Source: Tubulanus polymorphus (lineage: Eukaryota; Animalia; Nemertea). From it: 64,000 nucleotides of DNA. Made by a program: the position numbers and the translations under genes. Positions 1-64,000 of this stretch are shown here, in pieces (position 1 is the first letter of the stretch; every line of letters begins with the position of its first letter). A model generated the notes under the pieces. The model was not told the origin of the DNA. It did not search any database and saw only the letters and a list, made by a program, of their open reading frames with translations. Where the stretch lies: contig NC_134036.1 in NCBI RefSeq assembly GCF_964204645.1, forward strand, positions 8,744,230-8,808,229, read 5' to 3'.

Positions 1-2212
1 TTCTATTATTTGATATATACGATCTATCGCTACTAGTTTATAGAAGCTTCGTCGGGTCGCTTCTTTAGACTAGCAGAAAAAACTCGTACTTGCCAAATAG
101 ATAAAGAAAACCCTCAAAGTGCTGCCTATTTTATGTCAATTCAATAGATATTGAGTTAAGACTTAATTTTGAAATATGTTTAAGCGATTTCTATAGAAAA
201 ACAAATCAATTTGCTTGTCTCGAATTTGACAGATAAATTTGAGTGAAAAAATGTTTTCCACTTTGTACTAAGTTCGATTTGCAGATTATCGAATTTCGAC
301 ATTAACCGTTGCATCTTAATATCCGACTTTAAGAGGACCTATCTCGCGATATTGTCCAAAGATTTGACGTCTCCGGGGTCCTGGGATTAAATCCTTGCCT
401 CGGCCGGTGTAAGTTTCATAGTCTAGTATTCTAACTGGTGAGATAAGAAATTCTGGTCCACAGTGATATTCAGGTTTCTGTTTCGCTGATAGGAAGTTTA
501 TTGGGCGCCAGAGTCCTACATTAGGTGTACTGATAATCTTGTCTTTGATTTTTTCAGATGAACAGTTATTTGTGTATTTCCTAATCTGAATATTTCTTAC
601 TAGTACATTGTAACTCAGTCATTCGTTATCATATTCCGACAATGGGGCTGATTTGACATTTCATAGAATCACTGAAAACATACTATAAATTAGAATTGTC
701 TGTGCGAAAATTTCAACAAATAAGTTCCGTGATTGCCAGGAAAATGGGTTTAGTTTACTTAGCGCTTAATAATAAACATTATTCTTTCAATTAAGTGCTA
801 CGATATTTTGAAATGATTAGAATGATATAAAGTCTACATATATTTATAGGGAAAATTAAGAAGAAGCAAGCCGTTTTAACCAGAATAAATTGACCGAAAT
901 TCATTAACCAAAAGAATTGATGTTAAACACGTAGTACTCTTTAGGTAGTCTACATTTATTTGATATATACGATCTATCGCTACTAGTTTATAGAAGCTTC
1001 ATCGGGTCGCTTCTTTAGACTAGCAGAAAAAACTCGTACTTGCCAAATAGATAAAGAAAACCCTCAAAGTGCTGCCTGTCAATTCAATAGATATTGAGTT
1101 AAGACTTAATTTTGAAATATGTTAAAGCGATTTCTATAGAAAAACAAATCAATTTGCTTGTCTCGAATTTGACAGATAAATTTGAGTGAAAAAATGTTTT
1201 CTACTTTGTACTAAGTTCGATTTGCAGATTATCGAATTTCGACATTAACCGTTGCGTCTTAATATCCGACTTTAAGAGGACTTTTCTCGCGATATTGTCC
1301 AAAGATTTGACGTCTCCGGGGTCCTGGGATTAAATCCTTGCCTCGGCCGGTGTAAGTTTCATAGTCTAGTATTCTAACTGGTGAGATAAGAAATTCTGGT
1401 CCACGGTGACATTCAGGTTTCTGTTTCGCTGATAGGAAGTTTATTGGGCGCCAGAGTCTTACATTAGGTGTACTGATAACCTTGTCTTTGATTTTTTAGA
1501 TGAACAGTTATTTCTGTATTTAATTCCTAATCTGAACATTTCTTACTAGTACATTGAAACTCAGTCATTCGTTATCATATTTTGACAATGGGGCTGATTT
1601 GACATTTCATAGAATCACTGAAAACATACCATAATTAGAATTGTCTGTGCGAAAATTTCAACAAATAAGTTCCGTGATTGCCAGGAAAATAGGTTTAGAT
1701 TAGTTAGCGCTTAATAATAAACATTATTCGTTCAATTAAGTGCTATACGATATTTTGAAATGATTAGAATGATATAAAGTCTACATATATTTATAGGTAA
1801 AATTAAGAAGAAGCAAGCCGTTTTAACCAGAATAAATTGACCGAAATTCATTAACCAAAAGAATTGACGTTAAACAGGTAGTACTCTGTAGGTAGTCTAC
1901 ATTTATTTGATGTATACGATCTATCGCTACTAGTTTATAGAAGCTTCATCGGGTCGCTTCTTTAGACTAGCAGAAAAATTCGTACTTGCCAAATAGATAA
2001 AGAAAACCCTCAAAGTGCTGACTGTTTTATGTCAATTCAATAGATATTGAGTTAAGACTTTTTGAAATATGTTTAAGCGATTTCTATAGAAAAACAAATG
2101 AATTTGCTTGTCTCGAATTTGACAGAGAAATTAGAGTGAAAAAATGTTTTCCTCTTTGTACTAAGTTCGATTTGCAGAATATCGAATTTCGACAATAACC
2201 GTTGCGTCTTAA
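1..2212. repeat. Tandem repeat, ~950-bp unit, >2.3 copies (runs off the window start)
   Basis: TTTGATATATACGATCTATCGCTACTAG (or a 1-nt variant) recurs at ~9, ~959 and ~1906, with near-identical sequence between. Confidence 0.95.
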
Positions 2213-5026
2213 AGTGACTTTAAGAGGACTTATCCCGCGATACCGTCCAAAGATCTTACATTAGGTGTACTGATAATCTTGTCTTAGATTTTTTCAGATG
2301 AACAGTTATTTGTGTATTTTAAATTCTTAATTTGAATTTTTCTTACTAGTACATTGTAACTCAAGTCATTTGTTATCATATTCCGACATGGGGGCTGATT
2401 TGAAATTTCATAGAATTTCTGAAAATATACTATAAATAGAATTGACTGTGCGGCAATTTCAACAAATTAATGCCGTGGTTGTTAGGAAAAAAATGATATT
2501 GGTGGAAGCTTCATCTAAATAAAGTAAATCTTCAGAGAACTACCAGTTTTACCTCCATTCAAGTAAAATAAGTAGAAACTTACTAGATTTTAGTTACGTA
2601 CTTAATTCTCCCCTTAATAAGCTGCGTTCGAATTTGATGGATACACGGTGAATCCGCTATTTTCTATCGAACCATAATCATCCGCAAAAAATCATCATGT
2701 TTAATGCCTGCGTCATGTTTTATAACATTTATCATTTCTCTCATTCCGCCGTCATTAGTAGACGGCCTTCTTATAATTATTTTGTTGAATAATGTGAGAC
2801 CCGTTTGTATAACTTGGATGAGTAAATTAAATTAACACAACATTTCAATAATTCCGTGTATAGGAAACTGAAAACATATTTTGTAACCACGATAAATTGC
2901 ACAGTTGCAATGTTTTATGTATAGTTGAGTCAATTTCTTTATTTTGTACACGTTAATTTGATCCCGTATGTACATATCTTTTATTCTGTCCAGCATTATG
3001 CAGTTGTTATATACTATTGTATCTGTTAATAAAGCCAATGAGAGTGAGAGTATTTTTCTAATCTATGCCATAATCATAATGCATTCAGATTATACATACG
3101 GTGACACTTTTCCATGTATATGAACTTGTTGTTAATTTTGTATGATCTTTTTACACCTGGTGTGTACATATTTTATGAAATAAAGACTTATTACGATAAC
3201 CACTTTCGTTGAAAATATTCAGCGTTGTTAGATACAACGCGTGTTTAAAAGTCATGTGTTCATCAATAAATATTATGAATATCAAGAATTATGTAAAATT
3301 AATCAAACATTTGCGCTTATCAAATTGATAGAAATTTCTAATGGTCAATAAATACATTTTTGATACACGTTGAATACTCTCAAATTATCATTGATGTTTG
3401 AACATATGCGATTTCGCACATATTGCAGTGACATTCCTCATCTTATCGTCAAAACGGATTTCTTCAAGAGACACTCTTTTCACCATCAAGATTGGGATTA
3501 ACGCTTATTCGAGGAGCTTATCGATTCACCGCCAAAATTGCGATTTCACGCTTGGGTGCCCCTAGTTTTAGTGCCAAAACAACGATTTCACACTTTTTTG
3601 AGGGACGGCCCTCGTTTTAGTGCAATAACAGTGATTTCCCACTTTTTGGAGGGACGCCCCTTGTTTTAGTGCAATAACAGTCATTTCACACTTTTTTGCG
3701 GGACGCTCCTTGTTTTAGTGCCAAAACCGTGATTTCCCACTTTTTGGAGGGACGCCCCTCGTTTTAGTGCAATAACAGTCATTTCACACTTTTTTGAGGG
3801 ACGCTCCTCGTTTTAGTGTCAAAACCGTGATTTCCCACTTTTTGAGGGACGTTCCTCGTTTTAGTGCCAAAACCGTGATTTCCCACTTTTTTGAGGGACG
3901 CCCCTCGTTTTAGTGCCAAAGCTGTAGTTTCCCACTTTTTGAGGGACGTTCCTCGTTTTAGTGTTAAAACCGTGATTTCCCACTTTTTTGAGGGACGCTC
4001 CTCGTTTTAGTGCCAAAACCGTAATTTCCCACTTTTTGAGGGACGCTCCTCGTTTTAGTGTTAAAACCGCGATTTCCCACTTTTTTGAGGGACGCCCCTC
4101 GTTTTAGTGCCAAAACCGTGATTTCCCACTTTTTTGAGGGACGATCCTCGTTTTAGTGCCAAAGCCGTAATTTCCCACTTTTTGAGGGACGCTCCTCGTT
4201 TTAGTGTTAAAACCGCGATTTCCCACTTTTTGAGGGACGCCCCTCGTTTTAGTGCCAAAGCCGTAATTTCCCACTTTTTGAGGGACGGTCCTCGTTTTAG
4301 TGCCAAAACCGTGATTTCCCACTTTTTGAGGGACGTTCCTCGTTTTAGTGCCAAAACCGTGATTTCCCACTTTTTTGAGGGACGCCCCTCGTTTTAGTGC
4401 CAAAGCTGTAGTTTCCCACTTTTTGAGGGACGCTCCTCGTTTTAGTGCCAAAGCCGTAATTTCCCACTTTTTGAGGGACGTTCCTCGTTTTAGTGTTAAA
4501 ACCGTGATTTCCCACTTTTTTGAGGGACGCCCCTCGTTTTAGTGCCAAAACCGTGATTTCCCACTTTTTTGAGGGACGCTCCTCGTTTTAGTGCCAAAAC
4601 CGTAATTTCCCACTTTTTGAGGGACGCTCCTCGTTTTAGTGTTAAAACCGCGATTTTCCACTTTTTTGAGGGACGCCCCTCGTTTTAGTGCCAAAGCTGT
4701 AGTTTCCCACTTTTTGAGGCACGCTCCTCGTTTTAGTACCAAAGCCGTAATTTCCCACTTTTTGAGGGACGGTCCTCGTTTTAGTGCCAAAACCGTGATT
4801 TCCCACTTTTTTGAGGGACGCCCCTCGTTTAAGTGCCAAAACAGCTTACACTTTTTTTAGAGACGCCCCTGTTTAAGTGCCAAAAAATTTGATTTTACAC
4901 CTTTTTGAGGGACGCCTTCGCTTCAAAACAGCCGCAAAGAAGATGATTTTTCACGAAAAAAAATCATCAAAACAGAATCAAAAAATGTATCTTTTCGGAT
5001 TTTACATTATTTTTTCGGACGAGGTT
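2213..5026 (+). repeat. Left arm of the long inverted repeat
   Basis: Near-identical reverse complement of 9900-12703; inner end ...TTCGGACGAGGTT. Confidence 0.95.
3560..4920 (+). repeat. 48-49-bp minisatellite (GAGGGACGCCCCTCGTTTTAGTGCCAAAACCGTGATTTCCCACTTTTT), about 28 copies
   Basis: Direct reading; matches the 16-aa periodicity of the overlapping spurious ORFs. Confidence 0.97.
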
Positions 5027-5279
5027 GTTACAAATTGTTGCTCAGAATAATAATAATTTCATAAACTAAGGTTCAAACATTCATATAAATGCTCATCATG
5101 ATGATGATTAAGAAACCTTTCTCGCATAAAAAAAATCATATTTACGTAGCTGAAAAAATAGATGTGACAAAAGGGACTAAAAATCTATCTAAATACTGTC
5201 TAAATCTAATACTGCTTAAATTTGTCAGCCAATTTCCAATTTGCAGTAATATTATGGTCACTAATATCCCTTTCTGACG

Positions 5280-6130
5280 CTAGATAGAATCAGCAAGGTC
5301 ATTTTCGGTGCAGCAGAAATACGTATGCATTTCCAGCGCGAACATACGTGGTCCTATTTTTATCTCCCGTTCATTAGAATGCCGGCCAACGATGCACCAT
5401 ATTCGAGGTATGCTACCTGTACTGATTTTTTCTAGCACTTCACGTCCTTTGAAATCTAGACAAGAAAGGAACTCTAGGGTGATAAGCTTTGCAGTTGTAG
5501 CTTTGTCATAATTAAAACCAAGACAATATATATCGTATACCATTCATCGCTGTAGCGGGACAGCGATTCGTCTAACATTCGCTCGAATGAGAAGTCCTAC
5601 TCAAAAGTTTTGTCAAGTTCAATGTGTGACCATTATTCAATGCTATATCCTTGGAAAGATGCACCTACTCTCAGAGTCCCGGTTCAAAGGGTCTCACCTA
5701 CTCTCAGGGTCCCGGTTCTTGTATTATTTTCTTCCTCCTCGTGTACTCTTCCTACCCAGTGACATTGTTACGATCCTGATGTTTTGAAATGTAAGCAACA
5801 ACAAACTTCTTTTGAAACATTGAAAGCATCAACTTTGTGATCCAAGGATCGTACTCTTTTGGCTCATTTGCTAGTTGCTATATCTTTCTAAATCTCGCCT
5901 TTTCGCCAACCGTCGGGTGGCCCCAATGCCGCTATAGACCGAATGCCGCCATAGACCGAAGATTTCGCTGTGGAAATAGTAAACGCTTTCCATTTCACTA
6001 AACGTATCGAGAATGATTAGTCGTCCATTTTGCTCGTGTCGTCCACAATTCTTGCACGCCAGTGTAAAAACCTCGTATTTCCTTTCTCCCTATTTACTGT
6101 CGATTACCCTGTTGAAAATTGATTCCAGCT
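5280..6130 (-). pseudogene. Endogenous viral element: fragment of a Mononegavirales-like L protein (RdRp, N-terminal to motif A)
   Basis: Manual minus-strand translation gives, in the expected order: SEIFGLWRH/WGHPTV (block I GHP motif, ~5910-5970); YSIE*WSHIELDKTFE*DFS...MLDESLSRYSDEWYTIY; IPRIWCIVGRHSNEREIKIGPRMFALEMHTYFCCTENDLADSI (KEREhK..R.F pre-motif A). Stops, frameshifts and small duplications are present. Confidence 0.88.
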
Positions 6131-7389
6131 TTAAACTCGCCGAATACCATAGGCCTATACTTAGCAGGAATGAAACGCATGTGAAAGAAACGTAAACATT
6201 TCGGAAAATTATGCTTTAACAAAATTGTAGTTATTGACATGTTGTATGATTGTGGTGAGTTTTAAGGTCATCGCTTTCTATATGATTTCAAATGTTAACC
6301 AAGGTGTGTTGAATATCGGAATTTTCTGTTGGGCATTTCAAACCATTGGCGTGGTGTCTCTGGACCTCTTAGATTAAATTGAAATCCTAGTGGAGGTTCT
6401 TTCACGAAAAAAAAAATGTTGTACTAACGATTTAACTGATGTTCTATTCATTGACGGATGATATCATACTAGCAATAGCCCTAGTATGAAATGAGAACAT
6501 AACAAAAAATGGAACATAAATGATACAAGTAACCAGACGAATGCAAAATGTGTTTGCAAAGGTTTTACAATAGTTATATGGCAGCTCTACATTGATCCGA
6601 AATTTACCTTGTTTCTCATCAAATCTCCCTTAGCCTAAGCCATGTCAAGGGCAAAATATGGTCATTTTCTGGAGTTTTTTTTAAAGAAAAAAGTTCATTG
6701 GTTCTCAAGGATTCTTTAGTTTTGTCTTCCTAGCACATGGAGGTCATTCATTTATTACGGACGCATGAGGGAGGAGGGTAGGGGTCAATGCAATTGCGTA
6801 TGCAGGCGTGCCGCTACCGCCCCAACTACACACACTTTTTAACAGAATAAAATAGAACATAATAGAATGAAATAATCGAAATTAGCTTGGATAGAAGTTT
6901 TTGAAACACGAATTATTATTCATAATTTAGTTAGCCGACTATCTTTTGTCCTTGTACTGAATGATATGTTGGTCCCCTCTTTTGTTCATCTTTTGCGTGA
7001 AAAACCACATCATGCAGGCCATTCCATTTGCTTTTGTGAATTTTTCTCTCATGCACGATATAAGGGAATTGCTTCACTATTTTTGCTTTGCATGTGTTTT
7101 TAAATATTATTACGTTAACACAGTAGAAGGCCTTTCTTCAGGCAGAAATGTTGCTATATTTGTCGTAACCTGTCCCCTAAATATGGCCTGGTCGCATTTT
7201 GCCCCGAGACACGGAAAGTTAAACGTGCAGCTATTTTTGTCATGTCCCGCTGTGTACATCCTAAACATTTATGTATCGAGTCGACCGCATGTTAACAATC
7301 AGCGGAAAGCCTATAAAAGTCAGGGAAATTGTTTCGTTATCACAATTCTTCAAAACTCATCATCAACATCCGTCAATCTCGAATAAGTG

Positions 7390-8427
7390 TGATCTGGTAT
7401 ATCATTAGGGCTGCGTTTCTTTTTTCGTATTGTTAGTTTGGTTGTGGGTCCAGGATCTCTTTCCGATATTCGTCGACAGAACGGTTGCGCTTGTACTGAA
7501 AATCATTTCTCCAAGAGATCGTAGTTTTGATCGAATCGCCGTCCTGTCATGGTTAGTTTGTCTGCTTCTGTGATATAAACCTTTACGTTCAAGGTATTTC
7601 CAGCCCAGCTCGACGGGAAAACGGACGCTCCGAGGAACACTAGCTTCTTGGCTACTGAATTCGCGTCAGCGTTGTTCAATATGTGTATTGTTGACGCCAG
7701 ACGGCCAGCTGAAGTCTTTGCGTAGATCACATTATTCGGCAGTGAAACACTGATCGATCTATTCGCCGACTCGCTGTTATTTGTGTTAGTGTTAATGCGA
7801 TCGGTATCACCAACACGTCTTACGTCCACCTCCACATAAAGCCTCTTCTTCCTACAATTCCGACAGTCTCCGCAACTACACCGAATGAAAACGTCAATGA
7901 CACGTGGTAGTTTTTCCTTATGATTTCAATGTTACCAGCATATTGGCAGAGCAACTCATTGTATACACATGTGACATAGACTTATAACGACAAGCGCCAA
8001 CATCTTCCTTGCTTGTTGTTTATCGGCATCGCCACGAAATATATCATCGGAATAGTTGGCCTTCATACCTGTGCGGAATTGGCTCTGTCCTAAGTGCACG
8101 GTGTCGGCCAATCGGTCAATTGCATCGCTAGTCTCTTGATAGCCTTCTTCGCACTGGCTCCTCCACTTGTTGCGTACTTGAGGCGCAGACCTAACTCTCT
8201 GAGATCGCCGCCTATTTGCTGTCCTATTGCCCTCTTGATGAGGGGTTCATGAGGCGCCCTGTTGCTAGTACAGTTGGGGTGTCCTACTGGATGGGACCTC
8301 TTGTCCTTTATTACGCAGCCGTTACCGGTTGGACAGAGTTTTGTCTGTTGGGGGGCTCCGATGATCACGTGTTTGTCGGATTGGTCCGCGCGGAAGATAC
8401 GATTGATTGAGATGCGTTTTGTCCCAT
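7390..8427 (-). pseudogene. Degenerate intronless coding-like region of unknown origin (possibly another gene of the same RNA virus)
   Basis: GC-richer than the flanks. Broken minus-strand frames (ORFs 8090-8368, 7503-7835) begin MGQNAS. Same strand as the L fragment and upstream of it. No motif recognised. Confidence 0.3.
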
Positions 8428-9314
8428 ATTTTGTAGTCCGGTGATAATTATGCTATTCTATCGACAATCGACGTGTGATGATTTGGCCTGCTCCTGGTGG
8501 TGCTTGGCTTTCTGTAGTAACACCTGTCTGAATTGTGTATACTGAATGGGGAGCCCCTATGAGAAATGAGGCTTCTGGCCACATACCTTTGTTGGCAACT
8601 GACTGCTGCGGCTTAAACTGTGGCATTTCTGTAACCTAAACAAAGATATATTGCATTTATATCCAATAAACACCTTGATAATCGTGAAGACTCCCTAGCA
8701 CATAATGTTAATGTTCCTTCGTGGTAGATGCCTTTGCCATATTTAAGGTGGAGAAAGAGACGAATCCTTCTTCCAGTTTCATTGGCAATCCATCGGCTGT
8801 GGTTTGGTTATATATACCTTTTCGTGAGCCGGTTTCCGGATTTTGAGGTTTATCTCGAAATCGCATTTTCCTGAGTTTACTCGAAACTTTTTTTCCTGAA
8901 ACAAGTCCTAAGAAAAACACAAATTCAATATGTGTAAAGTTTAACAAGTTATCACTAGGCATCATGTATCAGTAGGCTTTCTTATTCAAATGTATGGATA
9001 GGAAAGCCATGGGAAAGTGAAGGTGGGTCCATTTTAAAAACATAGACTTAGCTAATGATAATGAGTGGTACTAACCATTTTGTCATTTGGCAATAGGAAT
9101 TTGATTAATAACTCTGGACGTTTATTATTCATAGCAACCATTTTTTTTTCTAACCCGTGAGTGGTTGCAATTGTCCAGGCAATAGTTTTATTACCCTAAT
9201 ACTATATTTATCAAGTCCACAATTAAATTTCCATTGAAAAGGATTCGAAGGATCCGACTTCAAAGCGGAGGCTAATTTTTTCTGTTTATTATTCATGAAA
9301 AAAAAGTATTTTAC

Positions 9315-9520
9315 CTGCACTTTCTTTGTCCTCAGCGATCTCCTCCAAATGTGTCCCCTTCACAACAACTAGTTGTCCATTTTGCCACTCGCATGTGCTG
9401 TCTGGTAATCTATAGTATTGTCTGTGCACCTTGATATCATAACCCATGGTCTTTCATATTCAATATCTGTGACATTGAACTGTAATGTCACTTTGAAAAT
9501 CTGTACCACTTGTTATTACC
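9315..9520 (-). pseudogene. Tyrosine recombinase C-terminal remnant (Crypton-like)
   Basis: Translates SMSQILNMKD / MGYDIKVHRQYYRLPDST...KGTHLEEI, resembling the ATxSQILNL...LGHDIRVHREYYRLP...KGKxLDEI tail of animal Crypton-like YRs. Ends at a CAG|GTAA donor at 9315/9314. Confidence 0.65.
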
Positions 9521-9899
9521 ACTGAATTCTCGACAAGTTGTTGTGCCAGAAAGTTCTGCTAGTAGTTGGTGTGTGACTACTTTTTTGACCAATGGTGTTG
9601 ACGGGCTTGTTCATTTGGGTTGTCCTCAGCTTTCTCCTTTCTGAGGGTAATATAAGTTATAACAAGTTTTCTTATACGACCACACTCCTTCCTTATTTTC
9701 TTCTTCTTAGCGTAACATATCCCTCTGCTTTATCGCCCAAACCTCTTTTTGTACACTCTAACTTCAAAACCTTAGACTTATACACTAATTTGTACGTTCC
9801 TCACATTCCTGAACCATTTCCTCACCCGCTTCTAACCTTAACCTATTTGGTATTTTCAATACCCGCTACTTCCATTATACTCCGTCCTGATCCACGTTA

Positions 9900-12703
9900 A
9901 ACCTCGTCCGGAAAAATAATGTAAATTCCGAAAAGATCCATTTTTTGATTCTGTTTTGATGATTTTTTTTCGTGAAAAATCATCTTCTTTGCGGCTGTTT
10001 TGAAGCGAAGGCGTCCCTCAAAAAGGTGTAAAATCAAATTTTTTGGCACTTAAACAGGGGCGTCTCTAAAAAAAGTGTAAGCTGTTTTGGCACTTAAACG
10101 AGGGGCGTCCCTCAAAAAAGTGGGAAATCACGGTTTTGGCACTAAAACGAGGACCGTCCCTCAAAAAGTGGGAAATTACGGCTTTGGCACTAAAACGAGG
10201 AGCGTCCCTCAAAAAGTGGGAAACTACAGCTTTGGCACTAAAACGAGGGGCGTCCCTCAAAAAAGTGGGAAATCACGGTTTTGGCACTAAAACGAGGACC
10301 GTCCCTCAAAAAGTGGGAAATTACGGCTTTGGCACTAAAACGAGGAGCGTCCCTCAAAAAGTGGGAAACTACAGCTTTGGCACTAAAACGAGGGGCGTCC
10401 CTCAAAAAAGTGGGAAATCGCGGTTTTAACACTAAAACGAGGAGCGTCCCTCAAAAAGTGGGAAATTACGGTTTTGGCACTAAAACGAGGAGCGTCCCTC
10501 AAAAAAGTGGGAAATCACGGTTTTGGCACTAAAACGAGGGGTGTCCCTCAAAAAAGTGGGAAATCACGGTTTTGGCACTAAAACGAGGACCGTCCCTCAA
10601 AAAGTGGGAAATTACGGCTTTGGCACTAAAACGAGGGGCGTCCCTCAAAAAAGTGGCACGGTTTTGGCACTAAAACGAGGGGCGTCCCTCAAAAAAGTGG
10701 GAAATCGCGGTTTTAACACTAAAACGAGGAGCGTCCCTCAAAAAGTGGGAAATTACGGTTTTGGCACTAAAACGAGGGGCGTCCCTCAAAAAAGTGGCAC
10801 GGTTTTGGCACTAAAACGAGGGGCGTCCCTCAAAAAAGTGGGAAATCGCGGTTTTAACACTAAAACGAGGAGCGTCCCTCAAAAAGTGGGCAATCACGGT
10901 TTTAACACTAAAACGAGGAACGTCCCTCAAAAAGTGGGAAATTACGGCTTTTGCACTAAAACGAGGAGCGTCACTCAAAAAGTGGGAAACTACAGCTTTG
11001 GCACTAAAACGAGGGGCGTCCCTCAAAAAAGTGGGAAATCACGGTTTTGGCACTAAAACGAGGAACGTCCCTCAAAAAGTGGGAAATCACGGTTTTGGCA
11101 CTAAAACGAGGAGCGTCCCTCAAAAAAGTGTGAAATGACTGTTCTTGCACTAAAACGAGGGGCGTCCCTCCAAAAAGTTGGAAATCACGGTTTTGGCACT
11201 AAAACAAGGAGCGTCTCTCAAAAAAGTGTGAAATGACTGTTATTGCACTAAAACAAGGGGCGTCCCTCCAAAAAGTGGGAAGTCACTGTTATTGCACTAA
11301 AACGAGGGCCGTCCCTCAAAAAAGTGTGAAATCGTTGTTTTGGCACTAAAACTAGGGGCACCCAAGCGTGAAATCGCAATTTTGGCGGTGAATCGATAAG
11401 CTCCTCGAATAAGCGTTAATCCCAATCTTGATGGTGAAAAGAGTGTCTCTTGAAGAAATCCGTTTTGACGATAAGATGAGGAATGTCACTGCAATATGTG
11501 CGAAATCGCATATGTTCAAACATCAATGATAATTTGAGAGTATTCAACGTGTATCAAAAATGTATTTATTGACCATTAGAAATTTCTATCAATTTGATAA
11601 GCGCAAATGTTTGATTAATTTTACATAATTCTTGATATTCATAATATTTATTGATGAACACATGACTTTTAAACACGCGTTGTATCTAACAACGCTGAAT
11701 ATTTTCAACGAAAGTGGTTATCGTAATAAGTCTTTATTTCATAAAATATGTACACACCAGGTGTAAAAAGATCATACAAAATTAACAACAAGTTCATGTA
11801 CATGGAAAAGTGTCACCGTATGTATAATCTGAATGCATTATGATTATGGCATAGATTAGAAAAATACTCTCACTCTCATTGGCTTTATTAACAGATACAA
11901 TAGTATATAACAACTGCATAATGCTGGACAGAATAAAAGATATGTACATACGGGATCAAATTAACGTGTACAAAATATAGAAATTGACTCAACTATACAT
12001 AAAACATTGCAACTGTGCAATTTATCGTGGTTACAAAATATGTTTTCAGTTTCCTATACACGGAATTATTGAAATGTTGTGTTAATTTAATTTACTCATC
12101 CAAGTTATACAAACGGGTCTCACATTATTCAACAAAATGATTATAAGAAGGCCGTCTACTAATGACGGCGGAATGAGAGAAATGATAAATGTTATAAAAC
12201 ATGACGCAGGCATTAAACATGATGATTTTTTGCGGATGATTATGGTTCGATAGAAAATAGCGGATTCACCGTGTATCCATCAAATTCGAACGCAGCTTAT
12301 TAAGGGGAGAATTAAGTACGTAACTAAAATCTAGTAAGTTTCTACTTATTTTACTTGAATGGAGGTAAAACTGGTAGTACTCTGAAGATTTACTTTATTT
12401 AGATGAAGCTTCCACCAATATCATTTTTTCCTAACAACCACGGCATTAATTTGTTGAAATTGCCGCACAGTCAATTCTATTTATAGTATATTTTCAGAAA
12501 TTCTATGAAATTTCAAATCAGCCCCCATGTCGGAATATGATAACAAATGACTTGAGTTACAATGTACTAGTAAGAAAAATTCAAATTAAGAATTTAAAAT
12601 ACACAAATAACTGTTCATCTGAAAAAATCTAAGACAAGATTATCAGTACACCTAATGTAAGATCTTTGGGCAGTATCGCGAGATAAGTCCTCTTAAAGTC
12701 ACT
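9900..12703 (-). repeat. Right arm of the long inverted repeat
   Basis: Reverse complement of 2213-5026, including the same deleted variant of the 950-bp repeat unit at its outer end. Confidence 0.95.
10010..11360 (-). repeat. 48-49-bp minisatellite, inverted copy
   Basis: Reverse complement units of the 3560-4920 array, with a different variant order and two shortened units. Confidence 0.97.
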
Positions 12704-12831
12704 TTAAAATTTGCGCATAACGAGTTTCGGAAATGAATTCTGTTCCTTGAGAAGAATAACGTTGACTTTTTCGAGGTAAAATGTTAGAATAATTTCTATA
12801 CGAGCACGTTATTTATTTACGCTGGTTTCAG

Positions 12832-13705
12832 AAGAGATTTGATGGAGCAATGGCCACCAGCAGTACCAGCAATAGTACCACCAGCACCAGCACCACCACC
12901 ACCGCTATGACAACAGGTAAGTTCTTCACTCCCAATTTACACCCAGTACCTCGGTAATATTGAATATCAAACTAAAATGAATTGGACTCAAATGATAGAT
13001 ATCTAGCAAAAATATACAGGATTTGAAACCACAAACCAGTGAAATAAACACCTCAAACCATTCGGCCTTATTAATTACAGTTCCTTTTAACGACGCTCTT
13101 TATGTTTTAATTTTCACCTGTTTCAGTCGTGAAACTTAAATTGCGCAAACTTCGTTATTTCTTCGATTTCGAGAAAGTTTGACACTGAACGTGGAATCGT
13201 GATCGGGGAGGGAGCCAATATGACGGCGCGTGAATATAGTGGAAACACTGTGAAACTTAAACTTGTCAAAGGGTTCAATAACAGCCAAACTGTTTCTTCA
13301 TCATCGGATTCGCAACTGAATTTACATTTATGGGTCAGAAATGATGGAAATCATGTTAAAAGCTACTCGATTTCTTATTTAGTCCTCGGAAATGATATGG
13401 TAACGATTACTATTAACGAACTCGTGATGTTCTTGCACGTTCCCGGTTATTCTACTTCGTGTGTGATATATCCAATGAGAAAAGTGATGAATGGCTACGA
13501 AATCGATGATAATGTATTCGGCAAGAGGAAATGGGTTTCATTGAGATGCACGAACGGAGATTTGTACCTTAATGATGCGCATTTATCAAGCGGTCGAATG
13601 TTTGCGTCAAATAATGTTAAGATGGATGGTCCGATAATCCGTATTCAAACAACCATAAATGACGAAGCTGTGATTGATAACCTGGCAGTAGAATTTTGGT
13701 ATTAA
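12832..13705 (+). pseudogene. 3' exons of a host gene: Ser/Thr-rich linker exon (12832-12916) and terminal exon (13127-13705) with a LamG/concanavalin-A-like domain
   Basis: TTTCAG acceptors and a CAG|GTAAG donor. Pattern YFFDFEK..., SYSISY..., W...LYLND...IDNLAV fits LamG-3/pentraxin-like folds. One +1 frameshift near 13175; AATAAA near 13804. Confidence 0.5.
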
Positions 13706-16700
13706 TGAACTTGACAGCAAAGAATATCTACGGGCGGTGTGGCCCCATTTATGAGTAACTGATTAGGATGAATTAACAATTGAACAATATGAACATTTAA
13801 ATCAATAAACGATTTTATCATATTCATCAAAATCAAACGTTTTGCTTTAAATTGAGTACAGTTTTAGATTATGCCTAATTTTAGTTACAAAACGTGACTG
13901 GTTAAGATCATTTGATTATGTAAATTTCATGCAATAAATGTTTATGATAATTATCAAATTGAATGAGTTTTTGGCTTTTTAAATTCGCTCCAGTTTGACA
14001 AATGTTTAGAAAATGAGGAAGTAGCTTCAGGATATACGAACCTGATGAACGTTTTTTCAATTTTTTATTGTTTAGTCGTTGAGTGGTTCGCGTCTGTAGA
14101 AGAGGTTCAGAAATGAACGAACAGTTATGAGTTAAAACCTGATAAAAGGAACGTGGTTTGTATTAGGGAATAATTCAGGTGGAACGAAACTTGCTGAAAT
14201 TAAGCGAAAAACCGATGACATATTTCCGCATTTCTTTTTTGGGTTTTTAGCCTACTTGGTTTTTTTGTCGGGAAGTTTTAAAGACGATTTAATTGATTAT
14301 TGATTACACACTGTATCTACCATATACGAGTCCATAGTTAAAACACTGACCCGATCAAAATCAAAATTGCCGACTGGCGGCAATTGTTCGCCAAAACAGC
14401 GACACTAGACATAATCTATTTCTACCTCGCGTAGATCGGACCGCGGCATCATCTGCTCCTATAAAGTTTACTGGTAAGATGTGAAGGTTACTGAATTTGA
14501 TTTGGAAATTAGACATCGTTGCAAACTTTTCTGAGAAATTCGGATTTAGGTTTAATGTTCATTGAAGCCGCATTGAGGAAACACTGGCAGTTGTAGCGGT
14601 AGATTCCCTTCATACTGATACACCGGTCACAATCCTCTCTTTAATCGTTATCTATAAAATACTTGAGTAACGCCCTGGCGAGAGAACGTGTCCGTGCACA
14701 AATCCGAATGAATAAACTGAAATACCGGATGATAATATTGAAGATAATATATTTTATTTACCTTGAACCTGAGAATGATTTTCCTAATCCCTATTATATG
14801 AATCCCTATCGTTCCGAAGCTTCTCCTATCCTGCTGTCGACACTCGTCTTACTAAGGTACAGATTCTCCCGATTGACTGCACTCTCAAGATGCGGGTCCC
14901 TTTTATAGAAAGAATCGGCATTCTTGAAATACCGACTCTCCCACTCGACTTTTGGCAAGGAGCAGCAACCTTACTGTCATGACTGTTTTGGTCATATAGA
15001 ATTTGGCCTTAATGATTCGCTGATCTAAAATTATTTTCAAAACTGATTTGCTAAACCAACTTTTTCTTCCAACCCTCCTGTCATGACGCGTTGTGATTTA
15101 CTCACTCCTTGCTAGTCGTTGTTGAGAGAGCAGCTATTGTCTGTGAATTACCAACGAGCGCATACAGACAACAGAAACTTCAGACAGCTAGTTTTAACAT
15201 TTAACACAAATTAATTTTTCTAAAACATTAGCGATTATTAACAATTTGTTCTTAAACAACATCTAGATTACTCAAATTAAATATCTTTTCAAAACTTTGT
15301 TTTCTTTTCTAATTACAGTACAAATTCATTGTTTCTTTTTTAAAAATTATTATTAATTGACTACGATTCGGAATACATTGTGATTGATTATCAATTCTTA
15401 AATTATTTGAAATACTTATACTAATTATTTTATCTACAATTTAACTAATTCTATTTTAATACAGGATAAGCAAAACAACCACATCTTCCTAAACTTCCGG
15501 TTTTTCCTTTTACGGAAAGTAGCCGGGAATATCATCAAGTATCAGCGTGATCCCTTCACGAGCCTCATTATAAATACACTCCATTGTTCCGACCCAACCA
15601 AATATAGTTCCAACTATTTAAAAGTTTTATATAAAGATTTTCTGAATGTTTGCCAGATCTCACAGAAGAAGAACCGAGAAAGAATTGTTGTTTATAGACT
15701 GATTTATGGTTTGCGTTGGTAGATGAAAGCATCAAACAAGAACTTTCGTAATTCTTACTACTAGTACGTTCTTGTCTGACGGCTTTAACGTAACCCCCAC
15801 GCATACGGAAACAACATTAAGAACATTTCTAAATACTACGAAACATTTTCAAATACTACGAAAATCTAGCTGTGGATCAACAGTCCCTATCCAGTTTAAA
15901 TTTCGTCCCGAAATTTTGAATTTAAACCAACTCGTGAATATCCCGCTGATACCTCTAGAACAAATCCTGAAAAAGAACATAAGGAAACAATTCATTATAA
16001 CGAGTAACTATTTCTTAGAGTTCGACACTACAACGCATATTAAAGTTCATGATATAGTTTATCATAAAACCGCTTTTAAAGTTCTGGATACCCAACCGGA
16101 AAAAAGTTCATTCGAGACCGCTGTCCCCGCATACTAAACAGTCGAAAGTTAAGCACAAAACAGTTCACAGTTTGAGTTTAGAATTTACCGCGAAGTGACG
16201 CAATAGCTACCAGACACATCAAGGTACGTCATGGACGGACGAATGACGTCATCCACCGCAGTTCCCGCAACTCATACCGCTAAATCGTTCAGTACGGCAA
16301 TCCGCATTCTTTCTTTACTAATACACGCTCACTGGTACACATAGACGTTACAGTTCTATGGTGAATATCGGAGTCTTTCCTCCACAGCTAGTATATAACA
16401 GTAATGCATTCGCATCGTACGGCTTGAGCGAACAACATTCCATCGAATGTTAATGTAACTACACGGGAGCCATCTTGAACACACTCGGCTTTACTCCGCT
16501 AAAATGTCTACGGAAATTATCACTTTTTTCACATTTCGTATCGCATTGGCCAGGTGTCTTTGTCCACCCTTCATCACTTAAGTTTGTGAGTATATAACAG
16601 GTCTTCGAGAGTGACAAACACCACTAACAATGGCCAGAATCGCATGACTAATCATCGAGCATGATTCCATCCCGTTGAAACGGCAACGCCCTAGATCGTT

Positions 16701-17485
16701 GTTGTAGGCTGTATATAGTTGTTCCTTTTTCCTCGTTAATTGACGAATCGGTGAATTAATATCACCCATCTCGGCCAGAGCATACCAGTTGCTGGTTTTT
16801 CAAACTATCAGTTGCATCGAATAGAGTTTCAGGATACCTCCCAACAAGTCCCCATCTCCATATGGTCACTATCAGGGGGGTACCCATCAACATCTATTGC
16901 GGTTGACAGAAGAAGGCATTCTTCCATCGTAGTGCTATCGTATCTTCGGCGGTCTCATTCCAACACATCCGATACGGGTATCCTACAATTAATATCATAA
17001 TAATACAGAGATTATTCAAACATATACGAACAAACAGTATTTATTCAAACAGTATTTGTTTTATTGTCATTATTAACAATAACTTCTTTTTTTTTCTTTT
17101 TCCCCGCAATGATAATTAATGACTTTTCTTTAAACTATCGGAAATTAGTACCGGATACTTTAATAGTCAGGCTAAAGCCGATGTCATGTCAATTACAATC
17201 ATTAATATCAGCAAATTGTCACGATTATCCTTATTTCCGTAACTCATGAACAGGCCATGAGTTCACTCACGAACTAAGTATTATGATACTAAATTTTCAT
17301 ATTTCTTATGTAATGATATCTTAATCACTTACTACTATAAATCAAAACTTTCCGATAATTCAACAGGACATACGCATCCTGATTCAACTATTAATTAGAT
17401 TATACTTACGACTAATAATACAACTAATTCAATTTTGAAACGGAGCGCACCCGGGCGCCCTCGTCATAATATTTAAATTTTAATT

Positions 17486-20103
17486 TCAATACAAATATGG
17501 ATACAGTCTACTGGTATCAGCCAACATAGAATTCCTGGGAATTCCTACCGAATAATCCGGAGGCAACAGCCCATCACCAGGAGGAGCTCTGAGTGCCAGT
17601 ACACCGGGCCCACGTTCAGTCTGGGCCTCATCATCTATTACTACGATCTCGGGCTCCACTGACGAAACTGTCAGCTGAGTCGCTTCTCGTAATTCAGTAC
17701 TAAAAGAACGATACACCGCGACAACCACTACCTTACTCGGAACTGATACTCATCGTGAAAAGACTAACCCGTAGGGGCACCGAGCAAGACATCGGCAGAT
17801 TGTACATCGTTCCTTGCGAACAAGTCAGTTGCTTAGTCTGCCAGGTTAAGTTCAAGCGGGCGACTCCACAAATTACCCGTAATGCAACCTTAGTGAGAGC
17901 TGGAGGTTCAAAACGACATCTCGTTTCACAACCGGACAATGTTAGTAGAGGCAAGTCCAATGTCTGAATTCCATTCTTAAGCCTTATGGCTAGCCTAACC
18001 GGATATTTTCCCGGTGAACAAGGTGCAGGCAAACAGTGTCGGCACCTGTAGCACATAGCACGCAATAAAGGTCTGAACACAATTATAACTATACCTACTA
18101 CAATAACTAAGAACAGGACGACATCGACGCGCACATTTTTAGCCATGACAACTTCCCGAATGACTGTATTATTCCAGCCCCCTCGCTGTAAATCATGAAT
18201 AGCGGGGTGAACAGTCACCATGGCCTCAGCGGTCGGAAGAAGTCCTGCTCCCAGAATTGATAAGGATCCTTGCGACTTAAGTAAAACAAATATCGAGAGC
18301 AACATGCTGCCCGCCGAGAGACCAATAGCAAGCCAAGTGAGCCACCCTGTACCGGTTCCAGACGAAATAACAGGTTCAGAATGATCAAATAAAGCGTCTG
18401 CTTGCGATCGGTACAGTTTAGCGTCAGTTTGCACGGTTCTTGCTAACTTTTTGAAATCCATGCTAAATTTAGTGTCCACCGCAGCCACTTTTGACCAGTT
18501 ATTAGCCTTGAAATCCAGACTAGGCAGCGGTGCGTATGGCGTTCCCTGGAACATTGTTGCTCCAGTAACGTTGGACACTACATTCTTTGAAAAGAAACTA
18601 TGTAGGACCGGTAAATTAACAGCGTGCGCAATGGTCACCGTGTCTTGGTTAATACATTTGTTTATTCTACCGGGCACAAAAAATTTTGATCCACGCAATG
18701 CACATGCACACCCAATTTTTACCAAACAAAAACGACATGCTTTTATTGCTTTTGGTGACTTGCCAGGGCAGGCGAGAGTCCAAAAATCGTCAGTGCCTGA
18801 AACAACAAAGTAGCCATCCCCTACGTCGACTGCCAGTTCGGCCAGGCCCTGGACCTCATACCGTATGTGGCATTATGCTAGCACCTGTGAGGGTTTATCG
18901 AAGAAAAGGCTACTCAGGCATGATTCTACGGTTGCTTCGCGCATGGACACGGCAAGTCATCACATCGGTTCCATGACAAGTAGCAAATATATCGTGACCC
19001 ATTTCAGTGTAGTAACTACCGTCCCTAGTAGCGCCAAAATAAGGGGCTGTACCAACAATCATTGAAGTGTTATAGGACGTTGCGTTTATTGGCACTGGCA
19101 TTAAGACAACCGAGTATAAATCAAAATATGTCTGACTAGATTGCAAGGGGATTTTGATTGATATGTAAACAAATTTATCGGTCTTAGTAAAGCACACATC
19201 CTTAACTATGTAATAATAGCCTACATCCCTATTAGCTATTGAAAACCCAGAATGCATCCTATTTAATTTTTCGGACACATCGTCAAGAACCTTCGAAACC
19301 ATTTTTGGATTAACCAGGGCTCTAGGCAAATATCCCTCCAATAACTTTTCAACCCCCTGCAACCACTCACTGGAAACTGCCGTCAGTCGTTCCACTAGGA
19401 TGATATTTCTTATTGTCATGTCAGACGCTAATGCTAGCATACTCGCATCGACACTTTGCTTTAGCAGTGTCGTTCGAATTGATTCAAGTTCTTTTGAATT
19501 GGCCACGTATGCAGAGGTCAGGCTGCTGATTCGTTTGTCAGTCGCGTTAATAAATGAAGAGAGTGTCCCCTGTATGTGGGTGATTTGATCCGAATTCAAC
19601 TTGACTTTTTTTTCTACTTTTTCGACGTGATTTTCTACTTGCTGAACTTCATCTTCGGTAGCAGTACCGAACAAGGAAGACGAAATCGATCCGATAAATG
19701 AAAGTGGTGCACGTTTGATCCTGCGCCCACTGGCGTGTCGTTTCTTTCGTGAGTCGGTATCTGCAGCATCAGGTATCATTTGTCTCATATCAGCCAATTG
19801 TCCCCTGATATGGGTCAACGTGTCTAACTGTAGGCGATGCGCCTCACGAAACATTTCCAAATAGCCGGAGCAGTGAGAACGAAGTTCTGGCTGGACAAGA
19901 GAACAGCGTAGCCGCAAGCCTTTACTCGGGGGGTCATTAACAACTAGCCATGGTATAGCGAACGTGTGAAACCAGGCACTGTCGCCATTATGGACTCCTC
20001 CAATCCGATGAAAGGCGACACCATAGTTTGGCCTCAAGACCGTCGAGGGCATCAGACAATAGGCCGACGACCATATGGCCACCAAGATTACGACAATTTG
20101 CAT
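17486..20103 (-). pseudogene. env: Envelope class I fusion glycoprotein (baculovirus F/errantivirus-like), frameshifted
   Basis: Signal peptide MQIVVILVAIWSSAYC; furin sites RKKR and RIKR, then fusion peptide APLSFIGSISSSLFGTAT; heptad region; Cys-rich ectodomain; TM segments. Split over ORFs 18910-20124, 17733-18725 and 17486-17728. Confidence 0.88.
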
Positions 20104-20104
20104 C

Positions 20105-20134
20105 CTGAAAAATAGGGATAGCAAGAATCAGTAA
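20105..20134 (-). promoter_or_regulatory. Splice acceptor for a subgenomic env mRNA
   Basis: Minus strand reads TACTGAT (branch-point-like), TCTTGCTATCCCTATTTTTCAG|G ATG, one base before the env ATG. Confidence 0.6.
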
Positions 20135-20149
20135 TCTCGAAACCACGTA

Positions 20150-22358
20150 CTAGTCGTCTCTTTCTCGACGTCTCCTCTTATTTTTACGAGTTTTTCGCTT
20201 CACTTTAGCGGCATGGTCATCCCAATAGGCTCGAATGATTTCAGGAGGCAGGTTTTCGGCTGGCTCAAACGTGTTCTCATTATCGTCATAGCCAACCCAT
20301 TTTATAAGATATTTCAGAATGCCTTTCTCTTTTTTGTGACGAATCACTCGTTCTACGTAATAGATTGGCTCAACCGGATTCGCAGGCTGATTTTGATCGC
20401 CCGGATCATCCGGTGCGAGGACAGGCCCCTCCTCAGGTTGATCCCTGTCCTCCCTGTCAATAGGTGGATTCTCAGGTATGTCGTCCTCAAGCGGCCTAAT
20501 GTCCGTTGAAAAGAAATGCTTCATTCTATTACAATGTACTGGGACGGCCAACTCTTGATTCCTCTCATTCTCCAAAATGAAAGATACAGGAGAAATCTGT
20601 CGGACAATTCGATAAGGGCCCGTCCATTGATGAAGCAATTTCTTACTAAGCCTCTTTATTTTCTTTGGAGTAAATAGCAACACTTGATCACCTACTGCGA
20701 AATTTGGGGGAACGGCAGTCCTGTCGAAACGTTCCTTCATCTTCTCCTGCGCCTTTTTGATATTAGCCTTGGCCAACTTTCTGGCCTCTTTCAACTTTGG
20801 CAACAATGCTTGGACAAAGCCTCCTGCATCAAAGTAAACGTCCCTCGGATTAAGTAAAGCAACGTCCATCGGCAACCTCGGTTCTCGGCCATACATGAGG
20901 TAGAATGGCGAGTATTGCGACGTATCCGAAGCTGGACTTACCCGATATGCAAATAGAATGGGGTAAAGGTATTCGTCCCAATCGGTTTGGCGTTCATTGC
21001 AGTACATGCTCAGAGCCTTGACAATCACAAGATTCATGTGCTCGACTTGTCCCTGAGTTTGTGGTCTATACGCACTGGACCGTGCCCGTGGCGTATTACA
21101 TAGCCGCGAAACCTCGCTGACTAATTTACTCAGGAAATTTGTTCCGCGATCGCTCTGCAAGACAGAGGGCGCCCCATGGCGACAAATGATTTGTTCAAAG
21201 AAGATCGTAGCGACCGTCGTGGCTTCTTGATTAGGCATAGCAAAAGCTTCAACCCACTTTGTAAGATAGTCGACAAAGACCAATATGTATTTATTTCCCG
21301 AGTCCGTTGTTGGAAAAGGACCACAGACATCCATTGAGACTCTATCCCACGGCCCTGTGACAGCTATGGGGTTAACCGGGGCCCTAATGGGCTTCCCTGG
21401 CTGATTCTTAGTCGCACAGTCCTTACAGGATTTAATCCAATTTTCAACGTCTCGATACATACCATGCCAGTAATACCTTGCTCGCAAGGTTTCGTAGGTC
21501 CGTTTGTGACCCAAGTGACCGCCAGTCATTGAATCATGACCAGCCTCTAACATTTCCGCATACATTCTTTTAGGTATGACCAACTGACGAGGCCCATCAG
21601 CCTCAATTTTCTTTTTAGAGTCTACATGGTAAAGAACTCCATCATCATTAATAAAGAAGTAGTCCGACTGCAAGATAATTCGCCGGGCTGCCTTGTCATC
21701 ATCCGGCAAGGTACCATCAAGTAAATAGTCTAGAAGACACACTAATTGTAAATCAGACCGCTGGAGCTCGCCCATGTTGACGGGCACAGGCCGCTCATTG
21801 TCAGCCTCGAGAGTACACGTGTCGATAGTGTCTTCCATACTATCAGAAATGGGATACGGGCGACGAGAGAGCCCATCGGCGTTCCCGTTTGCCTTGCCTG
21901 GACGATGCGATATGGAGTAGTCAAATTGCTCTAAGTGGAGTGCTATACGGCCAACACGACCCGAAAGTGTTTTCATGGTCTGAAGATACCGTAAGCAACT
22001 GTGGTCTGTGATAATCTCAAAATGATATCCCCGTAAGTAGGGTTCAAACTTTTTGACTCCTGCTGCAACAGCTAAGAGTTCACGGTCCGTTGTAGAATAA
22101 TTTTTCTCCGCTTTATTCAATCCTCGCCCCGCATATGCAATTGCTCTTTCTTGCCCATCCTGGACCTGCGCCAGTACCATGCCGATACCTTCATCGGAGG
22201 CATCAGTATATAATAACAATGGCGAGGCCCCATAAATGGGAAAGGCCAAAACTGGGGCTTCGAGCATAGCTTGCTTAAGGGTGTCAAAAGCCTGCTAACA
22301 GGAAGCATCCCATGTATACGCCACGCCTTTCTTAGTCAACTGGTGTAAAGGGGCGGCA
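20150..22358 (-). CDS. pol: Pol C-terminal part: RT connection, RNase H, integrase (HHCC, DDE), chromodomain; 5'-truncated
   Basis: AAPLHQLTKK; LYTDASD; H..GH...CKDC; SMDVCGP/QSDRG/VEHMN; YYVERVIRH...YLIKWVGY...NTFEPAENL. One stop near 22297. Confidence 0.95.
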
Positions 22359-22360
22359 TT

Positions 22361-23153
22361 TATAATACATATTTTTATCAAAATTTGATTAACACGTTAG
22401 AATTCTTTTCATTATCTCGTTCTCTTTTGTTTCTTCTCTTTTAAATTTTAAGTATTCATCTAAATTACAACCATATGCAACTGTATGAATTCCATCATCT
22501 AAAATATATCTTTTATCATCAAATGGGTTTAGACTTATCTTTTCAATTTCTTCAATGAACATTTCATGATCTTCAGATCTTAAACATCTCATTTTATGTT
22601 TTCTAACTTCTTCATTGAATATACAATTGATGTAATCTTTGAAATGAATATTCTTTTCTACTACACTTTTGGTTATTCCTTTTAACTTTTTAGCTTCATG
22701 TTCTTTAGTTTTATATGAATACATTTTAGATCTAATACCGATGAACTCTATCATTTCTTCACCACCTAATTCATCTTTGAATTTACCGGGAACTTTGTAA
22801 TTATCATTGCTAAACAATTAATGATTTTTAGGATAATTACTAAAATCAAAATGATGTTTTAATGTTTTTAAATCATCGGTTATGTTATCAGTTTTAATCT
22901 TTAATATGTAACTGTCAGTATCAAAATATAATATTTCTATATGTTTTTCTCCAAAAAGTGGTTGTAAAACATTATAATAGAACTCATACATTAGTAATTT
23001 TGATAATTCTAAAACTGAAGCGCCAACATAGATTGGTTTATTAAATTTCATTGATGTTCTTCTCATCTTAACTGCAGCAAAATTTTCATCAAATATTCTG
23101 TTACCAATGAACTTAGGATATGTTTGTAAATGTCTTATCCTTTTACCATTACT
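22361..23153 (-). pseudogene. C-terminal pPolB fragment of a sibling Polinton copy
   Basis: Close but non-identical copy of ~36530-37320 (YFDTDS, GKFKDE, DDKR), with a nonsense codon at 22818. Confidence 0.93.
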
Positions 23154-23613
23154 AGTAATAGGGATAATAGGCTTTCAAGCCAAAGGTCGAACGGTCGAGC
23201 TCGTAAAAAATGAAAAACATAAAAATAATTACAATTTCTACTTGAATTACTCGCGAAACTCATAAAAATGAAAAATAAATTCTCACACGCTCGAATTTAT
23301 TTTTCATTTTATGAGTTTCACTCCTAATTCAAGTAGAAATTGTAATTATTTTTATGTTTTTCATTTTTACTCACCCGCCCGTTCAACCTTTAGCTTGAAA
23401 GCCTATTATCCCTATTACTCTTAAAATATTCACATAAATGAATAACATTTAAATCATTGAACTTCTAAAATCAATTTTAATAAAAAATATAGTATTAAAA
23501 TGGAAGCAAATAAGTACTACTGCCCAACATGTAATATCGATATAGATAAATCCCAAAAAGCAAGACACAATAAAACTAGAACACATTTAGAGAATAAATT
23601 GAAACTAGAGTAT
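23154..23613 (+). repeat. Left terminal inverted repeat; outer 266 bp (23154-23419) is itself a palindrome
   Basis: AGTAATAGGGATAATAGGCTTTCAAGC...GCTTGAAAGCCTATTATCCCTATTACT. 23400-23613 is the reverse complement of 40463-40675. Confidence 0.92.
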
Positions 23614-23760
23614 TCAGAACAGTTAACAAAAGGAAAGAAATTTATTGAATTATGGAACACTGATCCAAATAATGAACAATACGTTGAGGATACGATGTTT
23701 ATACTAGAAAATGATTCTATTTTAGCCTATATACATTCAATGTACAGAGCTATAGAATAA
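23500..23760 (+). CDS. Small zinc-finger ORF starting inside the TIR (shares its first ~38 aa with pPolB)
   Basis: MEANKYYCPTC...H...H matches the pPolB N-terminus; tail KKFIELWN..NEQYVE matches the HNH ORF tail. Confidence 0.55.
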   Translation: MEANKYYCPTCNIDIDKSQKARHNKTRTHLENKLKLEYSEQLTKGKKFIELWNTDPNNEQYVEDTMFILENDSILAYIHSMYRAIE

Positions 23761-24409
23761 ATCTATAAATTCACAGCTGTTACAGTTGTTACTATAACGA
23801 CGAGACATTATGACACGTCATAATCAGAAACGTGTAGAATATTCTAGAACCGGAACTAGATGACGTGGCATAATCAACGACGTGTTCATTCTAGAAATCA
23901 CCCCGGAAATGGACATACGCTGTAATATTGTGCTCAGGATATTCTATCTTTCGAAACGAAATTAGGAGTTTATAGTTTACAATTATAAATCTAAATGTAA
24001 GTACTGTTTGTTGTAGTTATTAAGGCTATTAAATACGAAACCTTTAGATATATTTAAGTGTATTTAGTATATATTTTAGATGGTTAGAGTTACCGCTAAT
24101 ATCTTTTAGATTAATAAAAAGTCATACGCATCAAGAAGCGATAGAGAAACTCAAGATACTCTTTCTGACTGAGGAATCAACAGCAATGGATATCGAACCA
24201 ATAGAATCACCAAAAGATCGAAGAAGAAATATAATAATTTCAAAAACATTAAGACTCCAATGATTAAGTTTAACATTTGTTAATGTAGTTAAATATTTAC
24301 CAGCAATTGAAAAAATGTTTGTTATTATAAATTGTATTTATAGAAATCAAATGATGTATTAGAAGAAATGACTGAACAACTTGTATAATATATTGTGTAA
24401 ATCTGATTT

Positions 24410-24750
24410 GTGAATTTTTATGTTCAGTCGTTTCTATTATGTTTAACGCATGCGCATTAATCAAAAACGATCCTATAAAAGCGGTTTTGCCTAGTGCGCA
24501 TGCGTTTGAATTTTCTATGTTCAGTTGTTTCTATTTTAAAGAATTTACAGAATGAATATATAATTATAATTAGCGCATGCGCATTAAGCAAAAACGCGCC
24601 TAATAGAGCGGTTTTGCCTAGTGCGAACACGTTTTGATATTTTATGTTGGTCGTTTCTATTTTACAGAATTTATAGAATGAATATATAATTAGGATTAAC
24701 GCATGCGCAGAAGCCAACTCGCTCTCACCCGAGCGTTTTTGCCCAGTGGT
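24410..24750. promoter_or_regulatory. ~130-bp imperfect tandem repeat with (G)CGCATGCG(C) palindromes (NRF-1-like sites)
   Basis: CGCATGCG at ~24447, ~24497, ~24574 and ~24700 in a gene-free segment. Confidence 0.45.
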
Positions 24751-24882
24751 ATTATTTAGATATCAAGGAATTGAAACTGACTTATCAAAAGCAGCGAGGA
24801 ATGAAAAAGGATAACGTTGGTCGAAGAAATGGAAGAGGATTATAAATTATTAACCAATTTAGTAAAAAAATACGTATAATAA

Positions 24883-25545
24883 ATGGAACCAGAACAACCA
24901 CAAATTATCAATATTACAAATAACACTGGCGTTATAAACATATATTACAAGAAGTGTTCTAAATGTGAATTAGATAAATCATTAACAGAATTTAGTAAGC
25001 GTAAGACTAGCAAAGATGGTTTTCAATATTACTGTAAAACTTGCATTAAACTATAAACCAAACAATATCGAGAAGATAATATAGAACATTATAATTATTA
25101 TATGACAAAATATATGAGAGAAAGATATCAAACAGATTTTAATTTTAAAATGAAACAATGTTTGAGATCTAAAGTATCAAAATTATTCAGTAAAGAAAAC
25201 CACTCAGTTACACTAGCATATTTATTGGATTGTTCAGATAAATTCTTAAAATCATGGATTATATATCAATTCGATGATAAAATGAATATAGATAATTATG
25301 GGGATTATTACCATATTGATCACGTGTTACCAATATCTAAATTTAACATGAATGATGAATACAATAAAAAACTTATTTGGAATTGGAAGAATCTAAGACC
25401 TTTAGAAAAGAAAGAAAATCAAATCAAATCTAATAAAATAGATTTACAGTTATATTTGAATCAACTGGAAAAAGTAAAAAAATTTATTGAATTATGGAAT
25501 TCAACACATAATGAACAATACGTTGAGTCTTTAATGAGTGGTTAA
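24883..25545 (+). pseudogene. HNH endonuclease with an N-terminal CxxC...CxxC zinc ribbon (giant-virus/phage type)
   Basis: KKCSKC...F......DG....CKTC; YHIDHVLPIS...NWKNLRPLEKKENQIKSNK. In-frame TAA at 25054. Confidence 0.8.
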
Positions 25546-25795
25546 AGAATAATAGATTTTAAATAAAAAGTATTTAAAAAACAATAACTTCAACTAGCTA
25601 GCGAATTCTATTATATTTTTAATATTTTCTTTTCAAAAAGAGAATACTTTATATTTTGAATAGATCCGAATAGAAATTCTTTAAATTCAAATAGCTAGTA
25701 TCAGTAGTCAATACTAGAGTTCTTTAACTTTAACTATCTAGTATCATTTGAAGAATACTTATAATATTTTTTTTTGCTTTTTTTCTCTAATATAA

Positions 25796-26401
25796 ATGTC
25801 AAAGAAATCGAATAAGAATAATATTAAAGTTGAAAAAACTTTGGAAGATTTAGGTCTAACAGATGATAATGATAATGTGGCAACTAAATGTGATAATAAA
25901 ATTGATAGTAATATTGATTATGAATACTATTTATATTGTAAGCATCATCTAGAACTATTGATTGCGAGTGGAAAAACTAAAGAGTTTATTGGTAAAACAA
26001 TAACTTTTCAAGAATTAGATAATATGAATAAAGAAAAAGTAATAAAATATTTTAAGATTTATGAAGAAGCTCGATTAGCTAGAATAAATGATTCTATTTC
26101 AGATGGTATTGTCAAATGTTATTCTAAGTTATGTAACCAGTTAATACCAATTGATGATGAAAATAAATTATATAATGATTTGAAAAATGACTATTTAGTT
26201 ATGACTGAATTACAAAAATGGGTCAGTTATGCTTCATTCCAATTAGGATCGGTTATGACGTTGATTTCTACTGGAGTTATAACATTTTCGAACATCAAGC
26301 CTATGGAATATAAATCAGGTAAGAACGAAACAGATGTACTACAACCAAACAGTGAAACAGAAAATGAATCAAAACAAAAATCAACTAAAATAAATGAGTG
26401 A
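25796..26401 (+). CDS. Polinton hypothetical protein, 201 aa
   Basis: Intact ORF with a TAAATG start, inside the element. Confidence 0.75.
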   Translation: MSKKSNKNNIKVEKTLEDLGLTDDNDNVATKCDNKIDSNIDYEYYLYCKHHLELLIASGKTKEFIGKTITFQELDNMNKEKVIKYFKIYEEARLARINDSISDGIVKCYSKLCNQLIPIDDENKLYNDLKNDYLVMTELQKWVSYASFQLGSVMTLISTGVITFSNIKPMEYKSGKNETDVLQPNSETENESKQKSTKINE

Positions 26402-26780
26402 TGGAGTTAAGAAAAAGGCTAGATCAGAGAAACAAATTAAATGGGCAAGAGAATTAGGTAAAAGATCATCAGAATTAAAAAAAGCTAAGAAATAGAAATT
26501 AACTGATATAAATGAATCACCTGATGATGCCGTACGGCACCCACACGGTGGTATTGATTCAAATAATAATCCATCTAATTCTTCTAATGCTGGAAGTAAT
26601 TATAAATTATATATTACAATTGGATTAGTAACAGTTATTATATTATCCGGTGTAATATATAAATCAAAATTCAAATCTGATGATAAATATGATTCCGATG
26701 TTGATAAACCTATTATACCAGAAAATAAGTCAAATCATAAAGCCATTGAAACTAAATCTAAATTATTATTAATGGATTAA
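26394..26780 (+). pseudogene. Basic N-terminus plus single-TM protein (possible core/membrane protein)
   Basis: MSDGVKKKARSEKQIKWARELGKRS...LYITIGLVTVIILSGVIY...IIIMD; in-frame TAG at 26493. Missed by the ORF track. Confidence 0.6.
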
Positions 26781-26786
26781 AATAAG

Positions 26787-27872
26787 ATGAAAAAAGAACA
26801 ATATTTAAGAGATTTATATTATAACCCAGAAAGTGAAGTATCATATTCTAACGTTTCAGAATTATGGAATAAAATTAAATCTGATAATAGCAATATAAAA
26901 TATAGTGAATTAAAATCATGGTTACAAAATCAACCCACATATCAAATTCATAAAAAGATGGATAAAAAATATTTAACAAGAAAAGTAATGGTTTCATATA
27001 TTGACCAACAATGGCAAGCTGATTTAATTGATATGAAAAACTTAGAAGAATACAACGAAGGATATTTTTGGATACTAAATGTTATAGATATATTCAGTAG
27101 ATACGCATGGAGTATCCCGATTAAAAATAAAACTGGTATAGAAGTTACAAATTCTTTCAAATTAATATTTAAAGAAGCTATCCCAGATAAAATACAATTT
27201 GATGAAGGTAAAGAATTTTATAACAAACATTTTAAAAAACTATTATCTGATAACGATGTAGAATATTTTTCAACACATTCAGATAAAAAAGCATCTGTTA
27301 TAGAAAGATTTAATAAAACATTGAAAACTAGAATGTGGAAATATTTCACCGCTAATGAAACATATAAATATATCGATGTGTTAGATGATTTAGTGAAAGG
27401 TTATAATAATTCTAAACATAATTCTATAAATATGAAACCTATACAAGCTAGAAAAGAAGAAAATTCAGAAATAGTTTGGAATAATTTATATGGTGCGTTT
27501 GTTACACATGATTTTGGAGAACCTAAATTTAAAATAGGACAACATGTTAGAATTTCTAAATATCGAAAAACATTTTATAAAGGTTATACCCCTAATTTTA
27601 CTGAAGAAATATTCAAAATTAAAAAGATAATATTAACTAAACCTTTTGTTTATAAATTGTTTGATTTAAAAGATGAAGAAATATTAGGTTATTTTTATGA
27701 ACAAGAATTATCATTAGTACCAAATCCAGATGAAATAGAATACAAAATAGAAAAGGTATTGAAAACAAAAACTCTTAAAGGTAAGAAATATTCTCTGGTG
27801 AAATATAAAGGATATGATGATAAATTTAATGAATGGATTTTATCTAGTAAAATTAAAAGAATAAATGAATAA
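26787..27872 (+). CDS. Retroviral-like (rve) integrase with C-terminal chromodomain
   Basis: WQADLIDM, QFDEGKEF, IERFNKTLK catalytic DDE; YKIEKVLK...VKYKGYDDKFNEWI. Confidence 0.96.
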   Translation: MKKEQYLRDLYYNPESEVSYSNVSELWNKIKSDNSNIKYSELKSWLQNQPTYQIHKKMDKKYLTRKVMVSYIDQQWQADLIDMKNLEEYNEGYFWILNVIDIFSRYAWSIPIKNKTGIEVTNSFKLIFKEAIPDKIQFDEGKEFYNKHFKKLLSDNDVEYFSTHSDKKASVIERFNKTLKTRMWKYFTANETYKYIDVLDDLVKGYNNSKHNSINMKPIQARKEENSEIVWNNLYGAFVTHDFGEPKFKIGQHVRISKYRKTFYKGYTPNFTEEIFKIKKIILTKPFVYKLFDLKDEEILGYFYEQELSLVPNPDEIEYKIEKVLKTKTLKGKKYSLVKYKGYDDKFNEWILSSKIKRINE

Positions 27873-28479
27873 AGATTTGTTTATATTTGAACCACATAAT
27901 ATGTTAGTTACGGGAGTTACAAATTGTGGTAAAACACACTTCATATTATATTTATTAGAAACTATTTATAAAAATCATTTCGATAATATAATATTATTCT
28001 GCCCAACTTATGAAATGAATGAAACGTATAATAGAGATATAGTTTTTAAAGATAAAAAGTTTATTATATTAAATTCTAAAACAGTGAAAGATAATTTAGA
28101 TAATTGTATAAAAATTGCATTAGATATTTATAAAGGATCTAATACATTATTTATTATCGATGATTGCGCAAATTTACATGATTCTAAAATTAGAGAAAGT
28201 GAGTTATGTTATTTAGCTTTCTCTGGTAGACATTTTGGGATAACAACATGGGTTTTAAATCAGAAATATAATTCAATTGTGAAAGATTTTAGAGAGAATA
28301 TAAGATTTCTAGTTTTATTTTATAACAAAGATAGAAAATCTATGCAACAATCATTGGAAGAAAATCAAATTATACCTCCTGAATTACATGATGAATATAT
28401 GAATAAATTAAAGAATAATAAAGGTTCCAAATTACTTATGAGATTACAATTTCCATATGAATATAAATTTATAAAATAA
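27865..28479 (+). CDS. A32/FtsK-like genome packaging ATPase
   Basis: Walker A GVTNCGKT, Walker B LFIIDD, GRH motif, LNQKY. Confidence 0.93.
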   Translation: MNKDLFIFEPHNMLVTGVTNCGKTHFILYLLETIYKNHFDNIILFCPTYEMNETYNRDIVFKDKKFIILNSKTVKDNLDNCIKIALDIYKGSNTLFIIDDCANLHDSKIRESELCYLAFSGRHFGITTWVLNQKYNSIVKDFRENIRFLVLFYNKDRKSMQQSLEENQIIPPELHDEYMNKLKNNKGSKLLMRLQFPYEYKFIK

Positions 28480-28494
28480 CTATTTGTATACCTA

Positions 28495-28650
28495 TGTATT
28501 AGATACCCTAATACCTAATACCCCATTAGATACCCTAATACCTAATACCCCATTAGATACCCTAATACCTGATACCCTAATACCTGATACCCTATTAGAT
28601 ACCCTAATACCTGATACATACCCTAATACCCTATTAGATACCTTAATACT
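28495..28650. repeat. Short tandem repeat (GATACCCTAATACCT-based units) between convergent genes
   Basis: Direct reading. Confidence 0.9.
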
Positions 28651-28700
28651 TAAAAACCCCTTTTTTATTTACTATTATTTTATACAATTTTCAACCTTTA

Positions 28701-29549
28701 TTACTTTTTGAGTGTTAGATAATCACTTTCTGAATCACTTTCACTATAATCACTTTCAGACCCTAACAATTTATTCAAATGCTCTACCGTATCTTCATAA
28801 ATAATTGGTTTATTATTTTTCACCTTTTTCACCTTTTTTACCAAATCATCAATAGTTGTTTCATTGTTATGCTTATTCATCCAATCAAATTTATTATTAT
28901 TTTCTACTTTAAGTTTTATAGAATCTTTATTATCAATATGCTTATCTGTAACTATATCACCATGTGGGTGCTGTATGGTATCATTTTCATTATCATCTTT
29001 ATTAGTGTTTGCTCCTAATATTTCATTTACAATATTTGATCCTAATATTTCATTAGCATCGGTTAAATCTAATTCATCTTTATTAGGTGTTGTTAATAAA
29101 AAATCTTCATATAATTCTTTACCATTTACTTTTTTATTTGAAACAAATTTTGTAACATATCTAAATGGGTGTTCTATAAATTCTCTTCAACCAACACGTT
29201 CTATAACATTAGTAATATGTGAATTTGTATTCATATGTTTATTCCAATTTGATGGAGCGTTTGAAAATTCACCGTTACAATAACCACAATAATTTCTATT
29301 TTCACTAACATCTAATATTATTTTATTATTAGATGTAGAAGGTATTACATTATTATCAATTACACTATTATTAACAACACCACTTTAATTATTATTACGT
29401 TCAATTAAATATTCTTTGTATTGATTTAATTCATTTAATAAAAATGTTCCAATAAATTCATTTATTCTTTTATAAGGTATTATATAATACAAATCATCAT
29501 TGATTTCTTTATCAGCTTTGATTCTTTCATATACTTTACCTCCTTCCAT
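28701..29549 (-). pseudogene. Disrupted ORF with a C2H2-like finger remnant
   Basis: TAAATG start MEGGKVYERIK...; later YCG..CNGEFSNAPSNWNKHMNTNSH; acidic SESDYSESD tail; stops and frameshifts. Confidence 0.5.
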
Positions 29550-29581
29550 TTATTATATATATTTTTATTAAAGTTAAAATT

Positions 29582-30829
29582 TTAATACATAACACTATCT
29601 AATTGTGAATTTACAATATTTAATTGCGCGTCAGATATAATATAAATGTGCATTTTAAAATTTTTGATTCCCTTTTTCTTTGTCATGAATAATTGTATTC
29701 CATCTTTAGTGTTTTGTAGTTTTTTTCCAGAACCATGTAATGAATTATCTTCAGTTGTTCTAAAATCTAACCATAATGCATATTTATTACCGGTATAATA
29801 ATCAATTTGATTAATGTTACAATCTTCAGATGATTTCACTTTTTCATTCATAAAATGTTTTTTAATTTCTACCCATTGATCAATCATTCTCATTCCTTGA
29901 CAAAATATTTTATTCGCTATTCCTTCGATAGTTATTTCTACTTTTGTTATTTCAGGATTATAATAATTGTCAACATTTATTGCGCCATTAGTATACGTTC
30001 CAATGGTAAAAAATATTAATATACCTTTAATAGATCTTCTAGGGAAGTTAATATTCTCATTAATTATTTCATCATTTGCATTAATAGTTACAGTTTTAAA
30101 TTTATCAATATAATCATATAATAATGAAAACCCTTGATTATATTTAGTTTGAATTATACTTGAAATATTTTCATCAGTTACTGTATCATATTCTAAACAT
30201 ATATTCGATAATTTATAACTCATATCTTTATTAACGCTAGATAATACAATTTCATTTACAGGAGCAAATGTTATCTCAAATATAATATCTTCTTGAATTG
30301 CGTATTTATATAAAGGTGCATTATTATTTATCAATTCAAAATCTAATGGAATTTTATATTTGCTTCCATATATACTTTTTATTAATTTATCTACATCATT
30401 AGTTAATATTGCGCTATTAGCTTCTGATCTTAATTTATTTTGGTTTTCTGATTGGATTCCTTGAAATATCATATTATTTCTATTTTCTTTTGTTAACCAT
30501 AAATCTTTATAATGCATAAATAAATTATAATCATCTAATGAGAAAACTGTTTCTGGACCAATCTTTATTGTTAACTTTTTAATCAAATATCTTCCAACAT
30601 TATCAACGACATAATTATTATTATTACCGATTACTTTTATATCGGCTGATAAATAAATACTGTTTGGAACATAAAAAGTATTTTGTGTTAATCTAGGAAT
30701 TCTAACATATAAAGTTTCATCAGGATTAATATTAGAAGGGTTATGAGTAATTATATGATGTGATCTTTCTGCTTTAATAGCATTAGATATTCTATGATTC
30801 TTCGAAGGACTTATATAACTCCCACTCAT
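29582..30829 (-). CDS. Major capsid protein (double jelly-roll, Polinton/adintovirus hexon-like)
   Basis: 415 aa beta-rich ORF: NPSNINPDETLYVRIP, NVGRYLIKKL, IPLDF, LSNICLEYD, ALWLDFR...LHGSG; position among structural genes. Confidence 0.82.
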   Translation of the reverse strand: MSGSYISPSKNHRISNAIKAERSHHIITHNPSNINPDETLYVRIPRLTQNTFYVPNSIYLSADIKVIGNNNNYVVDNVGRYLIKKLTIKIGPETVFSLDDYNLFMHYKDLWLTKENRNNMIFQGIQSENQNKLRSEANSAILTNDVDKLIKSIYGSKYKIPLDFELINNNAPLYKYAIQEDIIFEITFAPVNEIVLSSVNKDMSYKLSNICLEYDTVTDENISSIIQTKYNQGFSLLYDYIDKFKTVTINANDEIINENINFPRRSIKGILIFFTIGTYTNGAINVDNYYNPEITKVEITIEGIANKIFCQGMRMIDQWVEIKKHFMNEKVKSSEDCNINQIDYYTGNKYALWLDFRTTEDNSLHGSGKKLQNTKDGIQLFMTKKKGIKNFKMHIYIISDAQLNIVNSQLDSVMY

Positions 30830-30854
30830 TTATTTAACAAAAAAATTAATTATT

Positions 30855-30925
30855 TATTTTTTGATATCATGGTTTACTTGATATTTTTTGATATCATGGT
30901 TTACTTGATATTTTTTGATATCATA
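30855..30925. repeat. 27-bp tandem repeat overlapping the 3' end of the 529-aa gene
   Basis: TTTTTGATATCATGGTTTACTTGATAT, about 2.5 copies. Confidence 0.85.
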
Positions 30926-32490
30926 TTTACTAAACCAAAAATAATAGCACTTACAACTGTAATTAAAAATAAAATAATATGTTCAGCAGCAAAGTTAATA
31001 ATGTTTCCTGCAGATTTCAATATAAAACCAACAATTGAAGCAATAACTCCTGGTAATGCTGCAGCAGATTTTTTAGATAGTTCCCATAAATATTTTGCTA
31101 ATTTTTTTAAACCATCCTTAACTTTATCTTGTATAGAATTATTGCCTGGAGGTTTATCTGGTTTGTTAGGAGTGGGAGTAGGAGTAGATTTAAAAGCATT
31201 TGATATTGCTAAACCAATTGTTGTAAATAACATAGTTACAGCTGTTAGAATTGAAAGAATTGTTATTCCTTCTAATTTAAATAATAACTTTATTCTGTCT
31301 TTTAATGATATTTCAGAATTTGGTTTAATCAACAAATCTTTAAAAATAACTTTTAATCTATTTATATTATAATCATATGATTTTAATAATAATTTAATTT
31401 CTTCTTTTTGTAATTCTATGTTATATTCTAAATCATCAATTTCTTTTTCTAAATATGCATTTCTTTTTTTAAATTCAATTTCTTCAATAACTTTATTATC
31501 TCTATCTAATTTTAATTGTTCTATTTCTTTATTTTTATCAGTTCTATCTTTTTCTAAAAATCTAATTTTAATATCTCTTTTACTTTTTTCATGCGCAATT
31601 TTATCAGCTGATTCTTGCATACCTTTAATTTCTCTACGTGCTTGTTCAGGAAATGCTTCTAATTCATCATCAGTTAAATCAAATAATCCTTTTTCTAGTA
31701 AAGATTGTATTCGATTTATTCCAGTTTCAGTACCGGGCGTATCTAAAACACTAATCATATCTTCTTCAAATGAATTCATTGTATCCAGTAAGTTATCTAA
31801 ACGTTTTCCTAATTGTAATTGACTTGAATCATTATCAATTTGTTGAGTGTCTCTTCTCGATGTTTCGGGTGTTGAAGATCTTAATTTATCTCTATTCTCT
31901 TCCATTTCCGTTTCTGGATTATTATCGATTATTTCAAATAATTCATTAATTCTTTGTTTAAATTCTTTTCTATTATTATCCCTTTCTTCTTGTGTAACAT
32001 CAGTTATTTCATTACTATTACTTATTCTCTTAATTCTATCTGGTTCTAACTTAAGCAAAGTTGATTCTGCTAATATTATATTTTGAGTTTTATAAGAGAT
32101 GTTAATATAATAATCATCTTTCAATTTATAATAATATTCACCATCTAAATATTTTAAATCTTTTACTAAAAGTCTGGCACCTCTGTAATTTTTATTATAT
32201 CCAGAATCTTTAAATACATCTTGAAACTTATATATAAATCCAATATTTTCTAAATCTTCCTTTTTTAAACCTTGATTTTCATTTTCAGGATTTATTCTCG
32301 ATCTAGTTCTTCTATCAAATTCATCTGTTGATGGGGCTTTAGAACCACTATCTGCTAAATTAGAATTATATGCTGATTCATCATCATTATCAATATTAGT
32401 TTTTGCATCATTATAATCATCATCAATATATCCTTCATTATTATTTCCCATGTCATCCAATGGAATATCTTCTCCACCTTCTACATCCAT
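30901..32490 (-). CDS. Acidic/coiled-coil protein with C-terminal amphipathic and hydrophobic helices (candidate membrane-active virion protein)
   Basis: EGITILSILTA...LPGVIASIVGFIL...HIILFL pattern recalled from animal Polintons of this group. Confidence 0.7.
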   Translation of the reverse strand: MDVEGGEDIPLDDMGNNNEGYIDDDYNDAKTNIDNDDESAYNSNLADSGSKAPSTDEFDRRTRSRINPENENQGLKKEDLENIGFIYKFQDVFKDSGYNKNYRGARLLVKDLKYLDGEYYYKLKDDYYINISYKTQNIILAESTLLKLEPDRIKRISNSNEITDVTQEERDNNRKEFKQRINELFEIIDNNPETEMEENRDKLRSSTPETSRRDTQQIDNDSSQLQLGKRLDNLLDTMNSFEEDMISVLDTPGTETGINRIQSLLEKGLFDLTDDELEAFPEQARREIKGMQESADKIAHEKSKRDIKIRFLEKDRTDKNKEIEQLKLDRDNKVIEEIEFKKRNAYLEKEIDDLEYNIELQKEEIKLLLKSYDYNINRLKVIFKDLLIKPNSEISLKDRIKLLFKLEGITILSILTAVTMLFTTIGLAISNAFKSTPTPTPNKPDKPPGNNSIQDKVKDGLKKLAKYLWELSKKSAAALPGVIASIVGFILKSAGNIINFAAEHIILFLITVVSAIIFGLVNMISKNIK

Positions 32491-32506
32491 TTACATAATA
32501 AAAAAA

Positions 32507-33895
32507 TTAAAATTTAAAATATAATATTCCTCCGATTACAATTCCTATACAAGTTATAGCTAATTTAGTATTTTCATGGGATTTATTATCATCATTTAGT
32601 TTAATTATATCATGTTGAATTTTATCAGTTTTTATATTTTCTGATGTATTGTAATCTTTTATTTTAGAATCATTATCCAATTTAATATTCTTAGTTTTAG
32701 TTTCAGTTGATTGAATATGTTTTTTATTTTTTTCACCTTCCATTAATTTTGGAGCAGTAATAATCTTTTTATTTATATCATTCAATCCAAATGAATTATT
32801 TATTGTTGCAGTTTTAATTAGATTATTATAACCAATTATATTTCCCATCTTTAATACTAAATCATTAGAAATAATTAATAGATTAGGGCCTATACAATAA
32901 TTAAGTCTTACATGAGATTTATCTAAATAATTTTGATATCTTATAATGTTTTCTGGAATCGATCTATTTTTATCATTATGTATGGAATCTTCAAATAAAA
33001 CTTTAAATTGTTTTTGTGTATCGAATGATGTATTCAAATTTCCAATTATTGGGGATCTTGTTTCAACTTGCGCACCTAAAATACAAATTAAATAAGTTCT
33101 AATAGATTGATTTATTCTTTCAATACCTGATTTAGTAAAACCTTCACTATTTTCTAAAATAAAATAAAGCCAACCATTATTGTTTTCTTGTTTTAAATTA
33201 TCATAAAATTTTGGTAATTTATTGAAATTTAATGTTTCTAAATCTTTTGTTTCTATTTTACCATAACCTAATTTATTATTATAGATATTATAAAAACTAT
33301 TAGATGGTATGGGAAGTGCACAATATTCTGCAATCTTTTTAGGGCATGGAAGTGATCTTATTGTTCCAATTTTTGTTCTAAAATCAGAATTATTTATATC
33401 TATATTAAATTCATTGCAAATTTTATAAAACTTTGATAAATTAATATTATTATCTAATTCTTTGAAATACCTAGATCCTGGTAAAGCGCACTCTAATTCA
33501 TTTAATATTATTCTGATTTGAAAGTATGTATGAAATCTAAATAAACTTTGAATTAATTTATATTTAGAATTATTTAAATGATCATTCCAGCTAATTCCAC
33601 ATCCTGTTGTTGCACAATAAACAGCAAAATTTAATTGGTTCTGCCAATACTTCATATTAGATTTTAATAACCATTGTTTTTCATCTTTCAATTTTTTAAA
33701 ATTAATTAAATATATATGAAATATATTTTCCATCTTTGCATTAAAATTATTAGTTTCAGTAACATAAATATATAAATCAATTAATGAATTTAAAACTTCA
33801 TTTCTATATGTAATATCTTTATTAAAATCTATTGCTGGAATATTATATTTAATTGATTTATTATATTGGAAAGCTTTTGGAAAACTATCTACCAT
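32507..33895 (-). CDS. Polinton hypothetical protein, 462 aa, C-terminal TM anchor
   Basis: Intact ORF; WQNQLNFAVYCATTGCGIS; ends LAITCIGIVIGGILYFKF. Confidence 0.75.
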   Translation of the reverse strand: MVDSFPKAFQYNKSIKYNIPAIDFNKDITYRNEVLNSLIDLYIYVTETNNFNAKMENIFHIYLINFKKLKDEKQWLLKSNMKYWQNQLNFAVYCATTGCGISWNDHLNNSKYKLIQSLFRFHTYFQIRIILNELECALPGSRYFKELDNNINLSKFYKICNEFNIDINNSDFRTKIGTIRSLPCPKKIAEYCALPIPSNSFYNIYNNKLGYGKIETKDLETLNFNKLPKFYDNLKQENNNGWLYFILENSEGFTKSGIERINQSIRTYLICILGAQVETRSPIIGNLNTSFDTQKQFKVLFEDSIHNDKNRSIPENIIRYQNYLDKSHVRLNYCIGPNLLIISNDLVLKMGNIIGYNNLIKTATINNSFGLNDINKKIITAPKLMEGEKNKKHIQSTETKTKNIKLDNDSKIKDYNTSENIKTDKIQHDIIKLNDDNKSHENTKLAITCIGIVIGGILYFKF

Positions 33896-33911
33896 TTATA
33901 TAATTAACAAA

Positions 33912-34346
33912 TTAATAATTTATTAATTCTTTTAATAATTTATCTTGTTCTTCAACTGTTATATGACCATTTAAACTTATTATATAATCTAGTGTGTTCT
34001 TTAATTTATTAATTTCTTTTATATTAGTTTTAATTTTTTCTTTATTACTTTTTATATTTAATTTTGAACTTATACCAGTTAAAACACTTGATGATAATCC
34101 TAATACACCAATTGATATAGCTAAAGGTGTTAATGGGCTGAATATTGCTAGAAATGTTATTACAGAACTAATTGTAACCGAACCACTTATAATTAAATAA
34201 TATATAATTTTACTTTTTAAATATTTTTTCTTTTTTATCTTTAAGTCACTTTCAAATTCTAATATTTGTTTTTCTAAATATGTTTTTAATTTAGTTTTAT
34301 TTATATCATGAGGAATAATATCAATACTATCAACTTTATCTTCCAT
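33912..34346 (-). CDS. Two-TM coiled-coil protein, 144 aa
   Basis: Intact ORF, central hydrophobic hairpin, TAAATG start. Confidence 0.7.
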   Translation of the reverse strand: MEDKVDSIDIIPHDINKTKLKTYLEKQILEFESDLKIKKKKYLKSKIIYYLIISGSVTISSVITFLAIFSPLTPLAISIGVLGLSSSVLTGISSKLNIKSNKEKIKTNIKEINKLKNTLDYIISLNGHITVEEQDKLLKELINY

Positions 34347-34365
34347 TTATTTAGAATAAAAATTA

Positions 34366-34788
34366 CTAATTAGTAAACTTATAAGCAACAAATATAACAA
34401 TAACAGTTCCACCTAAAATCCATATTATTTCATATTTCTGTTGTTCTTTACTCGGGGTATAATAATCTGATAATTTAGGTTTGTATAGATGTAATTTTTC
34501 TTTATTTGTTACTGCGTTATATAAACTCATTGCATCATCAACTGATTGAAAATCTCTATGTGAAATCTTCTGATCATATAATTCTTTATTGATGTAATCC
34601 ATATAGTTTTGCCTCTTTTCTCTATATTCTTCTGCAGCTTTATTGTATTTCTCTAACGCTAAGTTATGTCTTCTTTGTTCTCCTAATGAACTATTTTTAT
34701 CAATATGTTTAAATAAATAACCACCACCAGTAAATGCTAAAGCGTTAACAATTGCCGATCCTATAATAGTTATAATTGCAGAAGCCAT
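34366..34788 (-). CDS. Membrane-associated protein, 140 aa
   Basis: VNALAFTGGGYLF...EQRRHNLALEK and a C-terminal TM segment. Confidence 0.72.
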   Translation of the reverse strand: MASAIITIIGSAIVNALAFTGGGYLFKHIDKNSSLGEQRRHNLALEKYNKAAEEYREKRQNYMDYINKELYDQKISHRDFQSVDDAMSLYNAVTNKEKLHLYKPKLSDYYTPSKEQQKYEIIWILGGTVIVIFVAYKFTN

Positions 34789-34813
34789 TTATTTAGCAAA
34801 AAAAATTACACAT

Positions 34814-35035
34814 TTATATGGGAGGAATATATTTTTGTTTTTCCAAATAATCAATAGTTAAATTAGATAAAGTAACTGCTAATGTTAATTTCAAAATATC
34901 ATTGATATCAAATCTATCAACATTTACACTTCCCATTTTGAATACTTTTTTTAATACCATTGAATAACCAACCGTTCCAACTGATAGTAATGCGCCATTA
35001 TATAATCCAGTTATTATCCACTTATTATCACTCAT
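34814..35035 (-). CDS. Small hydrophobic protein, 73 aa
   Basis: Tightly packed ORF with a TAAATG start. Confidence 0.68.
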   Translation of the reverse strand: MSDNKWIITGLYNGALLSVGTVGYSMVLKKVFKMGSVNVDRFDINDILKLTLAVTLSNLTIDYLEKQKYIPPI

Positions 35036-35377
35036 TTATTTATCAAAAAAATTACTATCATCAAAATATTTAGTTATCTTATTTATGATTAATTCAACAT
35101 TTATTTTATTACTAGTTTTATGATTATCATATATTTTGGATAATATGTTTTTGATATCATCAATAATTCCATCTTCATTTAATTCGTAATATTCTAAAGG
35201 TGATTTAATTAAATCAATTACTTTTTCTATATTATACTTTTCTTTATCAATCATTGATGCATTGTTAAATGATTTACTTTTTATATCAGTAATTACGTCA
35301 TTTAGTTTAATTCTCATTTCTTTACCATGTTTAAAATCAAACCCAAAACATATACTCGGTCCAACAGTTATATTCAT
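35036..35377 (-). CDS. Hypothetical protein, 113 aa
   Basis: Intact ORF, TAAATG start, abuts the next gene. Confidence 0.62.
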   Translation of the reverse strand: MNITVGPSICFGFDFKHGKEMRIKLNDVITDIKSKSFNNASMIDKEKYNIEKVIDLIKSPLEYYELNEDGIIDDIKNILSKIYDNHKTSNKINVELIINKITKYFDDSNFFDK

Positions 35378-35393
35378 TTATATAATGAAAAAA

Positions 35394-36155
35394 TTACTCT
35401 TTACATCTTATAACTAATTCATATATCACAGGAAAGTTATTTAAATCAATTAAGTATCCATTATGATTTCTAATTTCTAATCTAAAATTATTAAAATGAG
35501 GAATGCATGGTTTGAAATCACATTCTGTTAAATTATAATTTATTTGCGTTCCAAATTCTTTAACATTCTTCAATGGTAAAATGTTTAGTAAACCAGAATT
35601 ACAAGTTATATCTTTAGTTGCTTCGAATGTTTTTGTAGGATCGATTAAATTGCAATAAATATAAAAATGTGTGTAAGGTATTAAGTTTGGTGTAGTAGCG
35701 TCAATATTTGTAAAAGATCTATCTGGAATAATTCCTAACAGTTTAGCTATAGGTTTTTTTACCATAAATTTATGTTTTTCACTATTAGACAACCTTATCT
35801 TTATTCTATCAGAACTCTCACTTTTTAAAAATCTAATACTAAACCCAGAACTACTACCTAATTTGTGCCAAGCTTTTCTATTAATTTCTTGTGCTAATGT
35901 ATCTAAATTATATAACCCCGGTTTTAAATATATATAGACCCATTCATTTTTATTTTTATTAAAAACTAAAAAGGCTCTATGTTCAATAGTTTTATTCGAT
36001 ATATTATAAAAAGAATTACATAAACTTATATTTACTAATTTTAAATCTACACAATTCTTAAATTCTCTATCTAATTGTACTAATAAATTATGTGATTTAT
36101 AATTTGTAAGTTTTCTAGAATCTACAAATATTCTGTATTCTTTTAATTCCACCAT
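35394..36155 (-). CDS. Minor capsid protein (penton-like, single jelly-roll)
   Basis: LKLVNISLCNSFYNIS...LKPGLYNLDTL...IYCNLID...LEIRNHNGYLIDLNNFPVIYEL pattern typical of Polinton/virophage pentons. Confidence 0.75.
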   Translation of the reverse strand: MVELKEYRIFVDSRKLTNYKSHNLLVQLDREFKNCVDLKLVNISLCNSFYNISNKTIEHRAFLVFNKNKNEWVYIYLKPGLYNLDTLAQEINRKAWHKLGSSSGFSIRFLKSESSDRIKIRLSNSEKHKFMVKKPIAKLLGIIPDRSFTNIDATTPNLIPYTHFYIYCNLIDPTKTFEATKDITCNSGLLNILPLKNVKEFGTQINYNLTECDFKPCIPHFNNFRLEIRNHNGYLIDLNNFPVIYELVIRCKE

Positions 36156-36172
36156 TTATTTTACATATTTTC

Positions 36173-36526
36173 TTATTCGAAATCTATTTCATGGTGCCCC
36201 TTTTCATTCTTACCTTTGTATACGAAATAGAAATCTCCAGAACATAATTCTTCTAAATCTTCACTTGATAATCTATGAAATCTATCCGGTAAATATGTTC
36301 TGAATTTATGTGTATTTCCTTTTAATCCTTCATATTCTAAGTGTATAACTAATTTATCTCCATAGTTATTAGTAACTGTAACAATATTTGTAATTAGATA
36401 TTTCTTATGGATTGTTAATTCTGTTAACTTTTTGAATTTATATTCTACAGATTTTACATTTGTTATATCTTTTATTCTATCTAGAAATAATTTGTTGTTC
36501 TCACTGTGTGCTAGTTTACTCTCCAT
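36173..36526 (-). CDS. Small beta-rich protein, possible OB-fold ssDNA-binding protein
   Basis: FKKLTEL...YLI......NYGDKLVIHL...TYLPDRF, directly downstream of pPolB. Function inferred. Confidence 0.55.
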   Translation of the reverse strand: MESKLAHSENNKLFLDRIKDITNVKSVEYKFKKLTELTIHKKYLITNIVTVTNNYGDKLVIHLEYEGLKGNTHKFRTYLPDRFHRLSSEDLEELCSGDFYFVYKGKNEKGHHEIDFE

Positions 36527-36555
36527 TTTAATAACATATTTTTATTAAAATTTGA

Positions 36556-39500
36556 TTAACACGTTAGAATTCTTTTCATTATCTCGTTCTCTTTTGTTTC
36601 TTCTCTTTTAAATTTTAAGTATTCATCTAAATTACAACCATAAGCAACTGTATGAATTCCATCATCTAATATATATCGTTTATCATCAAATGGGTTTAGA
36701 CTTATCTTTTCAATTTCTTCAATAAACATTTCATGATCTTCAGATCTTAAACATCTCATCTTATGTTTTCTAACTTCTTCATTGAATATACAATCGATGT
36801 AATCTTTGAAATGAATATTCTTTTCTACTACACTTTTGGTTATTCCTTTTAACTTTTTAGCTTCATGAGTTTTGGTTTTATATGAATACATTTTAGATCT
36901 AATACCAATGAACTCTATCATTTCTTCACCACCTAATTCATCTTTGAATTTACCGGGAACTTTTTTATTATCATTGCTAAACAATTCATGATTTTTAGGA
37001 TAATTACTAAAATCAAAATGGTGTTTTAATGTTTTTAAATCATCAGTTATGTTATCAGTTTTTATCTTTAATATGTAAGAATCTGTATCAAAGTATAGTA
37101 TTTCTATGTGTTTTTCCCCAAAATGAGGTTGTAATATATTATAATAGAATTCATACATTAGGAATTTTGATAATTCTAAAACTGCAGCTCCAACATAAAT
37201 CGGTTTGTTAAATTTCATACTTGTTCTTTTCATTTTAACTGCTGCTAAATTTTCATCAAATATTCTATTACCTATAAACTTAGGATACGATTGTAAATGC
37301 CTTATCCTTTTACCATTACTAACTAACTCAATATCATTTCTATTTCTAATATTTTCACAAGTCTTACCATAGAATGCATTATTCATTAACTTAAAAAAAT
37401 CTTTTTCAAAATCAGTTTTAGATTTAGTTCTCTGTGTAGTATTAAAATCTATATATTTTTCTAACCATTTAGATTGACTGAATGAAATATATCTATGTAC
37501 TTTTTTTAATATCATTCCTTGTCTCAAATAAAACTTCAACATTCTATAATGTACTACATAATTATATTTATCTTCTTGAGTTACCATTAACTTTTCAGTA
37601 TGAATATGATTATCGGGTTTAATTCTTTTTTGATAATTTGATAATTCTTCATGTTTAACAGTTTTATGTTCGGGACAATATGCTAGATTTCTAGATTTGA
37701 ATTTAATATTTTCAGGGTATTCTAAATCTACAACAAAGAAGTAACCAGTATCTGAATCATCTGCAATATCTAGAATTCTTTTCTTCCAATCAAATTTATC
37801 AATTTGTAAAACTTCAGTTATTTCAAACATCCCATAAGGTTGTGGTTCCATCATTGCCCAACCATAAAGATTATTTGCATCTATGTATAATAATTTATAT
37901 CCAGGATTATCATTTACATTGAAATATCTATCACCCAATACACCTGAAACACCTCCTCTTATAGATTTTTCAAATAATAGTAATTGATCTATATTTGTTA
38001 ACAAATCCATTTTTATATCTGTAAATTTTAATCCACAATCCCATGTTAATCCTGGTGATGAATAACAATGACAAGGATCAATATTGAAATATTTTAGGTT
38101 TACATCTCTAAACCTTTCGAATATATCGGTTAATAATAATACATCTGATTTTAAATATAAATCTACTAATTGCCCATGATTTTCTATTTTGAAATGATTC
38201 CAAATATTCAATGTTCTATTATAGACTTCATCTTTAACATATTCATTTTTTAATTCATCATAAAATTGTTCTTTCAATAATTCAGTTATTTTAAAATCAT
38301 TATGATTTTTATAGAAAGAATATGGAATTGCACCTTTATATCTCATTAATTTAAAATCATCATTATTTGGGTAATATTCTTTTAATATCTTCAATTCATC
38401 ATCAACTAATGATTTTGATAAGTTATCTAATGAACTATTTAAAAATCTATATGAATCTATAAATCTTAGACAACCAAATTGGAATGATATATAATTCTCA
38501 GATGTTTTAGCTAACATTCTAAATTTATAAGTTGGTATTTTATCTTTTGATCTATTTGAATTTAATATTTCTATTTCATTATTGATTTCTTCTATTTTAT
38601 GACATAGCTGTTTGATAAATAAATGTGCATCATATCCTGATAGATTATGAAATATAACTGGTACAAAGTTAATTTTCTTAGCTTGTAAGTTACAATTCTC
38701 ATGTGCAGCGCCTCTAAACTTTCCATTCAAATGATCATGGTCCCTTACTTTTTTATCTTTATAATTAAATATCTTTTCACAATAATAACATTTATCTGCA
38801 AACTCAAATTCTTCTTTATCTTCTTCTGTCATAATTATTTCTATATTTTTATTCAACTTTTCATTAAATTTTATTTCATATTCAATTAATAAGTCACAAA
38901 AATGATTGATAACATTTTCATTTCTGTAATTATAATATTCACTTTCAATTAGTTCTGGATAATTAGATTTAATATATAACCCGAAAGCTGCAGCTGATTG
39001 ATGAATCTTTTTAATAGTATTTGTTTTTGGTGGTTCTTCTGAATAATCACTTTCATTAGAATTTAATTTCTTTCTTTTATAATATATATCTTTTCTATCT
39101 TTATCTGTTAATTCAAAATCTCCATATATTACAAATGGTACTTTATTTTTGTAATCATATTTTTTGAATTCTAATATTTTATCTTTTTCATTTGGTAAAA
39201 CTAATTTACAATAATCATGATTATCACATAATTGTTTATGATTTAATAATGTACTTTCATTACTAAATTTATGTAAACATTTTCAACATAGATATATTTT
39301 ATTATGGTGATCACTTTCTGTTCTAAAAAATAAATCTATTTGTTTAATCCACATATAATGATTCTCATAATATAGTATATCTATAACATCATTTGAATCA
39401 TAATCTTTTGATAGATATAAAGGTTCTAATGTATAATGTTTTATGTTGTTACCTTTTGTATTTGGTAATTTGATTAAATCAAATACATTTATCTTTATAT

Positions 39501-40575
39501 TATTATCTCTTTCTATTTTTGGGATGTTTTTAATTCTAACAGGATACTTATCTATCTTATAATTACTTTCAAATGGTTTATAATGAGTTAATCTAAAACT
39601 ATGTTGTTTATAATCTTCAACTGGGTGTAAGCAACTTATAATTGTCCATAGAAAACATTTATCATCTTCATTTTGTACATTTATTACAGCATTAGTTTTA
39701 AATGGTAGTTTAATATAACTTGATGCTTCAATATTTGGTTCTTTATAATATGATACATTATTTTCATCAATTGGTTTTGATTTAGTTAACTTATTATATT
39801 TTGTGTTATAAACATGTAAAGTTATAAATATTATCTCATCAAATATTAAACCAGATCCTTCAAAATATTTCTCTTCTATTTTAGTTTTTATTTCATTATA
39901 ACATTTATTTAATTTATCATCTATATGTTGTTTAGATATAATATGTTGTGAATGAGAATTTATATTATATATTGGTTTATCTTCAGATTTTATAAACTTT
40001 ACTTTAACTGATATACTAATTTTAGGATATTCAACATCTGTAATTATTTTTATTATTTCTTTCATATTTTCTAAATGTTTTTTATTTTCTTCTAATGTTT
40101 TTCCTTTATGAAATTTAAACTCGATAGCTGCTGGACCAATATCACTTTTAAATGCTTCGGTTATTTCTATATCTTTTTTATTATCTAATGAATTAATATA
40201 ATTTCTTACATCTTCCATGTATGGTCTTTTATTGTTTAATTTATTTTTTATGCTTTTAATTGTCTTCTGTTTCTTATCGTTATCATTATCAAAATAATCT
40301 TCACATAAAATATCATTATTCTTATTTCTAATATGACTTATAGATTTTAAATGTTCTTTATAATATCTTTTATCACTGAATGATTGATTACATGTATCAC
40401 ATTTATATGTTTCTTTTTCATTCTTTAATTCTTCTAATTTAGTTTCTAATATATCATCTTTATATTCTAGTTTCAATTTATTCTCTAAATGTGTTTTAGT
40501 TTTATTGTGTCTTGCTTTTTGGGATTTATCGATATTGATATTACATGTTGGACAGTAGTACTTATTTGCTTCCAT
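36556..40575 (-). pseudogene. Protein-primed family B DNA polymerase (~1339 codons), single in-frame TGA at 39283-39285
   Basis: Exo YGDFE, FHNLSGYD, YLKSDV; pol YIDANNLYG, KLMNNAFYGKT, YFDTDS; EndoVII-like CYYC...DHDH...H..CN; N-terminal zinc fingers. The frame is continuous across both listed ORFs. Confidence 0.95.
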
Positions 40576-41049
40576 TTTAATACTAAATTTTTTATTAAAA
40601 TTGATTTTAGAAGTTCAATGATTTAAATGTTATTCATTTATATGAATATTTTAAGAGTAATAGGGGTAATGGGCTTTCGGGTTAAAGGTTGAATGGTCGA
40701 GTTCATTAAAAACATATATTAAAAGTAATTTAAAACTATAATATATTTTCATAACCGTGTGTATTTCAGTTGAATAATAGAATAATTATTATCATTTGAA
40801 TATATTTGATTATATGAATTTGTGTATTGTAAATAAATCAATTGGTCGCGGAGCGGAGCGGTAGCGAAGCAGAGCGACCAATTGATTTAATACAATATGC
40901 TTTTTAAATTATTGATTTCTTAGAATAAATATTTAGTTTTAATATAAAATACACACGGTTATGAAAATATATTATAGTTTTTAATTACTTTTAATGTTTT
41001 GTTTTTTAATGAGCTCGACCGTTCGACCTTTGAACTGAAAGCCCATTAC
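40463..41049 (-). repeat. Right terminal inverted repeat; outer part (40666-41049) is a ~385-bp imperfect palindrome
   Basis: GTAATGGGCTTTC...GAAAGCCCATTAC; inner stems AAAACTATAATATATTTTCATAACCGTGTGTATTT and AAATCAATTGGTCGC with their complements. Confidence 0.9.
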
Positions 41050-42269
41050 AACACAATTTTTAAAAATAAAATGGCTATTCGAATGCTATTTCAATAATAA
41101 CTTGATTCAACCAGAGAGAAATAAGTCAATTGCGGATGTACAGTACACCCACTTTTTCTTCCCTGTTTCCTGGTACCAAATTTTTAGTGTTAAGCTAAGC
41201 GATATTCTAAGGTATGCTAGTGGATTTTATTAGAATATGAAGCAATGGAACCAGAATTCTAGCCAGAGTTAAGCGAACTATTGATTCTGATATAATGTAA
41301 GAACTGATTTCCTTTGTGTACTCTTGCAGAATGTGTCATGTATTATTTTAAGCTGTTAAATAATATAGTTAGACAAACGTCCAATTATTGGATCTTTCTT
41401 GTTGACTCGTTTAATTTTGTGAGTTAAGAGTTACAGTCAATCCACAATGCGCAGTGCCTAGCCTTCATCTACACTAAAGCCAAGCCTGTGTATGGGAAAA
41501 TATCGTTCGACTCCTATAGGCCAGACAAATCAAAGCATGCAATACATTGCAGATAGTAGTCTCCGGCAAGTCGAAAGAGAAAGTAAACCAGGTTTTACCC
41601 CGTACCCTACCCGGGAACAAAGACACTTAAAGACTCCTTCCTCCTTGTAGAAATTGTAGAAATATGACACCCAATCGTAGCAATGCTAAGTACAGTATAC
41701 TATGACGGTTGAACCTTTATTAACGAATTTCAATGACACCGAAAATAGAATCAAAATAATCATTAGTTCCATGCTAGCACTTAATTTGGGTTATCAGGTT
41801 CAGCCTAACTGTACTTTCATTCAGCTACAACTTGTATGAGACTTGGCAATGATAAGTTGCAAGAAATCACCAAACATAAGAAAAAATATTGTGAATTAAT
41901 ATTACCGTAATTAAGAATTTATTCAAATGAAGTGACAACTTCATTGTTAGATCGTACCGGTATATGCACATAAAACTATAGCAAAATAGCACATCTAACA
42001 ATCCACGCAATCGATCAAGTCGATCATGACGACGACCTAAAGGCATGTCTCTGTAACCGAAGCTAGAGCATAAAACACGGGTCAGGACTCGTCAGCGGAC
42101 ACCGGCCCGGAAAACATTTCAAAACGTGTATTGTCGGTACCTAGCACGATTTCAGCGTTTTTCGGGAATTCCCTGAAATTTCGGCGTTTGTCGGAAATTC
42201 CCTGAAATTTCAGCGTTTTTATTTCAGCGTTTCAGCTTTTCAGTGTTTCAGCTTTTTCAGCGAAGTTCA

Positions 42270-42642
42270 GGAACCGCTTTTAGGGGGTGCTGTACGCGCA
42301 TGGCACTTGTAAAATCTTAAAATCGCTACTCGTCCTACAATTATTATCCAATCTTGACAAAGTTTGCTATGTTGATATTATGGGCCAAGGGCTAAAATAT
42401 TATTGAGCCGTTTTCCCAATTTGACCTCTAGGGGATGCTGTACAGGTCACACTTGTAAAATCTTTCAATTGCTACTTGTCTTACAACAATTATCTGATCT
42501 TGACAAAACTCGATATGGGCCAAGGGCTAAAGAGTTTTAGAGTCATTTCCTGGATTTGAACACTTGAGCGTGCTGTGCAGGTGGTCCTTGTAAAATCTTA
42601 TCATGAAACAGCGGAGCTGTATCAGCCGACAGGCTGCTTGTT
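42270..42642 (+). repeat. ~145-bp tandem units ending in a GC-rich stretch and CTTGTT (Helentron/HINE-like remnant)
   Basis: GGTGCTGTAC...CTTGTAAAATCTT...ATGGGCCAAGGGCTAAA repeated 2-3 times. Family assignment tentative. Confidence 0.45.
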
Positions 42643-43309
42643 TCATTCATTTCATTTAAACGTTTCTCAACCTTATTCAGATTCAGTTCTGTAAAATTTG
42701 TTCAACATCATATGTACTTCCTGAAACCTGAAACTCGCGCTCAATGTCGTAAGAGTCAGGTTAAGCAAAAAGAAAAAAATGAAAACTACTGGTTATTATG
42801 TGATGCATGAATTAAAGCCTGCATCGTTCACAAGTGTACATTAGAATAATTCTCCAACCAGATATGATATGGTTTAAACCTAGTAAAGATAGGAAAAGTA
42901 AAAAGGAATTGTATCTGTAATTCTTATATGTTCTTATACATTATAACATGACCAGAAAAGGGATCTCCCTGCCCATACTGAAACAGATTCATGAAAAACA
43001 AAATTAGAGATCACTTTGATGCTTAGAGATTGCTCCTATTAAATTTGCTGTACTCGAGTATACGCCTATGTTTGATATTTCTAGGATGAAAACTGTGACC
43101 ACAATGCAGAAGTGGAAGTGAAATACTTAACTAGCCTGCGAATAAGTAAATGTTATTTCAAGCGTGGAAAAATGCTGACATCTCTCATCCTCGGCAGGGA
43201 TTTGAACCTGATGGCATCGCAAGACCCTGCCTGTCTGATTAGCTTTAGTGCGCGTGTATTTGTGGGCCTAGCCAAACGTCCTGTTGTACAATTTTGTTGC
43301 AAAAACGGA

Positions 43310-43463
43310 CGCAGAAACGAAGTTCGTTTCTGCGCGGCGCAAAAACGAGAAATCAGCGCGCTAAAACGCGCCAAAACGGGCGCTAAAATGAAGTTTCGTT
43401 TCTGCGCTCGTTTTGGCGCATTTCTCGCGGTAAATTTCGATTTTGCGCCACGCAGAAACGAAG
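43310..43463. mobile_element. Small palindromic MITE
   Basis: TTCGTTTCTGCGCGGCGCAAAA (~43323) versus TTTTGCGCCACGCAGAAACGAA (~43441). Confidence 0.65.
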
Positions 43464-45338
43464 ATATATATTTTTGCATGGTATATTGCACGGAATTTAT
43501 TTTTTTTAACTTGGCCCTCATCAGCCACCATAGATAAGACCCATTTTCTGCGAGAAAACTACCAACAGACATATATCACTACAGAAAATTTAGAGAGCTA
43601 GTATTAATATTTAACACAAATTAATTTTGTAAAAACTTTAGCGATTATAGAGACTTTGTTCTTAATACGGGATATCGACAAATTCAAGTTCTTGAATTAC
43701 TCGTTTGATGGCGCTAGTCAGAAACGGAATCGGAACCTAAATCTGCCATCTGCTAGTTCATTTGTAATAGAAATCTCTCGCTTCAAGTTTTTAATTAGCG
43801 ATATTTTACTTACTATACATCGACACGCATAATCCTTTAAATATGATATCCTGACAATGTGATGAATTCGATAAGGCATCACTTCGAAAGCTAAAGATCA
43901 CTAGAAATGTAAAAAAAACTACAAAAAATCACAAATTTAGCGATGACGCTGGATGCAGCTAATGCAAGTAATGACTGGTGACGGTGCCATCACTTAGTTG
44001 TTAAGTTCAAGACTCTGAGGTGAATTTATTGCAGGCTACAATGTTAAATCCTTTTAAGATTTTAATATATTAATATAATATTTACTCGTCATGCAATGTG
44101 GATAATATTTGATTACGAAGACAAAACACGCGTAAACTTGATGGAAATCAACAAATTCAAGTTTGATCAAATCGCCAAGCTTCAAAAGTTACTCGAATTT
44201 AAATAATAGGTTAGATGGTGCACGAGTTAGCGGGATTTAGTGTGAGATTTAAAAACGTAATACGACCAGAGTCGCAATCTTAACTAATAAATAATAAGTA
44301 ATAAAACTAATAATATAACTAATAAGTAATGAAATCAAGGTTCCTTTCGTATATTGGCTATATCGGTGTCGTTTTCATTGTTTTATGATTTCGTTTAATC
44401 GTTTTTGTTATTTCAGCAGCGCATACCAACCTTGGTTGAGCGTGCGTGATCAGTCTTGAAATTGGTATTCATGCGCGGCTTAGTGCTGCCGACAATTCAA
44501 TTCATTCTTTATTGACACAATAATACATTTACTTTCACGCTTTTGAAAAATTCTTTTAATTTTCTTTTACTTTCATTGGGGGCTTGCGTATCGGCCATTT
44601 GAAAAAATCTCTGTATGAACATTTATATTTTTCAGTGTAAATATCGAAAACGTAAAACCCGCTTTTCTGTAAAATAAATTCTGAATTGAATTGAAGACTG
44701 ATTCCCTGCCTCTTCAAAGAGCCAGGGGGCGGTAGTCTATGGTAGCAATAAACTTTAGGAGTAAACTTTATCGTATGGTCGTAGTCGATTGTCGTTTGAA
44801 GGAGATGCAACTGATTCTTGCTTAATGTCTTTATTATTCTAAAAAGGCAAATCGTGGCTCCTATCTACTTTCGTGTGCGGCTTCTCTTCACTTAAAGACA
44901 CTCGAGTTAGTCACGGTTTTTTTTCTTCTAGCTGTAAATTTTTCTATGCAAAATAATTTCAACACAATCCGATACGTAATCTAGCAATTATCAACATGAT
45001 GATAGTTTCCGTTAAGACACTACAATATTCAAATAACAACTATCCAAAAGCTTGCACTAACATGGTCAACATTTACAATAAAACCATCCCGATATTCCCA
45101 GTCCCCGTGTGTAACATTTCATGTACGATGTACGACAACACCGATCTCTTAGCTCTTTAAGTAATCAGTTCAAAGTTCGATTAATTCTACTAAAGAAATA
45201 TAAAACCACCAAGCAAGCTTTCAGTACAACCATGTCAGCAAGCCCATTTTTAGAATTTCTTTCTTGTTGTATCTCTAGGTTGGAACGGGAACCTGTTATA
45301 TAACCAAACCAACCAAACCCCATTTTCTTTTCTTGCAG

Positions 45339-46757
45339 GACACGACAGAGGTGCCACAGTTGCCACGATTATTTTGCAGATTTATCGTCGCATCAGGAAA
45401 AATGTGACTGCATTCCCCGGGAGGGGGTACCGTACGAGTCTACGACCTGTGAGCGTAACGGCCCACGGGCAGCGGTGTTGTCATATCGCGGGAAGACGGA
45501 ATCGTGGAATTTTCCAAAAACGCGGAATTTCTTCATTTTAACTATAAATAGTAAACGGGTTTTCCCACGGGGATACCCACTGTCGGACAGGGCATCGGAC
45601 CCAGGTTTTCAACCACGGGAATTTGTATTTGATAATTTATTATATCGCCAGTCAACAACTTAACGATACTGTTCCAAATAATGTAGAACCTAGGCAATAC
45701 GTGCTTTGCGAATTCAGTGATACAGAGTATCGCTGCATTAACTGAAGGAATACGAATCGATGGTACGTAAACGTAGGATTTTTGATGACACCATGGGTGA
45801 TTCTCCAGGACTCAGTTCCGAGATAAGATTTGACTCTGGTCTCTGGATTTAAAACATTGGAAATGAATTGATTCTAAGTAACTGAGAGTTAACTCACAAC
45901 TGTGGAACTGGATCGATGTCAGACGAAAATAAATAGACATTATGTACATTTCATTCTGGCTTAGGATTGTTCATGCGTGTTGTGTGTCTACATTGTTGTT
46001 ATAAGCGAATGTGGTTTATCTTTTAGAATTAAATGATATGAAAGATTATAAAATGGTTTCGTTTTTTTAATGTTTTCTTTGTGACTGCTATAACATATAT
46101 GTTCCTATGCTGATTATTCGGATCGAAAGAATCTCATTGGTACCGGTACTGGACGAATTTGACGAAGGAATTTGAACCGATTCTTGTTTAGGCGTAGGAT
46201 TTCATGTTTGCAACCATCTACAACTACGATCCGACACCGCGAACGTGCTCAATATCTATCTGATAATATTCGTTTCTGAAGTTCTCAAAAAGTCGATGAA
46301 CTTCGATAACCGAAGTTTGCCCAGTAGAAATAGACATTATGTGCCTGGTCTCTTTCACCCCACTTGATTCTGACTTCTTCTACAGGTGGCAGCCAGTCCA
46401 CGGTATCGTAATATAATAATTCCATATAAAATTGCCTGCAAATAATGGGACTCGAACCTAACTCGTTGCATCGATCGGTCCGGTGCCCTGTCCGCGTTCC
46501 CCGTGGGAAAACCCGTTTTCTATTTAAAGTAAAAATGAAGAAATTCCGCGTTTTTGGAAAATTCCGCGATTCCGTCTTTCCGCGATATGACAACACCGCA
46601 CGGGCAGTATCAATTCGGCGCCACGCTCGTCGAGATCATAATGGTGAACGGCGACACCCCACGGTGAAGGTCGTCGAGGTCCCAATTCGCGACCGAACGT
46701 CCAATGGACGTCAGAGTACCGGGGAGCCGTCGACGAAGAAGCGGAAGAGCGGAGATG
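45339..46757 (+). pseudogene. Zinc-finger exon interrupted by a DNA transposon
   Basis: Follows a TCTTGCAG acceptor. Removing 45473-46607 restores CHSCHDYFADLSSHQEKC...YESTTCERNGPRAVSIRRHARRDH...KKRKS. Confidence 0.55.
45473..46598. mobile_element. Non-autonomous TIR DNA transposon, ~100-bp TIRs, 9-bp TSD (MULE-like)
   Basis: CGGTGTTGTCATATCGCGG...CCGCGATATGACAACACCG, flanked by CACGGGCAG at 45464-45472 and 46599-46607. Confidence 0.9.
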
Positions 46758-48407
46758 CCCACACAACATTCTTGATCGGCCCCATATCGGCCCGACATTG
46801 GCAATGTGGGCACTTCATCGGCATCAATGCCGATGTGCAGCCAATATTTGGCCAATGTAAAATTCTTGGCAGAATTCTATGTTAAAAAACGGGTAGAGCA
46901 AATATATGGTTAATTTTGGTTACTTTATCATTGAAAACGAGACCCGCACTGTAAAGTGGGGAAAAAATATCTCTCATCGGTCCGACATTGGCCCAACACT
47001 GGCTGCGAAGAAAAATGGTGGCGCCACTGTACGGTACATGCAATGACTAACAGTTTTGAGTAATAATTGCCCCAAATCTTTCTATTATACTCTTAATATC
47101 TTTCATTTTCATCGTCACAATAAATAATATCATAGACATTGAATCGACATATGATAATTAATGATAATAATTTAACAGTTATAGATCTGAAAAACTCAAA
47201 AACAAAGTTTTGATTTGATTTATCAAATTCATCTATTATCTAATGATTAATCTATCATTTAAATTATATAAACGTTTTCATTCTATTTAAAACCGATATC
47301 AATAAATTAGTACATTAGAAAAATAAGTAAATTAGTTAACAAATTGTCATTGGTTATGGAGTTTTACGATTAATCGAAATTTCCTTCTTTTTATGGCGAT
47401 ATTTTAGTTTAATGAAGAATTCGATTTTAACAAATGCAGCTATTTTCAAGCATGTTTGCATTCATTTTTGATTTAATTTCTTAAATTAGAAGCGTAATCA
47501 TAGGCTAACCACTCATTATTGAAATGGTGCTTTATTTTCAACGGGGGTCTGGATGTCTTAGCATCATAAATTAAGATGTGCATTTTGGTGTGTTCGAATT
47601 ATTTTATATTAATTTCGCATAATCGTTGATTTAAAAAAAATAAATATGCTGTATCTATAATGGATTTATGTGGATCTATCAACGCATTCTAAAGAAATCT
47701 TCCGAACTGAAGCCGAATTTAATAGAAAATATAGCTGCAAAGCAGCGATGACGGGTTTTCTGTAAAGCCATTCAGAATGATGGGAATTGTAGTAAATTGA
47801 AATATCGATACATAGAATTAAATGCATTGACAGATTCGAACCTAATATGCAACCACTGTGTAAGCGTCAAATATGATTCAGCTTTGAAACCGAACATACG
47901 TGGACGTACAATCACAAATATTAATATATTTGACCAGGCACTTATTTTGGCATTCAAACATCATGATACTGTATTATCACCATCCTTAAAAATGGATCTG
48001 TCCTATTAAGAACTCATCTTAAGCACCTGCTGAGCCGATAGATTGAGTGAATTCACAGATAAGAACGTATTATGATTTAGAATAGATTTAAGAAGTTAAT
48101 GTTTTTATATATTGAAATATTTGAATAAATACATATATTGTAATGTAGATTCAATCAATAAATTATGAATTGATTTGGTCTGGGTTTCCGGCTGATGTTG
48201 ATTTTGGCTCTTATGGATTACAAATTCTACAGTGATAAACAATTGATACCTGCAACATGTGTGTAAATCAAACCTATTCCACTAGTTGCGTGTGTTTCCT
48301 AATAAACGGGAGAGTCACTCTTGATCTGAGTTATTAGAACTAGGGGTCCAGGGACACCATGCCCACTTGGGAAGTGGTTCCAAATGCTCAACAATCTAAC
48401 AATTCAG

Positions 48408-49293
48408 GGGCCGGTTTCACAAAGCGTAATTAACCCTTAATTATGATTAAATCACTAATCATGATTAAATTATCATGATTTAATCAAGTTAGGTGTTTCA
48501 CAAAACGTAATTAACTTTAATTATAATTAAGTTAATTACAAAATTTAATTCTCCTCTAGAGTGTAATTAAACCTTATAATCATCATTAGTTTATTATTAA
48601 AAACAAAAAGCTGCAGATATTATTCATGGAATTTGGTGTTTATTAATTGACGACGGCAATTCCTACACTTATTTAGTTCTTCAGATTGTTTGGCTCAAAT
48701 AATTTGAATTTTTTGCCTTTTGTAAAAAAGGCATGTCAATACTCTAAATTCTATTGATTTATTTTCAAACGTCCTATGTTTTGTCAGCACGACCACCACA
48801 TACTTAGAAGTATTGAATTAATTGATTTTGTCCATACATATGATAGATTTCCGTCAGTAGAGTACATATCTATGGAGTTAGTGTTAAAAAGTGCTAATCA
48901 CTGCGGAAATAAACCCCATTTACGAGGATTTAATTTTGCTGACTGGAGGTGAGTTTCTATTTAAAAACTTCTGAGACATCTTGCTAAGTTTTTCCACTGG
49001 TTCCTGAGACCTTTCAGAGCAATCTTTAACTCCCAAAGGAGTGAAATTCTCTTTTCCTCTAAACAAGGAAGGTTGTTGATGCTTGGACAGCAAATGGCTG
49101 TCTAAAGTTCCGCCATTTTGATACAGTTAAATTGTAATCAAGTTGCCTAATTATGTAATTAGTTAATTTTGTAATTAAACCCTTTCGTGAAACCGAATTT
49201 TAATCGTAATTAACTAATCATGATTAAGGAAATTTAATCATGATTTAGGTCCTAATTATAATTAAAGTTAATTATGCTTTGTGAAACCGGCCC
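48408..49293. mobile_element. PIF/Harbinger-type MITE
   Basis: TIR GGGCCGGTTTCACAAAGC; 3-bp TSD CAG at 48405-48407 and 49294-49296; subterminal TAATTA/TAATCA repeats. Confidence 0.88.
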
Positions 49294-49339
49294 CAGGTAT
49301 CAAAGGTATAAAACATCCCTTTTCAAAGAATACCCATCA

Positions 49340-49792
49340 CAAATTGCAATGAGAAATGGCAAACTCAGAATTCGGGCCAAAATTGACATTTTTGGGCACT
49401 AAAAAAGGTCATAGGACGGCCATCTTGAGTCCGTATCCCAATTTTTGTTATGCTGATGGGCCCAAGGGGCATTCACATATATCCGAAAGATCAAGGTAAT
49501 TGATCAAAGCATCTTCAAAATTTCCCTCAAAAAGTTCAAAAATGTGTAAAAAGTGTTGATTTTGGCGAACAACAATGGCTGCCAGTCGGCCATCTTGATT
49601 CTGACAGGGCCAGTTTTTGAGCTGAAGATGTGTCTAGGGTAGATACATGTGAAACCCAAATATCAAGACATTACATTGAAGCGTCTTCAAAACTTCCTAA
49701 AATAACTGATTTCCGTCTACGGACGGACGGACGACAGACGAAAAGTGAACGCAATAGCCCGCTGGGACTAAAGTCACAAGTGGGCTAAAAAT
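49340..49792 (+). repeat. Helentron/DINE-like non-autonomous remnant
   Basis: Repeated GGCCATCTTG blocks, (GGAC)n microsatellite, terminal hairpin AGCCC...GGGCT then an A-run. Confidence 0.5.
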
Positions 49793-50839
49793 AATGTTCA
49801 TTTAGTCATAGAAATCCATTGCCCTTTTGGAGTTTCTGTAATAATATTTGTTCTGCCCTAATTTTTATTACTGTATGAACCAATGATATGCTTTGTAAAT
49901 ATGATGTAATAAAATAAATTTGAATTAAATTTGAACATGAGAATCAAGCATAACTTGTGTTTTTTCAACTTTTCTTACTTGTCTTTTGTTAACAGTTCCA
50001 GAGTTTCAATTACAATCAAATCCAAATTGGCTAAAAAGTACATAGGACTAAATGAAATGAACGGTTAGTTACTGCAAACCTATTCCAGTGTTATGTCGAT
50101 CGTGTTGAATCACTTTCCTTGAGTTGAAAGAATCAGATCTTCTATGGTACAATATCGGTCGAAGAGAGATATATGGTGTTGACTGTCCTTGACCATCTAA
50201 CTTCATGCATTTGACATTGGAATAGGCATCATACCCATTTGAACTGCAAAATATTCATACAACATGAAAACCTACAGTATATGTATACAGTATTAATCAA
50301 ACTTTCACCGATGTCGGATATTTGAATGAACATTAGGTTTATTTCAGTACTCTAAAGCAGGAAATAATAAGCCCAATCAATAGGCCCTATTCCCATTGGA
50401 ACAATTATATAATGCGTACAGCTGTACCGTACACTTATCAGTCAAGAATGGAGAAATCGGTATACCAAACCTACGAACAGCAAAATGTACAGGCCTACAA
50501 TGATTTCTGGTAATACAAGCCGTGACCACATGAACGTTTTGGTTTGACTATTAATGTCAGCAGGTCAGAGAAGGCCTGGCCAAACTTAATCACATGGCTC
50601 AAATCAATTAGCCTTTCTGCGTGTGAATATTTCACTGTATTGTTTTAAAAATAGGCCTATCGAGTGAATTAGTACATAGACTGAATTAGACTTTAGGCTA
50701 GTCCTGACCAAATCCTATCCATATTATCATGGCACCAGTTATAGTAACATCACTGTAGGGCCGACGAGAGGGAAAAAGTTGTGTTTGTAGTACATAGGCA
50801 TGGTAGGCTTGTCGTACTCACTTAATACTTAAAACGCTG

Positions 50840-51307
50840 TTGTTACCTGTACGTGACTGTACGGTGATTTCTACAGGTTAGCCATATGTGAGTACGTTGA
50901 CGCTCAGACTTGCAATATTGGGATTCGAAACCAAACGAAAAAAAAAAATCCAGTAGTAGTCCAGTGATTTACCCACTGTGCCACAGAACGTAACTGGTGG
51001 GTGGATGAAATTTGATTTACAAATAGCCTAGCCTCACCTAACCCAAACTCTATTCTTTTACGCATGCGCGTTTGCAGATTATAGGAACTCACGTACAGCG
51101 TTTTTAGGGAATTCACGTACCGTTAACCTGTGGATATCACCGTACAGTCACTGGCACGTACGGGTAACAACTTCGTACTTAAAAAATGGTATTGGCTACT
51201 AGGAACTCACGTACGGCGTTAGTAGGGAACTCACGTACGGTTAACCTGTGGATATCACCGTACAGTCACGTACGCGTTACAATTTCGTACTTAAAATGGT
51301 ATTGGCT
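50840..51307. repeat. MITE-like inverted repeat with a tandemly duplicated right end
   Basis: GTACGTGACTGTACGGTGAT (~50849) is inverted at ~51136 and ~51254; 51084-51200 is duplicated at 51201-51307. Confidence 0.6.
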
Positions 51308-51326
51308 TCTATATAATAGGCCTATA

Positions 51327-51713
51327 TGTGACAGACATTCATAGATGACATTGGTTGAGTAATCTTTTGTTTTCTGAACGACACTCCAGCCTGTGGCGCC
51401 CTCTCGGTTATGTTCTGGTTGTGGGTTTGTGTGGTCATTCATCGTATTGATTCCGCGAATGGCGGTAACTTACCTAACTGTTGATGAATGAATAAATATT
51501 TGGCTATTTATGAAATATTGTTTGTCGCAGGTTGTTGGAGAGGCCGTGGAGTAATTTCTTTTCTACTGGTGGTTGGAGCCAAGGCTGCACACCCCAACAA
51601 AGCCGCTGCGACGAGGTACCAGCGAATCGTCGGATTGTCGAATCGAATGATTAAAATTACGTGTTCGAACCCTGATTACCCCTCACGATCGGTGGAGGAG
51701 AAGGGCGTTCACA
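51327..51713 (+). repeat. 5' LTR
   Basis: TGTGACAG...GTTCACA; AATAAA at ~51491; followed by a PBS-like TGGCACCTCCCCTGGGA at 51716. Confidence 0.97.
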
Positions 51714-52752
51714 ATTGGCACCTCCCCTGGGATCTCGAAATTGCGGGTCATATCAGGATCTTCAAATCCGAGAGATTTGCTTATAGTTCCGTAGCTCGAT
51801 TATCGTGCGAAGCGAATTCAACAGTCGAAATTGAGAGAAGTGGAGCAACGTTGCCGCTAATTACAAAACGTGGATTACAGGTGATATTGATGGTCAAGTC
51901 GTCAATTCTAAAGATCACTCGAAGGTAATCTAGTGAGAGGCGAATGTGGAAGCTAGCTTATTATAGTTATTTGTGTTAACCGGTACCGGTGATAATACTG
52001 TGTTGTCCTGTGTTGTGTATTGTGTGTTCGTCATATTGTGCTTTGACGGTGTATTGCATGTGGCGTGTGATTTATATAGTTTAGTATTGCTTGTGTGTTT
52101 CGTTCTGTCCTGGGCGAGGAGATCCGTGGATGGTGAAACCAAAACTCTTTTTTTTTGTTTATGGTGGTGTAAGAGACTGATTTTAGTTTTGCGGATTGTT
52201 CGTTTGGTGTAGAGACAGAGACTCTTTTCTTTTTATCTTCATTTCTTTTGCTTAATTTGATTTATTTTGATTTATGCTGGTAGCATTAAACTTGATTATT
52301 TTGATTTGCTTGACAGTATGATTATTCAAGTGCATGTTGTAATCTTGTGTTGCTTGGGTGGCTGAAATTTCAGTTGGAGTATTTTGCTTATGCGTAGAGG
52401 ATTGCTCGATTACAGTCATAATTAGTTGTTTCCTTGGTTATTGATAATTAATTGCTTGCTTGACACCCAGGAGGTGAATTAAGTTTTTTTCATTTTGTAA
52501 AACGGAATACTGTATATTTGTAAGAGGGTTCTTCCAGGTTATTATATGATTTGACCTGCGTTACATTAATAGTTTTATAACTGGAGTTTCCCTCTCTTGG
52601 GTGTAAGCGTGGTAAGTGCTATAACAAGGTTGGTGAGTACCTGTGTAATGTGAATCAATGCTATCATTTTTGAAATTGGGGTTGTACAAACCAATTCATT
52701 TGTGGGTAGTTAGCTCAGATAGTTCATACAGATAATCCAATTCAGTCCAATT

Positions 52753-54141
52753 ATGTCGTCGTTGCGGGCTGGCCATGTCGTCTCGGTTGGGTTCATTGGT
52801 TCAGTGAGTCTGGACCGGGAGGTTATTCGAGCGGAGTTTCTCAGGTTCGGTGAGGTTGAATTCGTTTGTGTATCTGGACAGACAGCGTATGTTGTGTTTG
52901 TCAACGCCAGCTCAGCTAAAAATGCAGTTGCTGCCGAAATCGAATTTCAGGGTAATGTGGTGCAGATAGTGGTTGTGCCGTTGGACCAGTTATCGGATGT
53001 AGAACAACAAATCGCTGAAGCGCGTATAGAGGAGATCCTTGGTGGGTTAAACCCTACTTTACGTGGATCCGTTGTAAACAGATTTTCTTACGGGGATGGC
53101 GCTACTTCACAGAAGCGATTGGGGTTTGAACCGGTGACTCCGCCCAGTTTTGCACCGTTCGAGGATCCGAGGCCGAAGGAGTTTGCTGAGTCGTCTAAAG
53201 GAAGACAAAATGTCGTGATAAACACTCCATCACGCCTCAGTACGTTTTCCGGTGAGGAGAATAAAACTGATGTCTCGTATCGGCAGTGGAAGAGTGAGGT
53301 GCGGGGTTTGCAGGCAGATGGTGTGTACTCGGATTCGCAAGTGGTGAATTTCATTCGTAGGTCACTGAAGGGTACAGCACGTGATTGTTTGTTGAACCTT
53401 GAGGGTGAGTACGGGTCAGACTTGTCGTTGAACATGGTGATCAATCGACTGGATACCCTGTTTGGGGAGATTCTAACTGCTAGGCAAGTATACGGAAAAT
53501 TTTATACAGCAGAGCAAGGTAGGGATGAGAGTGTGAATCTCTGGGCGTGTCGGTTGGAGGAGATACGGGGTCACGCCCCTGGACAGATTGATGAGGCGGA
53601 ACTGAAGACGCAGTTTTGGCAGGGATTGTTTAACAGGCAGCTTCAACTTGGGCTGCGTCCGCTGTTGTTATCTCATTCATACCAGGAAATGGTGGTTGAG
53701 GCAAGGAAATTGGAGCAAGAGTTTGGGTTCCAACCTGAAGGTCGGAAGATAGCAAGCGTTGGGAAAGAGGCATCTAACCTTGGAAGGATTCTGGTGCCTA
53801 GGCAGCACCAGATGTACGCTGAAGGTTCGGGCCAACTCGTAAAGACCGTTGAATCATTGGTGGAAACCGTTAATGAACTGAAACGGGAGATAACAGCATT
53901 GAAGATTGAAAGAACCTCAGATTATCACGATCAAGGTGACATCGCGCAGGCACGGGGCCGAGGAATGGATAGAGGCGGAGCAATACGCGGCCGAGGTTAT
54001 AATAACCGTCCAGTTTCACGTGGCCGTCGCAGAGGATGTTTTAACTGCGGGGGGTTGGACCATTTTCAGCGAGATTGTCGGCGGACGGGAAACCGGTCGG
54101 AGCCTGGCCCCGGACCCATGGGCCAGGCCAGTCGTCGTTAG
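52753..54141 (+). CDS. gag: Gag with N-terminal RRM-like domain, PNMA-like capsid and CCHC knuckle
   Basis: FLRFGEV...TAYVVF; LSTFSGE...YRQW...IRRSLKGTA; CFNCGGLDHFQRDC. Confidence 0.93.
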   Translation: MSSLRAGHVVSVGFIGSVSLDREVIRAEFLRFGEVEFVCVSGQTAYVVFVNASSAKNAVAAEIEFQGNVVQIVVVPLDQLSDVEQQIAEARIEEILGGLNPTLRGSVVNRFSYGDGATSQKRLGFEPVTPPSFAPFEDPRPKEFAESSKGRQNVVINTPSRLSTFSGEENKTDVSYRQWKSEVRGLQADGVYSDSQVVNFIRRSLKGTARDCLLNLEGEYGSDLSLNMVINRLDTLFGEILTARQVYGKFYTAEQGRDESVNLWACRLEEIRGHAPGQIDEAELKTQFWQGLFNRQLQLGLRPLLLSHSYQEMVVEARKLEQEFGFQPEGRKIASVGKEASNLGRILVPRQHQMYAEGSGQLVKTVESLVETVNELKREITALKIERTSDYHDQGDIAQARGRGMDRGGAIRGRGYNNRPVSRGRRRGCFNCGGLDHFQRDCRRTGNRSEPGPGPMGQASRR

Positions 54142-57100
54142 TGGGTCCAGCTAATGAATCGGATATTGTCGTCAATAAACAGCCTTGTCGAGCATTGATT
54201 GATACGGGGGCTCAGGTAACAACGGTCTCAAAGAGTTTCTTCAGTTCACTCGTGGATACGCAGCTGTTTCCTGTCAATGATTATTTGGATGTGAAGACCG
54301 CCGGTGGAACTGAACTACCCTATTATGGGTGTGCAGAAGTTACGTTGGTAGTGGAGCACCAGATACTCGATGTTTTGGTTTTGGTGGTTGAAGATACTAG
54401 TTACAGTGAGTCGGTGCCTGTAGTGTTGGGCACTAACGTGTTACAGCATTTGCACGATGACAAGGGAGCTGTTGGATTGGCGAAACAATGTTTGTCAGCC
54501 AAACCTGAGCAGGTGCGTACGACGACGGAAATAACTGTACCGCCTATGAGTCAACTTAGCGTGCATGGGCTGGTACGTGGAGTATCGACGGATTCGAGTT
54601 TGGTGATGACTTGCTCGTCGGAAGAGGTTAACCTACCTGGGACCCTACTGTTGGTACCTAGCATAAGTAAGATGGCGGCGGTGCAGTGTAACCGTATAAG
54701 CGTGGTGGTAAGGAATATTGGATGTCGGCCTGTCACCATTCCTGCTCGGTCACCGGTGTGTAGCATTGAGGGTGTGCGTCGAGTGGAGCCGAAGCTGATG
54801 AATAGTGCGATTCCTCTGCAGCGACAGTGTGGTGCAATAGGGTCAGGAGCAGATGATAAGTTTTTTGACTTTTTCAACTGGGAAGGTTGCGAGACGACTC
54901 CGGGGCAGCTTCTCCGGTTGAAAGACGTTCTGCGGAAGCATAAAGGAATTTTTTCGGTCGCTGATGAAGATACTGGACGTGCTTCCGCGATTCGACATGA
55001 GATCAATTTGACTGATAATGTACCGTTCAAGGAGAGGTATCGACGAGTTCCTCCGTCCATGGTGAACGAGGTGAGGGATCACCTTAACATGATGGCGTCC
55101 ACAGGAATCATCCGTCCATCTTTTAGTTCATGGTCATCACCGGTAGTTCTCGTCCGGAAAAAGGATGGCGGTCTTCGATTTTGTGTGGATTATCGGACCC
55201 TCAATCGGAGGACCGTGAAAGATCGGCAGACTCTTCCCCGCGCGGATGAATTAGTTGAAAGTGTTGCCGGTGCCAAGTATTTCACCACTCTCGACCTGAA
55301 GGCGGGATATTGGCAAGTCGAAGTGAAATAGGAGGATAAGTCGAAAACTGCCTTCAATGTCGGGCCGGGTTATGGATTTTGGGAGTTTAACGTGATGCCC
55401 TTCGGGTTGACAAATGCACCGTCAACGTTCCAGCGCTTAATGGAAAGGACTCTGGCGGATTTAAACCTCCGTGAATGTCTGGTTTTCATCGATGACATAC
55501 TTATTTTTTCGGACACATTCGAGGAGCATGTTGAGCGGTTGGAGCATGTGTTGGATCGACTTGCTGCTGCAGGACTGAAGTTAAAACCCTCAAAATGTGA
55601 GTTTTTACGGTCAGCAGTTGTTTACCTCGGGCACAGGATCTCTGAAAAGGGAGTTGAACCCGATCCAGCGAAATTAAGTGCTGTGAAGGATTGGCCGGCC
55701 CCTAGAACCGTAACTGAAGTGCGACAATTCCTGGGGTTTTCGGGCTATTATAGACGCTTTATAAAGGACTATGCCAGAGTAGCTGCTCCGTTAACGAAAT
55801 TGTTAACGGGAGTCACGAATCTTAAGGGGAAACGTAAGACAGCGGAACGGAGGATTGAGGTACAGTGGGGACAGAATGAAGAAAACGCATTCACGAGGTT
55901 GAAGGAGATGTTGACGTCAAGCCCCATCTTAGGGTTCGCAGACTTTAATAGACCCTTCGAGCTTCATACGGATGCAGCTCATGATGGATTAGGTGCGATC
56001 CTATACCAAACAGATGGAAAGGGAGTAAAGAAGGTAATCGCTTACGCAAGTAGAGGATTGAATGCTGCAGAGAAGAAGTATCCTGCGCACAAGCTTGAGT
56101 TCCTGGCTCTGAAATGGGCGGCGACGGAAAAGTTCCACGATTACTTGTATGGTAACAAATGTTGTGTCCATACTGATTCGAACCCCATGTCTTATGTGTT
56201 GAAATCTGCGAAACTGGATGCCACGGGACATCGCTGGCTACAGGCTTTATCAGTGTACGATTTGGAACTCGAATACCATAGTGGCGCTAATATGCGGGAT
56301 GCAGACGCGCTGAGTCGAAGTCCATTAAATCGGATCACTGCTGACGTCTTTGCAGCAATTTGTACCGTAAGTCCGTCAGTCCCTGTGACGAAAGCCGGAG
56401 GGGTAGCAGAGGTAGACATGCGGAAATTGCAGGAGCGAGACCCGACTATTCGACGCGTTGTTTCTTGTTTAAGGACTAAGACAAGATTCCGGCCAGCTAA
56501 GCCATCGGAGTACGGGATCTGTCGGGTTTTTAAGTCGCTGGAACTTCTGGATGATGTTTTGTACCGCAGAGTTGTTGAAAATAGAGTGTCAGAGCTGAAA
56601 GTTTGGTTGCCCTATTCGGAGAGGGCGGAGATGCTTGACTGTTTGCACGATCGGTTGGGGCATCCCGGCCGTGACAAAACGTTGGCGTTATTGAGACGAA
56701 GATGTTATTGGCCCGGAATGAAATCCGATGTCGAGGAATATTTGAAGAGTTGTAAGCGCTGTGTGCTGCTGAAGGCTTCGACGCCTACACAAGTTGCCCC
56801 GCTGGTCAGCATTGAGACATCGTACCCTATGGAGTTACTGTGCATTGATTTTTTAACATTGGAGCCGAGTCAAGGTTTCGAAAAGGTGCTTGTTATGACC
56901 GATCATTTCACTAAGTTTGCGATGGCTATTCCGACTAAAAATGAGACGGCTAGAACGGTGGCTAAGTGTTTATTCAACGAAGTGGTGCTGAAATTCGGAG
57001 CGCCTGTTCAACTTCATTCGGATCAGGGGCGTGCCTTCGAAAGTCGTGTGATCAAGGAGTTATGCGAGTTGACCGGTATGAGGAAAACCCGAACTACACC

Positions 57101-58328
57101 GTATAACCCTGCGGGCAATGGTGCTGTGGAACGGTTTAATGGTACGTTGATTCGACTACTGGGTAGTTTGCCGCCCGAGGCAAAGAGAAACTGGCGGAGG
57201 CATATTAATGCATTGGTGTATGCGTATAATTGCACGCCCCACGAGTCGACAGGCTTTGAGCCATTCTACCTTATGTTCGGAAGAAGACCCAGACTGTCAG
57301 TCTATAAGAAATTTGGTTGGGGTAATGAAGAAAGTGTGACGTCGACAACAGAGTATGTGAAGCAGATGGAAAATCAATTGGAAGTGGCGTGGAATTTGGC
57401 AGCAGATCACTTGTCTAGGCAAGGGGATAGACGGAAAGAGTTATATGACAGGAGAGCTAAGAGTGCAGAATTAACGCCCGGTGATATGGTGTTGGTCAAG
57501 CGTGAAGGATTTAGGGAACGACATAAATTAGCTGACCGCTGGGAATCGGTGCCTTATATCGTAGAAAGCAAGGTAACTGGAGATGTACCTGTTTACGAGG
57601 TAAAAAGAATTGAAGATGGGGGTAGGAGGATTCTGCATAGGAACAAGTTATTACCTTTGGCTACTCCTTTGCGTGACAGTGAGGAATCATTCCGAGTAAA
57701 GGAAGCAAACCCGGAGCATGTTACTTCGGAGAAAGTCGCTGTTGGTAATACTAATATGCCAGAGGAAATAGTTGCCGAAGTAGCGGACGATGGGTCCGAC
57801 GAGGAAGACTGGGTACTTGTCTCACGCGAAGTGGAAACTGCGGAGGAACCTCCCGTCGTTGAGCCTGGGATTGCGGGTGCGGACACCGTGTTATCTCGAA
57901 GTTCCATTGAGAGTGTTTCTCCAGCTCCAATTTCTGAGGAGATTGTGCGATCGGAAATGGCCTCCGTTCCGGAATCACCGGGAGCTGAGGGAACAAGCGA
58001 TTCTGTGGAGCATCCAGTTCTGGTTGACGTGGAGACTCCTCCGTTGAGCCCTTTGTCGGTGGATAGCGTGCCAGCTAGTTCACCCTCTGTTTCAACTTCA
58101 CCGGATGTTGACGAGCCAAGTCCTAGTTCGGAGGAGCGACCTGTGCCACGACCGCGGACGAGACGACCCCCGGCTTGGCAGCGTTCGGGTGAATTTCTAA
58201 TGTTCAACATGCAGACGGATCGTAGGAGGATTGAATTGTTCCTGGAATATGCGAAAATTCCGGAGGTTTTAGAGAATCCTAAACTGTTGGATGCGCTTGC
58301 CAACATGATCCGGACTGGTATAGAGTAG
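54075..58328 (+). pseudogene. pol: Pol (protease, RT, RNase H, integrase) with one in-frame TAG at 55329-55331
   Basis: LIDTGA; LDLKAGYWQ; FIDDIL; LHTDAA; HHCC; CIDF/HSDQG/VERFN. Confidence 0.96.
54087..54148 (+). promoter_or_regulatory. -1 ribosomal frameshift signal (G GGA AAC plus predicted pseudoknot)
   Basis: Heptamer in gag register at 54087-54093; stem GCCTGGCCC/GGGCCAGGC; loop GGACCCA complementary to TGGGTCC at 54142. Confidence 0.8.
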
Positions 58329-58574
58329 AGTGTAACATGTAAACTCGTTTAGTATATGCAATATGATATAAGAAGAAAATTAAAAAAACTATCAAAAAAA
58401 AGGGGGAGGGAACGTGTTGTTGTATCGTTTATTGTATCATGTGGTTGACTGCTGAAATCAGTTGTTGTTGGCCTTGACATTTTATTCTTCTTCTTATGCT
58501 GTCCCAGTTCGTGTACGATTTGTTCAGATACACTTTGAGATATCGAGGACGATATTTTACGGCTTGGGGGAGTA

Positions 58575-58961
58575 TGTGACAGACATTCATAGATGACATT
58601 GGTTGAGTAATCTTTTGTTTTCTGAACGACACTCCAGCCTGTGGCGCCCTCTCGGTTATGTTCTGGTTGTGGGTTTGTGTGGTCATTCATCGTATTGATT
58701 CCGCGAATGGCGGTAACTTACCTAACTGTTGATGAATGAATAAATATTTGGCTATTTATGAAATATTGTTTGTCGCAGGTTGTTGGAGAGGCCGTGGAGT
58801 AATTTCTTTTCTACTGGTGGTTGGAGCCAAGGCTGTACACCCCAACAAAGCCGCTGCGACGAGATACCAGCGAATCGTCGGATTGTCGAATCGAATAATT
58901 AAAATTACGTGTTCGAACCCTGATTACCCCTCACGATCGGTGGAGGAGAAGGGCGTTCACA
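58575..58961 (+). repeat. 3' LTR
   Basis: Direct repeat of 51327-51713, preceded by the PPT GGGGGAG. Confidence 0.97.
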
Positions 58962-61900
58962 CTAAGAATTGTCTAATTTGCTTCACGCCTTTTGGTCTCT
59001 CGAGATTCTTGATAACTGCCGTTTTAGTGGGGTCAATTTTGACGCCTTCTTTTGATATGACATGACCTAAGTATATTATCTCTTTAAGTGCGAACTGGCA
59101 TTTTGACGGTTTTAGTGTTAACCCTGCTTCTCGTAACCGTTTAAATACTAAATCTAAATGTTTGAGGTGTTCTTCAAAATCGTGAGAAAATCAATATATC
59201 GTCAACATAAATCAATACAAGTTTCCAGTTTAGACTCTTCAAAGCTTTGGCCATGACCGAGGCAAATGATGCGGGGCTGTTTTTTAGTCCGAACGGGAGA
59301 CGGTTCCATTCAAAGATGCCGTGATGCGTGATGAATGCTGATCTATGTTTAGTAGCTGGGTCTAACGGGACTCGCCAAAAACAACTTGCTAAATCTAAGC
59401 TGCTGAAAATTTTTTCCTTAGCAACGCCTATTGCATCAATGACATCTTCACATCTAGGTAAAGGGAAATCTATTTGCTGAGTGCAGTTATAAGGGCGTCT
59501 ATAATCAATTGCCATGCGCCACTCTCCTGATTTCTTTTTCACCAGTACTACAGGGCTGTGCCAATTTGAACTTGACTTAGAAACCATGTTGTATTTAAGC
59601 AGCTCGTCCACTTGTTTTTCTATCTCTTTTTTACCCTCCGCGCTGGCTCTATAGAATGGTAAGCTAACAGGTCTTGTACCAGGATTAACTTCAATTGAAT
59701 GGTAGTGCAAATTAGTATGACCCACTTCTGAGAGATCAGCAGCAAACACGTCCCTATTTTATTTCAGAAATTCAAGTTGGCGTTGTTTTTGTTCTTCAGA
59801 GAGATCAGAGTTGGTTAAGTCAAATTCAACAGGTTTCTCTACTTTGGCATCATATGTGTTGTACTGATTAGAAACACCCTGTTGCGTCTGTTTAATGTTT
59901 TGATTGGGGTACTGATTGGCTTTCTGAGTTTGATGCGGATTTGGACTGTGAAAGTTCTGGCGCAAACTTTGAATAGACTTCACAGACTGACGACCCTGAG
60001 CATGATTTTGAGGTTGAGAGTTTCGAGTACGAGTTTGATAACTGTCACCTGTGTGACCTTGAGCGAAACTTGGAACATCATCGTCATCAATAGCCAATAT
60101 AGATTCGTCTTGAATATCAAAACAGTTTGCTACAACTTTCTTTTTTGGTAAAACGACCGGTAGATCAGTAGGGTTCCTAATGCGCATAACAGAATGTTTA
60201 TTGTCGACTCTAGACAAACATTTAGCACCTACAACATTGAGCTGTAGTAAGTAAGAAATCGGTTCTAAGAAACAAATACTTGGGATTTTATCACTGGAAA
60301 TGTTCACAGGGAATAGGGCTTCAGATCTTGGTGGTATGGTTGTTCTCTTATTAGTGGGTGCTAAACCGAAACCCGATGAGTTGAGGGTTGTAAATACTTC
60401 ATGCTCGTGAAAACTAATCGCGCGGTTTTTGAAACAAATTATGGCATCGTTCTAATCGAGGAAATCTATTCCTTATATAGGTGGGTACTGCATTTGTTCT
60501 ATCACATAAAACGTATAAGGCATAACAAGACCAGCAATATTAATATCGAGATAAGCTATGCCGTGTACACTGTGTTTTTCACCACCAACCCCGGCTATGT
60601 GACAGATGTTAGACGGTTGTAATTTGACTGGATTGGGTAACTTTTTGAGAGCACTAGTAGAAATACAACTGATTTGAGCCCCAGTATCAATTAACGCGGA
60701 GAAACCTCTCCCAAATACTTTGATCGAAATAGAATTTTGATAGAGTACTTCAGTCACATTAACCGTAGGTGTTGGTTCAGTGTTAGGGTGCCCATCCGGC
60801 GGCTCTTGACCGTGGATAGGCGCGCACCCCTATTGTGGACCTTGTTGTTGGTATTGCTGACGGTTTAAAAGGGCTGCGCGGCTTCGGCATTTCTTAAGGA
60901 AGTGCCCCTTGATTTTGCAGTGATGACAAATTGCATTACGAGCCTTACATGATCTTCTGTCTACACAGTACTCACCACAATATTGACACGATGGTCGCCC
61001 CTGCTGCCCTGATCCTGTTTGGTAGTCGGTCACTTGCTGAATAGGTTGTTGTTGTGTGGCGAAAATTGTCAATATCTGGGGTGGGTTTGACCACAAAATG
61101 TCGGTCTTTGGTGAAATTATATTATGTATTTCGGAATGGCCTTAAGCCGTTCTTTTCCCATTGTTTCTTTTTAGATGTACGTATTCCGGGACGGGGCTGG
61201 GTGTTCTGTGGCGATGTTTCGGGATCTTTTCGGCTCAATTTCAATCTGACAGATTTTTGGCAGTCCTGTCAGATTCCAATTTCACGACCTGGGCAGGCCC
61301 CCGCGGTGTTGGCCACGCCACATCGCGGTGACATTAGCGATTTTTCGGCGCCTGTCCAGGCCATTCTTTTATCCTCCACCTACCTATTAGTGTGTGTTCT
61401 CCTTTTTATATTCGAGACCCAACTTCTTTGATTTTGGGCCGTTTTGGTTCCGTCTCGTCGCCGGAGAATTCTCCAGCCCTGCTCGTGTTTACGCTCGTTT
61501 TTACGACGCCGTTCGCTGGCGCCGCCTCACTTCCGTGTGAGCGTTTTCGCGGTGGTGCGGTTAACTCCGGTTTATTTTTAGTAAATATCTCCGTATCGGT
61601 CTTATAGTCGTCATTTTTCGCGTTAATCTTAAAATATTATAGAACTTAATTCTACTTCTCGCGTATGAAGTCTTTATTTAGGGTTTTATCATTCGTCACG
61701 GTCGAATGATTTCGCGTGCTCTACTTTGTCCGCGGATCGTATCACTGCTCGTCACGCTTGACCAATCACCGCGTGCGTTGACCGCATGAAAACTATGTAT
61801 TTGGCGCAATCGCGCTCATTGGCAACTTGGCTCTGGCAGAGCCACATTAGAAACTCTTCTTGCTGCCTCTTCACCGTTTTACGAATCGGACGCTGTAAAT

Positions 61901-62150
61901 CGTACAGATCATGTAAGAAGACAATTTTACTCTCTAATTAAGACACGGGCCTCCGGGTCGTCTGACCCCGGGATCGCTGCAGTGGTTTTTGACATCCCGC
62001 CCTCAGTGAGTCCCGAGTGCCGACGCACCCGGGGGTCGTGTAGTCGTCGGCCATGGGCTGCCGATAAACTCGTCACTTACAATCCTGTAAATATTGTAAA
62101 TTCTCCGTCAGTTCATCGTCTGTTTAAATTCAATCCTCTGACGATGCCAA
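58962..62150 (-). pseudogene. 5' half of a decayed Gypsy element: gag (double zinc knuckle), protease, RT; cut at ...IRQFL by the adjacent LTR
   Basis: CQYC...C.ARNAICHHCKIKGHFLKKC; ALIDTGAQISC; SPVVLVKKK, LPFGLKNSP, YVDDIL; LKPSKC...YLGH. Several frameshifts; upstream limit approximate. Confidence 0.9.
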
Positions 62151-62394
62151 CTTAACGCTCTCGTCGCTGTAATTAGTAATAGTAATAGTAATAATAATAG
62201 TATGGTAGGCCTATATCTTCTGTGCTATTTCCGTAATTTTACTCCGAGATGTCGTTTCTGCTGACTATGAAAATCACCTGTATTCAGTAACTCCTTTTTC
62301 GAACGAACGCGCGGTCGTTTCATCTTCTTGACGTCGCCTCTGAATTTCGACTCTTTGAGTTCGCGTCACCGACATTTTGAATTTGGCGCGCAGT

Positions 62395-62715
62395 CGTTGA
62401 TTAACGACAACGCTCGTCGTTAACTATTTGACGTTCCGTCGTATAATTCTTATCGTTGATTAACGACAACGCTCGTCGTTAACTATTTGACGCTCCGTCG
62501 TATAATTTTTATCGTTGATTGAAGACAACGCTCGTCGTTAACTATTTGACGCTCCGTCGTATAATTCTTATCGTCGATTGAAGACAACGCTCGTCGTTAA
62601 CTATTTGACGCTCCGTCGTATAATTCTTATCGTTGATTAACGACAACGCTCGTCGTTAACTACTTGACGCTCCGTCGTTAACATCTTAATCGTTGATTAG
62701 CTTCGACGCTCGTTT
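62395..62715. repeat. 58-59-bp tandem repeat, ~5 copies, each with an internal hairpin
   Basis: CGTTGATTAACGACAACGCTCGTCGTTAACTATTTGACGCTCCGTCGTATAATTCTTAT. Confidence 0.93.
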
Positions 62716-63512
62716 ACTGAGACCTAAGTTATATTAGATACACACCGGAGTCCGCCGCGCCACCGCTTCTATTTGACGTTCGGTCGTCTCCTTTGTATGC
62801 TACCGTACATTGACTGTACCAAGGCTTTGCAAGCCATGAAGGGCACATTCTTTTTATATATCGAAATGTAAATAATCAAGGTGTTTTGCGTGTGGACATG
62901 ATGTCCCCTTGGCATCAAGAACGATGAACTTTGTATTATAAGAAAATATATATATTTAATAATTCGTACTACATTCCAATCAAACTTCGAATCTTGCGTT
63001 TATTTGATTCGCCGGCACTGGAAGGAAGGACGAGGATTTCTGTTTGTTTTCCTGCTGCATCGAACCCATTTAGTTCTACGTGAGGATCGTTCCCCTATTG
63101 ACCGTCGCTACGGACAACACTTATGCATACGACTAGTTTGACAGATCTGGCATGAGTCGCAATTAGCTCCTGAGATGACGGGGGACAGCTATGTGCGAGA
63201 GGGCACTTGGAATGGGGGTAGCCATATCCGCCGAGTAATCAACACTGCGAGTTTCGTCCGAGGAAAGCCCCTAAAGCGGATTACTCTGAGTAGAGCGGGT
63301 TGGGGGGGTCTGTATTGGCCACACAGATTAAGGCTACGTGGAGTAGGGAGGCGACTGTTTGGAGGAGAGCGTACTGCTAAAGCGCCCTTTTTAGCGACAT
63401 TTTTTAATAGAGGAACCGATTCTACATATCTTATATCATTTACTTTCCTGGGGAAGACAAGAGTCTCCTTGCCGTATTCAATACCCGAGTGCGGTCGACC
63501 CAGGCGGACCCG

Positions 63513-64000
63513 TGTAGCGAGCGCCCCGGCACAGCAGAGTGACTACGACTACGCTACCTATGGACAACAGCAGTCACTACCTGTATTACTATTTTTTTTA
63601 TGTTTACACTACAACCGCTACAAAAATGGTGGCAGCGGTGGGATCTATTTATCAAAATACTTCCCTTATTGAAAGTATTAATTTTCGTTTGACTTGACGA
63701 GTGACGGGTGAGGGCTAGTTTATTTTTTCCGATGCAGCAGAAATCCTTCTTCCAGTGATCAGCTTATCATATATATTTAAATTGGTTTTTCCTTTCAACC
63801 TTCTTGCGCGGCGTCATTCTAATCGTTCGTCTTCTAATTCAGCTATAAGTAAAAATGGAAAATAATGACATGACGAGAGGTCGCTCACGTACCCGAGGCA
63901 AGGCAAAGAGCAGATCTCATAGTCAGGGAGATGAACGACATGTACGATTTGATCAAGACCTTGACCTTAATAGAGATCGCGAGGTTACTCAATCAGCCTC
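63513..64000 (+). mobile_element. Start of another LTR retroelement: LTR end (...CCGCTACA, 63622), tRNA-Leu PBS (63627-63644), probable gag start (63855)
   Basis: TGGTGGCAGCGGTGGGAT is complementary to the tRNA-Leu 3' end. ORF MENNDMTRGRSRTRGK... runs off the window. LTR start uncertain and may lie further upstream. Confidence 0.75.

Follow-up and report, generated by a model that had tools for sequence, protein, structure and literature searches.

The window, by which we mean the whole 64-kb stretch of DNA analysed, contains an integrated Polinton of 17.9 kb (Table 1). It has pPolB, an rve integrase, an A32 ATPase, a double jelly-roll capsid and terminal inverted repeats (TIRs). As a preliminary description of the locus had stated, the element is far more AT-rich than its surroundings (24.0% GC versus 39.6% and 41.7% in the flanks). 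The family comprises thousands of contigs, through which sister copies are visible, and its copies range in identity from <90% to >99%. The element ends match nothing in the relative loci except short AT-rich promoter stretches. Beyond position 41050, summed contig depth drops 13x, 11x and 9x in runs X1–X3 and rises in X4. No target-site duplication was seen at the junctions, although the element is clipped on the right and adjoined on the left by a fragment of a second copy; such duplications, typically of 6 bp, are a common trait of Polintons. Polintons have been defined by polB, rve and TIRs, with target-site duplication not part of the definition (PMC11296320).

Table 1. Features of the Polinton locus
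Feature	Position	Strand	Evidence or remark
Fragment of second copy (3' end of pPolB), adjoining left end of element	22357..23153	-	93% identity, 799 nt
Integrated Polinton/Maverick element, member of diverged multi-copy family	23154..41049	.	24% GC
Left terminal palindrome, ~270 nt	23154..23424	.	z -26
Left arm of 255-nt TIR	23364..23618	+	92% identity between arms
HNH-like gene, A-type TAAATG start	24883..25545	+	weak HNH_4 match; one internal stop at 25054
201-aa conserved ORF, T-type TAAATG start	25796..26401	+	
Small conserved gene, TAAATG start	26394..26780	+	one internal stop
rve integrase with chromodomain, TAAGATG start	26787..27872	+	Pfam rve (PF00665) E 8e-9, 36.2 bits, above cut-off
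A32-like packaging ATPase, TAAATG start overlapping integrase 3' end	27865..28479	+	Pfam Pox_A32 E 6e-12
Zinc-finger-bearing accessory gene, A-type TAAATG start	28698..29549	-	two internal stops
Double jelly-roll capsid (MCP), T-type start	29582..30829	-	predicted model, pLDDT 88
529-aa conserved ORF, T-type TAAATG start	30901..32490	-	
462-aa conserved ORF, TAAATG start	32507..33895	-	
Four small ORFs (113, 73, 140, 144 aa), each with T-type TAAATG start	33912..35377	-	
253-aa conserved ORF, A-type TAAATG start	35394..36155	-	family in 27 loci; penton candidate of the preliminary description
117-aa ORF, A-type TAAAATG start	36173..36526	-	homologue in L003
pPolB, A-type start	36556..40575	-	Pfam DNA_pol_B_2 (PF03175) E 4e-16, plus Endonuclease_7
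Right arm of TIR	40457..40711	-	
Right terminal palindrome, ~385 nt	40666..41049	.	z -19

The pPolB is 73% identical over 1311 residues to an uninterrupted 1319-aa relative (P0216). Four genes of the window copy have in-frame stops that the preliminary description does not mention (one in pPolB; the others in the HNH-like gene, the zinc-finger accessory gene and the small gene at 26394..26780), and the pPolB stop and clipped right end make this copy likely to be defective. The capsid model matches PBCV-1 and iridovirus capsids in Foldseek (E 5e-17), and the catalytic motifs of the integrase were located. The family of the penton candidate has no significant match in the PDB or Pfam, the 462-aa ORF has no usable match to any known family, and the 144-aa ORF has a weak SLATT similarity under cut-off. 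The zinc-finger protein of a relative, L005, gave an unusable single-sequence model (pLDDT 39.5), no significant PDB match, 1 homologue and Atlas matches that are all below 0.9.

The preliminary description had also proposed that the element lacks an RNA polymerase gene, and none was above cut-off in Pfam and NCBIfam scans of the ORFs, several of which match no family; nor was any capping enzyme in the same scans. No adenain (vUlp1) or other protease family matched the window ORFs. The window ORFs and 22 accessory ORFs of relatives yielded neither a subunit of the poxvirus polymerase nor, apart from the A32 ATPase, any other family specific to poxviruses. An A32 ATPase is carried by all Polintons. 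The deoxynucleoside kinase of one relative (L003) has no named poxvirus homologue among 38 matches, no capsid or ATPase relatives were found in IMG/VR, and pPolB has no match in the phage collection.

Nearly every gene of the element begins at the same signal, in agreement with what had first been noticed: 15 of the 16 distinct genes start at TAAATG (13) or TAAAATG (2), and the upstream sequences originally quoted are all present at their genes. The left TIR arm includes a copy of the pPolB start, from the A-type promoter to the first codons; with this duplicate start counted, the figure is 16/17. TAA(A)ATG occurs at 57 of 689 other ATGs of the element (Fisher p 5e-16 versus starts) and at 52 of 487 control ATGs that come first after a stop (p 3e-14). 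When each 30-nt upstream region was shuffled, 20,000 rounds gave a mean of 2.1 genes with the signal and a maximum of 9. The integrase does start at TAAGATG, as reported, but this exception is not a family trait, because the integrases of L001, L036 and L113 start at TAAATG. A T lies 12 nt before the ATG in 14/16 window genes, which is the geometry of vaccinia late promoters. The pattern TTTT-N8-TAAATG, picked after the starts had been seen, has seven matches in the window, all at gene starts, with 1.3 expected. Ahead of the window genes, neither the pox early motif nor mimivirus AAAATTGA, CroV TCTA or baculovirus TAAG occurs at a fixed position.

Across relatives, the motif is all or none. 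Among the 51 loci with at least three scorable genes, 11 carry it at 67–100% of genes and 40 at none. Below 40% GC it is present at 60/68 genes in 18 loci and at 0/58 in 22 loci. On a capsid tree from a quick search without bootstrap, the motif maps to a 15-row clade (SH-aLRT 99), within which L014 scored 0/1, plus L036/L075 and L073. It is found again, at 6/6 genes, in L113, a Polinton of 38% GC whose gene set is different. The architecture is lineage-specific and its spacing fixed: a T tract, 8 nt, then TAAATG. Of 87 promoters in 17 loci, 73 have a T at -9, nine bases ahead of TAA; this -9 T is found in 87% of 84 starts, compared with 34% of 177 non-start TAAATG sequences, and T at -10 is found in 71% of the 84 starts. 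In a sister clade the T-tract geometry is the same but TATA takes the place of TAAATG (14/21 starts; shuffle mean 2.6), so the T-tract architecture could already have been present in the ancestor of the element lineage. In GC-rich relatives TATA is at shuffle level (10/70 and 8/96).

Tight packing in an AT-rich genome could in principle place an upstream stop or poly(A) signal over start codons with no promoter role. Consistent with this, 34 of the 84 starts read AATAAATG and also AATAAA, in several window genes an AATAAA lies no more than 30 nt from the stop, and the 73-aa gene starts directly after the stop of the 113-aa gene. However, the TAA is the stop of an abutting upstream gene in only 4/84 starts, 14 of 16 divergently oriented starts carry the motif, and the bases before TAAATG vary in L036 and L113 (CTAAATG, GTAAATG). 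The absence of the motif from all 58 genes of equally AT-rich relatives, together with the divergent starts, largely refutes this reading, which also leaves the fixed T at -9 unexplained and which we rate as highly improbable. AT content, stop–start packing and poly(A) signals do not explain the motif. AATAAA is not avoided in the coding strands of motif lineages (195 versus 199 expected; 64 versus 60.5 in the window); AT-rich motif-less relatives avoid it mildly (75 versus 93 expected, z -2.5). A depletion of TTTTTNT (0.51) was set aside as a test, since every group is depleted in T runs.

The context of the start codon differs between the groups as well. Motif-less relatives have a purine at -3 in 56/57 pinned starts (17/17 of the AT-rich ones), and this is the informative figure, because the -3 T partly defines the motif group; motif lineages have T at -3 in 20/21 starts and keep G at +4 in 17/21. 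A 5' poly(A)-leader mechanism would permit the motif to stand in place of the -3 purine.

For vaccinia we took promoter geometry from descriptions within PMC11980589 and PMC12917281. As described there, the TAAAT(G) of late promoters overlaps the start codon, the 10th nucleotide upstream is a conserved T (PMC11980589), and the TAAA is read by the viral polymerase itself (PMC12917281). The element likewise has TAAAT(G) over the start codon and an upstream T among less conserved Ts, within one base of the position described in PMC11980589. The start signature is a real promoter signature, likely of poxvirus late type.

The preliminary description had divided the upstream sequences into T-tract and A-tract classes, set the latter beside vaccinia intermediate promoters and suggested transcription in two phases. 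The tracts are indeed bimodal: at -12 to -10 before TAA, 13 of 87 promoters have AAA (2.7 expected) and 37 have TTT (23.9 expected), with 18 intermediate in type (ATT or AAT), and the zinc-finger accessory gene is A-type in L001 and L005 too. Yet both types share one spacing and the T at -9, and type switches between relatives. Vaccinia intermediate promoters, in the same descriptions, are without the late-type T and have an AT-rich core beyond a 12-bp spacer (PMC11980589, PMC12917281), whereas 6 of the 7 window A-type starts keep the T at -9 and have their A run at -10 to -15 before TAA. Neither the intermediate class nor the two-phase programme is supported by this comparison, as A-type starts keep the late T and spacing and most genes switch type among relatives; it is more likely that one late-type promoter occurs in two forms than that the tracts mark separate temporal classes.

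Poxvirus-style starts in an element with no detectable RNA polymerase gene suggest that the transcription machinery of a helper is likely to be borrowed, and we think it rather probable that this Polinton family is a provirophage-like satellite of a co-infecting large DNA virus, whose RNA polymerase would read the late-type promoters. We infer that transcription would begin on the AAA of TAAATG, that a 5' poly(A) leader added by slippage would take the place of the T at -3, and that all element genes would switch on once the post-replicative factors of the helper exist. Replication of the element genome would fall to pPolB and its packaging to the capsid and ATPase, while the integrase would insert new copies into chromosomes.

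A satellite predicts a helper virus in the host, and an all-or-none, lineage-specific promoter of poxvirus type makes the idea testable. Searching IMG/VR twice with the motif for a helper returned 27 and 34 loci, and in no locus did TAAATG stand at a majority of starts: no A-type match (27) had more than two such starts, and the best of the 34 T-type matches had 4/9, 4/9, 4/11 and 1/2, apparently by chance. TAAATG starts are not specific to poxviruses: they make up 4/9 starts in L127, a giant-virus-like contig that carries PCNA and a P9 minor-capsid domain, and yeast linear plasmids have TAAAN initiators. Two further points count against helper dependence: the expression of many coral polintoviruses in ordinary host samples, according to a passage of PMC11131425, and the repeated helper infection of germ-line cells that a family of thousands of contigs would need.

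In a second explanation, the lineage has a promoter of its own, used by host RNA polymerase II redirected by an element factor or by the polymerase of a companion plasmid-like element, and the pox likeness reflects convergence or shared ancestry. Yeast virus-like elements use TAAAN initiators with no helper virus, phycodnaviruses rely mostly on host polymerase (in the relevant passage of PMC5294985), and TAAATG at 4/9 starts of the giant-virus-like contig fits as well. In sister loci L016 and L031 the T tract lies ~10 nt before TATA, at a variable distance from the ATG, and the non-coding stretch 24436–24748 offers four CGCATGCG palindromes and one TATA-box-like site. A redirecting factor could be sought among the conserved 462-, 529- and 201-aa ORFs, which match no known family, but GC-rich relatives that have neither motif possess these core ORFs too. 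The loss of the -3 purine and ~5 AATAAA per kb of window coding strand suit polymerase II transcripts poorly, and the motif recurs in L113 with its different gene set. We consider a lineage-owned promoter unlikely.

Less likely again is that the promoters are relics, once read by a helper, of a family that now spreads or persists in the genome without one. The nonsense stops in four genes and clipped end of the window copy, the spread of copy identities and the lack of a helper in the IMG/VR scans would all fit. Against it, the breaks amount to single in-frame stops, 15/16 starts have kept the motif intact, and an uninterrupted relative of pPolB exists at 73% identity. The motif is kept even where capsids are only 37% identical (L036), which points to lasting selection.

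The element resembles Polintons/Mavericks (Polintoviricetes; the adintoviruses of Starrett et al., PMC8502044) in its pPolB, rve integrase, A32 ATPase, double jelly-roll capsid, TIRs and multi-copy integration, but differs in its poxvirus-late-like starts, its long palindromic ends and the lack of a detected adenain (vUlp1) protease. That cysteine protease was the marker used to collect the adintovirus set (PMC8502044), in which we do not place the element because it has no protease match. The word 'promoter' is absent from the main text of PMC8502044 and of PMC11131425. Barth et al. (2024, PMC11296320) found polinton-like viruses in the occlusion bodies of entomopoxviruses, which is a precedent for the satellite reading; these are small Preplasmiviricota elements linked to poxviruses in animals, as our element is predicted to be, but they have an adenovirus-type protease and a tyrosine recombinase or no integrase. 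The main text of that paper has no match for promoter, motif, upstream or transcription.

The mavirus/EMALE provirophages of Cafeteria are likewise integrated, with an rve integrase, pPolB and one shared upstream motif, which differs between EMALE types as it does between lineages of our element (PMC8547959). Mavirus-type provirophages share the late promoter of their helper, the TCTA motif of CroV, and both helper and reactivation were shown experimentally (PMC8547959); our element has TAAATG, a host inferred to be an animal and no helper among the IMG/VR matches. The mavirus-type strategy has so far been shown in protists and algae, and the satellite reading, if true, would extend it to animal germ lines. 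TAAATG starts with a lost -3 purine would be a simple genomic marker for sorting Polintons by likely lifestyle. More tentatively, and with somewhat less than even confidence, a branch of animal Polintons might be provirophages of different helpers, with TAAATG lineages adapted to pox-type late transcription and the sister TATA(G/T)A lineages to asfar-type transcription; the promoters would then be footprints of cytoplasmic large DNA viruses of invertebrates yet to be discovered, and the integrated copies would form a heritable antiviral reservoir in animals.

The yeast pGKL cytoplasmic virus-like elements have, to our knowledge, no capsid and no integrase. They are similarly linear pPolB elements with TAAAN initiators, and their 5' poly(A) leaders are made by slippage, but they have their own polymerase and capping enzyme and an early-type upstream element (PMC6211774).

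Long palindromes, absent from the preliminary description, lie at both ends of the element. The outer end of the right one is about ten terminal bases short of its own inner copy, and its inner stem is unlike that of the left one, which is built of two inverted copies of the terminal sequence flanking an AT-rich stem.

The element spans 17.9 kb at 24.0% GC between flanks of 39.6% and 41.7%, and the preliminary description was right that it is far richer in AT than its surroundings. It encodes a protein-primed DNA polymerase (pPolB; PF03175 match), and a family search of its ORFs also recovered an rve-chromodomain integrase and an A32 ATPase. The double jelly-roll capsid protein was modelled with a pLDDT of 88, its best folds being the PBCV-1 and iridovirus capsids (E 5e-17), and 255-nt inverted repeats bound the whole. 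Because polB, rve and terminal inverted repeats (TIRs), the definition quoted in PMC11296320, are all present, the element is a Polinton. Among the window ORFs, of which several conserved ones have no assignment, nothing scored above the cut-off for a protease, an RNA polymerase or a capping enzyme; this agrees with the earlier statement that no RNA polymerase is encoded.

The window copy carries an in-frame stop in pPolB and others in the HNH gene, the zinc-finger-bearing accessory gene (two) and a small gene near the left end. Its right end is about ten bases short, and its left end adjoins part of a second copy, 93% identical. Our copy survey covered four sequencing runs (X1–X4) from one organism, at most two samples and one study. 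Many diverged copies were found, with 21,729 contigs placed in X1 at identities from below 90% to above 99%. Summed depth past position 41050, which does not equate to copy number, fell 13-, 11- and 9-fold in X1, X2 and X3 and rose in X4.

As previously noted, nearly all ORFs start at TAAATG or TAAAATG. The motif TAA(A)ATG precedes 16 of 17 starts when the TIR duplicate is counted; the corresponding figures are 57 of 689 for ATGs elsewhere in the element and 52 of 487 for first-ATG controls, and for distinct genes the count is 15 of 16 (shuffle mean 2.1, maximum 9 in 20,000). The integrase is the exception, and this exception is not conserved in relatives. The signal is bipartite, with a T twelve bases before the ATG in 14 of 16 genes (shuffle mean 6.9; at least 14 in 2 of 20,000 shuffles). 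All seven window matches to TTTT-N8-TAAATG are gene starts (1.3 expected), as are 11 of 13 element matches to a looser pattern that has two matches in 45 kb of flank, both patterns having been drawn from these same starts.

To place the motif among relatives, we collected 83 loci by capsid alignment (the best 80 of 183 metagenome matches and 3 from genome bins) and scored conserved gene families in 83 of 84 loci, the window included. The outcome was all or none: where three or more genes could be scored (51 loci), the motif occurs at no gene in 40 loci and at 67–100% of genes in 11. Below 40% GC it is present at 60 of 68 genes in 18 loci and at 0 of 58 genes in 22 loci, and above 40% GC it occurs only in one locus, L008 (2/3), with 0/226 in the remainder. 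In a quick capsid tree (59 rows, capsids of at least 330 amino acids, SH-aLRT support only), motif-bearing rows group with the window in a clade of 15 (support 99), one member of which, L014, scored 0/1; the motif also occurs in the L036/L075 pair and in L073, with motif-less rows interspersed. Locus L113 (38% GC), retrieved via pPolB and having a different gene set, has the motif at 6/6 genes; L111 and L112 scored 0/10 and 0/1. The motif is therefore explained neither by AT content nor by a single recent ancestor. Separately, cluster P0045 contains capsid homologues (55% identity) annotated as hypothetical proteins in Bartonella assemblies; they lie on short contigs and probably reflect contamination by DNA of an animal host or vector.

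Upstream sequences had been divided into an A-tract and a T-tract class (A-type and T-type), and this division stands in part. In 87 promoters from 17 loci, leaving out the near-duplicates L002, L010 and L013 and the motif-less L014, positions −12 to −10 before the TAA read AAA in 13 (2.7 expected) and TTT in 37 (23.9 expected; 0 of 20,000 shuffles), although a p of 0.008 was reached at one of the five control offsets too, and 18 of the 87 promoters are intermediate. A T at −9 is common to both types (73/87; in the window, 6/7 A-type and 8/8 T-type). Vaccinia late promoters are described as having a conserved T at the tenth nucleotide upstream of TAAAT, which the intermediate class lacks (PMC11980589); a 12-bp spacer to an AT-rich core is reported for intermediate promoters (PMC12917281). 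Because A-type promoters keep the upstream T, they are closer to a late-promoter variant than to the intermediate class. Type is stable only at the zinc-finger accessory slot (A-type 3/3), the 529-aa ORF (T-type 4/4) and the 73-aa ORF (T-type 5/5), and mostly at the capsid (T-type 12/14); it changes between relatives at the ATPase, HNH, 117-aa and penton-like genes. The proposed two-phase programme is not supported, given the late-type T of A-type promoters and these changes of type.

Could the motif serve something other than transcription? In 106 motif-lineage ORFs, near-duplicate loci included, TAA is present at 84, and 34 of these read AATAAATG; it is an abutting upstream stop in only 4 of the 84, and 14 of 16 divergent starts have it. 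A translational context would follow the Kozak rule of a purine at −3 of the start codon. Homology pins the starts of the capsid and 140-aa families. Among these, that purine is present in 56 of 57 from motif-less relatives (17 of 17 for AT-rich loci), whereas in motif lineages −3 is T in 20 of 21, which is partly definitional, and +4 is G in 17 of 21. This contrast shows that the Kozak purine is normally kept in the element family. In vaccinia, polymerase slippage on three A residues produces a poly(A) leader (PMC5595341, PMC6211774); with such a leader the T at −3 would be absent from the mRNA, and loss of the purine would make sense. Counts of the AATAAA signal are weak evidence: motif-lineage coding strands show no avoidance, with 195 versus 199 expected from synonymous shuffles (window, 64 versus 60.5), and AT-rich motif-less loci show mild avoidance (75 versus 93 expected). 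Depletion of TTTTTNT was uninformative as a test.

In two sister loci without TAAATG, L016 (49% GC) and L031 (47% GC), 14 of 21 starts have a TATA no more than 20 nt away (shuffle mean 2.6); a T tract usually precedes it by about 10 nt, giving a bipartite motif of T tract and TATA(G/T)A. AT-rich motif-less loci have TATA at 29 of 48 starts versus 17.5 in shuffles; two GC-rich groups show no excess over shuffles (10/70 and 8/96). The arrangement in L016 and L031 resembles the late promoter described for African swine fever virus, TATTT plus TATATA (PMC5294985); TATATA is also reported in a pacmanvirus transpoviron (PMC11788076). By analogy, it may mark a second helper type. EMALE types are described as differing by helper-tuned promoters (PMC8547959), and TAAATG and TATA lineages tuned to different helpers would fit that pattern; a promoter architecture ancestral to the element itself also fits.

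Taken on sequence, the start signal is real, conserved, lineage-specific and promoter-like, with poxvirus-late geometry, in a Polinton. In the literature searched, mostly outside subscription journals, we found no description of poxvirus-type promoters in animal Polintons. Two IMG/VR motif scans returned no helper genome with the motif, and no pox-specific gene was detected in 22 accessory ORFs of relatives. The start motif alone is not pox-specific, because a giant-virus-like contig (L127) has TAAATG at 4 of 9 starts. Coral polintoviruses are reported to be often expressed in ordinary samples (PMC11131425). On balance we lean towards transcription by a helper virus as the most likely mechanism for the element genes.

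Each element end folds into a long hairpin (z −26 and z −19), and contigs cover both ends family-wide. Terminal palindromes are described in virophages of Halocafeteria and in one PLV subtype, most of which have replicases other than pPolB, and a hairpin-priming model has been proposed for them (10.64898/2026.07.28.741278). The remaining features are tabulated.

Features of the window and of two related loci
Position	Feature	Remarks
2209-12707	Large fold-back element, left flank	Inverted repeats of 2.8 kb (97% identity); a 49-nt unit occurs 28 times in each
17700-22300	Gypsy retroelement	Chromodomain integrase and baculovirus-F-like envelope gene; adjoins Polinton fragment
23154-41049	Polinton	
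23154-23424; 40666-41049	Long terminal palindromes	Outer arms common, inner stems differ; each end is two inverted copies of the terminus
23500-23760	86-aa chimeric ORF	pPolB N-terminus from TIR plus copy of HNH C-terminus
24436-24748	About 2.5 copies of 126-nt repeat	Four CGCATGCG palindromes (0.2 expected in window), presumably NRF1-like sites; one TATA-box-like site; possible host-polymerase element
26394-26780 (+)	Small gene	
28498-28650	Degenerate tandem array, 27-nt period	Between convergent ATPase and zinc-finger accessory genes; several relatives have inverted repeats just beyond the ATPase 3′ end
28698-29549 (−)	Zinc-finger-bearing accessory gene	
33912-34346	144-aa ORF	Weakly similar to the SLATT two-transmembrane family, below the NCBIfam cut-off (E 5e-5); in polisuviruses, SLATT genes are possible antiviral effectors (10.64898/2026.10.13.758929)
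39283-39285	In-frame stop in pPolB	
L113:2740-4251	Integrase extended at its N-terminus by about 200 residues	Extension protease-like in appearance, no family match; all six genes of the locus start TAAATG
L003:10340-10981 (close relative)	Deoxynucleoside kinase (PF01712, E 2e-31)	Starts at a T-type TAAATG; nucleotide-supply genes of this kind are often present in large DNA viruses

The region at 24.0–25.3 kb is about 100-fold deeper than the core in X4, which suggests a separate repeat family. In the flanking gypsy elements, an envelope resembling baculovirus F (E 6e-13) and a gag that weakly matches PNMA suggest that the host is an animal. The observed/expected CpG ratio is about 1.06–1.09 in the flanks versus 0.51 in the element core.
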